A DNA stretch of 64,000 nt from contig NW_018408322.1 of the NCBI RefSeq assembly GCF_002113885.1, positions 250,878 to 314,877 on the forward strand. The letters are read 5' to 3'. Source of the stretch: Mizuhopecten yessoensis (lineage: Eukaryota). Both the position numbers and the translations under genes were made by a program. This document shows, piece by piece, positions 1-64,000 of this stretch. The notes below the pieces were generated by a model that had not been told where the DNA came from, ran no database searches, and worked only from the letters and a program-made list of their open reading frames with translations. Each line of letters begins with the position of its first letter. Positions within the stretch are counted from its first letter, which is position 1.

Positions 1-510
1 TATGTAAGTGCTACATCCCCTCGCCTTCAGTCTCCTATGTCGTAATTTTTACAATCTATCACCCGTATGTGTAAGTGCTACATGCCCTCGCCTTCAGTCT
101 TCTGTCATAATTTTTACAATCTATCACCCATGTATGTAAGTGCTACATGCCCTCGCCTTCAGTCTCCTATGTCGTATTTTTTACAATCTATCACCTGTAT
201 GTGTAAGTGCTACATGCCCTTGCCTTCAGTCTCCTATGTCGTAATTTTTACAATCTATCACCTGTATGTGTAAGTGCTACATGCCCTCGCCTTCAGTCTT
301 CTGTCATAATTTTTACAATATATCAACCATGTATGTAAGAGCTACATGCCCTCGCCTTCAGTCTCCTATGTCATAATTTCTACAATCTATCACCCATGTA
401 TGTAAGGGCTACATCCCCTCGCCTTCAGTCTACTATGTCGTAATTTTTACAATCTAACACCCATGTATGTAAGTGCTACATCCCCTCGCCTTCAGTCTCC
501 TATGTTGTAA
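1..510. repeat. ~66-bp minisatellite, ~7.5 copies, in a KIF4 intron
   Basis: Unit tatgtaagtgctacatgccctcgccttcagtctcctatgtcgtaatttttacaatctatcaccc recurs with a period of about 65-68 nt. Confidence 0.92.
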
Positions 511-530
511 TGGTGAGCTCTGGTCCTTAC

Positions 531-667
531 CCCGTGTCTTTTTTAAGGTTCTGCAGACGTGATTTCAGTTTATCACACTTCATTTCCATTCTGATGGCTT
601 TCTCACACAGGTTGGTGCTCTGGTCGACAGCTCGGGTGAGTTCTGTTGCCAACTTCCCGTTCTCCTC
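531..667 (-). CDS. KIF4: KIF4 coiled-coil exon ([45 protein letters not shown])
   Basis: ttag/gtaagg boundaries; heptad-rich and stop-free. Confidence 0.82.
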
Positions 668-3600
668 CTAACCAAGGCAATCAGAAACTTTATACAGGTC
701 AGAGTTCAACTGTTTAAAAAAGTAACATTTCTATTTATATTTTTACTCTAGTAGGCCACTTTATACAAATTTTCCTATCCCACTCTCCATAAGTCCTTAA
801 ATGACTTCAGCTGTTATTAAGACGTTAAACCCTATAGATACAACCAACCAACCCACTCTCCATTCAGAAGGCAATCATGTCCAAGTAATTTCTGCTCGTA
901 ATTTTTTTCTTCTCAACTTTACTGGCTTATGTAACTTCTTTAAGTAGTCTTGCATCCTGGCACCTTATATTCTTCTTTATTACACATGTAGAAGGTTTAA
1001 TGACATAACAGTTTTCTTAGCGAGAACTTGATTCATTAAATTGACCTTGCGCTTTGACCTTAGCCACTACTGGGCACTACTTTGATGTGTCGAAAAAAAT
1101 GTAGTAATTTTTGTAATACTCTGTAATTGTTTTGCTATAGAAATTTTGAGTGTGTGGGAAAATATTTGATGTGCAACTTTTATCTGATTGCAGTGCGGAA
1201 ATATTTGTGTTGGCAATGCTCTGAAATTTGTTTCAATATTTTATATACCTATAATCTATAAACAAAATTTGGCATGTGGATATTTTACCCCGATTATTTA
1301 CTCAACATGAAATAGCGAGCATTTTAACTTGTGCCAAAATGTTCACTTTACGAAAGTATTAAATTGTGTTGCTTGACCAAGATAAATGATTTAACTGACA
1401 GACAGAAAAGGCAAACACTGAATCCCCTTGGATTATGAAAAGATTCTTGTAACACAAATAATAAGTGTTTCTAAGTGACGTTTCGATGACTAGTACAAAT
1501 GACAAATGATCAGACAAATGACCATTGAAGCGTATGCACACAAAGGTGTAAAATGTGTACAGGAATTGTCCACAAATCGATGTTGATTTGGTTACGCTGT
1601 AAGAGTATGTAAAATTAGTTGTATCCCATTGGTCGTATTCGCAAGAACAATGACATTGATTCTGTATATATTGAACAATTGTAGCACACAGCTACAAATA
1701 ATTCAATTTGGATCGATACAATTCTCGCCCAGCAGTTCTAAATTTAATTCCAGCAATGCTAAATGTTTATACCTCAAGATGTTTGTTCTTTTCCATGACA
1801 GCTCGGAGTTCTTCTGCTGAGGATTCCACACTGGTTGTACTACTGCAGGTACTTCTACAACACAGGTCATATAACTACGGTAACACAGGGGTAGCTCATA
1901 GAAAATACTTGGTATAAAGTGAGTACTGAAAGTAGCTGTCACACAGGGTCGTGACGTTTTAAAAGTACAGCATTGCCTAGTTCTGACTTGTACAACAATA
2001 CAGGGCTGTCTAGTTCTGAGTAACTTTATAAAATCGAACTCCTTGGGACAATTACGACACAGCAATGTCTAGCTCTGGTGAGTGCAACACCACACTGTCT
2101 AGTTCTATATCTCTTCATATACTGTCTAACAGTTCCATATATCTACATATATGTTGTTGTCTAACAGTTGTATATCTCTACATATACAGTCTAACCCATA
2201 GGGTTAATTACAGCACAACACTATCTAGCTTTACAGCTAAACCATCTTAATGTCAGCCTGTCACTTTTATGTTAATTTTCAATTAAATTCAACAGGTGGT
2301 ACCCCTTAACAAAGCCGGGAGTCCTGCGGTAGGATAGATGCTTAACTGGAATAACCCATAAAACAATAAAGTCTAGTAATAACTATATATTAAAGTATTC
2401 TGATTAAAACACCATAAAGGGAGATAATCGTTAAGAGTCTAATTCATGTTAACATTGATTTAAACTAAAAACTAGACTTCACATTTTCATACGTGTTTTT
2501 CAAATGTTTGATCTCTATCTGACAGTTCATAAAGGAAGCAAAATATTTAAGTATTTACAGTTTATAATCTTAATAGTTCACTGATGACTGTTACAATGCT
2601 GTTATACGTACATGGTTGAGATTGAGTCGGGACAGGTCGCACCTCCTCCAATTAACTGTAACTGTAACTTCTGGACCTAAATACACAAGAAACAGTCAGG
2701 TAAGTCAACATTCACACATTGCCAAGTTAAATATGAAATATCAGTAAATTGAACAGCAGTGGATAATTTCAAATTCCAATAAGTTGCAAAAATAGGTTTA
2801 TATATTTCTGCAACATTTCTTTCAAATCCCCCGTCGTTACTCATTGCCTTCTTCATACAGGAGTGATTAAATATTTTTCTCCCCCACTTTCCTAGAGTAC
2901 TGTAAAAATAAAAGTTGAAATGGTGAAGCCACTACTTTATGACATCATCAAGGGTGCATAAAATGTGGCGCAAAATTGATAATGCTACTGTGGTTCCACT
3001 GCATAAATAGATGGTGACGTCTTCAGAATAGCATTTGAGCTATTTTCCTGGGTAGGTCAAGACAGATTTATCTATATTACCCAGCAAAAGGGGGAATGCA
3101 CCTGTGAAATGATGGGTTAATCCTACTGTCACATGGACACCAGTAGCAGGACTATATAGGATACTAATTTGACATTTTATTGAAGCCAGTTCTAGAAGAT
3201 ACCAAGCAAGGATTAGGGCTGAAGCGATAAACACACTTCATGATAAGATATGTATCAAGATACTTATATCTGCTTAAAAAAAAAAAATCTGTTATGTTTG
3301 AGTGCAGTATTTCAAAGAGTTTTTTCAAAATCTTAAATAGTAAATACTATTAAAATATACTTTTGCATGATTTTAGTACTTTTGGGTATGACTGCACAGT
3401 GGACCACATCTTCACAAACGGATTCCAAAATAATAAGAACTATTTTTAGAGTTAAATAGAAACCTGATTGATAATTGCAGCATTGTTAAGTGTATCGGGA
3501 TACAGGCAAACAAAACATTTCGTTATGATACGCAAAAAAGTGTCGTGATAGGACACGGTTCAATGAATCGTTTCAGCCCTAGCAGGGATATTACTGACAT

Positions 3601-6600
3601 TGGTACTGTGACATATATATATATACCTAGCCAAGACTGAATTGATGCTAGCTGTACTATAGATAAATTATAAAACTTCATATACATCAGCACTACAATG
3701 AACTCACCAGGGATTTCAGTCTCATTATTTCCTCTGTCTGAGGATCCCGGTTGACTATTGGTTTGTTTTTGATTTTCCGTGCTCTGTCGGCATACCGTAG
3801 GGTATTGAGGGTTTCCTCCATGTTTGAGTCAGCAGGGCTTACACAAGCAATCATTACAGTATGACTGTTTCCACCCAGTGAATCTGTACAAAATAAATGG
3901 ATATTTTTACAGTACTGTAGAAAGAAGCTATAAGTTATATGTATATTAATCATAATGTTCGCCTGCAACAGTGAGCATAATCTACAATCAGATCAAGCTG
4001 ATCTCTATCAGGTAAATCGGGAGACATATCTGTGAAGGATGGGAGAAAACATAATGACTTTATACTAATAAACCAAGAAAAGGTGATAAAATCTATTACA
4101 GAGAAAAGGAATTTCTTGAGAGACAAAGACTGACCTTGTAACAACCGCGTAAGTTTGGAATCCCTGTACGGAATATGATTACGCTTGCTTGCTTCCTCCC
4201 CGAGAGCACTGATGACATTACCCAGGGCCAACAGACCGCGGTTGATATTAATGCCTTCCTTGAACCTCTCCCCTTCTGCCTGGGTCCTCTTGGCTCGTTC
4301 TGAACCAGCCAAGTCAACCAAATAAAACTTTGACTTGCAGAAGTCATTCCTGTCAACACAAGTCATATCAAACTGTTAACAATTATGGAAAAAAAATGAT
4401 GGTTTACAATATACTTGAAAACATATCTAAATTCATTCTTTTCTCTCTATTTTCTTTCCAAAGAATGTTGTGGTTTTTTTCTGTCTTGCCTCTAACAAAG
4501 AATCTGGGGTGGAGTTAACTGCTGGTCCATGGTCAGTGGTTTTCTGGGCAAACCAACTGATTTTTCAACAAGCTATCCCGCCGGGCCAGTAGACATTTTG
4601 CGAATTTATCTAAAATTTCATTTTAAAAGCTTCGTTTTAAGCCCTGAATGCATTTTTTTCAGTCTTTCTTTGCCCTAAAACAAAATATTGGATTAAATAC
4701 AAGCAAAAAATCTTAAATGTATCATTATCAGTACCAATAAATTTATGTGGGCAAATTAAAATCAGAGCAAACTTGTTTTAAATGGTCATGTTGCAAAACA
4801 TTTATGATGTGAACCTTGTGGTAAAACTGCATTAGGGCAATCACCATTTTCCACCCTAAAGTCACACAATGCAAGTTTCCATTTTCCTATCTAAATGCAA
4901 AAGTAAAACTGCGTAAAACGTTGCCAAATACTTACATGTCATCCTGCTTCTTCTGTTCAATGGTGACGGTGAAGATGGCGTGTGATCGACTAGATGTGTT
5001 GTTCATGGCCGTAGAACCGGTCGTCCTGCTTTGGGAACCTCGGGTCAAACACTGCATGGTCTCTTTGTAGGATTTCACCACCACCTCCTGAAGTCCTGGC
5101 AGCTAGACAAAAGTAAATTCTAACAGTGAAATATACCCTAGGGAATATCCAGGAAACATTTATTTATGATAACACTTTAATACATATATATATATACATG
5201 TGTCATCTTACTTCAGCGATACATGCTGTTTTACTTTCTATTGTTTTTCCCGTTTCCCGACCGCCCCTATTTTTCATGCTGACCCTAATACATTTTCTTT
5301 GTGTTTTTTTCACAGTCACTGTTATCCATTTATTAGCCATTTAATTGATCAAAGTGTTTAATTGTTATGCGTTTTATTAGCCTTGGCTTGTGGTAAGCGT
5401 CTGAGTTTTATTTAAGGATAGTAGTTAAGTAGCAGTAGATAATTGTGGTTATGATATAGGTTGGAATCTGTACATGTATATTAGTGTGACTGTCTGTAGT
5501 CTAGGGTGGGGTAGTCCAGTCTGTGATGTCAGTGTTTGTGCCTCCAGCTGGTGCTGACAGCTAGAGTTAAATTTAGCAGGATTTATGGCCAGTTTAATCT
5601 AGTCGTATAGGGATTGAAATTCAGCAGGATTTCAGCCACATCAACAATTTTAATGTAGCAGGATTTCGCTAAGGACATATAGTAAGGTAGTTCAGCTTAG
5701 CTTGGGAGTCGAAGGAAGAGACAGAGTTGGGTTGGGAAATTGAGTTAAGGTCTGTAGTCTTGAAGAAGGAGGTTGAGTTAGGGAGACTCAGTCGAGAGGT
5801 CAAGAGATATAGGACGGATAAAAAAACTTGTGTTGTAAATATAGTGTAAAATTGAGAACAGAAAGCATTAATAATACGAAAGAGAACGTAACACTGGTGA
5901 CCATCGGTGAAGTTTGCTCAACACAAAAACTAGGAAAGGAGGGATTTTTTTATTTGCGTATTTATTTCACATGAATAAAAAATCATTTATATTTGGTGCC
6001 ATTCATACATCATTAAAACAATGACATATATATTCTTAACATTCACGGAGGTAATCAGGAGATTTTCTTCACCAAAATAAAATGTTTCCCTACCTACCCT
6101 TTTATTTTTTCTTGGAGCCGAAAAAAGGAAACACACATATATTATTATTTGGCCTAAGTGTTATAAAGTTTCATACCTTGATTCCCCCCTCAGTGTCTTC
6201 TCTGATAGACAGGGGCTCCCTCCGGTTTGGGGGACGCAGCAGATCATTGATGTCTTCATTGTGTATCTAAGGACAAGTGAATCAAATGTCACAAAGTTCA
6301 ATCCAATATTTAATCAGCTGATAACATTACTAGATATTATAACTATGTCTACTGGTATTTATATTAAAGTAAACCTGATAAATTTACCCTACTTATCAAT
6401 TCTGCCTGCTCCATTGTGAGTGTTTGTTTACTTATAGTTGTGAAGATTTTTTGTTCGATCTTACCTCTATGTAGGAGACTTTTGTTACGAAATCATAATC
6501 AGGTCTTGCTAGGATTCCTTGAAATAATTCATTTAATACACGTGGAATGATGCCCATGGCTGTTTCTTCTTCCTTTAGAGACTCTTCGTAACACCCTCCC

Positions 6601-8129
6601 ATGGAGAAGGTCTTGCCACTGCCTGTTTGGCCGTACGCTAACACTGTGGCATTGTACCCTGTCAGATAGACAAAGTCATTCAATTGAACTACTTTATATA
6701 TAATATATTCTCAGTTTATGTGCAACATCTGTAACCCTCTTTGCACCACTGGAATATGTCATGAAAAAGTCGAAGGCATGCGCTTAGCTATTTGATTGGT
6801 TTGTTTCAGGTCAAAAAAAAAAAGACCAATAATATGTATACCTGTTCTGAAAATATTACAGAGGAACAACTTCAAAGCCAGTCAATTTACTGTTAAAAGG
6901 TCAGACTTGTCTTCTTGTATCATTCATAAAATGCCATGTAAATACTGAGCCTTCGATTTTTCAGGCCATATTCCAGCTGAGGTGCTAGAAAACTTGAGAG
7001 ATTGTAACATCTGAAATGTTGAGGATGCTGTATTTTAAACCTGTTCACTCTTATTGTAATAAATCTAAATGTTGAAAGTATTAAAGTATTGAAAAGGTTA
7101 ACATTGAGACCACCTAATAGTGTAAAAGAAGTAGGAAATTTCCCTTTAGCTCAGCGGTAGAGCTGAGTGTTTGTTTACTTATAGTTGTTGAAGTTTGTTG
7201 AACCCACGACCCTTGGCTCTCCAGCCCCAGCAATGGCACTATCTTTATCACTATTTCTCCTCCCATTACAATAGTTGACATATATGTTAACATTTATTTT
7301 GACACGAATTCCAATGTAGCAGGGACAAAAGGGGTTGTCCCTGGTCCACTGTAATTCATTGATGAGCTAATAGTGGAGATTCTGTATATACTACATGTAT
7401 CCACAGTGGTAATCATCTGAATTGTATCGGATGTTCAACTTATAAGGAACTTTGTGTCTCCAACCCCCTTGAGTGATTTCTTTCGACAGTTTTAAAATAT
7501 ATATATACATATCCTTAAATAAAAGAACGAGTTTCAAAGTAATTATATGAGTACACATATGAAGGCCTAGGCAAATCTTTAATTTATCAATTTACTGAAC
7601 AACAAAATCATTCATAAAATTCTTTATCAAAGCCAAAGTTGGACAACAGAATAAGACCAAATCAAAAAAGTTGTTTGTTTCCAGTTACCTTAGGCCTACC
7701 TATACCCTAATTGTTTGTGCACACCCTAAACTTTTGTGTGCAATTCCCATGGAAATGCTGTTAAAATCAAGATCATTCTCCTATATAAACCTTAATATAA
7801 AAAAGATTGAAAAATAAGATATGTTACCTACCTAAATACTTTATTTTTTTCAGGCATGTAACAAGAAACAAACATTTTTTTTTACTTTAACTATACTGAC
7901 CTTTAAAAATATGTTTAATAAGAGGGTGGACCGACATTTCATACACCTCTGATTGACTATTACAGGGACTAAATACATAGTCATAGGTGAATGCCTTCAT
8001 CTTTCCAAGGATGATCTGTGGTTCATTCTTTGTAAATTGGACACACTTTTGACAACCCTCATTTTCCTCTTTTTGTATAAGTGGCCGACAGCGTACTGCC
8101 ACACGAACAGGAATGACCTTGTCCGACAT
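531..8129 (-). CDS. KIF4: Chromokinesin KIF4-like (kinesin-4), 5' part; spliced: join(complement 8129-7901, 6658-6465, 6266-6177, 5102-4936, 4349-4135, 3883-3708, 2676-2612, 1854-1773, 667-531); continues beyond window start
   Basis: Kinesin motor motifs are distributed across exons: [10 protein letters not shown]-loop GQTGSGKT, switch I NNTSSRSH, switch [49 protein letters not shown]. All introns are GT-AG and phases are compatible (1,0,0,2,1,0,2,0). The post-motor coiled coil [14 protein letters not shown] resembles KIF4A. Confidence 0.93.
1773..1854 (-). CDS. KIF4: KIF4 small exon ([27 protein letters not shown]); alternative in-frame acceptor at 1842
   Basis: ttgtag/gtataa boundaries; bridges phase 2 to phase 0; coiled-coil sequence continuous with the next exon. 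Confidence 0.72.
2612..2676 (-). CDS. KIF4: KIF4 small exon ([21 protein letters not shown])
   Basis: tttag/gtacgt boundaries; phase 0 in and phase 2 out, matching neighbours; similar to the KIF4 neck coil VQQLQVLL. Confidence 0.75.
3708..3883 (-). CDS. KIF4: KIF4 exon, end of motor and neck (DSLGGNSHT...IMRLKSL)
   Basis: acag/gtgagt boundaries; [18 protein letters not shown]. Confidence 0.93.
4135..4349 (-). CDS. KIF4: KIF4 exon with switch II ([12 protein letters not shown]...SKLTRLLQ)
   Basis: acag/gtcagt boundaries; DLAGSE and [14 protein letters not shown] motifs. Confidence 0.94.
4936..5102 (-). CDS. KIF4: KIF4 exon with switch I (LPGLQEVVV...[20 protein letters not shown])
   Basis: ctag/gtaagt boundaries; SSRSH motif read on the reverse strand. 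Confidence 0.92.
5201..5905 (+). mobile_element. Possible LTR remnant (TG...CA) followed by a PBS-like TGGTGACC
   Basis: Begins tgtcat (5201), ends gtaaca (5893), and is followed directly by ctggtgacc. No internal coding sequence seen. Confidence 0.35.
6177..6266 (-). CDS. KIF4: KIF4 exon ([10 protein letters not shown]...[10 protein letters not shown])
   Basis: 90-nt phase 0/0 exon, ttag/gtatga; kinesin E-I-x-N-E-x-I-x-D-L-L motif. Not in the ORF track. Confidence 0.9.
6465..6658 (-). CDS. KIF4: KIF4 exon with P-loop ([20 protein letters not shown]...SYIE)
   Basis: ag/gtaaga boundaries; GQTGSGKT motif. Confidence 0.93.
6741..6987. mobile_element. MITE-like element with ~35-bp imperfect TIRs
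   Basis: gcaccactggaatatgtcatgaaaaagtcgaaggc is matched by the inverted gccttcgatttttcaggccatattccagctgaggtgc. Confidence 0.55.
7901..8129 (-). CDS. KIF4: KIF4 first coding exon ([16 protein letters not shown]...KHIFK)
   Basis: Acceptor cag|G ATG at 8130/8129; donor G|gtcagt at 7900; N-terminal kinesin motor sequence. Confidence 0.92.
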
Positions 8130-8396
8130 CCTGCTGCGAAACAGAAAAGATGAAAACATAACTTTTTAATAACAGTCATTTGAGTCACTGACTCACAGCC
8201 AAAAAAATATATATTAAAAATGAGTCCAGAGCACAAATGTCTGATTATGGAAAATAGAAGTAAGCATGAAGGTTTTGACGACAGAGAATATAACTTGAAC
8301 ATGAATATCTGCAATATCCAACCGGCATTAAAATATTATTGACGATGGCTGGCCTGGTAGAGCTACACCTCGACAACTGGCCCCAATCCTCGTGAG

Positions 8397-9197
8397 GAAT
8401 GCTAGTCGTTTGGGTAACAAGTCGTTTCGGGACTTAAAAAATGTTCATTTATAAATTAAATTTCACTCCCGTTTCGCATCAAGTCCTGTAAATACACAAT
8501 TAGTGTCAAGTATGGTTTTAGTCTATAATCTTTGTGTCACAACCTACCCATGCTTGGGATCATTAGTGTTACCAGATTGCTAGTGCTTGAGGGGATACCT
8601 ACCAACATTTACCCGATTCACTATAGTCTCCATTATTGACATTAAGAGACGAATAAGTTAACATTTATGTTAACAATGTTTTAGATATGTGAATCAATTA
8701 ATCAAATCAAGCAATATATTTTGAATGACGTTTTCATGTTGTGTATTTGTGTATGTGTGAATATTGCATATACATGTATTTACTTCATGCAGAAAACTTA
8801 TATATGACAATGATTTGTAATATATACGTCTCTGCTTCATGTTTTATTAAAATCATGTATTTGGTAAATTTGACTTAATTTAAAATAACTAAATAAAATA
8901 CATTCGTCAACTACGTTTAACCGGTATACATCATTACATGAACATTGATATTTATGACTTGATCGACCAAGAACGTTGTCGTTGCTTTGTAGAACTTCGG
9001 AACATCGGCCTTGAGTCTGATGGCAAAGAGTTCTACCACAGGTGCTCGGGTTCTGGAATATATGTGATATATTATCGCGATCGCACCCCACTAGATATCT
9101 TTACAGAAATTGAAAAATCCCGAAACGACTTTTGACATGTCCCGAAACGACTTTCGTCTTGTTACCGAAACGACTTCTAACCGAAACAATCTGACAC
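8397..9197. mobile_element. Non-autonomous DNA transposon (Merlin-like) with 8-9 bp target-site duplication
   Basis: Flanked by the direct repeat cctcgtgag (8388-8396 and 9198-9206); inverted subterminal repeats agtcgtttcgg (left) and ccgaaacgact x3-4 (right). Confidence 0.65.
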
Positions 9198-9378
9198 CCT
9201 CGTGAGCCCAAAATTGTTTTACGGAACATTATTTGATTGTGTTGTGCATCGTCATTAAGGGTTTTATTTTTAAATTGCAAGGAGAAGTAAAGCAGGTTAC
9301 ATGTAAATGGAAACAGTCCATTTGGCCGGCAGTGACAACTGACTACGCTGTTGCACACATGCACATTCGGACCACGGC

Positions 9379-9480
9379 ACAGGGACACGGTTCAATTATC
9401 AATTTATATCGGAGGCCTCTGTTTACCATGCATAATGGTAAACAAGGAGGCATCATATATAAATTGAACCGTGCCCTTGT
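9379..9480. repeat. ~100-bp hairpin/mini-MITE
   Basis: agggacacggttcaatt...aattgaaccgtgccct with inner gtttaccat/atggtaaac arms. Confidence 0.55.
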
Positions 9481-9695
9481 GTTCGGACCATATTCTCGGT
9501 GTTTTCTAAACGCAATCAAGTCTGCTGTGAATTTGCATTGTGATTTTCCACGATCTCGAGTAAAATGCCACGTTTAACTGTTATAACAACACAAAACAAA
9601 TTCAGTGATCACAAAATAACGTAGGTACAGTAGAAACGAGACTGCACGACATTAATATAGTTCAGGAATTAAGTTAAATCATCTGTGTGTCTCAC

Positions 9696-9785
9696 CTAGT
9701 TCCCTAGTATTTTCCGTATTTTGAACGTGCCGCAAAAAATCCACCAATCGTAGTCGAGCTTTCATATTAGGTTGGGCGGGATCGA
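9696..9785 (-). promoter_or_regulatory. Probable KIF4 promoter and non-coding first exon (CHR-like TTTGAA, CCAAT, GC/E2F-like box)
   Basis: Splice donor ag|gtgaga at 9695; TTTGAA 9720-9725, CCAAT 9744-9748, GGGCGGGA 9774-9781. The start-codon exon begins with an acceptor, so an upstream exon is needed. Confidence 0.55.
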
Positions 9786-12700
9786 GGCAAAAAGCAGTTA
9801 CTTCCCCTCGGTCGTTAATGATTTTAAGGTTGCACAACACTAAATGAGATTGCCTCGAGACGTGCTTCTACATGTACTTATATTGTCAGTATTTCACAAA
9901 TAATAAATAAAAATAACATACCAAATGTTAATATTCATAGCATTTATTTATTTGTTTATCAAACCGTTTTCTCAATAAGAATTTAAGGACTGTAACATTT
10001 TTTTTCGTGGTTAAAATAGTTTTCTATCGAATTTACCTTAACTAAGTACCTCGCTCTGCGATATTCATAATTGATTATTTTTTCTTGTATCATTGTTTGA
10101 CACAGAGACGTATAATACATGTAGTATACGTCTCTGTTTGACAGAAGAACATAACACCCACCCACGCATCATACAGATATATCGTTCTTTTGAAAGACAT
10201 TCTTATTTTAAAGAGTTGATCTTATATCGGCCTTACCCATGAGAAAATAACAAAATGTTATACAGAACAAACTTTTAACCCCTCACGGAATACATTGCCT
10301 GCCTCTGACACTTCCAGTTTTCTAAACAGTATCTATCACACCAGGGACGTACATACGTTTAATTTAATTTAATAGTCTCCGATCACACATATCAATGTTA
10401 TAATTAAAAAAAGACTAATTCCCCTTTCTCGCTCGTTTTCATTTTTTTTTTTGCTGTTTATGTGTGTTTTGTTTGTTTGCCTTTTTATAATTTTATGAAA
10501 TAACATATTTCCTTTTCATTTGATATTTCAATGCTTAAAAGTTTTATTGCACAACCCCTGTTTAAGATTCCAGATCCGGCCCTGATAAAGCAAATTTTGT
10601 AAATTGACAGAATACACACTTATACAGACAAATTAAGAAAAAAGGCGGTTTAATTGATGACCAGGGGAAACAACTAATGAAGACGGATTATTTAATTTGT
10701 CAAGATACCATTTGTTTATTACCCAATACACACGAGCAGGAAACATATATTTCTATTAGCAAATGTCGATATAATGCCCCTCGTTTGAAGGTTGTTTTCT
10801 CGTTTTATTTAAGAATACTTTTTTACGTTTATCCGGCGTTTTTTAAAGATTTATATCTGTTTCCGTATCATTTTCCAGAGGGTAAATCGGACGAAATTGA
10901 GACATTCTACATTAAATAATGTTTTTATTGCATTTTATATCAGCATATATAATTTCTGTTTCTGAAAACACATTCAGTATGCCAGTGTAAGCAGTATTTT
11001 TTTTATAATATATATATTTTTAGATATTGATATATATTTTTAGATATTGATATATATTTTTAATATTGATATATATATTTTAATTTAGTAGATTCGCCTG
11101 CGTACCAGCGTATAGGCAGCTACTCGCCTGGGGTTTACTGTAAATTTATAACTTTTCTGTTGATCTAAGTTTTCTATTTTTCACTGTTTCTATCAAACGA
11201 GTTCGCATTAATTATATTAAAACGAAATGAAATAACGTTTATACTTATAACATAATTCTAAGTTTATATTTTCACTCATAATATATTACCACATTAAGAG
11301 CTATTGTGGACATCCCGCGAGGCACATGCGGGTGTTCCCTCCTCCAGGTGAACGAACTTTTTTACTTGAAGCGGCATTTCAGAATATTTTCCCGACTAAT
11401 CCAAGATCGAAGCTAATACGTTTCATGTAAATATTGATAAATGACAAAGTAGACAAAGGTCGATAATTGATCATGCCGAGAGCTCTGTATCCGAGTTAGC
11501 ATTATCGACAGCGATACATCAAAATAGTTCAAAAACACTATATTTCCGTGAAATACAAAGAAATCGTCTGGCACAGATGTTACAAGATATGGATTATTTA
11601 AAGAAAGTGGGTGAAAGGTCAATCTCTTTGCAAGGTACTTGCATCAGGAATATGAAAGTTGATATCTGTATCCATTCCAATGTAAAGATATAAGGCGTTG
11701 GCAAGACACAGTTTCCACTAGAGACGATATAAAGTTAATTTTATACCACAACTAGGAAGGCCGTGCTCAGAGTTTCCCCCTGAACATGAAGATCAATAAC
11801 AAAGGAAACCACCCAGAGCTATACTTACATAATTCATGTATTAAATGGGAAATATATAAATTTTGAAAGTATAAAAAAGTTTGATTTGAATTTCAAATAC
11901 TGATTCTATACTCTACGTTGCACGGATACAAGGGATGGAGATATTGCAAAGAGTTTTAAATGTCGACCTAGGGGAGGGGGATTATTTTTACCCCCGAATG
12001 TGTGAGGAAAAGTTTTTCCCCTTTGATTTACTTATTTAAGTTAAACTATCTTTGAAATCTAAAGGTTTCGTCGATCTTGATACAATATATCAAATATAAA
12101 ATAATGAGTTCGTATTTCAAGGTCCAAAGGTCAACGTCAAAGTCATAAGCTTAACAGTTGATATGTTGTCAACATGTTGATCATCATCAGTATACCGACT
12201 TAAAGGGAAGAGTTGAGTTGAGGGGCGGGGGGGGCATATATTACAGACGTTTTCTAGGTGTTTTTTTAATTTAACGTCTGTAATCAATAATAAAGTGATT
12301 TGTCATATGCATCTAACATAAACACATTAATTAGCAATGTCCTATTTTATTTGGTTTCCGAGACGATGTTTCTTTTCATGTTTCATATCAATCTGCTTTA
12401 ATTGCGTTTGAAACACTTTATAAATAAATAAATTGAGAATTATTCATACATATGCATGCGTAAATCAATTTCCTCCTATGCATAAATCAATCATCGTAAA
12501 ATGGATACATAAAGTCTGCATACATGCCATAATTTAATTCCGGCGTCCACATATAACAAACTATAGATGTATTTCCTGAAAATTTAAATTCGTTATCGGT
12601 TTTATATTGTCACAACACAAAGGCCATAGGTCAAGCTAGAGAGTCAGCGTGAAATGTATAGAAATAGAGTAACTGCGCTCAATGTTTCTGAAATTGTGAG

Positions 12701-12789
12701 CGTCTCTCAGGGTTATACCAGTAACACCGCTGAAAAGGTTAGGTTTTAAGTAAGGCAGTACTTCCCTATCTAATTCCATGACTATGTAC

Positions 12790-13015
12790 ACTTTTCCCTA
12801 TCAGTGAAGTCTCGTCCTGAGACTTGGCCTGAGGAAACCCATAGGTCCTCCCTGTGTACCAATGCACCTTCCTTAATTGACCAAGGTAACTGTCATTACA
12901 AATTGTATGTACCACAGAGTCACGACGCCGCCACAGCTGGCCGGCGAGCGGCCATTCAGTCACTGACCACGATCGACTTTGCTTAACTAGTGAACGCTTC
13001 TCAGGATTATACAAC
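12790..13015 (-). mobile_element. Possible 5S-rRNA-derived SINE (SINE3-like) fragment
   Basis: The reverse strand reads agttaagcaaagtcgatcgtggtcagtgactgaatgg, resembling the 5S internal control region (agctaagcagggtcgggcctggttagtacttggatgg), followed by a GC-richer unique body. Confidence 0.35.
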
Positions 13016-13898
13016 ATCGCTGAAAAAACTGGATTGTTGATAACCTAGTATTTATGTCGCTTATTTCTTGTTTTTGTTTTACGGTAGAAAGCCAAACGTA
13101 GGTTATGTAACAGAGTCATGTGAAACCGATCTGATACTCAAGAATTGGTTCTGTGCTCAAACCAACTTCTTTTCCACCCTTTAATTATGTGACATATGTA
13201 AGAAGTCAAGTGTAAACATTGACAGCAATATCTAGATTTAAGTCAGTCCGAAATTCTTCCATTTCAGAATTGTGCTTTTATAATAAATTTATCACCGGAA
13301 CAAGAAATTGGGCTAGAGTACAAAATCTGAATTTTAGCATGAGAACGAATTCACGAATATTGAAAGAGATAGAGACGCATCATGCGAAGGATAGTATAAG
13401 AGAACAGAAATCATGCATTGGCCGTAATACGCCGGTTGGCAAGGGAGATGGTTGTCAAGGGAGAAACATCCGGGAACGAATTGCAATAGAGTAACGAACA
13501 ACAGAATGGTAGCATGATGAAACATAGCAATAGAGCAGGTCGTACGACGACGAGTGCCAAGGTAGACTCTGTGGAAGGAAATGTTCCGACTGAGTAAAGG
13601 AGAAACTTCGATAAAGATTTAAGATCGAAGCAAGCAGGCACATGTCAATGTAATCTACATGGAAACTTAGTAGAAGGCTCAGAATATAACCTCGATTCCA
13701 AATTGAACATTCGTCACATTTTACAATAGAATAACACGGCGGGCAAGTTTGCGTCCTATAGATGAGATATGCGTCAAACGCGAATAAGAGGAGGAGAAGA
13801 CAACTCACAAAGAGTGTATTATGTAACGTCACAATCGCAAGTGTTTACTAAGCAACGCCGTGCTATGCAACGCGACACAACTTCCTTGCTCTATGACA

Positions 13899-14403
13899 AT
13901 GGCGACAGACGAAGAAAACGGCGAGGCAAAAGTCATGTATGACAGCGAGCTATCTTTGGAGGACCCATACAAGGCTCATATTATATACAGTGAACAAGAA
14001 CTCGCCTCCTCGGACGAATCAGAGGATTTCACTTCCTCAGACGAATCCACGGTTGATTCCTTGGAGGCTCTGGAGGCCGTTCAACTTCCGGTTTTGTCAG
14101 TGTCCCAGCGCTTTGGTCATTTGATCACGGGTCAACTGTCGAAACTCAGACAAGACGTTGAATTCACTTTCCCGGCGCACACGGTATTGAAGGACGACGA
14201 AACTCAGACAGACTCGGTGGAACACACTTCGGCCTCTACCAACAGCGAAAATGAAGTCGTCGACCTGACAGACGTTCTTCAAATGCAGTCGACCATCCGC
14301 ACACTTACCGATATTTTAACATCAGTTGTGCAGTTATCGAAAATTGTGTCATCGGCAAGAGATGCTACAAAACATATCGTAGCGAACAGAAATGTATTGG
14401 AAG
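13899..14403 (+). CDS. Gly-rich protein exon 1 (acidic N-terminus, helical segment)
   Basis: ORF 13860-14420; donor GAAG|gtaatt at 14404. Confidence 0.72.
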
Positions 14404-17400
14404 GTAATTATATACGATGACATAAGATCCCAAACTCCAACAAACAAAATGTCCAACATGCACTCCTTTGCTCATATTAAAATGAAATAAAAACCCGTTA
14501 CCAATTCAGAAAATAGTTTGTAAAAGAATGTGCAAGAATTCACATGAAAAACTGTAAACAGCGAACTATTTGCCATGCTTTTATGATTTATGTTTTATGT
14601 ATTTTTTTCTTTGTAGAGGTTCGTGCCAAATGTGATGTATTGGAAAAAGATATTGGCGATCAAATCGGACACAATGTGAGTAAAGCAAAACGGACAGAAG
14701 TCGACTGCAGGGATCAAAGAACAGAAATGAACTCCATGAATCAACGGACAGAAGTCGACTCCTCGGACCAGCGGACAAACGCATGCTTTGAGGATCGACG
14801 AGTAAGTTTAGAGAAATAGAAGGGTTATCATACACCTAAAGCACAAGAGCCGTGATAAATAATGAAACTGAACTGATAAAAAAAAAAAAAAAAAACATAC
14901 AGAGGCAATTGTGTGTTACGTCTTTAGCACATATTTCATGATAAATACATTTTAACTCCTTACCCACCCTAGGTTTTTAACAATCAGGCAAACCATATTA
15001 TTCAAATAAATCGATAAAGTATACATATGGAGTTTTTAATGTTTACATCTACCAAAACCTACATTGTCTCGTTCATTGAGTCATGATCTAGCACAGGGGC
15101 TTGTATAGATTTATTTATTTATACAAGGTGTACTTACTGTACATGTCATGGCGGCGATAGTTGTAGGATTCCGACGAATATCTCTCTTTAAAGACTTGAT
15201 TATTATGGTAATGTATGTTGTTATTTGCATTAGAATACTTCACAGTACTCAAACATCTATTCCTGTAAAACATATTAAACAAGTAAATAAATAAAAGAAG
15301 ATATAATATAAAATAAAATAAAAAATAAATAACAACAGGAAATAGTGAAAGCATTACTTCAAGGCCATTCTTAAATCTAAAACTGACCCTTACTATTGTC
15401 AGGATAGTCTACCTATCACGTGGAATGATTTAAGTGAGAATTGACGGTTTTGCCAAAAAATGCGGGGAAATACGGAAACTGGGATTATTGCGCTAACAAT
15501 AGTGTTTTGTATTACAGCTGAGCCCTACAGCGTCGATTTGCCGACTTTCGGGGCTGCTTCAGCAGGCCCGGGACTCGGAAGGGTTGTCCCGGGACACGGA
15601 GAAGAGACAAGGACAGGGAATCTTGGTCGGGGATATGATGAACATTCTGTCTGTTGTTCGGGAAATGATCAATGACATTACCTATCAAATGTAAGTGACA
15701 GACTATTCTTACGTAAGTTTTACTCCATGATTAAAATTATAGATGAAGATTTAAAATGCAAGGTATCTATTTTATATATTTTGTGTTCGATGGCCAATTG
15801 CGAGTTCGAAAAATTTCAAAAGATTACTAGAGATTTTTCTGGAATACCTTCAATTATTTTTGGGGTTTATTCCGTATATATACTAAAACGTATTTTTATT
15901 GGTATATATCGCATTGATCAACCCCAACCCAACCCAAAATAACAGTAGTTACTGGTTGGGCTGTCTGCTATTAGGGGGATAGCCCGAATTCAATTATGTA
16001 CAATATGATGACGCACCATAAGTTCTTCACGTTACATCATTTCCACCATCGGAATCTACATGTATGTAAATTTGTTATTTTTAATTTATTTTTTTATGTT
16101 GACTCCAATTTTGATAAAAACTTACATCCTGTAAATGAATTATAAATTGTTTTGGTTGTTGATATTCATTTAATTATCTGTGGCTCTGTTTTTGTGAGAT
16201 AACTTTTCTTCTCTACAAAAAGTTACAGTTGACGTCATATCCATGGGTCACAATATCAACAATTTACAGTTGGAGTTACTCGTCATAACTACAAATCTAA
16301 GTAAGGGATTATTATATAAATATATTCAAGAGAAGCACGGCGTAGTCCTCTATATGTGTGAAACATGAATTTTATCAAAATCCGACGAATAACGACGTCG
16401 ATAATTTGATTGAAATAATTAAGTGTATTAACTTAATTAGAATGGCATCACGTGAGATACCAGATAGCACCTCACTGTATTTATCTCCGTCTGTTCATAT
16501 CGCGACTTCAAATGCTCGCAAATCAGTCATTTGAAATGCAGTATTGAAACTTAGTATTCACGAAAATTACTGCAATTCGTGATTTTTGTCGTGTATTTTA
16601 TTTTAGCAGTTCAAGGGCTGAAACAAGGGAATCACATATTCAGGTTAACATAAACTGGCTGACCCCGAACATTTCTGTAAAAATAATAATAATAATAATA
16701 ATATCTATTCAGGTAAAATAGGCATGTTATTACAAGATATCACAATTTAGAATAAAACATACAAGTAAGATCACAATGCAGCTTGTAAATAAAAAGAATA
16801 TTTTGTATTAAGACAGAATAAGAATAGATCTATCATAATAAAAGGTTTCTTAATTCAATCCTTGCCATATATCACAGAGTATAAAAATCTAAAAAAAGTC
16901 TAATACACTGTAAAAAAAAGGCAGATATTACTAGAAAATGAGACAGACTATTTTTTAGTACATGAAGGTAGATATAAATAAGTCACATAATAGGAGTGGT
17001 GTGTGCCATTTACATAAGATTACCCATAAAAGCCACAAAGTGGCTTATTTTCGATGGGGTCCAAATAACAGTAAAAATATGAAAATCAATACGGTAACGG
17101 TTCAGATAGCACAGAACAGGATATGTGTGTAACATATTAGATAATTGATCGGTAGAATTGTATTTCCATTTACATAGAAAAAATAAAACAATGTAAATAA
17201 TTATCCTCAAAATTTTATAGATTTACAGTATGTTCCCGATAGGTGGCGCTAATAGTTATATAAATTTTCTGATGTAGCCGTTAGGGTCTCGCATGTAAAA
17301 GTTCCTTGGCCGTGACAATGGACCGTTTAGGACGCCCATCCATTTTCAAAAGAAAGAGGAAGTGAACGCCATCTGTAATGTTTCGAATTGAAAACTATTT

Positions 17401-20400
17401 TCTCGTCGTTCTTTTCAGGAATTCGATGACAGCCAATGAATGCAAAACAATTGATATCGGCGTGAATACCGTGATTGATCACAGGACTACCTCTCGCATT
17501 CTGGCAAGTGATGGTGATGAGGTTGAAAAACCCGGCTCACGTCCAGAAGATGTCAAGGGCAACAAGTTGACGGAGAAATTACCGGAAATGCCAACGAGAG
17601 GTGTCGAAAGAGAATTATCCCTGGGCGTTTTAGCTTCGTTTTATTCGGCCCTCTCCCATTTTTCGAGCGAATCAAGTCTTGATATAGTAATACCTAGCAA
17701 ATCACGTGTCAGAGATGGTGACAAGGCAAAGACTTGTGTTGGTGTTGAAGACACAATTAGTGCCGGGAATTTATTTGTGTCAGAAAGTGACCATGAACAG
17801 GAAACCGGCTCTCCTTTTGGTGTCAAAGACGAAAATGTAGACTTCATGGAGTCTAAACATAAAACTGCGGACGAGCTAGGTGACCACAATTTAGAGGAAT
17901 CATGCCTTGCGAGTGTTGGTAGTCGCGGCTTGGGCCAGGGAGGTTTTGGTAGTCAAGACTCGATCCAAACAGGTGCTGGTGATAAGGACTCGGACCAAGC
18001 TCGAATAAGTCAACAACGAATGAGCCAGACATGTAATACAGGTCAAGAATCGGACCAAAAAAGCATTGGTGACCAGGAAGGTATGGTAGGTCGCGACGCG
18101 GGACAGGCAGATTTTGCAGAAAAAGAATTGGGTCATGAAGGTGGTGATGGTGGCGGCTTGAACCAAGGCGGTGTTGGTAATGGCGGCTCGGACACAGGAT
18201 GTGTTGGTGGTGGCGGCTCGGACCAAAAAGGTGGTGTTCGTAGCGACTCTGGCCAAGAAGGTGCTGGTGGTGGCAGCTTTGACCAAGAAGGTGTTGATGA
18301 TGGCGGCTCTGGTCAAGTAGGTGTCAATAATAGCGGCTCGGAACAAAGGGGTGTTGGTATTGGCGGCTCAGGCCAAGTAGGTAATGGTGGTGGCGGCTCG
18401 GACCAAGGATGTGTTGGTGATGACGGCTCGGACCAAGAACGTGTTGGTGGTGGTGGCTCGGACCAAGGAGGTGTCGGTGGTGGCGGCTCGGACCAAGGAG
18501 GTGTTGATGATGGCGGCTCGGGCAAAGAAGTTGGTGGTGGAGGCTCGGGCCAAGGAGGTGTTGGTGGTGGTGGCTCAGACCAAGGAGGTGTTGGTGGTGG
18601 CAGTTCGCACCAAGGAAGTGTTGGTGATGGCGGTTCGGGTCAAGAAGGTTTAGGTGGCGGTGGCTCTGGCCGAGAAGGTGGTGGTGGTGGTGGATCTGGC
18701 CAAGAAGATGATGGTGGTGGCGGCTCTGGCCAAGATGTTGGTGGTATCGGCTCGAACCAAGGTGGCGTAGGGGGTGACGGCTCTGGCAAAGAAGGTGCTG
18801 GTGGTGGCGGCTCTGGCAAAGAAGGTGCTGCTGGTGGTGGCTCTGGCAAAGAAGGTTTTGGTGGTATCGGCTCGGACCAAGGAGGCGTTGGTGGTGGCGG
18901 CACTGGCCAAGAAGGTGCTGGTGGTGGCGGCTCAGGCGAAGAAGTTGTTGTTGGTGGGGGCTCTGGCAAAGAAGGTGTTGGTGGTGGCGGCTCTGGCAAA
19001 GAAGGTGCTTGTGGTGGCGGCTCTGGCAAAGAAGGTGTCGATAATAGCGGCTCGGAACAAAGGGGTGTTGGTATTGGCAGCTCAGGCCAAGGAGGGTTTG
19101 GTGGTATCAGCTCGGACCAAGGAGGCGTTGGTGATGACGGCTCGGACCAAGAAGGTGTTGGTGGTGGCGGCTCGGACCAAAGAGGTGTCGGTGGTGGCGG
19201 CTCGGACCAAGGAGGGGTTGGTGATGGCGGTTCTGGTCAAGAAGGTTTAGGTGGCGGTGGCTCTGGCCAAGAAGGTGGTGGTGGTTCTGGCCAAGAAGAT
19301 GATGGTGGTGGCGGCTCTGGCCAAGAAGATGTTGGTGATATCGGCTCGGACCAAGGAGGCGTTAGAGGTGGCGGCTCTGGCAAAGAATGTGCTGGTGGTG
19401 GCGGCACTGGCCAAGAAGGTGCTGGTGGTGGCAGCTCTGGCGAAGAAGTTGTTGTTGGTGGCGGCTCTGGCCAAGAAGGTGTTGTTGGTGGCGGCTCTGG
19501 CAAAGAAGGTGCTGGTGGTGGCGGCTCTGGCAAAGAAGGTGCTGGTGGTGGCGGCTCTGGCAAAGAAGGTGTTGTTGGTGGCGGCTCTGGCAAAGAAGGT
19601 GCTGGTGGTGGCGGCTCTGGCAAAGAAGGTGCTGGTGGTGGCGGCTCTGGCAAAGAAGGTGATGCTGTTGGCGGCTCTGGCAAAGAAGGTGCTGGTGGTG
19701 GCGGCTCTGGCAAAGAAGGTGATGCTGTTGGCGGCTCTGGCAAAGAAGGTGCTGGTGGTAGCGGCTCTGGCAAAGAAGGTGCTGGTGGTGTCGGCTCTGG
19801 CCAAGAAGGTGTTGTTGGTTGCGGCCCTGGCAAAGAAGGTGCTGGTGTTGGCGGCTCTGGCAAAGAAGGTGCTGGTGGTGGCGGCTCTGGCAAAGAAGGT
19901 GATGCTGTTGGCGGCTCTGGCAAAGAAGGTGCTGGTGGTAGCGGCTCTGGCAAAGAAGGTGCTGGTGGTGTCGGCTCTGGCCAAGAAGGTGTTGTTGGTT
20001 GCGGCCCTGGCAAAGAAGGTGCTGGTGTTGGCGGCTCTGGCAAAGAAGGTGCTGGTGGTGGCGGCTCTGGCAAAGAAGGTGATGCTGTTGGCGGCTCTGG
20101 CAAAGAAGGTGCTGGTGGTAGCGGCTCTGGCAAAGAAGGTGCTGGTGGTGTCGGCTCTGGCCAAGAAGGTGTTGTTGGTTGCGGCCCTGGCAAAGAAGGT
20201 GCTGGTGTTGGCGGCTCTGGCAAAGAAGGTGCTGGTGGTGGCGGCTCTGGCAAAGAAGGTGATGCTGTTGGCGGCTCTGGCAAAGAAGGTGCTGGTGGTA
20301 GCGGCTCTGGCAAAGAAGGTGCTGGTGGTGTCGGCTCTGGCCAAGAAGGTGTTGTTGGTTGCGGCTCTGGTAAAGAAGGTGCTGGTGGTAGCGGCTCTAG

Positions 20401-21199
20401 CCCAGAAGGTGCTGGTGGTGGTGGCTCCGGCCAAGAAGGTGTTGTTGGTGGCGGCTCCGGCCAAGAAGGTGTTGTTGGTGGCGGCTCTGGCCAAGAAGGT
20501 GTTGTTAGTGGCGGCTCTGGCCAAGAAGGTGTTATTGGTGGCGGCTCTGGCAAAGAAGGTGATGCTTGTGGCGGCTCTGGCCAAGCAAGTGTTGGTAGTA
20601 TTGGCTCGGACCAAGGTGGCGTTGATGGTAGCGGCTCGGACCAAGGAGGTGATGGTGGCGGTGGCTCTGGCTTTGATGATTCATTTGCAACATATGATGA
20701 AGAAACAAAGGAAGAGCAAGGATCGATTATGTTAAATGGACAGAACCCATGTTCAGACGATTCCCATAGAAAAGGGCGGGATAATGATATTCGAGATTCA
20801 CCGAAACAAAATTTCAAGTCATCTTCTCTTGGTTCTGAATGTGACGCAAGCAAAGAAACAGGAAGTGCATCAAACGGCAAGCGTGGGAAACGTCTTCTTC
20901 CTCGGCCTTCTCACTCAGACACGTCCGTGTGTACGGGGAAACGACGACGACTCAAGAGTATTTTATCAGACGGAAAAGACAAAATGAGAAATGGTGGTAA
21001 ACGGAAGTCACAAACGAACGCGCAATCAAAGAAGTCATCAGGTGGACAAGGCTTAGGCAGAAGATTGATACAAGCCACGTGCGCCGTGGTGTCAGTCGCG
21101 GGGTTAATGGGTGCAATGGTTCAGGGCCCCTCGGGGTGTCCATGGCCCCCTGCCTTGGTGGAAGATATGTCAAGGATAATTGATCTGGACTACTTATAA
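13899..21199 (+). CDS. Uncharacterised ~1547-aa glycine-rich repeat protein; join(13899-14403, 14617-14801, 15518-15690, 17419-21199)
   Basis: Four stop-free exons with GT-AG boundaries and phases 1,0,2 join to 4644 nt (1548 codons). The ATG is in acaATGg context (an in-frame ATG also lies at 13893). The terminal exon is the 1273-aa ORF. Confidence 0.75.
14617..14801 (+). CDS. Gly-rich protein exon 2 (contains three 9-aa QRTEVDxxD-like repeats)
   Basis: tttgtag acceptor, CGA|gtaagt donor; phase matches exon 1. Confidence 0.7.
15518..15690 (+). CDS. Gly-rich protein exon 3 (LSPTASICRLSGLLQQ...MINDITYQ)
   Basis: ttacag acceptor, AT|gtaagt donor; open in the required frame. Confidence 0.68.
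17419..21199 (+). CDS. Gly-rich protein terminal exon (decapeptide array, basic region, hydrophobic tail)
   Basis: ttttcag acceptor at 17418; 3.8-kb open frame ending TAA at 21199. Confidence 0.8.
18140..20670 (+). repeat. Coding 30-bp minisatellite (ggctctggcaaagaaggtgctggtggtggc) with 180-bp higher-order repeat
   Basis: Roughly 80 decapeptide units; 60-nt lines recur identically every 180 nt from 19681 to ~20365. Confidence 0.95.
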
Positions 21200-22061
21200 A
21201 TGTCGCTAACAACTGTGTGCAATCAATAACGGGAGAAATACGTTGTTTGTTATTTATGTGTTTTCCTTTCTAATTTAAAAGGGTTTTCATGTTTTCACCA
21301 ATGCCGGGGGTAGAAATTAACATAAAATACATTTTACTTGAAATGTTTTGATTTGCTTAAAGCAAAAGTTGATGTTAGTTCAAACCATATTTTATTTCAG
21401 CATGATATATGTCAAACTTACATACATACAACAAATCAATACAGAGTTCAGAAATAAGTATTAAGATCTTTGTGTAAATATATCTCCTTAATACCCGACA
21501 AACTGGAAATTACCAAATTCAACGTGACGTCACGAAAGAAGAAAAATAATAATAATGATGATGATTTTTATGCATAACCGATTATGGCACTACCTGCTAA
21601 AGCTGGTATGATATAGTTAAGAAGATAACTTACTAAATATATATAAATATTAGTCAATTATCACTTTTCGGAATTCTTCATATTACGTATGCATTGCTAT
21701 TAATATATACCTGTCTTTGACACTGTAACGCTATATAATCTAACCAAGTTCAGATGACATTCATATAAGCTATAAATGCACTGACCCACGTGTTGACGTC
21801 TTCATTACTATGACGTCATAATTGAAAGGTTGGATACCACTAATCCTCTTTTAAAGATGACTATTTTTTATTTAACATGCATAAAAGATACATGCACCTT
21901 TTTAAATGATTATTTCATAATCGTGTGAAATAAATAAAGTTTATATATAAAGGAGTAATACATTATAGTTATCAATCATGATTGGAGACTTGCATGCTGT
22001 GCCGTTCGATCGTTAGCAAGCAATCTAGCTTCCTGAAATTTATGGAAAAAATATGACTATT

Positions 22062-22709
22062 GCATGTACCGGATACGCTTATATTTTTTCAAGTGCCTGG
22101 TCTCGCTTCTGGAATTTATTGGGTACTAGCATAGTTTTATTTATATTTTGGTGTATTTTCATACCAGATTTGAGTGGGGACTTTTTTGTATATTGACGAT
22201 GTGTTTTGTATTTAAGGAAACATTGTTGATGTATATCTGTATTATTTAAATTTTAACATAAGTATTTTACATAGTTATTGATATATTTTGGCTTTTGGAA
22301 ATGGATACTATTATAAACTGAGTTTTATATCACTTTTACATTACACAAGGATAGCATTTATAGTGGTAATTTTTCGAAGATAGTAGCATGTACCGGATAC
22401 GCTTATATTTTTTCAAGTGCCTGGTCTCGCTTCTGGAATTTATTGGGTACTAGCATAGTTTTATTTATATTTTGGTGTATTTTCATACCAGATTTGAGTG
22501 GGGACTTTTTTGTATATTGACGATGTGTTTTGTATTTAAGGAAACATTGTTGATGTATATCTGTATTATTTAAATTTTAACATAAGTATTTTACATAGTT
22601 ATTGATATATTTTGGCTTTTGGAAATGGATACTATTATAAACTGAGTTTTATATCACTTTTACATTACACAAGGATAGCATTTATAGTGGTAATTTTTCG
22701 AAGATAGTA
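22062..22709. repeat. Exact 324-bp tandem duplication
   Basis: 22062-22385 is repeated at 22386-22709 with no visible mismatch. Confidence 0.9.
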
Positions 22710-23967
22710 ACAAGGAAAGGTGTTCAATGACTTCCTAGTGTAGTCTTAATATATATTTTATTGTATGTAGTAAAAAGATTTTCAGTAATGAAATTATATA
22801 TAAATGGCGGAATATCTTAATATAACACGCAGGAATGGAATCACCATGCTTTAATAAGATTTCTTTGAATAACACCAGAATGAGTAATACAAGCAATTAT
22901 CATTGACATGCTGATGGATGAGTTTATTGAAAAGTGAACTCATATATTGTCAACTAATATATAATTGTTATCAATTACCTATTATAAGATTGATTATGGA
23001 TCCCTAATATTGTACTTTTGACTGTAAAATATCATTAATTGGTTGTATATTTATAGAATAAACTGTTAACATTTTTTGGTTTCCTATAACCGTTGAAACT
23101 TATTTTGGATATATAGTAATTTTTACATTTTCGCTGAAAATTCATGTATAACTGTTCCCATTTATACACCTTTATGGCTAAGAAAGTATATTGTTATTAC
23201 TTTTATAACATTTACTTACTAAATGTTGAAATAAAATTCAGGATGTATTTCGATTATTTCACAAAACAGGATAAGTGGAATCTAAAACGATCAATGTCTT
23301 TCATTATGGAGACTTCAAGACAATGGTATGATAAAACAAAGAATAGTTTTAAACTGTTGAAGAGTTTCCTGTTATTTTGATTCATAACAGTTACCGTAAT
23401 TATTCACTTAGATGCTCAAATCTCAATCAGGATATTTGAACGATTCTTTCCCGAAACTTACTAATCGGGATTTTAATGATCAATGCTTGATAGTATGATG
23501 ACTTCAGGACAATGATGTAATGTCAAATCATATATCATTTAAATGTTTTGAATTTTTTCCTGTTATTTATTTCATAATATATGCTCTAGCCATTCTCTTT
23601 AATGCTCAAATCTCAGTCAATTTATTTATACATTTATTTATTCATTCATTCATGCATTCATTCACTCACTCACTCACTCACTCAATAATGCATTTATTGA
23701 TTTATTTATATGGATGGTATACAATCAAATATGTGAATTTGTTTATAGAATAAGTAAAAATATTTTCCATGACATTAGTATTAAGAAAACCAAATATTCT
23801 TTTTATTACTACATATGGGTTCAACTGTGAATTATGGCAGACTGTTAGTCATTTAGTTCCTCAAGTAATTATTTGATATTATGCATTAAGTAAATCATAA
23901 CTATCTGGTGTTCATTTAACGTTGCAATCATGAAAAACATTGTCCCAATAATTCTCACTCTCTCTCG

Positions 23968-24170
23968 TTACCACTAGCCCTCCATCACTGGGTCGCGGGT
24001 TCGAGGCCTACGTAGGGCAGTTACCAGGTACTGGCCGTCGGTCGGTGGGGGTTTTATCCGGGAACTCCGGCTTTCCTCCACCACCAAAACCTGACACGTC
24101 CTAAAATGACCTTAGCTGTTAATAGGCCGTAAAACACAAACAACCCAAACCAAACCAAACCAAACCAAAC
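23968..24170 (+). mobile_element. tRNA-derived SINE with V-type core, 5'-truncated, (CAAAC)n tail
   Basis: B-box ggttcgaggc; core gttttatccgggaactccggctttcctccacc; tail ctgttaataggccgtaaaac. Shared with copies at 55352 and 60076. Confidence 0.75.
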
Positions 24171-25119
24171 TCTCTAGTAGTACAGTACAAGAGGTAATGA
24201 ATGGTTTCTATTTATGTGAAATGAAACTTTATCGAAATTAGAACAACCAGTTGAATAAATTGGATATTGCAGTATGTCGGTTTAGTTTAAATACAGAAGA
24301 ACTTATTGTTTGGCCATTATATCATGTTACATATTACAGAATGACATTTCATACAGCTCTAAATGTAAGTTAAACAATGTTTTGTGAGAAACGTTTATAC
24401 AAGTCAAAAGGTATCATTATCATTATGGAAAATCGCCAGCGAAACTATTAAATGACGTTTTGTGTCAACAGGTGAAATTGTCCATTGGGTTATTTTGAAA
24501 TGGAACTTAATATTCCATCGAGCATATATGACTTGAGAAGGAACTTTCTAGGAAGGTTAACATATAATTTAAAGATATTAAGGGATAGAGTTAATATACT
24601 CAATCCTTTTCTCTATTATATAAAGTACTGCGAAAGTGTTAATGCTCGTAGTGTAAAAATGCTGGCGTTTTTCGCATTGAGTAAATTAGTGCGACAAAAT
24701 CTACACGCGAGTATTACATATATTTATAGATTAAAGGTAAATAGAGCACATAGATTTCATTGCCAACGCGAAAATATATACACCGCGAATAGTTTAAAGA
24801 CGCATTTTTTTTTATATACTTATGATGTTTGAGATATTTATAGTGATGTCAGTAGAAAATCTTCTTTACCATAAAACGTGAATTTGTCTACTGCTTATTT
24901 TAATTTTCGAGTAGTTAATATTTGCGTTCATTTTGAAAATTGAAAAGCACTTATAATTGAAGCCGGCGATTTATTCATTTTCAAGAGTGTTTTGTTGATT
25001 AATAAGATTTTCATTGGAAATACTCCTCTGTTCTGTCATAATAATGTTATTTACTCATATATATTTTATTTATTTTACAACAATAATGAAACAATTTTAT
25101 TCAACTGACATTAATCTCT

Positions 25120-25195
25120 CTTGTTGGCCCGGACATAAGCGCGCAGGTCTTCATGTGGGAGGAAACCGGAGTACCCGGGTAAAACCCACTGATTA
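25120..25195 (-). mobile_element. V-domain SINE fragment
   Basis: Reverse strand tgggttttacccgggtactccggtttcctcccacatg. Confidence 0.55.
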
Positions 25196-25739
25196 GAGTG
25201 GAGGAATTCACTAATTATTAACGAATCATCACTGCAAATATTTCGAATAGAAAGCTTGTGTTTATGATTTCGATGAAGCAATATAGAGATTTATGCATTT
25301 AAAGATATAGCTTGTTTACACAGAAGCTAGTACACGTGAACTAAATAAAAACAATTAAATTTGACGTAAAACATTTCTATGGACGATTAAATATGAAATA
25401 GTAAAAGTACAACAATACGTTGGCTAAAACCACAGTAGCTGTGCGTCAGAAAGGAACATATCTATCAACGAAAACAAACTTCCGTTGTCAATATTTTTGA
25501 TCATAATAAATGCGCCGAATCATCTATTTACAGGGCGAACAAAGACAATCACGACTCACGATTTTTTTTCCGGTTAGAGCCAGAGCCTGAATGTGTTTAT
25601 GTGTGAACTAGGTTAGTTATTATTCGTTAGGATGCGGGTGTCCGGTCCCGAGGTTTGATGGACGAGCGGAGGTACTCCCGTAACCATAATTGATCAGCCC
25701 GTAGTCATGTTGTGACGTTATTGAATGAGAATGACGAGA

Positions 25740-26106
25740 GCCGAACCAACAGCCAATCTGATTGGCTGTTTAATGTGTCCATCATTATGCAAATTACTTG
25801 AAAACACAATATCGTTATGCTCTCTAACGTAACTATGTCATCGAACTTGATTGATAAAAAAACCACGCATAGCTATCCTCATTGGTCGGAATATACCACG
25901 CATATTTGGAGGATAATGATCGGTCGAGTGTGGCGGCTGGTTTATAAGACGGGGTTGCAAGCTGTGTTTTGTAAGGCAAAGTTCTTCTCATAAAGCTGAA
26001 CTTCGGTGAATGAGTTAATGCTTGTTTGTAAATAGACGACACGCCACACATACATGCTCGTTTTTTACGTGTCCAGGAAGTTGAAGATTGGTCCGTGTAT
26101 ATACAG
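25740..26106 (+). promoter_or_regulatory. Probable promoter and non-coding first exon of the 618-aa gene
   Basis: Inverted CCAAT pair aacagccaatc-t-gattggctgtt (25748-25770), octamer ATGCAAAT (25787), TATA-like tttataag (25941), donor cag|gtaagg after 26106; acceptor ttttcag at 26604. Confidence 0.5.
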
Positions 26107-26759
26107 GTAAGGAATGTTTCTTTATATAGTTGATATATACATGTTGACAAGTATGTAAAAGGAGCTCACTCTTATCATTCCTCCTAGTGTTGATTGATAT
26201 GAGTTATTAATAGTTTTTATTCTTGTAGCACATCACACCACTTTCTGGAATTTTTGTTCTCTGGTTTTACGTATTTCATAAACTTATGCAAATTGTGTGA
26301 CGCATAACTTGCACATTAATAATAATTATCATTTCTTAGTTACGATGCACGCATATTGTATATCAAGTTCAACAAAACATAAATTTTATAATTGCTTTAT
26401 CATGATAGCATGATTCTTCTTTACGAAAAACTATGGTTATATATAAACCTATCCATCATTTAAGTTAACAAGCCTCTCGAAATGTATCCGGTCTGTCGGT
26501 CTATGACGTATCACCGTATTAGTAAATAGACACACGTTGAGAGGAGTTGGTGTACTTAAACATGTACTAAATTGTATCTAATTAACAGCTTTTTATATTT
26601 TCAGCTATAAAAGAAGCGAAGATTCGTTTCCAGCAGCAAACTTGTGCGCTCATCCAACAGTGCACACCCAGCAGTAGAGACGTTTCTACTTGACCGTGCG
26701 ATCTCATAGATACAGAATACAGCTTTATTCATTGTTCATCATTACTGAAGAAGAAAATC

Positions 26760-28616
26760 ATGGAGGGAAATATGCTGATATTGGTCACATTCATTATATT
26801 TGTTCCGTCCGTGTTCACAAAAATGTTCATCCTTCAAGCCGATAATTCAAGAACGAGGGAAAATCATATGGTCATAAATTTGGGGAACGCTTCTAATGGA
26901 AATGCTCTCTTGATTACGGAACAGGAACCGCTGTCCATAAACTTCTGCATAAGGGAAAAGACCACTGTACGACTCAACAACTTTAGATTTTCAATTGATA
27001 ATGAAAATGCGCTATTTACGGTAAACCTGGATCACGGGTATTGGCTTGGCACCTATTACTCACCGCCTAGAGGTGGGCGGGAGGACTTTATCGACACCGG
27101 CGCGTTTCCCCGCGTGTATAACTTCGATGCCGGATGGCACGTTCTGAAAGTTGATGTTAGACCTGGGTCGGCAAATATAACAGTGGACAACATCGAATTT
27201 GAGATTACTGACGAAAGGATGAACTTAGACATTCTCCAATGCTCTATAATGTGTATACAGGAGGCAAAGTTTGTCGGGAGACATCCTTCTCAAACCGCGG
27301 CTACTGAAACTGCCTACATATCACAGCAGTCATACGACACCAAATGTGCTGAGGTGGACAACGTCAACATCCCTATCTACAATCCTGAAGTGAGTCAATT
27401 CCTCATCACGGCTACTCTTCCACAGTACAAATCATTTGCTAATCGTCGCCATGACAACCTCACAAACTGCCCACATCTGCCACCACAACTGTGGAGATTC
27501 TCTGACTTTACCGCAAGTTCTGATACTGAAAGAATACAAGGTAAAAATTCCAGCCTCATCTTTATTCCAAAAGACTTCAGTTCACGAAAATCTATCGCTA
27601 TCATTGCTTCATTTAAACTGGAAGGTGAAAAAGAAGGGAGCATTGACTCAAAAATTGGAAACGAACTATATTTGAGGTTCAGAAACTTGAGTGTCCCTGT
27701 TACAGTTATGATGCAATACCGGGAAAACACTGGACGTTTATCAGATGCTTCAGTGCGAACATTCGATCCACACTCTCTGGAACATATGTGGACTATCCCG
27801 GATTTCACGTGGATTGAAGACACCGAGAACTACATTGTGCTTTCCATGGAAGCTGATGTCAATGTCAAATTCGAGGTTAGTTATCTTCAGTTAATCAAAA
27901 GACCCATGGTCCCAGATGCAGTTTCAACTATTTATAGAAGCGACGACGTCATTATTGAGGCAGTGAATGTCCAACTTTCCTGGCTGGCACCAAAAACAAT
28001 GACGGTACGTCTAAGCAGTGGAGGCATTGCGGAAAATATCACATTCATTCGCATTTACCGACCGATTCCCTGGAACAACGGGTATGCACAGGTTTTCGTT
28101 CTTTATAATGACGGAAATGTACGACTTCTACCGACTGCTCCGGAAGGAACCGATTGGATCCCATTCGGAACCTCGGTCATTGTTGGTCAGACTAAAAGCG
28201 ACCGAGTGAGACCATACACTGTTATAACACAGGTCGATATCATTCCTGAGCGCTGGCAAATGAAGGTTTACTATGAGGACGGCAGCTCAGTCAAAATGAG
28301 CCTGAACAGCACAAGTGATGAAACCCAACTTCTTGTTAGTGATATGGATTTTATGCAAGATCGCTTCACTCACCCTTTTGCTACCATTCGCTCCATGTAC
28401 GTGGATGAGGGAAACACGGATGTGGACAGTGTGAAGATTGACAACAAACAGACGTACCATATCATGGACAAGTGGGGATCCCTTGATGGAAGATCTTTTG
28501 CCTTCCACCGCAGGTGTATATCAACTCACCTTACCCTTAGTCCGGATATTCAGGTAGACATACTCGAGACCAAGCAGGCAACGACAACACCTCAAGTGTC
28601 GCCAAACAGTATATAG
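26760..28616 (+). CDS. Uncharacterised secreted 618-aa protein, single coding exon; possible N-terminal CBM-like beta-sandwich
   Basis: 1857-nt ORF with normal globular composition; signal peptide-like MLILVTFIIFVPSVFT; several N-x-S/T sequons; aaaatcATGg start context. Confidence 0.88.
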   Translation: MEGNMLILVTFIIFVPSVFTKMFILQADNSRTRENHMVINLGNASNGNALLITEQEPLSINFCIREKTTVRLNNFRFSIDNENALFTVNLDHGYWLGTYYSPPRGGREDFIDTGAFPRVYNFDAGWHVLKVDVRPGSANITVDNIEFEITDERMNLDILQCSIMCIQEAKFVGRHPSQTAATETAYISQQSYDTKCAEVDNVNIPIYNPEVSQFLITATLPQYKSFANRRHDNLTNCPHLPPQLWRFSDFTASSDTERIQGKNSSLIFIPKDFSSRKSIAIIASFKLEGEKEGSIDSKIGNELYLRFRNLSVPVTVMMQYRENTGRLSDASVRTFDPHSLEHMWTIPDFTWIEDTENYIVLSMEADVNVKFEVSYLQLIKRPMVPDAVSTIYRSDDVIIEAVNVQLSWLAPKTMTVRLSSGGIAENITFIRIYRPIPWNNGYAQVFVLYNDGNVRLLPTAPEGTDWIPFGTSVIVGQTKSDRVRPYTVITQVDIIPERWQMKVYYEDGSSVKMSLNSTSDETQLLVSDMDFMQDRFTHPFATIRSMYVDEGNTDVDSVKIDNKQTYHIMDKWGSLDGRSFAFHRRCISTHLTLSPDIQVDILETKQATTTPQVSPNSI

Positions 28617-30046
28617 ATCAACGTGGGGTTCGTTTCGTAAAACACTATGTTGATCAATCTGGCACTCGACTGACTGAAGTTGCTGTGGCTGGAAAATTTA
28701 TATATCAGATTTACAGTATAGGTGTAAGATTACACAAACTAGCGTCCACTTTGTGGTCTTGACTTCGGGAACGAAATTTATAGGTTAGACATACACTAGC
28801 TATTTGCGTACTTATTGTTTAAGAACTATATGTAGGTCAACCTTACGTCGAATTTGAAATCCAATATTACATTTATGTTGTACGATGGTTTTCTAATGTT
28901 GGTAAATTATATATAATGTCTGTCTCAAAATTTTGCGTGTTGAGAAGCATTTTTATAATATCAATTCAAGATATCAATTTTGTCCTACCTTATACAATGT
29001 ATCCGTAGTAATTATTAATGAATTATCAGTTTCTATCATATGTTACATGTTCTTCAAGAGGATTCGTTTGAGAGAAATGAGAAAGCTAACTGGACCGTTA
29101 TGTTTGAAGTATGATCAGGATATCAAATTTAAAAAAATAGTTTTTTCGAGAAATTGATTAAAAATAAGATTACATATTTCTTGAACTTTAAAAGAAAAAC
29201 AAAATAATAGCTACAAACATTTTTAATAACATAAATTCATTATTAGATGAAAATATCTTTTTCGTTAATCTAACAAGACTTTGAACATACGGGTCCTGGT
29301 GTTTGTAAGATGTATAACGGTTTCTATAAATCCAAAAAATCATACATGATCTCATCTTTGTTGCCTTGCAGTATAACCTGTTAATAGTTGGGAGTGTGAG
29401 CGTGTGTATCATAACGCATTTGTTATATTTTAATTAAAATCAATGGAGGTATTCGAGTATCGCTGTACATGTATATTGACTCTATCAATCAAAATTGATT
29501 AATATGATCATTGAACATGAAAGATTGACCATGTTAATTAACCAAAGAAAAAACCCATTCACAGATTAAAAATAATTATCAATTCGCCATTTTTATGATA
29601 ATTGATCTTATAAATGTATTTGTATGTAGTAGGGATTTGAGTGTCGTTTATCGTTGTCAGTTGTGGCTGACACAATTAGCTATAGTCAGTGATGCGTTAC
29701 ATTTTAAACATAAGATAACAACCCTTTTTTCTGAAAATCTGTCTGAATTTCTTAAATATGTGTTGCTAGAAAATAGTTTCCTTTCTTATATAAAGAAAAT
29801 TTAAAATTTTCGTAAAGGCGATGCAATTGAAGGAAGTGTTAAATAGTATATGAAATATATAAAATTAGGTTTACCCCAATGTAGTATGAATGTGTATTTC
29901 GTGTCTTTGTTAAATAATTTATTATGTTGTTGTTTCCGCCACCATCAATCATAACTCTACTGTGTGTTAAACATGTCATAACTGTCATTAAATATTTAAT
30001 TATTTATGTCAATAAATCGAGTTCAAAATATGATTGTGGTTTTATT

Positions 30047-30087
<41 letters not shown>

Positions 30088-32260
30088 CATACACAAACAA
30101 TTCGATAATTTTGAATATATTATGTACATGTATTTGCAATGGAAATTAATATACAACAAAACACTTAAATGCTTTACTCACATATGCATATAACATGTTT
30201 CATACAAGATATATATTTCAATCAAAGTCTAAGAAAGTTTAGTTTCACCATGCTTACTAGATATAACCCAGTTTTGCCATGATATTCTACATTATCAATG
30301 CTTTCACTTTAATCAACGTTTTAAAAAAAATAAACACAAACAATGAACGTGTTTTACGTTTCGCAACATTTCAAGACCGACTGGTCCCTTTGTCAAGCTA
30401 TAATTGAGTGAGCGATTTATATGGTTTACCTGTACAACTATGTGACAAAATTGTAAAATTCCTATGTCACTCGACCCAGGATATTTTGCTTATCGATACG
30501 CACATACACACGTTTATCACGTAATTGCGCCTAATTGTTTGTGTATAAAGAAAAACTTTGATAAAACATATTTGCAAACTTATGAACACTGCTTTAACTC
30601 TATTGTGACCAACATAATTCAGCAAATTTGTCACAACAGTTACACGAGAGGTGAAGGGGACGATCACTTATCCATAGTTTTTTTTTATCTCGTCATCATG
30701 ATGTCGTTGGAAACTTTCATTTTCCTTGTGTGATATGACGGTCAATGTTTCGATTTTACCCGTTAGAGTGCCTTTGTTTTACCTTAGTTCTCGCTGTGAG
30801 GATTTGCCTGGATTTGATTAATGTGTAAAGGGCTGGTGACGTCGATAAAGTAAATGACGTTTACCTTTCAGGAACACCTGTTCCCATTTCTTCTTTTTCT
30901 TTTTCAATGGTCTCGTGCAATTTTTTTTTCATTTTTTTTCTACCTTAAGTTTCATCGATTTCAAGTTCGAATTATGTTTTTTTATGCTTCGGTATCAAAT
31001 TTTCTTTTCTCCTCTGATCTTTCCCTTTGCCTAAATAAGTTAATTCGGTTATTGAAGTCGGTTTGTTTAACGCATTGCTATCGATTTTGCCCTTGTGTTG
31101 ACACGAGATACACTTGTTTTTCTACATTACATTTAAATAATAGGTAGGCTGATATTTTGGGGACACAAGAAATGTGAAAGTATACTATCATTCAATTATT
31201 TTTCTTTTTCTTTTTCTTTTTGTTTTGCTTATATTATATTTACACAATTCATCTAGACGATCAATCTAATGATTGATAAGAAAAATGAACATGTCATGGT
31301 TTCTTAACAATTTCATAGGCTCATCAGATAAATTACGATCTCATCAATGTCCTCTTTGTGAGCTCTACAACAAAACAGATATACTCATCACATTCTTCAG
31401 CACCCAATCAACTACAAAATCTGAGGATTCCGTTTTTGATACACTCGTCCTCTATGCATTCTTAAAAGAAGCCATGACAAAATAGAAAGCAAGCTTTTTG
31501 ATTGGTTTCATGTGTCAAATCTAACAAATTGCTAGGATGATTCGTGTCCTTTAAAGATTACAGAAGAGCTACAACCAACTTCAAAGCATGTTAATTTTAC
31601 CGATTACACTACCGCGTGATCCCTTTCCCCACGCGCCAAACTGGTCTACAAATATCATCCGCAAGATGTCGTTTAAATAAACTTCGATTTCTAAAGACAT
31701 ATTCCAAGGATGCAGAAAAGAAACGAACATCGAGAGCGGAAACCTTAGATTTCGACGATGCCCCAAACCCATTCATAAAGTTGTACCATCATCCAGTGGG
31801 ATACCAAGATGTCACGTTTTACCCAAAATGTAAAGCTTAGTATATAATATTCTAAAAGTGGATAAGTATATGGTTTCGAATAATATAACGAATCCTATAT
31901 TCAAACAACGTGAGCTCTCCTGTCACTCAAATAAAAGTTCACACATTAGGAAATATTTCATTCTTCTTTTAATTTTTTTTATTTATAAAGATAATGTTTT
32001 CCCGTCGTGTTTATCATGTATACTTTTTCATATTACTCTCATTTTTTCACAACAATTTCCTTAAGCAATACGTTAATTGTACGCCTAAAACACTGAAAGG
32101 CGACATTATATCACTGGCTTTACTGTAAAAAAATGTGTAATATATACTTTATCACAATGGCAATATATATTTAAAACATTATGTAATAAAGCCAATTAAC
32201 AGGTAAATCAATGCAATCAAGCGGAACAATCTAATGAACAGTGTGCCTGTTCAGTTGACA

Positions 32261-32956
32261 TTTTAGGTCACCTGAGACAACGTCTCAGTTGAGCTATTGC
32301 GATCGGTTTTTGTCCTCCGTCATCTGTTCTGCGTCGTGAATCCGTAAACAGTTCATATTTTTAACTCCTCCAAAATCTCTGAACCAATTTAAATACATTT
32401 TGTTGGTAGGTGCCATGGCCAAAGGCAATTCAAAATTGTAATTATGTAGATCTAACCCCAAGGAGGGCGGGCCTAATGGTTAAGATAAGTTAAAATTTCA
32501 AAAATCATATTCAGACGGAGATATGCTAGAATCAAATACTTTCCATAGATGGAAAGGCTCTGAGGTATTTTATCAAATTGTGAATTTCATTACACAAGGG
32601 TCTCCTTCCTTGAGGAGGGAGATAACTTTACTCCATTACAATGTTTGTGATTATCGTACTGTTTTCATACATTTAAAGGTTATATAAATGATTTATGTTC
32701 GTCAATCCCCAACTCCATTTTTGTAAATGCCAATGAATAGTCAAAGAATGCATTTTGCTGGATCAATGTAATCAAAATTCTATTTTCGTTTGCTTCCTAA
32801 ATAACATGCGAAACATCATCTTGGGGACCAAATTGAAATTGAATTTTATTTGCATTGTGGTTTTATGTACTATTATTCTTTGTCACATCACAACAGCAAT
32901 TTACAATTGCACTTTAACTCAGGTGACCTAACGTTAATATCCACGGGCCTCTTGTT
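32261..32956 (+). mobile_element. Non-autonomous Helentron/HINE-like element
   Basis: 5' ttttaggtcacctgag with the inverted subterminal repeat ctcaggtgacctaa near the 3' end; degenerate (CCGT)-type microsatellite; 3' end gggcctcttgtt. Confidence 0.7.
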
Positions 32957-33919
32957 AATGTTTTAACTCTCGTTAAAGTCTGCCCTTATAACGGCATATA
33001 TATATCACTCCACAGCGGCAATAAAACCAGTGATATATGTCGCCTTACGATTTCGTAGGTGTACTCTTTTGTTATGGCTGAGGTAAATTTGTTGCGGTCA
33101 AATAAAAGTGATATATTACAAACACGGAAAAACTTCTGGTTTTTTTCCGGAATTTTATTATTAAACATAAAATGAAATATTTCCTGATGTATACACTTTT
33201 AAGTGATTAGAAAGAGTTCACATTGATATTAATATCAGATTTGTCATGTTTAGGGAAAAGGAAATACGACATCATATACTGTTTGTTATAATATGTTAAG
33301 CTTACAGTTTGGGTTTACTTGTGGTATCACACTGAATTGTGGTAAAACTTGATTTATTAGTCAAGGGTTCGGGGAGTGTAAAAAGGTGGTTTCGGTGACC
33401 TCTGCATACGGGACTTTGAAGACCCCACATTTCGCAATTGACCTTTGTTAAATTGTAATGATAAGGAAATACATCTCTACTGTTCTCTTACCCAAGGAAT
33501 ATGAGGTGACATAAGACATATAAAAAAAGTTTAATAGAGGCTATTTTGGTTTCTTATTGAATAACAGTTTTGAGTGAAGGAATAGTTTGATATTTTGATT
33601 TGAGTAAACAATATGAAAAAATAAACGTTTGTTTGTTTGAGTGGTTTTACGTCCGCTTCACTTACGTCCGAGTAGTTCAGTTATCTAGCAGACGAGAAAC
33701 CCATTCAACCAACGGTTGAGTTTTTTTTATAAGGACACGTGCTTACGTGAACAAATAATCCAAGTCTTTGGGAACGGGGAATGCTGTATTACAAGGTCAC
33801 AATAAGAAAGCGTCACGCCACGATTATTGTGACGTCACAATCGACAACGTCCATTGTTTGTTATTTTTAACACTATATCCTCCGTTTTTTATTGGTCGGT
33901 ATAAGTGTGAAAATAACAA

Positions 33920-34842
33920 TCAAGAGGCCCAGAGGGACTGTATATCTCACCTGTTTCTTGTGTTACATGAAAGTGATATATAGGTAACTTCAGACCAAAT
34001 TTCGTAACTAAAACACAAGACATTTTAACATCTCTTAAACGGTTCTTAAGATATTGTTGTTAAAAATTAAAAATTTTAATTTACAAGCTTTTAACCCACG
34101 TTGACTTTTGACTCCGGCTAGCACTTAAAGTTGACCTTTGACTTCATTATTATATTAAAGAAAAGATTCACACAGCTGGTCTACATAACATACCGAAATA
34201 TCATGACTCTAGTTCAAATGGTTCTTAGGATATTGTTGTTTGAAGTTTTTAACATATTTGATCCCTGTGGCCTTGAAAGTGGGTCAATGTCATTTTAATG
34301 AGGAGATGTTATAGCACTCCATTCCAGGTACCAACTGGCCAAATAGCATGACTCTGGGCCTTATGGAACTTGAGAAGAAGATTTTTAAAGCTTTTAACAC
34401 ATGTTGACCTTTGACCCAAGACTAGCACTTAAAGGTGACATTTGATCCCATTACTGTAATTAAGAAAACACATTCACACAGCTAGGCTACATAACATACC
34501 AAAGTAAAATGACTCTAGTCCAAGTATTGTTGTTTGAAGTTTTTAACATATTTGACCCATTTGACCTTGACAGTAGGTCAAGGTCATTTTAATGAGGAAA
34601 CATTATAGCACTCCATCCCAGGTACCTACTGGTCTCATAGGGAATTATAAACCCTGGTACCTACTGGTCAAATATCACGACCCTATGTCCTCAAATTCTT
34701 CTTCAGAAGTCGTTCAAAAGAAAAAAGGTTGACGGACGGACGACGGACGACGGACGACGGACAGAGGGACGCCGGGCGGACGGACGGACGACGGACGCAT
34801 AGTGAGGCATAAGCTCACAACGCCCTTTAGGTGAGCTTAAAA
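33920..34842 (-). mobile_element. Non-autonomous Helentron/HINE-like element with internal tandem repeats
   Basis: Ends caagaggcccagagggactgtatatctcacctg and aggtgagcttaaaa; (GGAC/GACG)n microsatellite 34730-34797; ~300-bp internal repeats containing ttgacctttgac. Confidence 0.8.
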
Positions 34843-36450
34843 CAGAGTTAGTTATCACAGTAGATATAATCAACACAATTTTTATTTTTAATAATGTAAC
34901 AAATGATATGCATCATACCATATTTTATGTATTTTGTACAGTTATTCAAATATATTTGATATCTCAAATGATCCTATGAAATACAGGCTCGACGTTGCTT
35001 CTTGAATAAACGTTAACTTTGTTTGTCATATAAATCTGACCACAATTTTTTTTTGTGCCGTTCTTAACGTCGGTCATTTTTTAACGTTATACGATATATA
35101 GAAACTAACCAGCATAACGCCCTTATTTGCTATTGCGTCTGAATCTTATTCTGACGTAAGTGTTACATCACTTTTTTGCTCTGTGCTTAAGATTACGTAA
35201 TGTTTTGTCACGGTCAGGGAGATTTTCTGTTTAACTAAGTAGAGCGACACACTACCAATAAACCAAAGTGTTAGATCCCAAGCGTCAGCAATTATTTTTG
35301 GAAATATTGACATCATGTAACAACTAGACTGCGCGTGCCTCATTTCATGGCATTAATGTACGTGTGCGTGTAAGTAAATATCTTCAACGTAATTGGTGTA
35401 CGATTTCGACGTAATTGCTACATCATATTTTTTGCTCTGTGAATCAATCTGTTGTTTTGCATGTGGTGTAGATTGCGTAATGTTATGACTATGTGCGCTC
35501 TAGTGAATTTTAGCCTCTTCCTACCGACACGTTTAGGGATATTTTTCTCTTTAACTTATTAAGTAGAGCGACACAGTACCAAATGCTCACTAGGAATTGA
35601 TAACATGTGTTACATCTAGACGACTACACGTTCCTCGTGAAATTGCATCTATGCGAATGTGACTAAATATCTTCACATGTCACCTGCTCAAATAATACCT
35701 CGTATGTCAACAACAATGGAAGTAGTCTTAGTTCAAATAAAAATGTTATATGCGTTTTAACATTCCTCAAACGTTCCGTTTGATGAATGCATAATGTATG
35801 AATTACTTCGCTATGATGAAACGGTAATTTTACATTCTTTACAGCAGGTCGAATATATCAGAGGGACGCTAAGCAATACAGTAACAGGCGAATAAGCCAT
35901 CAATATTACTAGAAGTACTTCGGTTACTTTTTATAAGTAAAAGTGCAACTAAATCATAAGTATACCGATATGAAACTAAGTCATAATTTTTCGTTAAAAC
36001 GAAAACCAAGTGCTTTGAGTATTGTTGTCGCAAAGCATAAAGCTTCTTGTTCGACTAACATTATCTATGAATGAAAACTTTAGAAGCATACATTGATCAA
36101 AGTTCCACTACCAAAGCTGTAATTCTTTATTTGTATGACTATAGCTTTAATAACTCATTTCTGAAAGGTAAACCACACCTTGCGGAATTTTCATTTAAAA
36201 ATTGCCAAGGTAAAATCAGCAAAAATAATCTCTCATGATAATAGTTTGGAAAAAAACTTCAAGGTGACCGTAGGAGACACACAAGATTGTACCTTTAAAG
36301 TTTGTTAATAAATACAGATGCCATAAAATAATTACACTGCACTAAACAGGTGTACCGTCCTTCTAGGGCTCAACGGTGATGCTAAGAACCAAAAAGATGG
36401 CAATCCAAACTGGTGTTAACTTATGTTGAAACAGAAGGATGGTTTGGTGT

Positions 36451-36508
36451 GATGGGGGTATTGTTGGGGCTCCATATAAGATGGGGGTATTGTTGGGGCT
36501 CCATATAA
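36451..36508. repeat. 29-bp tandem duplication
   Basis: gatgggggtattgttggggctccatataa x2. Confidence 0.85.
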
Positions 36509-39500
36509 CCCCTTTATTACACGAATTTCAGTTTAGAGCAGTACTCTTTAATTTCAAACTTATAATTGGTGAAGTGTGTACAGTATGAACTACGCAAAAG
36601 TGATAAGTGTGGCTATCAAGGTTGCGGCACACATCGGGGACTAATAAATCCACCAGTAGAATTTACAAACTTATATATTGAAAAATGAAAATATATATGT
36701 CGACAAATTCGAAACTCAAAAAGGAATATTCTGCAGGAATGATACACAGTGAAATATTATTTTACCGACACCAGACTCGAAAAAATAATCAAGTGAAATC
36801 TGTCTTCACCGAAGCTGTCTTAATTAAGGATGTACTCTTCTTAGGTTTAATCACGCTCAGGTCTCGTTTTGATCTGGTGTGACGTTTTTTGTAATATCTA
36901 ACAAATTACGATCAAGTTTTATAGCAAACACGCATCTGAAAAATATGTCAAAAAACTAGATACCGATTGCTTGTAGAACCTTTCTTACAAGAATTTAAAA
37001 AATGACCAATTCGGTGGCCATTTTGAAAATGTGTATCAAAGTGTATTTCTTGCGCTTCACAAAAGGCTAAAATTTCACCTTTTTTGACACTAGATTAATC
37101 ACTTAAATTGTCATTGTGTCGCCATTTTTAATTGTAGCAGGTTCAATTTTGCTGTACAACTTTAAAATGTCCCTTATGATAAAAAAAAAATGCAACAAAG
37201 TGGAACATTACACATTATTGGTATTTTTTTTATTTTTTTTTTACATATTTAGCACTTTTGATTTTTTACCCCGAAAAAAGTGAAAAATTAACAAAAAATA
37301 ATAATGGAACAAAAAAAGGTGCACATGGACCCCCACTTTTTTGTGGCTGTTTTAGAAAGAGAAACACATCTTCGTTTGATTCATCAAATATTTAAAAAAG
37401 TTTAGTAGGAAATAAAGTGAAAAAATGAGTATTTTTTCATGAAAAAATAAGGGATAGGGGTAACTTAAATCGCCTTTCTGAGTTAAAAGAATAAGATTTA
37501 CAAGTTGTACTTCCATAATTTTAAAGAAAATAATATTTTTATCAGTTCTACAAACATTCATACATATCTGATAACACACTTGGAAGAAATTGTATGAAGT
37601 TGTTCAGCAAACGCCTACTTTATCTGTATTGTTGAAAGCTGACTTTCTAACTCACTGTTCTGTCTCAACAACTGTCCAAGTCCCTCTTGCCGTCGGTAAA
37701 GCCATTCTTCACTTTAGTCATCTGCTAATCTCCCAAGGCGTATAGTAGACTAGGTTACGTGGGAGGCTCAATGATAACCAGCCATGGATTATGGAAAGTG
37801 AAGATCTCTAATCCATGTCTAACAAAAGTATCATGTTCCAGTGAAGTTGGCATGCTGATGTTGTTTTCAATAATTAAATTAATAATAAATAAATAAATAA
37901 AAAAAGATAAATAAATAAAAATGAAAAAAATTATTTGAATAAAAAAAAAGCATAAATAAATAAAAATGCAGATAATGCAATTTAATGAAACCCATTTTTG
38001 ATGTAGAATATTATTCTTAGATACTATGATATGATTTTGATCTATATAAATAGGACTCCCATGTAAAAAGACATCAAACAATAGAGATATGCTGATAAAT
38101 CTTGGGGTTGATAGTGTAATTATTCATGTGTGGTGTTCGTTTCATCCCTTTTTCATGCAAATATCAGGCTTAAGTCAACCTAGCATAGAACTTAAAATAT
38201 CTTTTATTATGATTCACGGTGTAATGTGTAATCTGACTTTAACGACTTAAAGAGATACTTGATCAGTTGGTCAGTTTTTAAAATGGGTCGATAAATTCAT
38301 ATTACGGAAACGTTTAAACAAAAGGGGGGGGGGGGGGGGGAGATAGCCTTAAAATATATAGTGAAGTGGCAAATGGAATAGGATATCCATTGTTTAAATC
38401 ATTTAAAAACATCGTAAGATGTTTTATATAAATATTAAATCTATAATTGACTCTCCTTATTTTTTTATGTGAATGTAAACATGTTGCTTAGTTTGTCCTT
38501 AATTCAAAAATACAGATCATAAAGAACTGTGGAGTAGAAAATTAATTATTTATAGTACTTCCAATTTTAGGGTTCTGCATAGCATATCAATGAAGCAATA
38601 CAGTAATTTCATAATATCATACGTGTATTTGATTGATGTTATTGCGAATGAAACCGTATATACCGCATAAACTATAGGAAAGACAATGGGCCTATTCGAA
38701 AATTCTATTCTATTTGCGAAGACTATTTTACTCAAGCTTTATTCGCTTAATAGTAAATTCTTGTGGAATTAAAAGCTATAACATTTATTAATAATTTTTA
38801 AACAAATCATGTTAACTCTCCAATCACAATCGATCATAATTCAGCAAAAAGTACGCAATTATCCAACTTTAAGTAGTATCTTTGAAACAATAATACATTT
38901 CTCTAAATAAAGTGACAAAGCTTGCCAAAAGTATATCTTGTTCTTTATAAAGAAGTACTCATACAATACACAATGCTATTTTAGAAAGATGACATGAATT
39001 ATAACTGGTTTTATTTTCATTTAAAATATGATCCTGTCACGATTTTGGGGTGTTTTTCGTTCAGTGTGGTTAGTTATTGCGATAATGGTTCTATACTAAT
39101 TATTATGAATGGAAACAATAAGTGTATTGATAAATCATCACCAGCCTCACGATACACCTGTGGTTTACATCGTACACACATTTCATTGTAAGCTTTCATT
39201 GATCATCATAATAGATGTACAAGTCTAGCATATGAATTGAATATATTAAGATATACAATAAGTTTATATTCAAGTTTTGATTTATTCCGTACCTGATACT
39301 CTTTCTGCAAGACAAAAATGCATTTTGGTATACATAAGCCTGCACTGACATATTTGTTTATGTAAGTAATGACTTATTCTTACAGCTAGATTAGGTAATG
39401 TATCATACTTTTGTGATAAGTAGAGGTATTTGGTTAATGGGCTAATGTTTTGTATTTAATGCACGTTCTGTGTCAGGCATCTGTAAGTTGAATTGGTATA

Positions 39501-42500
39501 CATTTTGTCATCATTATCGATCGATTAAGGAGAAATGGATTTTGCCATACAGAAGGTGTAAGCATGATTTTTCGACGTTTACTCAAGTAACATAAAGTGC
39601 GTTTAGTCATACTTCCACAAGAGCGGAAGTTTTAATTCGAAAACATTTCTGCATTTAGCGGAAGTGAGCTTTTTGATATACTTCGACAAGTATCGAAGGT
39701 ATTTATTTGAAACATGTGGAAATAACAGATGTATTAATTTTGACATACTTCTACAAATTGCAAAAATACCTTCATAAATAATGGAAGCATGACGTCGAAT
39801 ATACTTCTAACGATTAACAGATGTGCGCACGTTAACATTCTTCGACAAGTAACTGAGATGTAATTTTTAAACCTCTGCAAATAAGAGTTGTATGCAGTTT
39901 GACTTATAATTCCTCAACTTTAGGAGGACCTTCAGAAAAACATGGATGACTTTAAAATGCTCCTATAAACAATGCAACCTTCAGTACACAAGTAGCAATA
40001 AAGTGCATTTAGACATTCTAGAGGAAACACCAGAAGTAAGCTTTATGTCATTATTTTGTTAGCTAAAATATATTGATTCTGATAGAACTGAAGATGATGC
40101 ATCTGTTGTAATTAATGCAAATGTAAACTGCTACTTTTAATGAACTGCGTAAGAAGACTACATGCATTCTATTGCTGTACATAATATAATCTAGTAAGGC
40201 AAATTGAATATCTTGGTTTTTTTTAAAGAATGCAAAATAACCTTACAGAAAACCTACATCCACGAAATATAAGCGATGTAGAGTACGATTTACAGAATGC
40301 GCAGGTGCAGTTTATGAAAACAACATGCGCATGTTCGTATGCATCTGTCTTTAGTAGAGGAATTATGCTACAATTAGGCGGCAAGTGATGGAAGCTTTCC
40401 TATACTCAGATGATTACTTATGCGAGTAGTGGAAAGATCTGGAGAAGGTTTCTGTTTTTATTTCTGTAAGTAGTGAATGTACTGTCTGGTACGCCTGTTA
40501 GTAGTACAAGTCATGCATTTTGAATATTCAATGACAAAAGGACATTGGGTACATATTGTAAATCACTTGTATTTCGTGAGATAATATATACAGCTTTAAG
40601 TTTGCTCAGGGTTATTTTTACATTTTCGTCAAGAAAATTATTCGAGCAATGTAGAAATAGCCTACCGGAAAGGATTTCCGTCCGCATATTTTATCAAAGA
40701 AAAACGTTTATTTTTTTTTATAAACCGTTTGACCCTTTAGGATATTTGCCAGTTAGGTCAACTGTATTATGTACTTTGCATTACTATTTGTGTCGATTTT
40801 TCTTTAATATTAATGCCTGAAAATTAAAACTCCCTCTGGATTGCTGTATTTTCGGTTGAATTCTTCCAGGAAAGAGCGAGAATTCCACTGCCGCTCACAT
40901 TGCCTGCTATATAGTATGTGTTTGCGTAATTGTGCAGCGAACGAGCACAAGTCGCGAGTGTAATTAGTTTAAATAATAACACAGAAAATAAAATTAAATA
41001 TTTGCAAACATTAAGTGATTTATGGACATTTGTAGGACTTCCTGAAGTTTACTTCTGTACTGATATATCGGTAAATGTAATGGACATTTGTAANCCCCCC
41101 CCGCAAAAAAACCCCACCACCCATATGTCTAGCGCAAGAATACATTGTCACAATGTCAGATCACACTTTAAGAAAGAATTTCCATCAATTATATCTGTAT
41201 TTTATTGATAAAGTGCTACTATAATACATTGCACAACTTACGTAGGCTTTTGCATAGAGAACGTGAATTATCAAGGAGAAAATGTGTGAGTGATACATTT
41301 TAACTGATTATTTGATTGTTATGGGACGATACCAGTCTCCGAGATCTTTAAAACAAACTACATTTAAGTGCACATCATTAATTATGTATACTGTTTTTAT
41401 CGACAATAACCCTTTCATCCCATGCAATTTTATGAAACGCTGCAATGCATTGGTCTGGATTAGTCCATTATTTTACTGTTTACATTGTAAAAGGGTTAAA
41501 GTGTGCTAAACAATTTTGTCGGATATGACACTGCGTCGGAAAAGGCATATCCAAAGACAGAAACTGTTTTTCTGAGCCGTAAAATTATCTAATATATTAT
41601 AGATTGTTCTAAAAGTCAGGTATTTGTACTCAAAACAATTTTCTTTTAACTTTCTAAAATCATGTGACACCGTAAAAAAACAGTCTGGAGTAAACATTGA
41701 AAACGGTAAACAGCATTCACTCTATCCAAAATTCTTTTTTTTTTAATCATTAATTTCTCCTCAAAACAAAAAAATGGATTCAGGACAGAATTTTAGCTTG
41801 AGCAGGAGAACATTTTCTTGAATACATGTACAGGTGTCGGTAAAGTCAGGGCCCGTATTCCTATTTGAAAGAGTATTCATGTTCAGGCATGAGTTTTATG
41901 CTCCAACTAACTTTCTTTAAACTGCCTAAATCACGTGACACAGTTTAAAAGGCAAGTGTTAACATTAAAAACGGTATTTGGCTTTAAGCCTCTCCAAATT
42001 TTCCAATCTCTATGTCAAATGTCAATGCCAAAGTGATATTTTCATTAAGTTTAGGCTGAAACCAAAAAAATGAGCTTGAGCACAGAATCTAAGTTTGAGC
42101 ATAAGAACGGTTTCATGAATACGGCTCAGGTTTAAAGCTCAATCATTTTCCTAATTCCGTTGATAAGATATTCAAAAATTACATTATTTCTTACAAAAAC
42201 TTATCGTATTAGTCTGAGTGACAAGCATGAGCATGAGAATAGTTTCGTGAATTCAAGACCAGTTTTGATGTATACTACAGAATGTCATTATAGGAAGGTG
42301 TCAGAAAAAGGAAGGTTTCACTGAACATACACAGAGACATCGTACGTTTGTATTATTTCACTAGGTTTGTATTGATTTCCAGGAGAAACTATTGTTTTTA
42401 TTAATTAATGAAATCTGGACGTTCATAACGGTCTACAACACTGTTCAAGATGTACGCCACACTAAAATATTAATTAATTGTTCTAATATCACTGTTGGCG

Positions 42501-42884
42501 AGAAACCATTTTGTCACACTATAGCGAGAACCTATGGTGCGTTTGATATGTCAAGTTGTCGAATGATAAAGTGCTGAATGATTTTTGTAAGAAATCTTAA
42601 TATGGTAATTAACTATTGGGTCGTGTTTCTCACATATCATTCCCCTAACATTTACAGCTCTTTGTATAATGATGATGGAGTAATTTGACGGATCGTCTGT
42701 TTACTGCCTCGTAATGTCATCACTGTCATAGGTATGACTTACTTGCCGAGGAGACTGTCACGGTCCAGTAGTTCAACTTATACTGCAGGTTTCTCCAGGG
42801 AAAAATTAAGCTCAGGCGCATATTTTACAAGCCTAGTTTTTTAGCCCATTATCATTTCCATGAATGCAAATGCTGAACTATTGG

Positions 42885-43205
42885 TTAAGGTTTTGTTTAG
42901 TTAAAGTGCTTTTAAAATATTTTAAGGACGTGCATCCATGAGTGCAATGTGCGTGTGCTTCTGTGTATGTATGCTGGAGGAATGGTATGTGAGTGTATTT
43001 GCTTCCTTGCGATAGCTTTTTTGTTGAATATTGTTTAACGTCCTATGAACAGCTAAGATCATTTAAGGACGTGCCTCCGATTGTTTAGTATATACGTACT
43101 TGCGTGTGTGTATGCAGGAGACAGGGTATGTTGGTGGGCTTGCCTCCTTGCGATAGCGCGGATCTGGTTCCGACTTTAGAATGATACCTTACTGAAATAC
43201 AATGC
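42885..43205 (-). mobile_element. Two tandem SINE remnants sharing the 3' tail of the V-SINE family but with a different body
   Basis: Reverse strand ggcacgtccttaaatgatcttagctgttcataggacgttaaacaa; the duplicated body includes cttgcgatagc. Confidence 0.5.
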
Positions 43206-46091
43206 ATGATATCTTATTCTTGGTTTTACTACCAATAGTCTGTATATGTCCATGCTGTCTTCCATCTTTGTCCTCAGTGCCTATTCTGGTCTTTTCATAT
43301 CGCCTTAGATTTTGTCTTTCTTTGTTGAAAAGGTGGTATGTTTTATTCCTTACTTGAGTACATTCTTTGTAGCTGATACAAAAATAGAGAAGACACTTAA
43401 AGCATGGAACAAAAAACGCCAAAGGTCAAACGTTAATGTATTAATGTGTTCACCACAGCATCAACAGAAAGAAACAAAATATGAAGTCATAGCCAAAAAA
43501 CAAAATGAAAGAAATCGTACACCTCCAAAAATACAAGAAAAATAAGGTGTTCTGGGATGATAAATGTTTCAGTCACCATATAAATGTATGCGAAGAAGAT
43601 AGCGATCCTAGAAGTGTGCTATTTCAAAATGCATGCAAGCAAGTGAACTTTCTGTCATTATTTTGATAATCATAAAAAACACCACCGCTGTTGTTCTTCT
43701 AAAATTTTAATAACTGATTATATCGATGGCATGTTGACATCAAAATATATATTGATGGTAATGTGGACAAATATGCGCTATCTGTGATGTCGCTGTAGTG
43801 CTTTTTTATTTTCGGGGCTGAAAGCATAAATCTAAATAATGCTTAATATAGTTTGTTTTATATATGTCTAGGACATTCAGAAAACAATCTGTTTTTTAGC
43901 CTGACAGAAACATGACACGCATGGTAACATATAGGTCACTTGTTACTTATAATAGATACCATATGCTGTAGTTGTGATAAGTATGAATACAAACGACTTG
44001 TCAGCGAGAGGTAGCTGGTCTATCAATCAAGGCTGACCTCTCGCTAACCTGTCAAAGATTACAACCAAACTGATTAGTTTGATGAGCTATGATGAATATT
44101 ATTGATACCCGTACCTATCTTAAGTGACTGGTTTGTGAAATGACTGAAATGCCGCACAAATCTACGCTCTGAGGGAAAAAAATGCTTTTTCTTTCCAAAA
44201 TAACGCTAAGAAGTATGCGCCATTTCGTGGTATTTCAATGCCACATTATTATGTTGAAATAAGACGTCATTGCCAGCTCATTTCAGATTTGACATAGCGA
44301 TTTTAATGATACGCATATTATTATTATTTTTTATATTATATAGGTGAATGAATTTGTGAAACGTTTTTAATAGCTATAGCAAATCGTAGTTATCATCCCA
44401 AACAGCTGTACTATTTTTAAAGGACCATTTCTCATGATGCTTTGGAGGTTTTGAAATCAAGTAAGAAAAGAAAATCCAAATACATGTCTCTCAAAATACT
44501 ATTGGGGCAACGGGCTTTTGTGGCTTTTGCACGCTAGTATATGCCCTCTGACAAACAGATAAAAACAACCAAATATGGCAATGTTTGACTTCCAGTTTAC
44601 CGGTGGGTGTCGCGGTAGCCTCTTCTTACATATAATGAATGAATGGATGAGCGAAATTCAACTCTGTAAAACTTAGGAAAACGAAATAATATGTAAATGG
44701 TTCTCTCACAATGGCGTTTTTAAAGTTGTTTCAGCTGATTACTTTTTTAATGGTTTTTTTTTTAGTTTGCATTTAAGCTACAAATAGAATATAAATAGTA
44801 ATGAATAAGAAGCAATATCAATGTGTTTGGATAAACTTTAAAATACAATCGCTATCGGTTATAATAAAACTCTCCAATGCCACGAGGTATCGCCGTGTGT
44901 TATACTGATCCACTTTCAAATATATGGTTTTATTTTATCTGTTTAGTCGCCGTCTTCTTGTGAACTTCATAAAGGAGACAGATTTACATAAGTTTCAAAG
45001 ATTTTTCTGAATCCTTGTTGCATAAAATGTTTTGTTATGAAATGTTATTGTGAAATAAAATAAAGTTTAAATCAAATATAGGGTTGTCAAGCATTGCCGT
45101 TCCTCAACGTGCAGTATCAAGCGTTTACAAAGGTAAATAAAATAACCCATATCATTTAAGTGATAGGCGATGGTTGTTTGACCGAATATTAGAATTATAA
45201 CTACTAATCACGGCATCTGTTGAAGTCGATATTTTCATAAATATAATTAAACTCCAGCTCCCGATTGCAAACAGCTTGGTTAGTGTTTAACCAGTCGCTA
45301 GGAAAAAACCCAAATATGGAAGCAACAACATGCAGAGCTCCTGATATCACTACTGTAGATCTGTTGAGATAGATAAGATTGATGTGTTTTGATGAACTAT
45401 TTTGCTTTCAAAGCACTTGTTTTTCGGAGGAAACTTTTTGAATTATTTCACTAACCACTGGTTAAAGTAAACCAACCATTGATCAAACCCTGACCCGAGC
45501 TTCATTGATACCTTAAGAATAATTATATCGTTTAATCTCTTTCAAATAATAAATTAAAGAGTGTCGAAAACTTTTGCCGTGTCTTAGTTTAGTCATTGAT
45601 GGATTGTGTGTCGTGTACTTACATGACATATTCTATTATTTAAAACATAAGGCGCTTCCAGATATCATCAAATGCATATTTAATTTGTTATAAAGATACC
45701 TTACTAGTTGTTTTGTTACTAAAAACGTTTCAGACGAACGATATGCAAGATCCCTTTATAAGAAAGCGCATTCACAGTCCGTTTTTGTAACACAAATGAA
45801 AAGATAAAAGGAAAGGAATTGCATTATTTTCATTTTTGTTGGACATAAATTAAACTTCACATTAGAATTCGTTGTTCCTTTGCTTTACATCTTTAAATAA
45901 GGATCGCATGGATGTTTTTCATGCATTATTCATGATAATCAAGCTAGTCTAATAAAAGTCATCTACATGTATTTAGGTTGTTCATTTATAGTCAATACTG
46001 AGTTATGAGGAGAATAATATTGTGGTTTGCCCATATCAGTACACTTAATTTTACGAAGTAGCTATTCTGTACCTATTATTGAAGACATTAA

Positions 46092-46226
46092 GGATTCATA
46101 TCCCACAGCAGAAAAAAACAATAGAGAACTCCGCTGTAGGTTTTCGTTAATAGAGTAACCTCCCCTTATATTTTGTATTTTTTTTCCAAAAGAGTTCCGA
46201 AAATAATGAAAGTGGAACAGGAATCC
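46092..46226. mobile_element. TTAA-flanked MITE (Kolobok/piggyBac-type TSD)
   Basis: ttaa|ggattcatatcccac ... gtggaacaggaatcc|ttaa; the body is homologous (inverted) to 49490-49573. Confidence 0.6.
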
Positions 46227-47374
46227 TTAAATCGCTTTTTGCTCAAATGTTTTGTGTCTTACGCAATGTATGAACGTGTTTTTATTATAACGCTTGAATT
46301 TGCTATCAATGTTTTAAGAAACTTTACGTGAAAATGATCCTCACGCTAAAATTCAGTAATCGGTGTTGTCAATTTTTGATTTTGATTTGTAAAATTTGTC
46401 TGATTATATCTATAAAACCAACTTTTTATTTCCCCTTTTTAGTACGATTTGGAGTCACATAAAACGTTTGTTGTTACTTTGTTCTGACGTAATATTCTTC
46501 ATACATGGAGTGTTAAATTTTACCAGAACGAAATCGCTCGATCTTTTAAACCAACTTTTTTTTTATAAATAATTTTCAATTAGCATGATTTGGATCACAT
46601 GGTAGAAATATCATGATATATACAGCGTGTGGTGTTTACTTGTTCTGGCCTTATATTGCATTTGATAAAAATGTAAAATTTTCGAGAAAAATAATAATAA
46701 AAATAATACCAAATCCTAAATTAAATCATTTTCGAATGCTTCCCTATTTTCGCAAAATTATGAAACTATGGACACCCTAATCTTACCAGTTATTTTCAAA
46801 TCATAAATTATGTCGCTACACAAGGAGATAATTAGTAACGCCTTCAATCGAGATTGATTTGACAGCATGCATATCACTATTTGACTAAGCTTGACCCAAA
46901 TGACATTTGGCGATTTATTTGCGCTTAAGAAGTGCTCAGGTATGCAATTTAAACAAAGAAGCATTGAAACATAACTGATTAACAGGTTATAAGAAGATGG
47001 GTTGAGGAGGTGCAACCATTTGTAAGTGCAAGTTAATTAATCATTGGTGACAGCTAGATGCTACTGATACAACGATTGTTTTTAAGCAGGTCAGTGCTGG
47101 ATGACTGTTAGAAATGTGTATGAGTACTCTGACTTCTGTGTGTGTCAGATATTTTTGATATACCTTTACTTTTTCTTATCTATTCAAAAGTAATTAATTG
47201 ATTTGACTTCATCCTCGGCCTTGATCTTGATTTCATTGATCAGGCAATTAGTCGTTTATCAACCGTATACTAGTCTGAAAAACTAAATCATCCTTTCAGA
47301 CTGACTCTCTCGGTATTTTTCGGGGTCACTCGGCGATTTCCGGTACACCACAAAGGAAATGGCTGAGTCAATCA

Positions 47375-47894
47375 GGTCACGTTACAATCACACATATGCT
47401 ATATTGATATGGGTCACAACACACATTAAACATACACAAGGGAAGAAGCTTCGTCAGAGCACTACCGGTACTGCCAAATTTCAAATGAAGATTTTCAACA
47501 CTTACTTTTGTTATTTTTTCCAGGGATCTACGGCGATAGCTTCGATTTGAATTGTAATTAAATAATCCATCATGATTAATTGTGTAATCATTCGGATCAA
47601 GCACCTTTTCGGAGAATTTGCAGTTTTACCGCCATGATTAACTTGAACCTGACCCGGAAATGATGAGGGCTTTTCGACATGTCTTTTTACCATACTGCCA
47701 AATACTAAAGAAAGTCCCATGCCCCCCGAAGCTATCGCGCAGATCCAAGGAAAAAATAACAAAAGTAAGTGTTGAAAATCTTCATTTGAAATTTGGCGGT
47801 ACCGGTAGTACTCTGACGAAGCTTCTTCCCTTGTGTATGTTTATGTGTGTTGTGACCCATATCAGTATAGCATATGTGTGATTGTAACGTGACC
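47375..47894. mobile_element. ~520-bp foldback/MITE with ~170-bp near-perfect TIRs
   Basis: 47375-47544 is the reverse complement of 47727-47894 with few mismatches; no clear TSD. Confidence 0.85.
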
Positions 47895-48383
47895 CTATGA
47901 TCAGGTGAAAGGTATTTGTAGCTTGCACCGACCTAGCCCCTTCCAGCTGGTATCTTTCGGCGCAGACGATATTGAAAAGACTCCCAATAGGTTTCGGAAA
48001 TTGCAGTTAAATTGACTTTAAGAATATCTATGAGTTTGGTTCGGTATAATAAAACAGTTAAAGTAATGGCTTCGCCTCGGGAGATAGACCTTGTCTCGTA
48101 GAACCAAAAGCGTTCTATCTCCCTCCAGCGAATATTTTTAACTGTAAACCGTGAGTCATATCGTTAGGTGTTGCTGGAACTCCCGACCTTATGTCGTGTG
48201 TTAATCCTTTGAGACATAAAGTAATGAAGATACTAATGAACCTCCCGTCCGTTGACAACAGGTTATGGGTGAAAGATATAACAGATTATCCTCCTTTTCT
48301 CAATGCTTAAGTGTTGGCTATTGCGGAATTATTGTAGTAAACAAACATTAGATAATATTGAGTTTGCTATAGGTCCCATACGT

Positions 48384-48532
48384 AATATGCTGCTGTTATC
48401 GCACATCCCCTCGGTTAGCTTGTGACTGAAGGCTACTTATTGTAAAAACATCATCTTGAAAACGCGATGTCAAGTGAATTAAAATAAATAATACAATCTT
48501 ACCGAGGGGATATGCGATAACAGCAGAATATT
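48384..48532. repeat. Inverted repeat (~33-bp arms), MITE-like
   Basis: aatatgctgctgttatcgcacatcccctcggt / accgaggggatatgcgataacagcagaatatt. Confidence 0.65.
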
Positions 48533-49213
48533 TCAGGAGTGCTTACTGTTTTGTTGTTATCGTATTTTATGTTGTAGTCTTGCTTCATAGTGGCCGTTTA
48601 TCTTCGTTCCATGCTGTGATATGTTAGTGGTTATAATTGCCCTAACAATGATAAGTTCCTTTGTCTGCACTGTCGTTAATACTTCTTTGCTTGTTATTTT
48701 TGAGTTATATATTATATATTCCTGATATCTTTGATTTAGGTCAAAGTTCTATCTCCTTTATCATTTCAGTTAACGTTTATTGTTCATTTGGAATCATATT
48801 GGCAAGATCAGTATATCTATTCGTGTAGACATTAGATATTTTTCGTCAATAATTGTGCACATTCCAATTTAAGCAACAAAGCTATTTTAGCACTTCATTA
48901 TGCTAACTACTAAATATGTAGAAGCATTGTACTTCTGCTAGTAATTGATTGTTGTAGCGCTCAATCATGAGGCACGTAACGTGAAAATGGTCACTGAGGC
49001 GCGGAAACATGTGTCCGCTTAAGAAATTTAAAGTGATTAATTAACTCCTAATAATAAATAAATTAAAATATATTTCTTATTGTTTAACTGTTTTAGAAGA
49101 TAAACATAACACACACACACCGGTGAGGGCACCTTTAACATTTAGTAAGACGCAGTAAACAAAAAAGGAATTACACTGCGATTTTCTTAAAGTAAGGCAG
49201 TATATCTTTTTAA

Positions 49214-49573
49214 GGATCCCCGTACCACTGCCATAAACTGTAACCGTGTGGATCAGAAACTTTTTTTCCGGCATGACTGTACCTTTGTTAAATAATTTCT
49301 GAAACGATTGGAATTTTATGGAGAAAAAAAATCGAGACATAATGTTAAATAAAATCAGTAAAAGTGTTCGAAATGTAACAATTCGGCATGACTAGAAGAG
49401 GATTCCAACCCTGGTTCGGGATTGCGATATTGCATGAACTACCTAGTCAACGGAAGTCTCCTGTTCCAAATGTGCTACAGTTCTATGAAAAACGAAATTA
49501 AGGGGAGGTTACTGTTTATACGAAAAATCAAGGTGGAATTCACTATACATTTGCCTGCAGTGGGACAGGATAT
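49214..49573. mobile_element. TTAA-flanked MITE, same family as 46092-46226
   Basis: ttaa|ggatccccgtaccactgc ... gcagtgggacaggatat|ttaa. Confidence 0.55.
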
Positions 49574-50419
49574 TTAAGCATACGATCCATCAACACAATA
49601 GGGCAATCGGGAACCATCGGCACTTTCCGTAAACGACGGTTTCCGATCGCACAACAAGGTAATTTGGGCAAAACGTTAGGTACGAAAATTGGAGAGACAG
49701 TTGTAGTTTATGAAGGTAGAAAACAAAAAGAAAGAATCCCAGTTACAACAAGAAGGCGAATAAAACGTCGGTATGTTAAAGAAAATGTTAAAACATTAAC
49801 TCTTTTTAGAATAAAAGGACGAAGAAAGTATAAATCATACGCTGTTCAGGTTTAACCTTGAGGACATAATAAAGAACGTTTTTCTTCTGCTTGATCAAAC
49901 ACTAGTGTCTCATCAATAACACTTATCATTTAAATGTCAGCCTTTTCTGCTCTAAGCATGACAGCTTGGCCAGACCTGACATTTAGCGCGGGCTTAACAT
50001 ATGTAGAACAGAGAAGTTTACCCTGTCAAAGTATATAACATGCTGCCATATGTTTTTGCAGTCAATATTCATAAAAGTTTGAATAGTGTTTTACTTCTCT
50101 GAAATTGTGCAGGTTGCGAAATGTGGTTTATAAAAAAAGAGCCAGTACTTTTGCAACGAATTTCCCCACGGCCATTCAACATTGTTAACATACAATTGCA
50201 TGTCTGAATATCAAGGTTCTGTCGGTGGCAGTACCTTAAAATACAAACTAACACTACGATTTAGGATATGTATTTTTTTTAAATTTATAACTAATTTAAA
50301 TTTATATACAACTATGTTAAAGTCAATTGACAAATGATAAATCGAAATGAACGGGAAGACAATTTAAACATGCGTACGAATTATGGTAACACATACGTGT
50401 CGTATACTTTGTATTATGC

Positions 50420-50885
50420 ATGTTTCACGATAAAACTATCGATATTCTGCCATCCCCGTAAAAGAAATACGGTATTCAGTGGAAAACCATTCAATAACGC
50501 ATTTAGTTGTGTATTACGTACATGTAGATTACACTATTAAAATACCGATATTCTACCATACTCGTGAAATGTATATGGTATTTAATGGGAAACCATTAAA
50601 TATCCTTTATATATGGTGTAGAACGAATATTTCACTATTAAAATATCGATATTCTGCCATTCTTGTAAAAATAAATGGTATTCAATGGGAAACCACCATT
50701 TCATATCCTCCATATATTGTGAATAACGTATGTTTCATGATATTCTGCCAAACTCGTAACAATATATGGTATTCAATGGGAAATCATTAACTATCATTAA
50801 TATCTTGTGTATTACGTACGTTCTACGATACAAATATCGATATTCTGCCAGCTCGTAAATTATATATGGTATTCAATGGACAAAC
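50420..50885. repeat. Degenerate ~100-bp tandem repeat, ~5 copies
   Basis: Recurring gatattctgcca...tggtattcaatgggaaacc. Confidence 0.75.
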
Positions 50886-52709
50886 TTACAAATAGTCTTT
50901 ATTGGCTGTATACGGGGAGAGGGGTAGGTCGTGTTGGCAGAAAAGTACAAAATAACGGTTTAGGGAAGGTAACCCTTCCTTTATAGTCCTCAAGAAGAGG
51001 GTAAGAGCAAACAGATATGAAGTTTGTACTCCCTTTTTCATAAGTCCAAGGTCTGTCACTGGCTAGTATTTGCTTCAATGCCATGATAATTTAGCGACCT
51101 ACAAATGTCGCTTTTCTATCGGACTAATTACAAATGTCCTGTAGAGACACACAGGTGCCTTTTTGCTGCCTCCGGCTCATTATTGTTTTAAATATCAGAT
51201 TGATAATTTTTCAATTTATGCATTTCCCGTTTAATAATATAACTGTTCTATGAGCTCCTGTTGAGGTGTCTTGATAATGAGCAGTTTGGTCCGAAACAAA
51301 TTGACAACCTTCTATTGTCTACACTGTTGCATTTACTAGTATTTCCTTGTACTTATTACAATTCATTTAGAAGACTAATATATTTACAAATTATGGAGAC
51401 TTGAATTCTGAACAAACGTGTTTGAGAAACTCTTTTACTGTATATCAAAATATTGAAATGCTCTAATACTGACATTTTGGAAATCGATGAAAATAACTTT
51501 GAAAAATACTCACAAAATATCATCTTTATACAGGAACAAATGGCCATGGCTGGAGGCGTATCTGTGATTGTGAGTTAAGCAGCAGGGAAATCTGTTGTAG
51601 AAACGAGGGCCATGAACGAAGCTTAACGTACCTTCAACTGAAACCAAATAATGAATATCTGTTAGTCATTATCTGTTTTTCATCAACATAGGAAGATTAG
51701 GATCAAAAGAATGACCTAAATGGAAAAACCATCGTCATCAAACGTGGCGCCCTGTTATATTTTAGTTATGGGAGATATGGACGCTAAAGTTAGTGTGAAC
51801 ACTACTTATATTGAGGATGTGAAAGGACAATAAGGTGTTGGGTTCTGAAACAATAAGGGTGAAGGAATGATGGATTATTATGCATTACAGACTGGTTATA
51901 GGAGGCATAACAGTTCCTTATATTGAGTTAAATATATTAACATGGACCTGTCCAAATAGGAAAGTGAAAAATGGGATAAACAACATGATAAGTCGTAAAT
52001 GGGGAATATCACTGCAGGATTTAGTCTGCGAAGAGGGTCGCATTTTACCTATACTAGATATTGGAAACAGGTAAATCGTGGGCGGACAAAATTGAAGGTC
52101 GTTTGACATAAAAAATAAATAAATAAAAGGAAGTTCTGTGTAGAGAGGAGGAGCAGGTTTACAATATTAGGATGCTGTAAAAAAAGAAAATTTGACGAGT
52201 GGAAATGTTCACGTTGACACTGATATTTGTGCTATATATATGTAATAAAAAAATTTTTTATAAGTATTTGCATATGATATTTTCGCACTTATTTACTCGC
52301 TTAAAAAAAAAAAAAATTTACACACCGCATACATTTCCAGTATTTGGGAACGAGAATGGATGAACCGTGGGGAAACATCAGTAGTGCTTATTCTGGCATG
52401 AGTGTGTATTTGACAAATCTGGGACATTGTTGAGGACAGGAAATAGTGAAACAACAGCTGCAACACACAGGAACAAAACGGATCAATGCTAACGTAGTTT
52501 CAGAACTTAACGGAAGTAAAAGTAAGCGCAAGGGTTGTCCCAAAAAAACCGACGCATAAAGATGGCAGAAATAGCTTCATAAAGAGGGATCTTGAAGATT
52601 CTACATACATTCACCAGACAGCTATGTGTGGGAAAATACTTCAAGTATTAAGTATCAAGGACAAAAATGAAAAACATCAAGCTAACAAAATAGAAAGAAA
52701 GGAACGGTT

Positions 52710-52757
52710 ATCATCATCGTCGTCGCCGCCGTCGTCGTAATCATCGTCGTCGTCGTG

Positions 52758-52819
<62 letters not shown>

Positions 52820-52950
52820 TATCCTCCTTATCATCTTCATCATCTTCATCATCATCGTCTTCATCATTAATAAGTTCATTTCGATAATAAAGGGAAAAAC
52901 GATTATCATCCTCATTATTATCGTCATCGTCGTCGTCATTATCATAACCA
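52710..52950. repeat. Compound (ATC)n/(GTC)n microsatellite
   Basis: More than 20 uninterrupted ATC units at ~52757-52820, with degenerate flanks. Confidence 0.95.
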
Positions 52951-53448
52951 TCATTTCTGGTAACCTACCTGTATCTAAAGCGTAATACCAAAAGCGTGAC
53001 TATATATAATTTACCTAACTGTTGTTTTGCAAACATGCGACATTATCTGTAACTCGAATGCACGTATTTCAAACCAGGCGTTGACTTTAGAGGCTATCTT
53101 AGCTGACCTGTACATGTATATTTAAACCTTTTCTCACGCCCAATATTGTTTTCCGTGAGCAACTTGTTACCGTATCAATAACCGACTCGTCTGACAACGG
53201 CAACTTACCTCGGCACAAATGCATTTTATAACACCAATGTTGCGTGGTATGTATTTCAGCTACATATCATGTACACACGAGTAGACCGGCAGATAAATTA
53301 GAACACAATGTAACAGTTTTATATGCAGGTCTACACGAGTCAAGGTTGATCACGTTTATCTTTTACAATCCGTAACTATTTAATCTAGTTTGTCACCTCA
53401 GCCGCCTGAGAAACGTACGTCTGTTTTAGTCGTTCCAACAAATGCACA

Positions 53449-54729
53449 ATGAGCAGATCATTCCCTCGAATCAAAGCTGTCCGAGCGTACGTAACGGAAG
53501 CCAAAGAGGGAGACCAAGGAGTGGACTGTCATGACGTGAACGATAAACATTGGATCAATGGCTTCCCCACGCCAATGGCAAACCCAATGTCTGTGTATCC
53601 ACAGTACACAGTATTATGGAAGTCATGGGGAATCAACGCTCTTGGCACTATGGTTGCTGAAGTTGAGGCTGAAAACGGCGAATGCGGGGTTGGAATCACC
53701 ATCGGAGGAGAACCCGGATGTTACATTGTGGAGAAGCACCTGAGTCGGTTTGTAGAAGGTCAAGATCCGCGAAATGTGGAGTTGATGTGGGACCAAATGT
53801 TCCGTGCCACCCTCAACTATGGCCGGAAGGGATTGGCAATCCATGCCATCAGCGCCGTAGACCTGGCCATTTGGGATTTATTAGGCAAACTCCGCGGGGA
53901 ACCGGTTTATGCAATGCTAGGTGGTAAAGTGAAGGAGCGACTTCCGGTTTATTGTACAACGGCACGTCCCGACATTGCTAAGAATATGGGATTTGCCGCC
54001 TCAAAAATCACTTGTCCCTATGGTCCGGCTGATGGAGAGGAAGGGTTCAAGAAAAATGTTGAATTCTATAAAGGATGGCGCGAAAAGGTTGGTCCTGACT
54101 TTCCACTGATGCTGGACTGTTACATGGCCTTGACCCCACAATATACCGTGAGGCTAGCCAAGGCGCTCGAACCTCTCGGTCTCAAGTGGATCGAGGATTA
54201 TCTTCCTCCTGACGATTATGAAGGATACGAAGACGTACGGAAAGCCATGTTTGGATCAAAGGTCTTACTTACCACTGGAGAACACGAGTACAGTCGTTAT
54301 GGATACCAGCTTCTTTTGAAATCCCGATGTGTGGACATTTTACAGCCAGATATATCCATGTTGGGCGGGATCACTGAGGCTCGTCGATTGGTTGCCATGG
54401 CATCCGCTCACAATGTCATGGTTATACCACATGCCTCTAGTATTTATTCCTACCATCTACAATACGCCTTCTGTAATTGTCCAGTAGCAGAATTCATAGA
54501 TATGAGCCCCGAGGCTGACAGGATCGTGCCATATTTCGGAGGGCTGTTTCTTGACGAACCCCTTCCCGTCAACGGTTTTATTGACCTTCCGGATAAACCC
54601 GGGTTTGGCGTGACTTTGTGTAAGGATACACTAAGAAGGCCTTATCATAGGAGTGAGGACACAAGTCGTGAACAAGCGGAGTTAAACATAAATTTCAAAC
54701 CTTCCGAAAAAGCATTTATGCCCTTTTAG
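53449..54729 (+). CDS. rhmD: L-rhamnonate dehydratase-like (mandelate racemase subgroup, enolase superfamily), divergent paralog, intronless
   Basis: 426 aa; RhmD/LRA3 signatures GINALGT, YIVEKHL, MLDCYM (D223), KWIE (E249), TGEHE (E278), QPD (D301), IPH (H328), DKPGFGV; AATAAA at 54876. Confidence 0.9.
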   Translation: MSRSFPRIKAVRAYVTEAKEGDQGVDCHDVNDKHWINGFPTPMANPMSVYPQYTVLWKSWGINALGTMVAEVEAENGECGVGITIGGEPGCYIVEKHLSRFVEGQDPRNVELMWDQMFRATLNYGRKGLAIHAISAVDLAIWDLLGKLRGEPVYAMLGGKVKERLPVYCTTARPDIAKNMGFAASKITCPYGPADGEEGFKKNVEFYKGWREKVGPDFPLMLDCYMALTPQYTVRLAKALEPLGLKWIEDYLPPDDYEGYEDVRKAMFGSKVLLTTGEHEYSRYGYQLLLKSRCVDILQPDISMLGGITEARRLVAMASAHNVMVIPHASSIYSYHLQYAFCNCPVAEFIDMSPEADRIVPYFGGLFLDEPLPVNGFIDLPDKPGFGVTLCKDTLRRPYHRSEDTSREQAELNINFKPSEKAFMPF

Positions 54730-55351
54730 CTCCAATTTTCGTGATTTGTTAATAGCTCCAATTTTTATGATTTGGTACATTGGACATGAGAAGAGAGAAG
54801 TTGTACCTAGAAGCTTTGTGTGGACAGGGAATCATGAACGAATCCCTTTTTTCAGTGTTGAAAGGAGGGGGTGTAAATAAAGTTCTAGCCTATTGGACTT
54901 TTCCTTTTAGCACCCCTGGATTTACTTCAGGAAGTGATTATCTCAATCTTGTGCTCATTTTTCTAGGCTTTGAATCCAATTAAGGGGAATAGACATTGGA
55001 AAATATCTCATTAAAAGTGTCTCGTTAAGTGTTTGTAAAACTCTTCGCAAAAATAAAACATTACATCTGTTTGAAGATGTTTCTCATTTTTTCTGTTTTC
55101 CTGTTACAACAGGGACCTGAGATTTAAGACACATTATACATTGTGATATCTCTTCTACTCGGTGTGGAGTATTATTAGATATTTTTCGGGTCTAAAAAAT
55201 CTCCAAAATACAAACTGTGTCTTAATTGGTATGTCCTTGTACCTGTTACGTTTTCAGACGTCACAACTTCAAGTCATCGGGATGTTTGCTCAGTTACAAG
55301 ATTGCAGATATGACGTTCATCTAGTAACAGGTATTGTATGTTTAGTTATCT

Positions 55352-55545
55352 GGACCGCGATCGCCGATGGGTTAAGGCGACTGACATTCTGCTACCAGTA
55401 GCCCTCCACCACTGTGTCGCGGTTTTGATATCAACGTGGGGCGATCGCCAGGTCCTGGCCGCAGGTCGGTGATTTTTCTCCGTGTACCCCGGCTTTCCTC
55501 CACCATCAAAACTTAGCACGTCTTTAAATGACTATAGCTATTGGT
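55352..55545 (+). mobile_element. tRNA-derived V-type SINE
   Basis: Head gaccgcgatcgccgatgggttaaggcg; core ttttctccgtgtaccccggctttcctccacc; same position in the duplicated flank as the copy at 60076. Confidence 0.7.
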
Positions 55546-55811
55546 GGTGGGGATATGTAAGCTGTATCCTAGTCATTGACTGTTTTTCATCAACAAACGA
55601 AGATAAAGATCAGAATGAGCGTCTTAATGGAAATCTTGCATCAAAATTGGTGTCCTGTTAGAAATGAGAGATATGAACGCTATAGTAAGTGTGAACAATA
55701 CTGGTGTAGAAGATATGAAAGGGCAGTAAGGTGCTGGAGTATGAAACAATAACGGTGAACGCCTGATGCATTTCTGTATATGCATAACAGTCTGGTAAAA
55801 ACAGGCATAAC

Positions 55812-57400
55812 GTTATATAAATACTACATTCCTGAGTGTGTGACAGTGCCTATGATCACTCCGAGGGTATCACTGTCACCAGAGGCGACCCTAGGCACTG
55901 TCACACTCTAATGAATGTAGTGTTGTTTTTTTTATTATACCCAAAGTCAATAGTTAATAAAGTTTTTATATTTGTAACAAATATTGTATTTTCATCAACA
56001 AATATAACAGTAAACTATTCAAGATTTAACAATACAGTTAGTGCTATTAACACTGCGAAATGTCATGGCCGTTATCATAATTTAATTGTTGATATTGACG
56101 ATCGGGTTACCGAACATCTTCTTCGTATCATCATCAGTGATGGTGTCCTTGTGTTTCACTCCCCCGAAACCTTGTTTTTTCATATCAATCACAACTGCTT
56201 CGTACGTGTTCGTTTGACGCTTTGATAATTTATCCGTCAATAGTTTATGAAGTCTCACTCATTTCAGTAGTCTCGTTCAACCAGACGCTTGATCACTTGT
56301 AATTCAAGAGTAGTCTCGTTCAACCAGACGCTTGGTCACTTGTAATTCAAGAGTAGTCTCGTTCAAGCAGACGCTTGCTCACTTGTAATTCATGAGTCTG
56401 GTCAAACACAGTACTTTAAAATTACCATCACCAGAGGGCAGTGTTTTTACTTTCGTTTCCGGACGTTATGTCAACGCAATTAAATTTCAATGAATAATGA
56501 AATTAATGAAAAAAATTACCTATACATGCATTCCTGAAGTACCCGTGTATTCACTTTTATCGAGAACAATGTAAGAAAATGTGTCAAATCTCCAGAATAA
56601 TGCCATATATTTCCATTAAATAAGTCATAATGTAACTAGGTACAAAGCCAACAAGGCTGACTGAAGTGGGAAAAAAGCATGCAAAGCCAGTGAGATTTTA
56701 CCTGTACACCATTCAAATCACCTTCAAGTTCTCACTCAGGTAATCTGGCTTGACTTGTATCAATAGCCTTGTTAGCTTCATGAATTTTTGTAAAATATCC
56801 AATGAAAATACATGAAATCATTATTTTTTAAGCATTTTCTTACATTTTTCTCGTTGATAGTGAAAACATGGATACTTCAGGAATGCATATACAGGTAATT
56901 TTTTAATGAATTAAAATATTTAATGTAATTTTGGGCCACTCAAATTCTGACTTCAAAAGTTAAAAAAGGTGTGTCAATGATTTTTTTTACCAGAATCTCG
57001 GTAAGCCTCGTTATGATGTCACAAAACGAAAGCACTGCGTTTGACCAGACTCTCTATTCGGCGTAGCTTGCGCAGGCAACAGGAGTCTGGCTGAACGAGA
57101 CTATATTCGGCGTTACACCGTGGTACTAATCACCGGCGAGTAATACGCGGTAGCGACATGAAGTGCCTGTGGGCCTACATGTGCGATGAATCGCAATGCA
57201 AAAAATATTGCGGCTGAAACGAACCGTGCACGCATCTTCTTTGCGTGGTCACTATTTACACTGTCACACACACTGTCACCCGTTGCTAGAGCGTTTGGAA
57301 TCACCCTTCCATCGACTCAATGTCAAAGCGAGTGTGACAGTGTGAAATGAACAATTTGTTTCTACCAATCAGATTACATGAATTTCATTAGAGGTATGAT
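55812..57400. mobile_element. ~1.6-kb composite insertion interrupting a duplicated flank
   Basis: Homology to 51650-52000 stops at ggcataac (55811) and resumes at aattccatatattg (~57401). Confidence 0.6.
56268..57103. mobile_element. Nested palindromic MITE with TAG-starting TIRs and a triplicated 43-bp left end
   Basis: tagtctcgttcaaccagac at 56268, 56311 and 56354; inverted gtctggctgaacgagacta ending at 57103; inner inverted arms 56393-56416/57030-57053 and ~56503-56580/56834-56910. Confidence 0.75.
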
Positions 57401-57545
57401 AATTCCATATATTGAATTTCAAGCATTAACATGGACCTGCCAAAATAGAAACACAAAAAACGGAGTGAAAAATGGGATACACAGGATTCTGTATAAAGTC
57501 ACCATGCTGCTATGTGTGGGAAAATACTTCAAGCATCAAGGACAN

Positions 57546-57587
<42 letters not shown>

Positions 57588-59161
57588 GAAGGAACGTTTT
57601 ATTTTAGTTGACGTAAATAAATGTACCAGAAGTTGGGAGTGATCAATATCCAAAGGTCATTAAAATTAAAACAACATAAAAACCAAGTTGATAACAAGAT
57701 CTGGTATCTCTCAGACAGAAATGATGAAGGAGGCAGGAAGTAAATGTAGATGTGCTACACAATCATCTTCATCATCGTCGTCGTCGTCATCGTTGTCGTG
57801 ATCATCAACCAACGCTGATTAAGATCAGAAGGAGTGCCTTAATGGAACAATTTCATCAAGCATGACGCCCTGTTCCTCGTTCGTTATGGGAGATATGGAC
57901 GCTACAGTTAGTGTGAACAATACTAATGTTGAGGATGTGAAAGGGTATTAGGTAAGGGGGTCTGAAAAAATAACGGTGAACGACTGATTGATTTCTATAT
58001 ACATAACAGTCTGGTTAAAGCAGGCATAACATTTCCTTATATGGAGTTCATACATCAACATGGACCTACCCAAACAGAAAAGTGAACAAAGGGATACACC
58101 ACATCATGCTAGATCGTAAAGGTCACTGCAGAATGTAGGCTGCCAAAAGAGTCGCATTTTACCTAGTAGTTGGAAAAAGGTGAAATATGGGCGGACAAAA
58201 ACAGAATAAGATAGAAGGGCGTTTGACATTAAACAAAAAGAAATGAAAAGGAACTTCTTTGCAAGCGGACAAAAACAGAATAAGAAAGAAAGCCGTTTGA
58301 CATTAAACAAAAAGAAATGAAAAGCAACTTCTGTGCAGAGAGGAGAAACAGGTTACCAACATAAAGAGACTGTAAAGGTATACATTTTTGCGTGTTCGCA
58401 TTGCAAATCTTTAAACTGTTCATGATGTTGAATGTTTTGCGTTTACAATTTATATATATTTATCATGTATATCTATAATCTAAATAATATATTAATAAAT
58501 ATTCGCATGTTGGTATTTTCGCGCTAATTTTTTCAACGCTTAAAACGCCAATATTTTCACACTGCGAACATTTCACCTTTTATAAGCATTTAAGAAGGAG
58601 CATCGACATCGACTGTAATAAAATAGAGAAACAACAGACGGAGTGAGTTGGCTGCAGTCACATTGAGATGAAACTTATCAGAGGTGACATGATGTCAGAT
58701 CTCCCAAAGGGACACAAGTGAAAGCAAAGTGCAAGCATTGCTCCAAAGCCACACATCCAAAGAAGGCTGCAGTAGCTTCATAAAGAGGGACAACAGGATT
58801 CTACATAAAGTCACGTGACAGCTGTGTATTAGAACATATTTAAGGTTCAAGCATCAAAGACAAAAATGAAACCATCATGCAAACAAAAATAGATGGAAGG
58901 AACGTTTAAGACAGTTTAATAAAAAGAAGACCCTAATAATATGACAAAAGTTGCAAGTGATCAATATCCAGAGGACATTAACAATTGGAAAGTTTAAAGA
59001 CCAACCAAACAACATGATCTGGTAACTGCCAAACATAAATGATGCAGGAGAAAGAAGAAGAAAGTCATCATCATCACCGTCGTCGTCGTCCTCCTCGTCC
59101 TCCTCCTCGTCGTGCTCCTCCTCCCTCCTCCTCCTCCTCCTCCTCCTCCTCCTCCTCCTCG

Positions 59162-59562
59162 TCAAATATTGCTTACTACTGGAGAACACGAGTACAGTCG
59201 TTATGGATACCAGCTTCTATTGAAATCCCGATGTGTGGACATTTTACAACCAGATATATCCTGGCTGGGCGGGATCACCGAAGTTCGTCGTATGATTGCC
59301 ATGGCATCCGCTCACAATGTCATGGTCATACCACATGGTTCTAGTATCTATTCCTACCATCTACAATACGCCTTCTGTAATTGTCCAGTAACCCCTTCCC
59401 GCCAATGGTTTTATTGACCTTCCGGATAAACCAGGATTTGGCGTGACTTTGTGTAAGGATACACTAAGAAGGCCTTATCATAGGAGTGAGGACGCAAGTC
59501 GTAAACAGGTGGAGTTTAACATTAACTTTAAACCTCCTGAAAAAGCATTTATGCCATTCTAG
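59162..59562 (+). pseudogene. rhmD: 5'-truncated L-rhamnonate dehydratase pseudogene with a 71-bp internal deletion
   Basis: Matches the CDS from LLTTGEHE to the stop codon. Sequence equivalent to 62749-62819 is missing (ccagta|accccttccc), which causes a frameshift. The 5' end is fused to a (TCC)n tract. Confidence 0.92.
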
Positions 59563-60075
59563 CTCCAACTTTTACGATTTGTTACATATATAGATAGAAC
59601 TTTAACCCAAAAACTGTGTTGACAAAGAATCATGAACGGTGCCCTTTTTTAAGTGCTGAAAGTTGGTGTAAATAAAATTCTGATCTATTGGATTTTTCCT
59701 TTCAACACCCCTGGATCTGCTTCTGGAAGTGACTATCTCAATCTTGTGCTCATTTATCTAGGCTTTGAATCTTAATGAAGCGAGTAGACATTGGGAAATA
59801 TCGATCTGAAAGTTTCGTGTTAAGTGTTTGGAAAAACACACTATAAATTTTGTTATCTGTCTTACTGTGTGTGGAGTCTAATCATATTGTTTTAAAAAGT
59901 ATATGTCTAATATCTATATCTCCAAAATACACACTGTGTCTTAATTGATAGGTACACGTCCTTGTGCTTGTTAGGTTTTCTGACGTCACCAATTTAGGTT
60001 ATCGGGATGTTTGCTGAGTAACAAGATTGCAGATATGAAGGCCATCTACTATCAGATATTGTTTGCTTATTTATC

Positions 60076-60295
60076 GGGGCCGCGATGGCCGAGCGATTAA
60101 GGCGTCTGACATTCCGATAACATTAGCCCTCTGCCACTGGGTCGCGGATTCGAAGCATTCGTGGGACAGTCGCCAGGTACCGGTAGCATGTCGGTGGTTT
60201 TTCTCCGGGTACTCCGGCTTTCCTACATTACCAAAACCTGGCACGTCATTCAATACCGATAGCTGTTTATAGGACGTTAAACACAAACAAACGAA
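60076..60295 (+). mobile_element. Full-length tRNA-derived V-type SINE
   Basis: A-box tggccgagcga, B-box ggattcgaagc, core ggtttttctccgggtactccggctttcc, tail aggacgttaaacacaaacaaac. Confidence 0.8.
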
Positions 60296-60609
60296 AAGTA
60301 TAAGACAATCAACACCATAAAGTCATCAAGGACTGGACAGAAATAAGTCCTTGAACTTTAAAGTGACACCAAACTGAAGTATAACAACCTTGACACATCG
60401 GCAGGAATATCGACCCGAAGCATTATTCTGACTACGGGCTTACTAGGTTTGCCTATGCAGATAAAGAGAACGTAGAAGAGGAAAATAAATCAAAGATGAG
60501 GACATGAGTGTTCTTATGTGGCTAAAAGATCAGTTTTGGTTTCTCCAGTGTCCCCTAGGCAGAATGCACAAAAAACAAAACCTGGAGTCTGCATTGATGG
60601 AAGGGTGTG

Positions 60610-60798
60610 TATTCCGTCTTTGCGTATTGCAGAGTTATCCTCTCTTGTGAGCAGGTATTGATTGTTACGTCATAGGTTTGTGTGAGAAAATTCCGTCATT
60701 TTCTCAAAATTGATGACGTTACTCTTAAAAACCAATGACGTAACAATCAATACCTGCTCACAAGAAAAGATAACTCTGCAATACGCAAATACGGAATA
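60610..60798. mobile_element. ~190-bp MITE with ~70-bp TIRs
   Basis: tattccgtctttgcgtattgcagagttatc...gataactctgcaatacgcaaatacggaata. Confidence 0.85.
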
Positions 60799-61608
60799 GG
60801 ATGCTGTGTGTGTGGTATGTGTGTGTGTGTGTTTGGGTTGTGTAATGGTGGGCAGTTCGGTAGGCATATACACATGTACGTTGCATTATAAGGTCATGCA
60901 ACGGGATATATCGGATACATTCCTCCCAGAAGCTGCAGAGGTATACATAAAAAACCTTACTCGTTTATCGGACGATGATCAAAAGGTTCACTAACATCTA
61001 TAGTATACAACTATTTTCGTGAATTATTCAAAATATTGATTAATGGATTTCTTGCACCTGTTTGGGATCACACCGACCCTACCCCAACTATACCCCTGCC
61101 TCAAAAAAGTATAAATAATAATTAAATATAATAAAAAAATAATCAAAATCGTTGGTCGCTCGATATCGATACCTTTTATATGAAATATGACGATATATTT
61201 GCGTCCCATTAAATTTTCGCTCTTGAACTTTTGGGGTGAATACGACACGGGACTGAATCTTCAAGTTGATCTGCTGGCGGCTGAGTATGCGTGCCCATTT
61301 TTAACATTGGACAATCCTGTTTTAAAATACATCAGGGCGAATATTTAGAGGACAATGATATTGCATTGTATGTCATTGTAAATTGTATCGTAAAACCAAA
61401 CATTTCCCTTTTTCGACTTACTGGTTTATTACATTATCTACGGTACGAAATTGAACTGTTCAATTGTAAGACATGTCCGGGTGATTATGTCGTATCTAGG
61501 ACGATCTGGTTAATCTTATTCACTACACAATTATTTATATAAGAAGGTGATAAACTAGAGTACATTGTAATATATGTATACACATGCCCATATCACTTTG
61601 ATTGCAGT

Positions 61609-61645
61609 TATATAAAGCTATCTCAAGGCAGTATTGTCCAGTAAC
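61609..61645 (+). promoter_or_regulatory. TATA box and initiator-like site of the rhmD-like copy at 61711
   Basis: TATATAAA at 61609-61616 lies ~30 nt upstream of tccAgta (A at 61640), ~70 nt before the ATG. Confidence 0.5.
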
Positions 61646-61710
61646 TAGATACATCCAATCTAGTTTGCTACCTCAGTTGCTGAAGAAACACCCCTTCTAT
61701 CGCATGCGCC

Positions 61711-62991
61711 ATGAGTAGATCATTCCCTAGAATCAAAGCTGTCCGAGCGTACGTAACGGAAGCAAAAGAGGGGGACCAAGGAGCGGACTGTCATGACGTG
61801 GACGATAAGCACTGGATCAACGGCTACCCGAACCCCGTTGCCAACCCTATGTCCGTGTATCCACAGTACGCGTCATTCCGGAAGTCATGGGGAATCAACG
61901 CTCTTGGCACTATGGTTGTTGAAGTTGAGGCTGAAAACGGCGAGTGTGGGGTTGGAATCACCATCGGGGGAGAACCCGGATGTTACATTGTAGAGAAGCA
62001 CCTGAGTCGGTTTGTAGAAGGTCAAGATCCGCGAAATGTGGAACTGATGTGGGACCAAATGTTCCGTGCCACACTCAACTACGGACGGAAGGGACTTCCA
62101 ATCCAAGCCATCAGCGCCGTAGATCTAGCCATTTGGGATTTATTAGGCAAACTCCGCGGGGAACCTGTTTATGCAATGCTAGGCGGAAAAGTGAAGGAGC
62201 GACTTCCGGTTTACTGTACAACGGCACGTCCCGATATTGCTCAGAAATTGGGATTTGTCGCATCAAAAATCCCTTGTCCTTATGGTCCGACGGCCGGAGA
62301 GGAAGGGTTCAAGAAAAATGTTGAATTCTTCAAAGGATGGCGCGAGAAGGTTGGTCCTGATTTCCCACTCATGCTGGATTGTTACATGGCCTTGACCCCA
62401 CAATATACGGTAAGGCTAGCCAAGGCGCTTGAACCTCTTGGTCTGAAGTGGATCGAGGAATTTCTTCCTCCTGACGATTATGAAGGATACGAAGACGTGC
62501 GGAAAGCCATGTTTGGATCAAAGGTCTTACTTACCACTGGAGAACACGAATACAGTCGTTATGGGTACCAGCTTCTTTTGAAATCCCGATGTGTGGACAT
62601 TTTACAGCCAGATATATCCTGGCTGGGCGGGATCACCGAGGCTCGCCGTATGGTTGCCATGGCATCCGCTCACAATGTCATGGTCATACCACATGGTTCA
62701 AGTATCTATTCCTACCATCTACAATACGCCTTCTGTAATTGTCCAGTAGCAGAATTTATCAATTTGAGTCCCGAGGCTGACAAGATCGTGCCGTATTTCG
62801 GAGGGTTGTTTCCTGACGAACCCCTTCCCGCCAACGGTTTTATTGACCTTCCGGATAAACCCGGATTTGGCGTGACTTTGTGTAAGGATATACTAAGAAG
62901 GCCTTACCAGAGGAGTGAAGACGCAAGTCGTAAACAGGCGGAATTAAACATTAACTTTAAACCTCCTGAAAAAGCGTGCATGCCATTCTAG
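61711..62991 (+). CDS. rhmD: L-rhamnonate dehydratase-like, canonical paralog, intronless
   Basis: 426 aa; retains H34, R57, D223, E249, E278, D301, H328 and E348, equivalent to the substrate, Mg2+ and acid-base residues of E. coli RhmD (YfaW); also close to fungal LRA3/LGD1. Confidence 0.93.
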   Translation: MSRSFPRIKAVRAYVTEAKEGDQGADCHDVDDKHWINGYPNPVANPMSVYPQYASFRKSWGINALGTMVVEVEAENGECGVGITIGGEPGCYIVEKHLSRFVEGQDPRNVELMWDQMFRATLNYGRKGLPIQAISAVDLAIWDLLGKLRGEPVYAMLGGKVKERLPVYCTTARPDIAQKLGFVASKIPCPYGPTAGEEGFKKNVEFFKGWREKVGPDFPLMLDCYMALTPQYTVRLAKALEPLGLKWIEEFLPPDDYEGYEDVRKAMFGSKVLLTTGEHEYSRYGYQLLLKSRCVDILQPDISWLGGITEARRMVAMASAHNVMVIPHGSSIYSYHLQYAFCNCPVAEFINLSPEADKIVPYFGGLFPDEPLPANGFIDLPDKPGFGVTLCKDILRRPYQRSEDASRKQAELNINFKPPEKACMPF

Positions 62992-64000
62992 CTCCAATTT
63001 TCGTGATTTCTTACGTATTTGGAGAGGAGTATTTCCCAGAACAATCGTGTGGACAGGACACCAAGAAAAGTGTTCTGCCAGAAGTGTGTTTCATTATCAA
63101 AATTAACATTTTGCCAGGTTTACCACATTTGTGAAAACGTCTTTTCCTTGATAACAACATATTTGATGGCAGTAACTAGAAATACTAAATTCAAATCAGG
63201 TATCACTTTATAAGAAAATAATGTAGGACATCTTACAAGCAATTGGCAACCCTTTTACAAAATACTGTTTAAAGTGTACCACAATTAAAGCATACCAGAT
63301 TGAAAATGAGTTCTTCGGTTGTTTAATATTAGCGCAACACATATTTGTTGGATCTTACATTCGCGTTTTCATTTCGTTGATTCATAGGGTCTGCCTCTAT
63401 GGTTTCACATCTTTGATTAACCTGATTCAGTTGTTCCATCTGTTCCATGCCCGTGCTACAAACGTTCGTAGATACTTGTTGTCACTATTCCATTGCAATG
63501 ATACACATTTTCACGGACAGACGATGTAAAATTAATTTATTCATCTAGCTCTACTTGTATTATCTATACAAATACGAATATTTATATCACAGCGGAAGAT
63601 TTCTTCTCAGAGGAAATCATAGGATTACCGTGAGGTAACCGAAACTGTAAAAACATCCTCTACGATAAATTTTGGTATCTTCAAATTTCTCTTCTTCTTA
63701 GTCACATTTACAATGGATGCAGTGAACCGAACCACTCTAATATGACAACTTGCAGTTTGATTTTACTTTTTTTGGAAGGATGAATTGAGCAGCAGTCATT
63801 TAAATGAAATGTTTGGGTATCAATTATACTTGCACAAAATGCTAGATTTTGGTTGTTTTGTTTTATATAATATTTGACTTCATGAAAAAATGTCAACATA
63901 GACAGTAAACTGCTTCAAGTTGGCATTCAGAGTCAATATGAATGCCAATTGGAAATACCAAATTCAACATGAAACGTTAGCGCAATGCAAATATGCAGTT

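What the first reader, a model, noticed from the sequence alone, without database searches (positions are those of the whole stretch)
53449..62991. Intronless, microbial-type L-rhamnonate dehydratase genes tandemly expanded in an animal genome
Seen: two intact 426-aa ORFs and one pseudogene, all intronless, embedded among animal SINEs/MITEs in the same window as a spliced KIF4; the 61711 copy has a TATA/Inr-like promoter and the 53449 copy an AATAAA. Established: RhmD/LRA3 catalyses L-rhamnonate to 2-keto-3-deoxy-L-rhamnonate in the non-phosphorylative L-rhamnose pathway of bacteria and fungi; the related fungal LGD1 acts in D-galacturonate catabolism. The familiar vertebrate sugar-acid dehydratase of this superfamily is ENOSF1 (L-fuconate dehydratase), a different subfamily. 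Inference: a horizontally acquired or patchily retained enzyme may let this (probably filter-feeding) animal catabolise algal or bacterial rhamnose or uronic acids, and it is being amplified locally.
Basis: partly seen in the sequence, partly recalled or inferred. Interest (0 to 1): 0.8.

Follow-up and report, generated by a model that had tools for sequence, protein, structure and literature searches.

The report
Ancient animal rhamnonate-dehydratase gene, locally duplicated
The scallop's two intact copies and one broken copy of a "bacterial-looking" sugar-acid dehydratase gene are real, but they were inherited from the common ancestor of animals and choanoflagellates, lost their introns long ago, and were not recently transferred from microbes.

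Summary
Two intact 426-aa single-exon ORFs (53449-54729 and 61711-62991, 92% identical) and a 5'-truncated, frameshifted fragment (59163-59562) all belong to the L-rhamnonate dehydratase (RhmD) family. They lie about 300 kb inside a 2.18-Mb host scaffold.

The horizontal-transfer reading is not supported.
- Orthologues occur in many molluscs, a brachiopod, annelids, a flatworm, three sponge classes, choanoflagellates and marine protists.
- These form one eukaryote clade (99/98 support) that excludes all bacteria.
- AU tests accept Spiralia (p 0.31) and Metazoa (p 0.16) as clades and reject spiralians grouped with the nearest bacteria (p 0.025).
- Sponge and choanoflagellate genes have 11-13 introns, some at shared positions. 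A flatworm keeps three and an annelid one, at shared positions.
- So the single-exon state is old, stepwise intron loss.

Copy 2 is the positional orthologue of the Pecten and Argopecten gene (same Melibiase_2 neighbour) and is strongly constrained. Copy 1 is a lineage-specific duplicate with 28 derived substitutions against 4, four of them at sites invariant in 175 sequences. It appears to be the transcribed copy, while copy 2 was nearly silent in three RNA-seq runs.

No rhamnosidase or mutarotase partner was found. The genes are already auto-annotated but unstudied. Interest is moderate to low.

The parts
61711..62991 (+). Copy 2 (c2): intact single-exon RhmD-family gene, 426 aa. It is the positional orthologue of the Pecten/Argopecten gene and is highly constrained.
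   Evidence: ORF. NF011968 515.3 bits vs cut-off 393. 95% aa identity to Pecten maximus. Melibiase_2 exons lie about 7 kb downstream, as in Pecten and Argopecten. dN/dS 0.027 vs Pecten and only 4 derived aa changes. Essentially no RNA reads in three RNA-seq runs.
53449..54729 (+). Copy 1 (c1): intact single-exon paralogue, 426 aa. It is fast-evolving, keeps the catalytic residues, and has second-shell and capping-loop residues changed. It is probably the transcribed copy.
   Evidence: ORF. NF011968 500.6 bits. Sister of c2 at 100/91. 28 derived aa changes including R57W, E250D, W304M and G329A at sites invariant in 175 sequences. 69-97% of its words are held in 14 transcriptome-sized runs from 5 studies, and run X1 holds c1 but not c2 or intergenic DNA.
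59163..59562 (+). Pseudogene fragment (psi): 3' third of the gene only, with a 71-nt internal deletion and frameshift.
   Evidence: tblastn finds aa 271-347 (frame 3) and 371-427 (frame 1). Gap at c2 nt 1038-1108. Zero RNA depth.
51680..55542 (+). Duplication unit holding c1 with its flanks. It is homologous at about 70-78% to the psi unit.
   Evidence: blastn blocks 51680-52140, 52514-52710 and 54753-55542 match 57802-58261, 58716-58908 and 59560-60267.
57802..60267 (+). Duplication unit holding psi with its flanks. About 1.3 kb, including the promoter-proximal region and the first ~270 codons, is deleted relative to the c1 unit.
60610..60800 (.). MITE-like ~190-bp palindromic dispersed repeat about 0.9 kb upstream of c2. 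It is host-genome repeat context and the source of the only RNA-read pile-up.
   Evidence: At least 1,526 candidate copies. 40 scored at 92-95% identity, matching in both orientations. Reads here run on into unlike sequence in 93-98% of cases.
61609..61617 (+). TATA-like motif (TATATAAAG) upstream of c2. Motif only.
   Evidence: Sequence. No transcript support.
54876..54881 (+). First AATAAA/ATTAAA hexamer after the c1 stop (+147). Motif only.

Best explanation
These are host genes of a pectinid scallop that belong to a eukaryote-wide clade of the L-rhamnonate dehydratase (RhmD) family. The species is probably Mizuhopecten yessoensis, judged from assembly size and from memory, and is unverified.

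Origin. The gene was present, with many introns, in the common ancestor of choanoflagellates and animals. It was kept in sponges and spiralians and lost in other animal lineages. Within Spiralia the introns were lost stepwise: a flatworm keeps three and Capitella one, while Owenia, Lingula, Lottia and the scallops have none.

Local history. In this scallop's lineage a DNA-level tandem duplication (dS about 0.33) produced three products.
- c2 is the positional orthologue and is under very strong purifying selection.
- c1 kept the five catalytic residues but accumulated 7-fold more amino-acid changes, several next to catalytic residues and in the capping-domain loops. It appears to be the copy that is transcribed in most public transcriptomes.
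- psi is a 5'-truncated, frameshifted dead copy.

Mechanism (inferred). The protein is a Mg2+-dependent enolase-superfamily dehydratase. A His-Asp dyad (H328/D301) abstracts the alpha-proton of a sugar acid bound to Mg2+ (D223/E249/E278). It then eliminates the beta-hydroxyl to give a 2-keto-3-deoxy acid. L-rhamnonate is the most likely substrate for c2-type proteins. The physiological pathway in animals is not established.

Shown: sequences, family scores, tree, intron positions, synteny, rate asymmetry. Inferred: substrate, dietary role, c1 expression (indirect), c1 functional shift.
For: Family:
- NF011968 gives 500-515 bits against a cut-off of 393.
- The best solved relatives are RhmD enzymes: 2oz3 at 468 bits, Gibberella 3fxg at 430, E. 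coli and Salmonella at 387.
- D223, E249, E278, D301 and H328 are invariant in 114 eukaryote and 61 bacterial sequences and in both copies.

Host location:
- The scaffold is 2.18 Mb.
- A kinesin exon lies in the window, and a MITE with at least 1,526 copies lies next to c2.
- Microsynteny with Pecten and Argopecten chromosomes holds: RhmD-like followed by Melibiase_2.

Vertical descent:
- Identity falls with species distance: pectinids 94-95%, other bivalves 77-80%, gastropods 72-78%, Lingula 76%, annelids 71-72%, sponges and choanoflagellates 69-70%, nearest bacteria 59-66%.
- The eukaryote clade has 99/98 support, with bivalves and gastropods each monophyletic.
- AU tests give Spiralia p 0.312, Metazoa p 0.155, and Spiralia plus nearest bacteria p 0.025.

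Introns:
- Counts are Amphimedon 13, Corticium 11, S. rosetta 11, Macrostomum 3 and Capitella 1.
- Nine positions are shared between the two sponges.
- 236/0 and 283/2 are shared between sponge and choanoflagellate.
- 339/0 is shared between flatworm and choanoflagellate.
- 90/1 is shared between flatworm and annelid.

Duplication:
- c1 and c2 are sisters at 100/91.
- Pecten and Argopecten have one copy within +-10 kb.
- c1 and psi share flank homology.
- dS is 0.33. Derived changes are 28 against 4, which gives chi-square 18 by my arithmetic.

Expression.
Against: - The deep backbone of the eukaryote clade is unresolved (bootstraps 29-54). The ML tree itself does not recover Metazoa or Spiralia as clades. 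The AU tests only fail to reject them.
- Vertical descent requires several independent losses: cnidarians, deuterostomes, ecdysozoans and others.
- The fully intronless state must have arisen more than once (molluscs, Lingula, Owenia), given the retained Capitella intron.
- One or two shared intron positions could be coincidence. Rough chance is about 3% for the flatworm-choanoflagellate match and about 0.2% for the flatworm-annelid match, ignoring splice-site preferences.
- c1 expression rests on k-mer shares in runs whose RNA label is a guess.
- c2 is strongly conserved yet almost unread in three RNA-seq runs of unknown tissue. This is unexplained.
- No rhamnose-pathway partner was found in the genome.
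Confidence: 0.8

Rival explanations
1. Recent horizontal transfer of a bacterial (or fungal) RhmD gene into scallops or molluscs, followed by local amplification.
For: The genes have no introns and score as a bacterial equivalog family. The family is mostly bacterial. Model animals lack it.
Against: - All eukaryote sequences form one clade that excludes bacteria (99/98).
- Holding spiralians with the nearest bacteria costs 42.5 lnL, p-AU 0.025.
- The nearest bacteria are 59-66% identical, against 69-70% for sponges and choanoflagellates.
- Orthologues occur in five animal phyla.
- Intron positions are shared among flatworm, annelid, sponges and a choanoflagellate.
- Synteny is conserved among three scallop genera.
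- dS to Pecten is saturated at about 1.0-1.3.
Confidence: 0.02
2. Ancient eukaryote-to-eukaryote transfer. A protist (prey or symbiont) copy entered the spiralian stem lineage, and perhaps sponges separately. This would explain the patchy animal distribution without many losses.
For: - The backbone of the eukaryote clade is unresolved. The ML tree interleaves spiralians, choanoflagellates, stramenopiles, Picozoa and dinoflagellates.
- The family is absent from named cnidarians, deuterostomes and ecdysozoans.
- Holders are mostly aquatic bacterivores or filter feeders.
Against: - Metazoa and Spiralia monophyly are not rejected.
- From Sycon, the best non-sponge hits are Lingula and Haliotis at 77%, at or above S. 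rosetta at 76% and protists at 71-76%.
- Macrostomum shares an intron position with S. rosetta.
- Loss of metabolic genes in several animal lineages is common (general knowledge).
Confidence: 0.1
3. The local copies, or the whole spiralian gene, are retrocopies of a spliced parent gene.
For: The coding region is a single exon. High-identity homology between c1 and c2 is limited to the ORF, from -7 to +22 bp.
Against: - No intron-bearing parent exists in the genome. Only these three places match.
- c1 and psi share about 460 bp upstream and about 800 bp downstream homology at the divergence expected for dS 0.33.
- c1 and c2 share a roughly 45-nt conserved block upstream of the ATG.
- Capitella and Macrostomum retain introns at a shared position. 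A single retroposition at the base of Spiralia is therefore excluded.
- Pecten, Argopecten, Lottia, Lingula and Owenia are already single-exon.
Confidence: 0.05
4. Assembly contamination by microbial or prey DNA.
For: None beyond the bacterial-looking family name.
Against: - The genes lie about 300 kb inside a 2.18-Mb scaffold.
- Host kinesin and Melibiase_2 genes and a host MITE flank them.
- The locus is syntenic in chromosome-level Pecten and Argopecten assemblies.
- c1 is held in runs of six independent studies.
Confidence: 0.01

Closest known systems
Bacterial L-rhamnonate dehydratase RhmD/YfaW (E. coli, Salmonella; Azotobacter orthologue 2oz3), enolase superfamily, mandelate-racemase subgroup
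   Same: - Same two-domain architecture.
- Scores above the curated equivalog cut-off.
- 387-468 bits to the solved enzymes over the full length.
- The three metal ligands and the His-Asp dyad are invariant.
- The nearest bacterial relatives sit next to a GH78 rhamnosidase, a sugar ABC transporter and SDR dehydrogenases.
   Different: - The scallop genes belong to a separate eukaryote-only clade.
- That clade has a roughly 25-aa C-terminal extension ending in a conserved PF.
- There is no operon context, and no rhamnosidase or mutarotase was detected in the genome.
- The activity is untested.
[quoted passage not shown]
   Same: Same family and presumably the same chemistry. Gibberella RhmD aligns over residues 3-390 at 430 bits.
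   Different: - The fungal enzyme scores lower than the Azotobacter one (430 vs 468 bits). It is therefore not the closest relative, and animal genes are not simply 'fungal-type'.
- I could not place fungal LRA3 or LGD1 in the tree, because no referenced fungal sequence was available.
- Fungal genes lie in LRA1-4 clusters (PMC5674754 abstract). No such cluster was seen here.
ENOSF1 (animal L-fuconate dehydratase)
   Same: An enolase-superfamily acid-sugar dehydratase encoded in animal genomes. It acts on a 6-deoxy-L-hexonate (established knowledge).
   Different: It belongs to a different subfamily. The protein search of the genome found only the three RhmD-like places. ENOSF1 is widespread in vertebrates, whereas the RhmD-like gene is absent from named deuterostomes.
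Auto-annotated 'L-rhamnonate dehydratase-like' genes of molluscs, sponges, Lingula and S. rosetta in NCBI/UniProt
   Same: These are the direct orthologues, at 69-95% identity. Both window proteins are themselves already in NCBI/UniRef.
   Different: None has been studied. None of the 40 titles and abstracts listed, out of 51 full-text papers that mention the enzyme, concerns an animal. The tandem duplicate c1, with changed invariant residues, is specific to this scallop lineage.

Membership tests
L-rhamnonate dehydratase (RhmD; NCBIfam NF011968 equivalog) | Full-length score above the curated equivalog cut-off (393 bits) | tested here: met
   500.6 bits (c1) and 515.3 bits (c2), aligned over 3-394 of 395 profile positions.
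L-rhamnonate dehydratase (RhmD; NCBIfam NF011968 equivalog) | Enolase-superfamily architecture: N-terminal capping domain plus C-terminal barrel domain | tested here: met
   PF02746 MR_MLE_N and PF13378 MR_MLE_C are present in both copies.
L-rhamnonate dehydratase (RhmD; NCBIfam NF011968 equivalog) | Three carboxylate Mg2+ ligands at the ends of barrel strands 3-5, and the His-Asp catalytic dyad at strands 7 and 6. Residue roles are from my memory of Rakus et al. 2008, which is not held here. | tested here: met
   D223, E249, E278, D301 and H328 are 100% conserved in 114 eukaryote and 61 bacterial family members and in both c1 and c2. They are invariant in alignment A1. The assignment of roles to these residues was not verified with a structure here.
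L-rhamnonate dehydratase (RhmD; NCBIfam NF011968 equivalog) | Catalyses dehydration of L-rhamnonate to 2-keto-3-deoxy-L-rhamnonate | not testable with these tools
   This needs an enzyme assay. c1 has changes at family-invariant sites (R57W, E250D, W304M, G329A), so its activity is especially uncertain.
Non-phosphorylative L-rhamnose pathway (LRA1-LRA4 or LRA5/6) as a system | Co-occurrence with the other pathway enzymes or with rhamnose-releasing enzymes | tested here: not met
   No GH78 rhamnosidase (PF17389) and no rhamnose mutarotase (PF05336) is detectable in the genome. Only one Amidohydro_2 exon was found. SDR, FAH and HpcH partners were not searched, because those families are too generic. 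The search is exon-by-exon on a draft assembly, so absence is not proven. In the nearest bacteria the context is present.
Horizontally transferred gene in an animal | Nested within a donor (non-animal) clade, apart from other eukaryote or animal sequences | tested here: not met
   The eukaryote clade has 99/98 support. Spiralia plus nearest bacteria is rejected at p-AU 0.025.
Horizontally transferred gene in an animal | Absent from related animal lineages and outgroups | tested here: not met
   Orthologues are present in Mollusca, Brachiopoda, Annelida, Platyhelminthes, Porifera and choanoflagellates.
Horizontally transferred gene in an animal | Lack of introns as a mark of prokaryotic origin | tested here: not met
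   The single-exon state is derived. Ancestral introns are present in sponges, S. rosetta, Macrostomum and Capitella at shared positions.
Processed retrocopy | An intron-bearing parent elsewhere; homology limited to the mRNA; poly(A) remnant | tested here: not met
   There is no other copy in the genome. Flank homology between c1 and psi extends 0.5-0.8 kb. Poly(A) tracts and target-site duplications were not specifically searched.

The most novel reading that the evidence does not exclude
Copy 1 is a transcribed, neofunctionalised dehydratase. Its active site was remodelled by R57W, E250D/F251Y next to a metal ligand, W304M, G329A next to the catalytic His, and N351D/L352M, giving it a different acid-sugar specificity. 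More broadly, sponges, molluscs, brachiopods, annelids and choanoflagellates would keep an endogenous non-phosphorylative route for 6-deoxy- or L-sugar acids from algal and bacterial polysaccharides. Cnidarians, ecdysozoans and deuterostomes would have lost that capacity, so it has gone unnoticed in model animals.
Probability: 0.25. Interest if true: 0.55.

Novelty: new member of a known kind. Interest (0 to 1): 0.33.

Why it matters
This removes a false horizontal-transfer candidate. It also shows by a worked case that "intronless plus bacterial family name" is not evidence of transfer.

What remains of interest is modest but real. A conserved, unstudied RhmD-family enzyme is present in aquatic filter-feeding and bacterivorous animals and in their protist relatives. 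It is missing from every standard model animal.

If c2-type proteins do dehydrate L-rhamnonate, these animals can process a sugar that is abundant in algal and bacterial cell walls without microbial help. This bears on bivalve nutrition and aquaculture, and on how animal metabolic repertoires were pruned.

The c1/c2 pair is a clean natural experiment in asymmetric evolution after duplication. One copy is frozen. The other changes residues that are invariant from bacteria to animals, and expression seems to have shifted to the diverged copy.

Tried and rejected
- **Exhaustive representative search.** The 50% clustering collapsed the whole RhmD clade. The output was mostly fragments and 30-46% relatives without names. 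I used it only for outgroups.
- **Naming of distant representatives.** No fungal names came back, so fungal LRA3/LGD1 could not be put in the tree.
- **Rakus et al. 2008.** The paper is not held. Catalytic-residue roles therefore rest on invariance plus memory.
- **Protein atlas.** It returned only generic MR/MLE clusters.
- **Literature.** I found nothing on animal RhmD genes. The family is not in the held supplements of the S. rosetta HGT paper. The metazoan HGT compendium has no supplement held.
- **Partner search.** It was negative or uninformative.
- **Exact-sequence look-up of c1 and c2.** It shows both are annotated in NCBI but gives no transcript evidence.
- **Single retroposition at the base of Spiralia.** I considered this after and rejected it, because of the introns retained in Macrostomum and Capitella.
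- **Local retrocopies.** Rejected because of flank homology.
- **Polarising synonymous changes with Pecten.** dS is 1.0-1.3 and saturated, so per-branch dS is unreliable. I assumed equal dS on both branches instead.
- **Order of origin of psi relative to c1 and c2.** Unresolved. Unique changes in the shared region are 22, 12 and 14.
- **Spliced models.** Intron mapping only threaded database proteins onto their own loci.

Full report
**1. Observation**

The window holds two uninterrupted 426-aa ORFs on the + strand, at 53449-54729 (c1) and 61711-62991 (c2).
- They are 390/426 identical without gaps.
- Both carry MR_MLE_N and MR_MLE_C.
- Both pass the curated NCBIfam equivalog for L-rhamnonate dehydratase, NF011968, at 500.6 and 515.3 bits against a cut-off of 393.

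A third copy, psi, lies at 59163-59562.
- It covers only residues 271-347 and 371-427, in two frames.
- It has a 71-nt internal deletion and lacks the first ~270 codons.

These are the only three matches in the 987.6-Mb assembly. The AATAAA after c1 (+147) and the TATA-like motif about 95-100 nt before c2 exist, but only as motifs.

**2. The genes are in the animal genome**

- The window is positions 250878-314877 of a 2,180,268-bp scaffold.
- It contains a kinesin motor-domain exon at 3950-4363 (-).
- About 0.9 kb upstream of c2 lies a ~190-bp palindromic dispersed element with at least 1,526 candidate copies in the genome.
- In chromosome-level assemblies of Pecten maximus and Argopecten irradians, the orthologue is followed by a Melibiase_2 gene.
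- Exons of that same gene align 7-9 kb downstream of c2 in the extension of the window, at extension coordinates 69715-71940.
- c1 words are held in runs of six studies.

Contamination is excluded for practical purposes. The two single N's in the window were left untouched.

**3. Distribution**

A word-index search from c2 returns the following:

| Group | Identity to c2 |
|---|---|
| Pectinids | 94-95% |
| Other bivalves | 77-80% |
| Gastropods | 72-78% |
| A chiton | 74% |
| Lingula | 76% |
| Annelids | 71-72% |
| Macrostomum | 67% |
| Sponges | 69-71% |
| Choanoflagellates | about 67-71% (S. rosetta 70%) |

- Unnamed clusters turned out to be oysters, Picozoa, the dinoflagellate Breviolum and the stramenopile Incisomonas.
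- A second search from the calcareous sponge Sycon recovers essentially the same ~120 clusters.
- Its best non-sponge hits are Lingula and Haliotis at 77% and S. rosetta at 76%.
- No cnidarian, ctenophore, placozoan, deuterostome or ecdysozoan name appears.
- The nearest prokaryotes among 185,579 species genomes are Gemmatimonadota, Acidobacteriota and Chloroflexota MAGs at 59-66%.

**4. Phylogeny**

- FastTree on 188 rows puts all eukaryote sequences in one clade, apart from bacteria.
- A careful IQ-TREE analysis of 67 rows (LG+C20+F+G4 by PMSF) agrees, with support 99/98 and a stem of 0.32.
- The sister group is Chloroflexota + Gemmatimonadota + Acidobacteriota (93/85).
- Pectinids (100/99), bivalves and gastropods are each monophyletic.
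- c1 and c2 are sisters (100/91).
- The deeper eukaryote backbone is unresolved (bootstraps 29-54), and the ML tree does not itself recover Spiralia or Metazoa.

AU tests:

| Constraint | Result |
|---|---|
| Spiralia as one clade | p 0.312, accepted |
| Metazoa as one clade | p 0.155, accepted |
| Spiralians + eight nearest bacteria | delta lnL 42.5, p 0.025, rejected |

The groups follow taxonomy, but I chose them after seeing the first tree.

**5. Gene structure**

The coding region is a single exon in:
- Pecten and Argopecten
- Lottia
- Lingula
- Owenia

Exact threading of database proteins onto their own loci gives these intron counts:

| Species | Introns |
|---|---|
| Amphimedon | 13 |
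| Corticium | 11 |
| Salpingoeca rosetta | 11 |
| Macrostomum | 3 |
| Capitella | 1 (56 bp) |

On a common alignment, in c2 codon/phase numbering:
- Nine positions are shared by the two sponge classes.
- 236/0 is shared by both sponges and S. rosetta.
- 283/2 is shared by Amphimedon and S. rosetta.
- 339/0 is shared by Macrostomum and S. rosetta.
- 90/1 is shared by Macrostomum and Capitella.

Rough chance expectations, by my arithmetic and ignoring splice-site preferences, are about 3% for the flatworm-choanoflagellate match and about 0.2% for the flatworm-annelid match.

The multi-exon gene is therefore ancestral, and spiralian genes descend from it. The single-exon state of molluscs is the end of stepwise intron loss. 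It is neither a prokaryotic signature nor a single retroposition at the base of Spiralia.

**6. The local duplication**

- Only one copy lies within +-10 kb in Pecten and Argopecten. With c1 and c2 as sisters, the duplication is specific to this scallop's lineage.
- It is not recent. NG86 gives dS 0.33 and dN 0.041 between the copies.
- High-identity homology between c1 and c2 is confined to the ORF, from -7 to +22 bp. A conserved ~45-nt block persists upstream of both ATGs.
- The flanks of c1 and psi align over about 460 bp upstream and about 800 bp downstream at 70-78%. That is the divergence expected for neutral DNA of this age.
- This fits segmental DNA duplication, not retroposition.

**7. 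Asymmetric evolution**

- Against Pecten, dN/dS is 0.027 for c2 and 0.064 for c1.
- Polarised with Pecten, c1 has 28 derived amino-acid changes and c2 has 4. A relative-rate chi-square on those counts is 18 by my arithmetic.
- Assuming equal dS on both branches, omega is about 0.22 for c1 and about 0.03 for c2. c1 is still under selection, but much relaxed or partly redirected.
- The five presumed catalytic residues (D223, E249, E278, D301, H328) are intact in both copies and invariant in 175 family members.
- c1 changes R57W, E250D, W304M and G329A at positions that are 100% conserved in eukaryotes, or 99% for R57, and 97-100% conserved in bacteria. It also changes Q132H and N351D.
- c1 deviates at 7 of 158 sites that are at least 95% conserved. 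The median is 1, and c2 deviates at 1.
- Several changes sit next to catalytic residues or in the N-terminal capping loops. In this superfamily those loops set substrate specificity (established knowledge; positions not checked on a structure here).

**8. Expression**

- c1 words are held at 0.69-0.97 in 14 runs of 45-104 Mb of contigs from five studies. Their RNA label is a guess.
- I laid 58500-64000 (psi + c2; 5,501 letters) with three genuine RNA-seq raw-read runs from three studies and with run X1.
  - psi has zero depth.
  - c2 has zero depth in X23, X24 and X1.
  - c2 has depth 0.3-2.1 over 61628-62179 in X20. Those reads could be c1 reads in locally similar stretches.
  - The only pile-up is the MITE, where 93-98% of reads run on into unlike sequence.
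- X1 holds 97% of c1 words but nothing of c2 or unique intergenic DNA. It therefore behaves as a transcriptome in which c1, not c2, is expressed.
Why the strongly conserved c2 is nearly unread remains unexplained.

**9. Function**

- The nearest solved proteins are RhmD enzymes: Azotobacter 2oz3 at 468 bits, Gibberella 3fxg at 430, and E. coli/Salmonella at 387.
- The nearest bacterial homologues lie beside a GH78 alpha-L-rhamnosidase and two SDRs (Gemmatimonadota), or beside a sugar ABC transporter and SDRs (Acidobacteriota). This ties that branch of the family to rhamnose.
- The most likely chemistry is Mg2+-dependent dehydration of L-rhamnonate, or a close 6-deoxy/L-sugar acid, to the 2-keto-3-deoxy acid.
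- In the scallop genome I found no GH78 and no rhamnose mutarotase, and only one Amidohydro_2 exon. A complete pathway is not shown, and the dietary role is inference.
- Fungal LRA3 scores below a bacterial enzyme. It could not be placed in the tree.

**10. What is known**

- Both proteins are already in NCBI/UniRef. Orthologues are auto-annotated as "L-rhamnonate dehydratase-like".
- Of the 51 full-text papers that name the enzyme, none of the 40 listed concerns an animal by its title or abstract.
- Searches combining the family with HGT, invertebrates or bivalve digestion found nothing.
- The family is absent from the held supplements of the S. rosetta HGT study.

**Verdict**

The feature is real. 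This is a new, unstudied animal branch of a known enzyme family, with an old lineage-specific duplication showing marked asymmetry. Interest is moderate to low.

Noticed in passing
window 17378-21199 (+): A 1,273-aa ATG ORF with no Pfam match. Its core (18137-20671) is about 85 tandem copies of a 30-bp unit encoding a glycine-rich decapeptide. This is the cause of the local GC of 0.59 and GC skew of 0.45. It may be a structural, matrix or silk-like protein, or a coding-looking minisatellite.
   Followed up: partly
window 26760-28616 (+): A 618-aa single-exon ORF with no Pfam family at E<=0.01.
   Followed up: no
window about 60610-60800: A ~190-bp palindromic MITE-like element with at least 1,526 candidate copies genome-wide at 92-95% identity. 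It is abundantly represented in RNA-seq as part of many different transcripts.
   Followed up: partly
I did not check whether it is KIF4 specifically.
   Followed up: partly
L009 (Capitella) and L097 (Macrostomum): The only intron of the Capitella gene (56 bp) and the second intron of the Macrostomum gene (81 bp) lie at the identical codon and phase, c2 codon 90 phase 1. Sponges and S. rosetta have no intron there. This looks like a spiralian-specific intron that molluscs, Lingula and Owenia have since lost.
   Followed up: yes
L013 82-2046, 4122-4931, 4948-5709; L015 and L021 flanks: The nearest bacterial RhmD homologues (Gemmatimonadota, Acidobacteriota MAGs) sit in apparent rhamnose operons. 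These contain a GH78 alpha-L-rhamnosidase, a fused permease/binding-protein ABC transporter and two SDR dehydrogenases.
   Followed up: partly
G000:C5590:639035-639214 (-) (L094): The single Amidohydro_2 (PF04909) exon found in the genome. It could be ACMSD or a sugar-lactonase-type partner. It was not resolved.
   Followed up: no
alignment A1, C-terminus (c2 residues about 402-426): The eukaryote-clade proteins, and a few of the nearest bacterial ones, share a roughly 25-aa C-terminal extension ending in a conserved Pro-Phe. The E. coli-type profile ends before it. Its function is unknown.
   Followed up: no
L096 (Logan contig of an Argopecten run): A 1,461-nt contig carries the complete Argopecten ORF with short flanks. 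It looks like a transcript and suggests the single-copy orthologue is expressed in that species.
   Followed up: no

What the first reader, a model, noticed from the sequence alone, without database searches (positions are those of the whole stretch)
53449..54729. Paralog with substitutions concentrated at the substrate pocket: candidate neofunctionalised dehydratase
Seen: by manual count the two copies differ at ~36 of 426 residues. The 53449 copy keeps all Mg2+ ligands (D223, E249, E278) and the His-Asp dyad (H328, D301). It changes the conserved capping-loop Arg (ASFR57 to TVLW57), GADCHD to GVDCHD, KIP to KIT, WIEEF to WIEDY, QPDISW to QPDISM, PHG to PHA and EFINL to EFIDM. Established: in this superfamily, specificity is set by the capping-domain loops and barrel-end residues; RhmD uses an N-terminal His and Arg to bind substrate. 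Inference: catalysis is retained with altered sugar-acid specificity rather than random decay.
Basis: partly seen in the sequence, partly recalled or inferred. Interest (0 to 1): 0.7.

Follow-up and report, generated by a model that had tools for sequence, protein, structure and literature searches.

The report
Fast-evolving duplicate rhamnonate dehydratase in scallop
A scallop genome carries a young, expressed and still selectively maintained extra copy of a sugar-acid dehydratase gene that has changed several otherwise invariant residues around its active site, including a substrate-binding arginine. A new function is plausible, but the evidence does not distinguish adaptation from partly relaxed constraint.

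Summary
The two intact single-exon ORFs (A at 53449-54729, C at 61711-62991) differ at exactly 36 of 426 residues, and every named substitution is present.

What the tools add:
- **Which copy changed.** Three other scallop genomes have one copy each. Against them, 32 states are derived in A and 7 in C. C sits next to the same downstream Melibiase_2 gene as the single copies.
- **Rate.** A evolves about 11 times faster at the protein level (omega 0.36 against 0.033, p ~5e-13), but omega is below 1 (p ~0.015).
- **Still constrained.**
  - The ORF has no stop codon (about 0.3% chance under neutrality) and no indel.
  - Its replacements are conservative and avoid conserved sites.
  - It is transcribed as an unspliced mRNA of about 1.6 kb.
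- **Invariant residues hit.** A replaces R57 (Arg59 of Salmonella RhmD), Q132, E250, W304, G329 and N351.
- **Pocket claim.** Enrichment near functional residues is significant only by sequence-based proxies, and the capping loop 54-57 drives most of it. No 3D coordinates were available.
- **Positive selection.** A branch-site test found none (omega2 = 1.00). About a third of sites look relaxed.
- **Catalytic residues.** Their retention is expected by chance.

Verdict: a real, functional, asymmetrically diverging paralogue. Altered specificity is the best guess, not a demonstrated fact. A third, dead fragment lies at 59163-59559.

The parts
53449..54729 (+). Copy A: the derived, fast-evolving RhmD-like paralogue (426 aa, single exon)
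   Evidence: Intact ORF. Pfam MR_MLE_N and MR_MLE_C. NCBIfam RhmD equivalog 500.6 bits against a cut-off of 393. 32 derived residues. Omega 0.36. AF2 model pLDDT 92.7, TM 0.90/0.97 to 2oz3.
53419..55044 (+). Unspliced transcript of copy A as assembled in a public run (about 30 nt of 5' UTR, the CDS, about 315 nt of 3' UTR ending at an AATAAA)
   Evidence: one contig of 1,627 nt covers exactly this span with 2 mismatches and no joints. Stranded RNA-seq runs X23 and X24 give reads over 53410-54861, all with the first mate on the minus strand. AATAAA is seen.
53382..53413 (+). Upstream motif (AATCTAGTTTG..ACCTCAG..GAAAC) shared with copy C and with the single-copy genes of three other scallops; a candidate 5' UTR or core-promoter element
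   Evidence: Read directly and aligned. It lies inside the 5' UTR of the Argopecten transcript contig L003.
61711..62991 (+). Copy C: the conservative positional orthologue (426 aa, single exon)
   Evidence: 94-95% identical to the Pecten maximus, Argopecten irradians and Ylistrum balloti proteins. Omega 0.03, the same as background. A Melibiase_2 gene follows downstream on the same strand, as in the other scallops.
61657..61689 (+). The same upstream motif in front of copy C
59163..59559 (+). Fragment B: a dead third copy covering codons about 271-347 and 371-426. It is 5'-truncated and has lost 70 nt (codons 348-370).
   Evidence: It keeps the ancestral residue at all seven sites it covers where A is clearly derived (304, 314, 329, 374, 405, 408, 419). 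At codon 400 it shares A's His codon. Its flanks are homologous to A's flanks at 75-78% identity.

Best explanation
Copy A is a young tandem duplicate of the scallop's single ancestral L-rhamnonate-dehydratase-like gene. That gene belongs to the enolase superfamily, mandelate racemase subgroup. Among the four scallop genomes compared, the duplicate is found only in this one.

Shown:
- The duplication took the proximal upstream region with it.
- A is the copy that changed (32 derived residues against 7 in C).
- A is transcribed as an unspliced mRNA.
- A has been held under purifying selection at roughly two thirds of its sites, while about a third evolve near-neutrally.

Inferred:
- The protein still folds as an RhmD-type barrel.
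- It still binds Mg2+ through D223, E249 and E278.
- It still abstracts the alpha-proton of an acid sugar with the H328-D301 dyad.
- The part of the site that holds the distal end of the substrate has been rebuilt. The changes are R57W with the whole 54-57 loop, A25V next to H28, W304M, G329A, E250D/F251Y, N351D/L352M and P188T.
- A therefore most likely dehydrates L-rhamnonate poorly and prefers a different, or less polar, acid sugar.

Whether this shift was driven by selection or simply permitted by redundancy is not resolved.
For: - Identity and fold.
- Single copy within +-10 kb and conserved synteny with Melibiase_2 in three other scallops. One high-identity protein per species in the protein collection.
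- Only A, C and fragment B exist in this genome.
- Polarity 32:7, binomial p 7e-5.
- dS between A and C is 0.33, against 1.0-2.3 between species.
- Omega on A is 0.36 against 0.033 background (2dl about 52, p ~5e-13); omega on C is 0.03; omega on A is below 1 with p ~0.015.
- The chance of escaping a stop codon under neutrality is about 0.3%. There is no indel in 1,281 nt, against at least 2 in each flank of about 110 nt. Replacements are conservative (mean BLOSUM62 +0.28 against -0.49, p 0.005).
- A's changes are under-represented at conserved sites (5/32 against 10.2 expected). Yet they hit sites that are at least 97% invariant in 122 homologues from sponges to molluscs: R57, Q132, E250, W304, G329 and N351. 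Background scallop lineages hit none of these (0/39).
- Enrichment near functional residues and on the barrel's catalytic face.
- Expression and independent confirmation of the sequence.
Against: - The branch-site test finds no class with omega above 1. The data fit plain relaxation at about 34% of sites.
- The pocket enrichment rests on windows chosen after seeing the data, and mostly on one four-residue patch. Barrel windows alone are not significant.
- No 3D distances could be computed, because the tools give no coordinates.
- Expression in three raw RNA-seq runs is very low or absent (0, about 6 and about 8 reads per 11-13 million reads).
- Loss of the substrate-binding Arg could simply cripple the enzyme.
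- The locus already holds one dead copy (B), so birth and death of copies is ongoing.
- The roles of Arg59 and His33 come from my memory of the RhmD literature. The paper was not available.
Confidence: 0.45

Rival explanations
1. Relaxed constraint through redundancy. A still catalyses the same L-rhamnonate dehydration, probably less efficiently. Copy C covers the need, so constraint on A's fine-tuned active-site shell has loosened and slightly deleterious changes have accumulated there. No new function has arisen.
For: The branch-site model puts 34% of sites at omega about 1.0 with no excess over 1. An omega of 0.36 is in the range I recall for young duplicates (from memory, not checked here). 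Many changes are conservative, or are states seen in confirmed RhmDs: PHA in Gibberella, and M180, D195, L368 and V374 in bacterial or fungal enzymes. Expression is low. A sibling copy is already dead.
Against: R57W removes a residue conserved in 99% of 122 homologues and in all four solved RhmDs. That is hard to reconcile with unchanged substrate binding. W304M needed two nucleotide changes at an invariant site. Changes cluster near functional residues, whereas the other scallop lineages avoid those regions (2/39).
Confidence: 0.3
2. Catalytically compromised subunit. A has lost useful substrate binding but is kept because it co-assembles with C, or serves some non-catalytic role. Solved RhmD entries carry up to 8 or more chains, which suggests oligomers. 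Fold and interface residues would stay constrained while the pocket drifts.
For: About two thirds of sites remain strongly constrained (omega0 = 0.017) while changes concentrate near the pocket. Several solved RhmD entries contain 8 to 16 chains.
Against: All metal ligands, the His-Asp dyad, H28 and E348 are intact, although that is weak evidence. Nothing here shows co-expression or co-assembly.
Confidence: 0.1
3. Pseudogene in waiting. A was released from all selection recently and has simply not yet been hit by a disabling mutation.
For: It has a dead sibling, low expression, and lies within a region of repeats.
Against: An intact ORF is unlikely under sustained neutrality (0.08-1.4% over plausible branch lengths). 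There are no indels, and replacements are non-random in type and in position. Omega is below 1.
Confidence: 0.07
4. Artefact. A and C are two alleles, or a collapsed or expanded assembly error, and not two loci.
For: Scallop genomes are highly heterozygous (from memory, not checked here).
Against: A dS of 0.33 is far above allelic divergence. Both copies lie 8.3 kb apart on one scaffold with different flanks and a third fragment between them. Runs from 6 studies hold A's words.
Confidence: 0.02

Closest known systems
L-rhamnonate dehydratase RhmD/YfaW of Salmonella typhimurium and E. coli (PDB 2p3z, 3cxo, 3d46, 2i5q; NCBIfam NF011968)
   Same: Alignment over about 400 residues at E about 1e-111. 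The two-domain enolase-superfamily fold is shared. The Mg ligands, the His-Asp dyad, and the His33 and Glu349 equivalents are conserved.
   Different: Copy A has Trp where these enzymes have Arg59. It also differs at the Trp three residues after the dyad Asp (W304M). It is an animal nuclear gene, and no activity has been measured.
RhmD from Azotobacter vinelandii (2oz3/3ekg) and from the fungus Gibberella zeae (3fxg/2p0i)
   Same: These are the best sequence and structure matches: E 4e-133, TM 0.90/0.97, rmsd 1.4 A. The fungal enzyme naturally has PHA, as copy A does.
   Different: Both keep the Arg59 equivalent, the WIEE/WWEE motif and the conserved Trp, all of which A has changed.
Copy C of the same locus and the 'L-rhamnonate dehydratase-like' proteins of Pecten maximus, Argopecten irradians and Ylistrum balloti
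   Same: Same length, single exon, 88-92% identical to A, same upstream motif and same genomic neighbourhood.
   Different: These evolve at omega about 0.03 and keep all family-invariant residues. A carries 32 derived states at omega 0.36.

Membership tests
Enolase superfamily, mandelate racemase subgroup | N-terminal capping domain plus C-terminal (beta/alpha)-barrel domain (Pfam MR_MLE_N and MR_MLE_C) | tested here: met
   PF02746 E 1.6e-9 and PF13378 E 1.2e-43 for A; a confident AF2 model superposes on RhmD structures.
Enolase superfamily, mandelate racemase subgroup | Three carboxylate Mg2+ ligands at the ends of barrel strands 3, 4 and 5, and a His-Asp dyad at the ends of strands 7 and 6 | tested here: met
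   D223, E249, E278, H328 and D301 are present in A. They are invariant in the 63-sequence alignment and sit at the strand ends of the model. Retention is also expected by chance given only 32 changes.
L-rhamnonate dehydratase (RhmD) equivalog, NCBIfam NF011968 | Whole-protein score above the curated cut-off of 393 bits | tested here: met
   A scores 500.6 bits and C scores 515.3 bits, over profile positions 3-394 of 395.
L-rhamnonate dehydratase (RhmD), isofunctional family | Capping-domain substrate-binding residues His33 and Arg59 (Salmonella numbering; their role is recalled from the RhmD literature and was not checked here) | tested here: not met
   H28 (His33 equivalent) is kept. The Arg59 equivalent is Trp in A (R57W, CGG to TGG). 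Arg is present in C, in 99% of 122 homologues and in all four solved RhmDs. A is therefore an RhmD homologue by descent but is not filed as an isofunctional RhmD.
L-rhamnonate dehydratase (RhmD), isofunctional family | Dehydration of L-rhamnonate to 2-keto-3-deoxy-L-rhamnonate | not testable with these tools
   Needs an enzyme assay. None is known for any animal member (no such paper among those listed).

The most novel reading that the evidence does not exclude
Copy A is an animal acid-sugar dehydratase with a genuinely new substrate specificity. It would have been created within one scallop lineage by rebuilding the distal substrate-binding site while keeping the catalytic core: Arg to Trp in the capping loop, together with W304M, G329A, E250D and N351D. 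That would make it a natural, datable example of specificity switching in the enolase superfamily inside a metazoan.
Probability: 0.3. Interest if true: 0.55.

Novelty: new variant of a known kind. Interest (0 to 1): 0.35.

Why it matters
The enolase superfamily is a standard model for how new enzyme specificities arise on a fixed catalytic scaffold, and nearly all characterised cases are microbial. This locus offers a very recent pair in an animal: a conservative parent, a diverged daughter and a dead sibling. The ancestral state is known at every site and only 32 changes need to be tested. If A has a different substrate, the few invariant-site changes (R57W first) would pinpoint the specificity determinants of the RhmD family. 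It would also hint at which algal or bacterial sugar acids a filter-feeding scallop metabolises. If A proves merely weakened, this is an ordinary case of asymmetric relaxation after duplication.

Tried and rejected
- **RhmD structure paper.** Rakus et al. 2008 (PMC2562705, PMID 18754693) is not held. Three further literature searches found no residue-level description. The roles of Arg59 and His33 therefore rest on my memory plus the conservation measured here.
- **3D mapping.** Structure prediction returns no coordinates to the script machine.
- **Branch-site test for positive selection.** No signal.
- **Frameshift pair as the cause of the 54-57 patch.** Rejected. The frame is unchanged and there are six separate point differences in 12 nt.
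- **Retrocopy or CDS-only copy.** BLAST homology between A and C stops 7 nt before the ATG and 22 nt after the stop, which suggested this. It was rejected because a conserved upstream motif and recognisable 3' UTR blocks are shared, so the flanks have simply diverged with indels.
- **Donor for gene conversion.** No other paralogue exists in the genome.
- **A-type orthologue in another species.** None appears between 92% and 82% identity in the protein collection, and the 90% clusters contain only C-type proteins. All runs that hold A's words carry the same species label.
- **Partner aldolase.** A search with PF03328 gave one uninformative exon-sized hit.
- **tRNA scan and Pfam scans of small neighbouring ORFs.** Nothing found.
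- **A against C expression.** Not compared, because only one read-laying run was allowed and the two copies lie more than 6 kb apart.

Full report
**Where this is**

The window is AT-rich (about 35% GC) and poor in long ORFs, so it is eukaryotic. The best protein matches to the ORF at 61711 are 'L-rhamnonate dehydratase-like' proteins of the scallops Pecten maximus (95%) and Argopecten irradians (94%). Other molluscs, a brachiopod, annelids, sponges and choanoflagellates follow. The assembly has 987.6 Mb in 82,659 contigs. From memory that matches the Yesso scallop assembly, but I did not verify it. The genome is certainly a pectinid other than the three species compared below.

**The observation**

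- Copy A (53449-54729) and copy C (61711-62991) are both intact 426-codon ORFs on the + strand.
- They share 390/426 residues without gaps, so they differ at 36 positions.
- Both carry MR_MLE_N and MR_MLE_C domains.
- Both pass the NCBIfam L-rhamnonate dehydratase equivalog cut-off of 393 bits (A 500.6, C 515.3).
- Counting residues in the HMMER alignments to solved RhmD chains gives these equivalences to Salmonella numbering:
  - H28 = His33 and R57 = Arg59;
  - D223, E249 and E278 = Asp226, Glu252 and Glu280;
  - D301 = Asp302, H328 = His329 and E348 = Glu349.
- An AlphaFold model of A built on 63 homologues is confident (pLDDT 92.7). It superposes on the Azotobacter RhmD 2oz3 with TM 0.90/0.97 and rmsd 1.4 A.

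**The locus**

- The whole genome holds only A, C and a fragment B at 59163-59559.
- B covers codons about 271-347 and 371-426. It has lost 70 nt and its 5' half, so it is dead.
- In Pecten maximus, Argopecten irradians and Ylistrum balloti there is one single-exon 426-aa gene within +-10 kb. A Melibiase_2 gene follows 3.5-5.3 kb downstream on the same strand.
- In this genome the Melibiase_2 exons begin about 6.8 kb downstream of C. C is therefore the positional orthologue, and A and B are additions upstream of it.
- BLAST similarity between A and C stops just outside the CDS. However, both copies share an upstream motif with each other and with the other scallops (53382-53413 and 61657-61689), and they share blocks of 3' UTR. 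This was a DNA duplication whose non-coding flanks have since diverged, with at least two indels per 110 nt or so.

**Which copy changed**

- With the three outgroup species, 32 of A's states are absent from all outgroups, against 7 of C's. The binomial p is 7e-5.
- Fragment B keeps the ancestral residue at all seven sites it covers where A is clearly derived (304, 314, 329, 374, 405, 408, 419; at codon 400 it shares A's His codon). Those changes therefore arose on the A lineage alone.

**Selection**

- Nei-Gojobori counts give dS 0.326, dN 0.041 and omega 0.127 between A and C. Between scallop species dS is 1.0-2.3 and omega is 0.016-0.033. The duplication is therefore much younger than the species splits.
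- I wrote a GY94-F3x4 maximum-likelihood codon model for five taxa and ran it on three topologies. Background omega is 0.033, omega on A is 0.36 (2dl about 52, p ~5e-13), and omega on C is 0.03 (not different from background). Omega on A is below 1 with 2dl about 6 and p ~0.015.
- A branch-site model A with A as foreground gives omega2 = 1.00 and 2dl = 0. About 34% of sites move from omega 0.017 to about 1 on that branch. There is thus no statistical sign of positive selection. The test has little power on one short branch, and the code is my own, not PAML.

**Evidence that A is maintained**

- Simulated neutral evolution over the A branch leaves the ORF free of stop codons in only 0.08-1.4% of runs (0.3% at K = 0.135).
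- The 1,281-nt CDS has no indel while its flanks have several.
- A's replacements are more conservative than random single-nucleotide replacements (mean BLOSUM62 +0.28 against -0.49, p 0.005).
- A's changes are under-represented at conserved positions (5/32 at sites at least 97% conserved, against 10.2 expected).

**Expression**

- 18 runs from 6 studies hold at least half of A's sampled words.
- In run X1, a 1,627-nt contig spans exactly 53419-55044, ending at an AATAAA. It has two mismatches and no joints.
- A contig bounded like an mRNA, in an assembly of only about 80 Mb for a 1-Gb genome, is best read as a transcript. That reading is my inference, because the run's type is only guessed as RNA.
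- Two stranded RNA-seq runs give sparse reads over 53410-54861, all with the first mate on the minus strand, as expected for + strand RNA. A third run gives none. Expression is real but low in those samples.
- One of the two contig differences turns H400 into Q, the state of copy C (54648 T>G).

**Where the changes fall**

- Among 122 homologues, A has replaced residues that are 97-100% invariant: R57W, Q132H, E250D, W304M, G329A and N351D. It has also replaced sites that are about 90% conserved: P188T, L352M, P130A, A25V, V70A and V183A.
- The other four scallop lineages together changed none of the sites that are at least 97% conserved (0/39).
- Compared with the four solved RhmDs, only R57, E250, W304 and P188 are universally conserved. 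G329A is natural in the fungal enzyme, and positions 351-352 and 132 vary among confirmed RhmDs.
- Proxy test 1: 11 of 32 derived sites lie within +-3 residues of the eight functional residues. The expectation is 4.2 (p 0.001), and background lineages give 2/39. Six of those eleven are in the two capping-loop windows. The barrel windows alone give 5 against 3.2 expected (p 0.2).
- Proxy test 2: using the model's secondary structure, 8 of 14 barrel substitutions lie on the catalytic face (strand ends plus the following loops). The expectation is 4.4 (p 0.04). Against the background lineages Fisher's p is 0.09.
- Changes are also clustered in sequence, with 7 adjacent pairs against 2.3 expected (p 0.005). 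At the nucleotide level there are dense patches, such as 6 changes in the 12 nt of codons 54-57 and 3 changes in 4 nt at codons 304-305. This could reflect multi-nucleotide mutation, local co-adaptation or selection.
- All windows were defined after I had seen the data, and no true 3D test was possible.

**Reading**

A is a real, young, expressed and selectively maintained paralogue that has diverged asymmetrically. It keeps the catalytic core, but with 32 changes over 426 sites that is expected by chance about two times in three, so it says little. It has lost the Arg that, to my recollection of the RhmD literature, binds the substrate, and several invariant neighbours of catalytic residues have changed.

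The most economical mechanism is an Mg2+-dependent acid-sugar dehydratase with a remodelled distal binding site. That implies a changed, or at least weakened, substrate preference. The codon models cannot separate adaptive remodelling from relaxation permitted by redundancy, and the dead sibling B shows that copies at this locus do get lost. I therefore give altered specificity about 0.45, simple relaxation about 0.3, and the other readings the rest.

**Comparison with what is known**

By descent, A belongs to the RhmD clade of the mandelate racemase subgroup. Because the Arg59 equivalent is not met, I do not file it as an isofunctional RhmD. The gene is present in public annotation. I found no paper on animal RhmD-like genes among those listed, though one search was a loose search. 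The family's spread across molluscs, annelids, brachiopods, sponges and choanoflagellates argues that it is old in this lineage and not a recent bacterial import. That question belongs to a separate finding on the same locus.

Noticed in passing
window 59163-59559 (+), with 59101-59160 just upstream: A dead third copy (fragment B) of the dehydratase gene. It is 5'-truncated and has lost 70 nt (codons 348-370). A CTC/CCT low-complexity run lies directly upstream. Its flanks match A's flanks at 75-78% identity, yet its coding part is closer to C (95%) than to A (92%).
   Followed up: partly
window 53382-53413 and 61657-61689; L001, L002 and L008 about 40-75 nt upstream of the ATG at 10001: A conserved motif (roughly CCAGTTTGCCACCTCAG) lies in the 5' UTR or proximal promoter of the gene in all four scallop species and in both copies here. 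Further upstream, a GCTATCTCA motif sits near the 5' end of the Argopecten transcript contig L003. That second motif has degenerated in copy A.
   Followed up: partly
window 55381-55414: A segment of about 34 nt is covered at very high depth (contig depths 115-1100) in every run, with loose ends on both sides. It looks like part of an abundant repeat or SINE-like transcript. ARAGORN finds no tRNA there.
   Followed up: partly
window 54645 and 54648: An independent transcript contig differs from the reference at two third-codon positions of copy A. One is synonymous (Y399). The other changes H400 to Q, the state of copy C. This is either a polymorphism or a tiny conversion tract.
   Followed up: no
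window 51663-52140, 55570-55811, 57391-57599, 57802-58261: Dispersed repeats at 64-86% identity flank copies A and B. They may be transposon remnants that mediated the tandem duplications. No Pfam domain was found in the small ORFs tested nearby.
   Followed up: partly
window 53449-54729 against 61711-62991, nucleotide level: Differences come in dense patches: 6 in 12 nt at codons 54-57, 3 in 4 nt at codons 304-305, and 4 in 6 nt at codons 194-195. Derived amino-acid sites form 7 adjacent pairs against 2.3 expected. Multi-nucleotide mutation events are a possible cause and would bias codon-model tests.
   Followed up: partly
window 17378-21199 (+): A 1,273-aa ORF lies in a GC-rich island with strong GC skew (59% GC against about 35% around it). 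Many overlapping ORFs occur on both strands, which suggests a repetitive coding sequence. I did not examine it.
   Followed up: no
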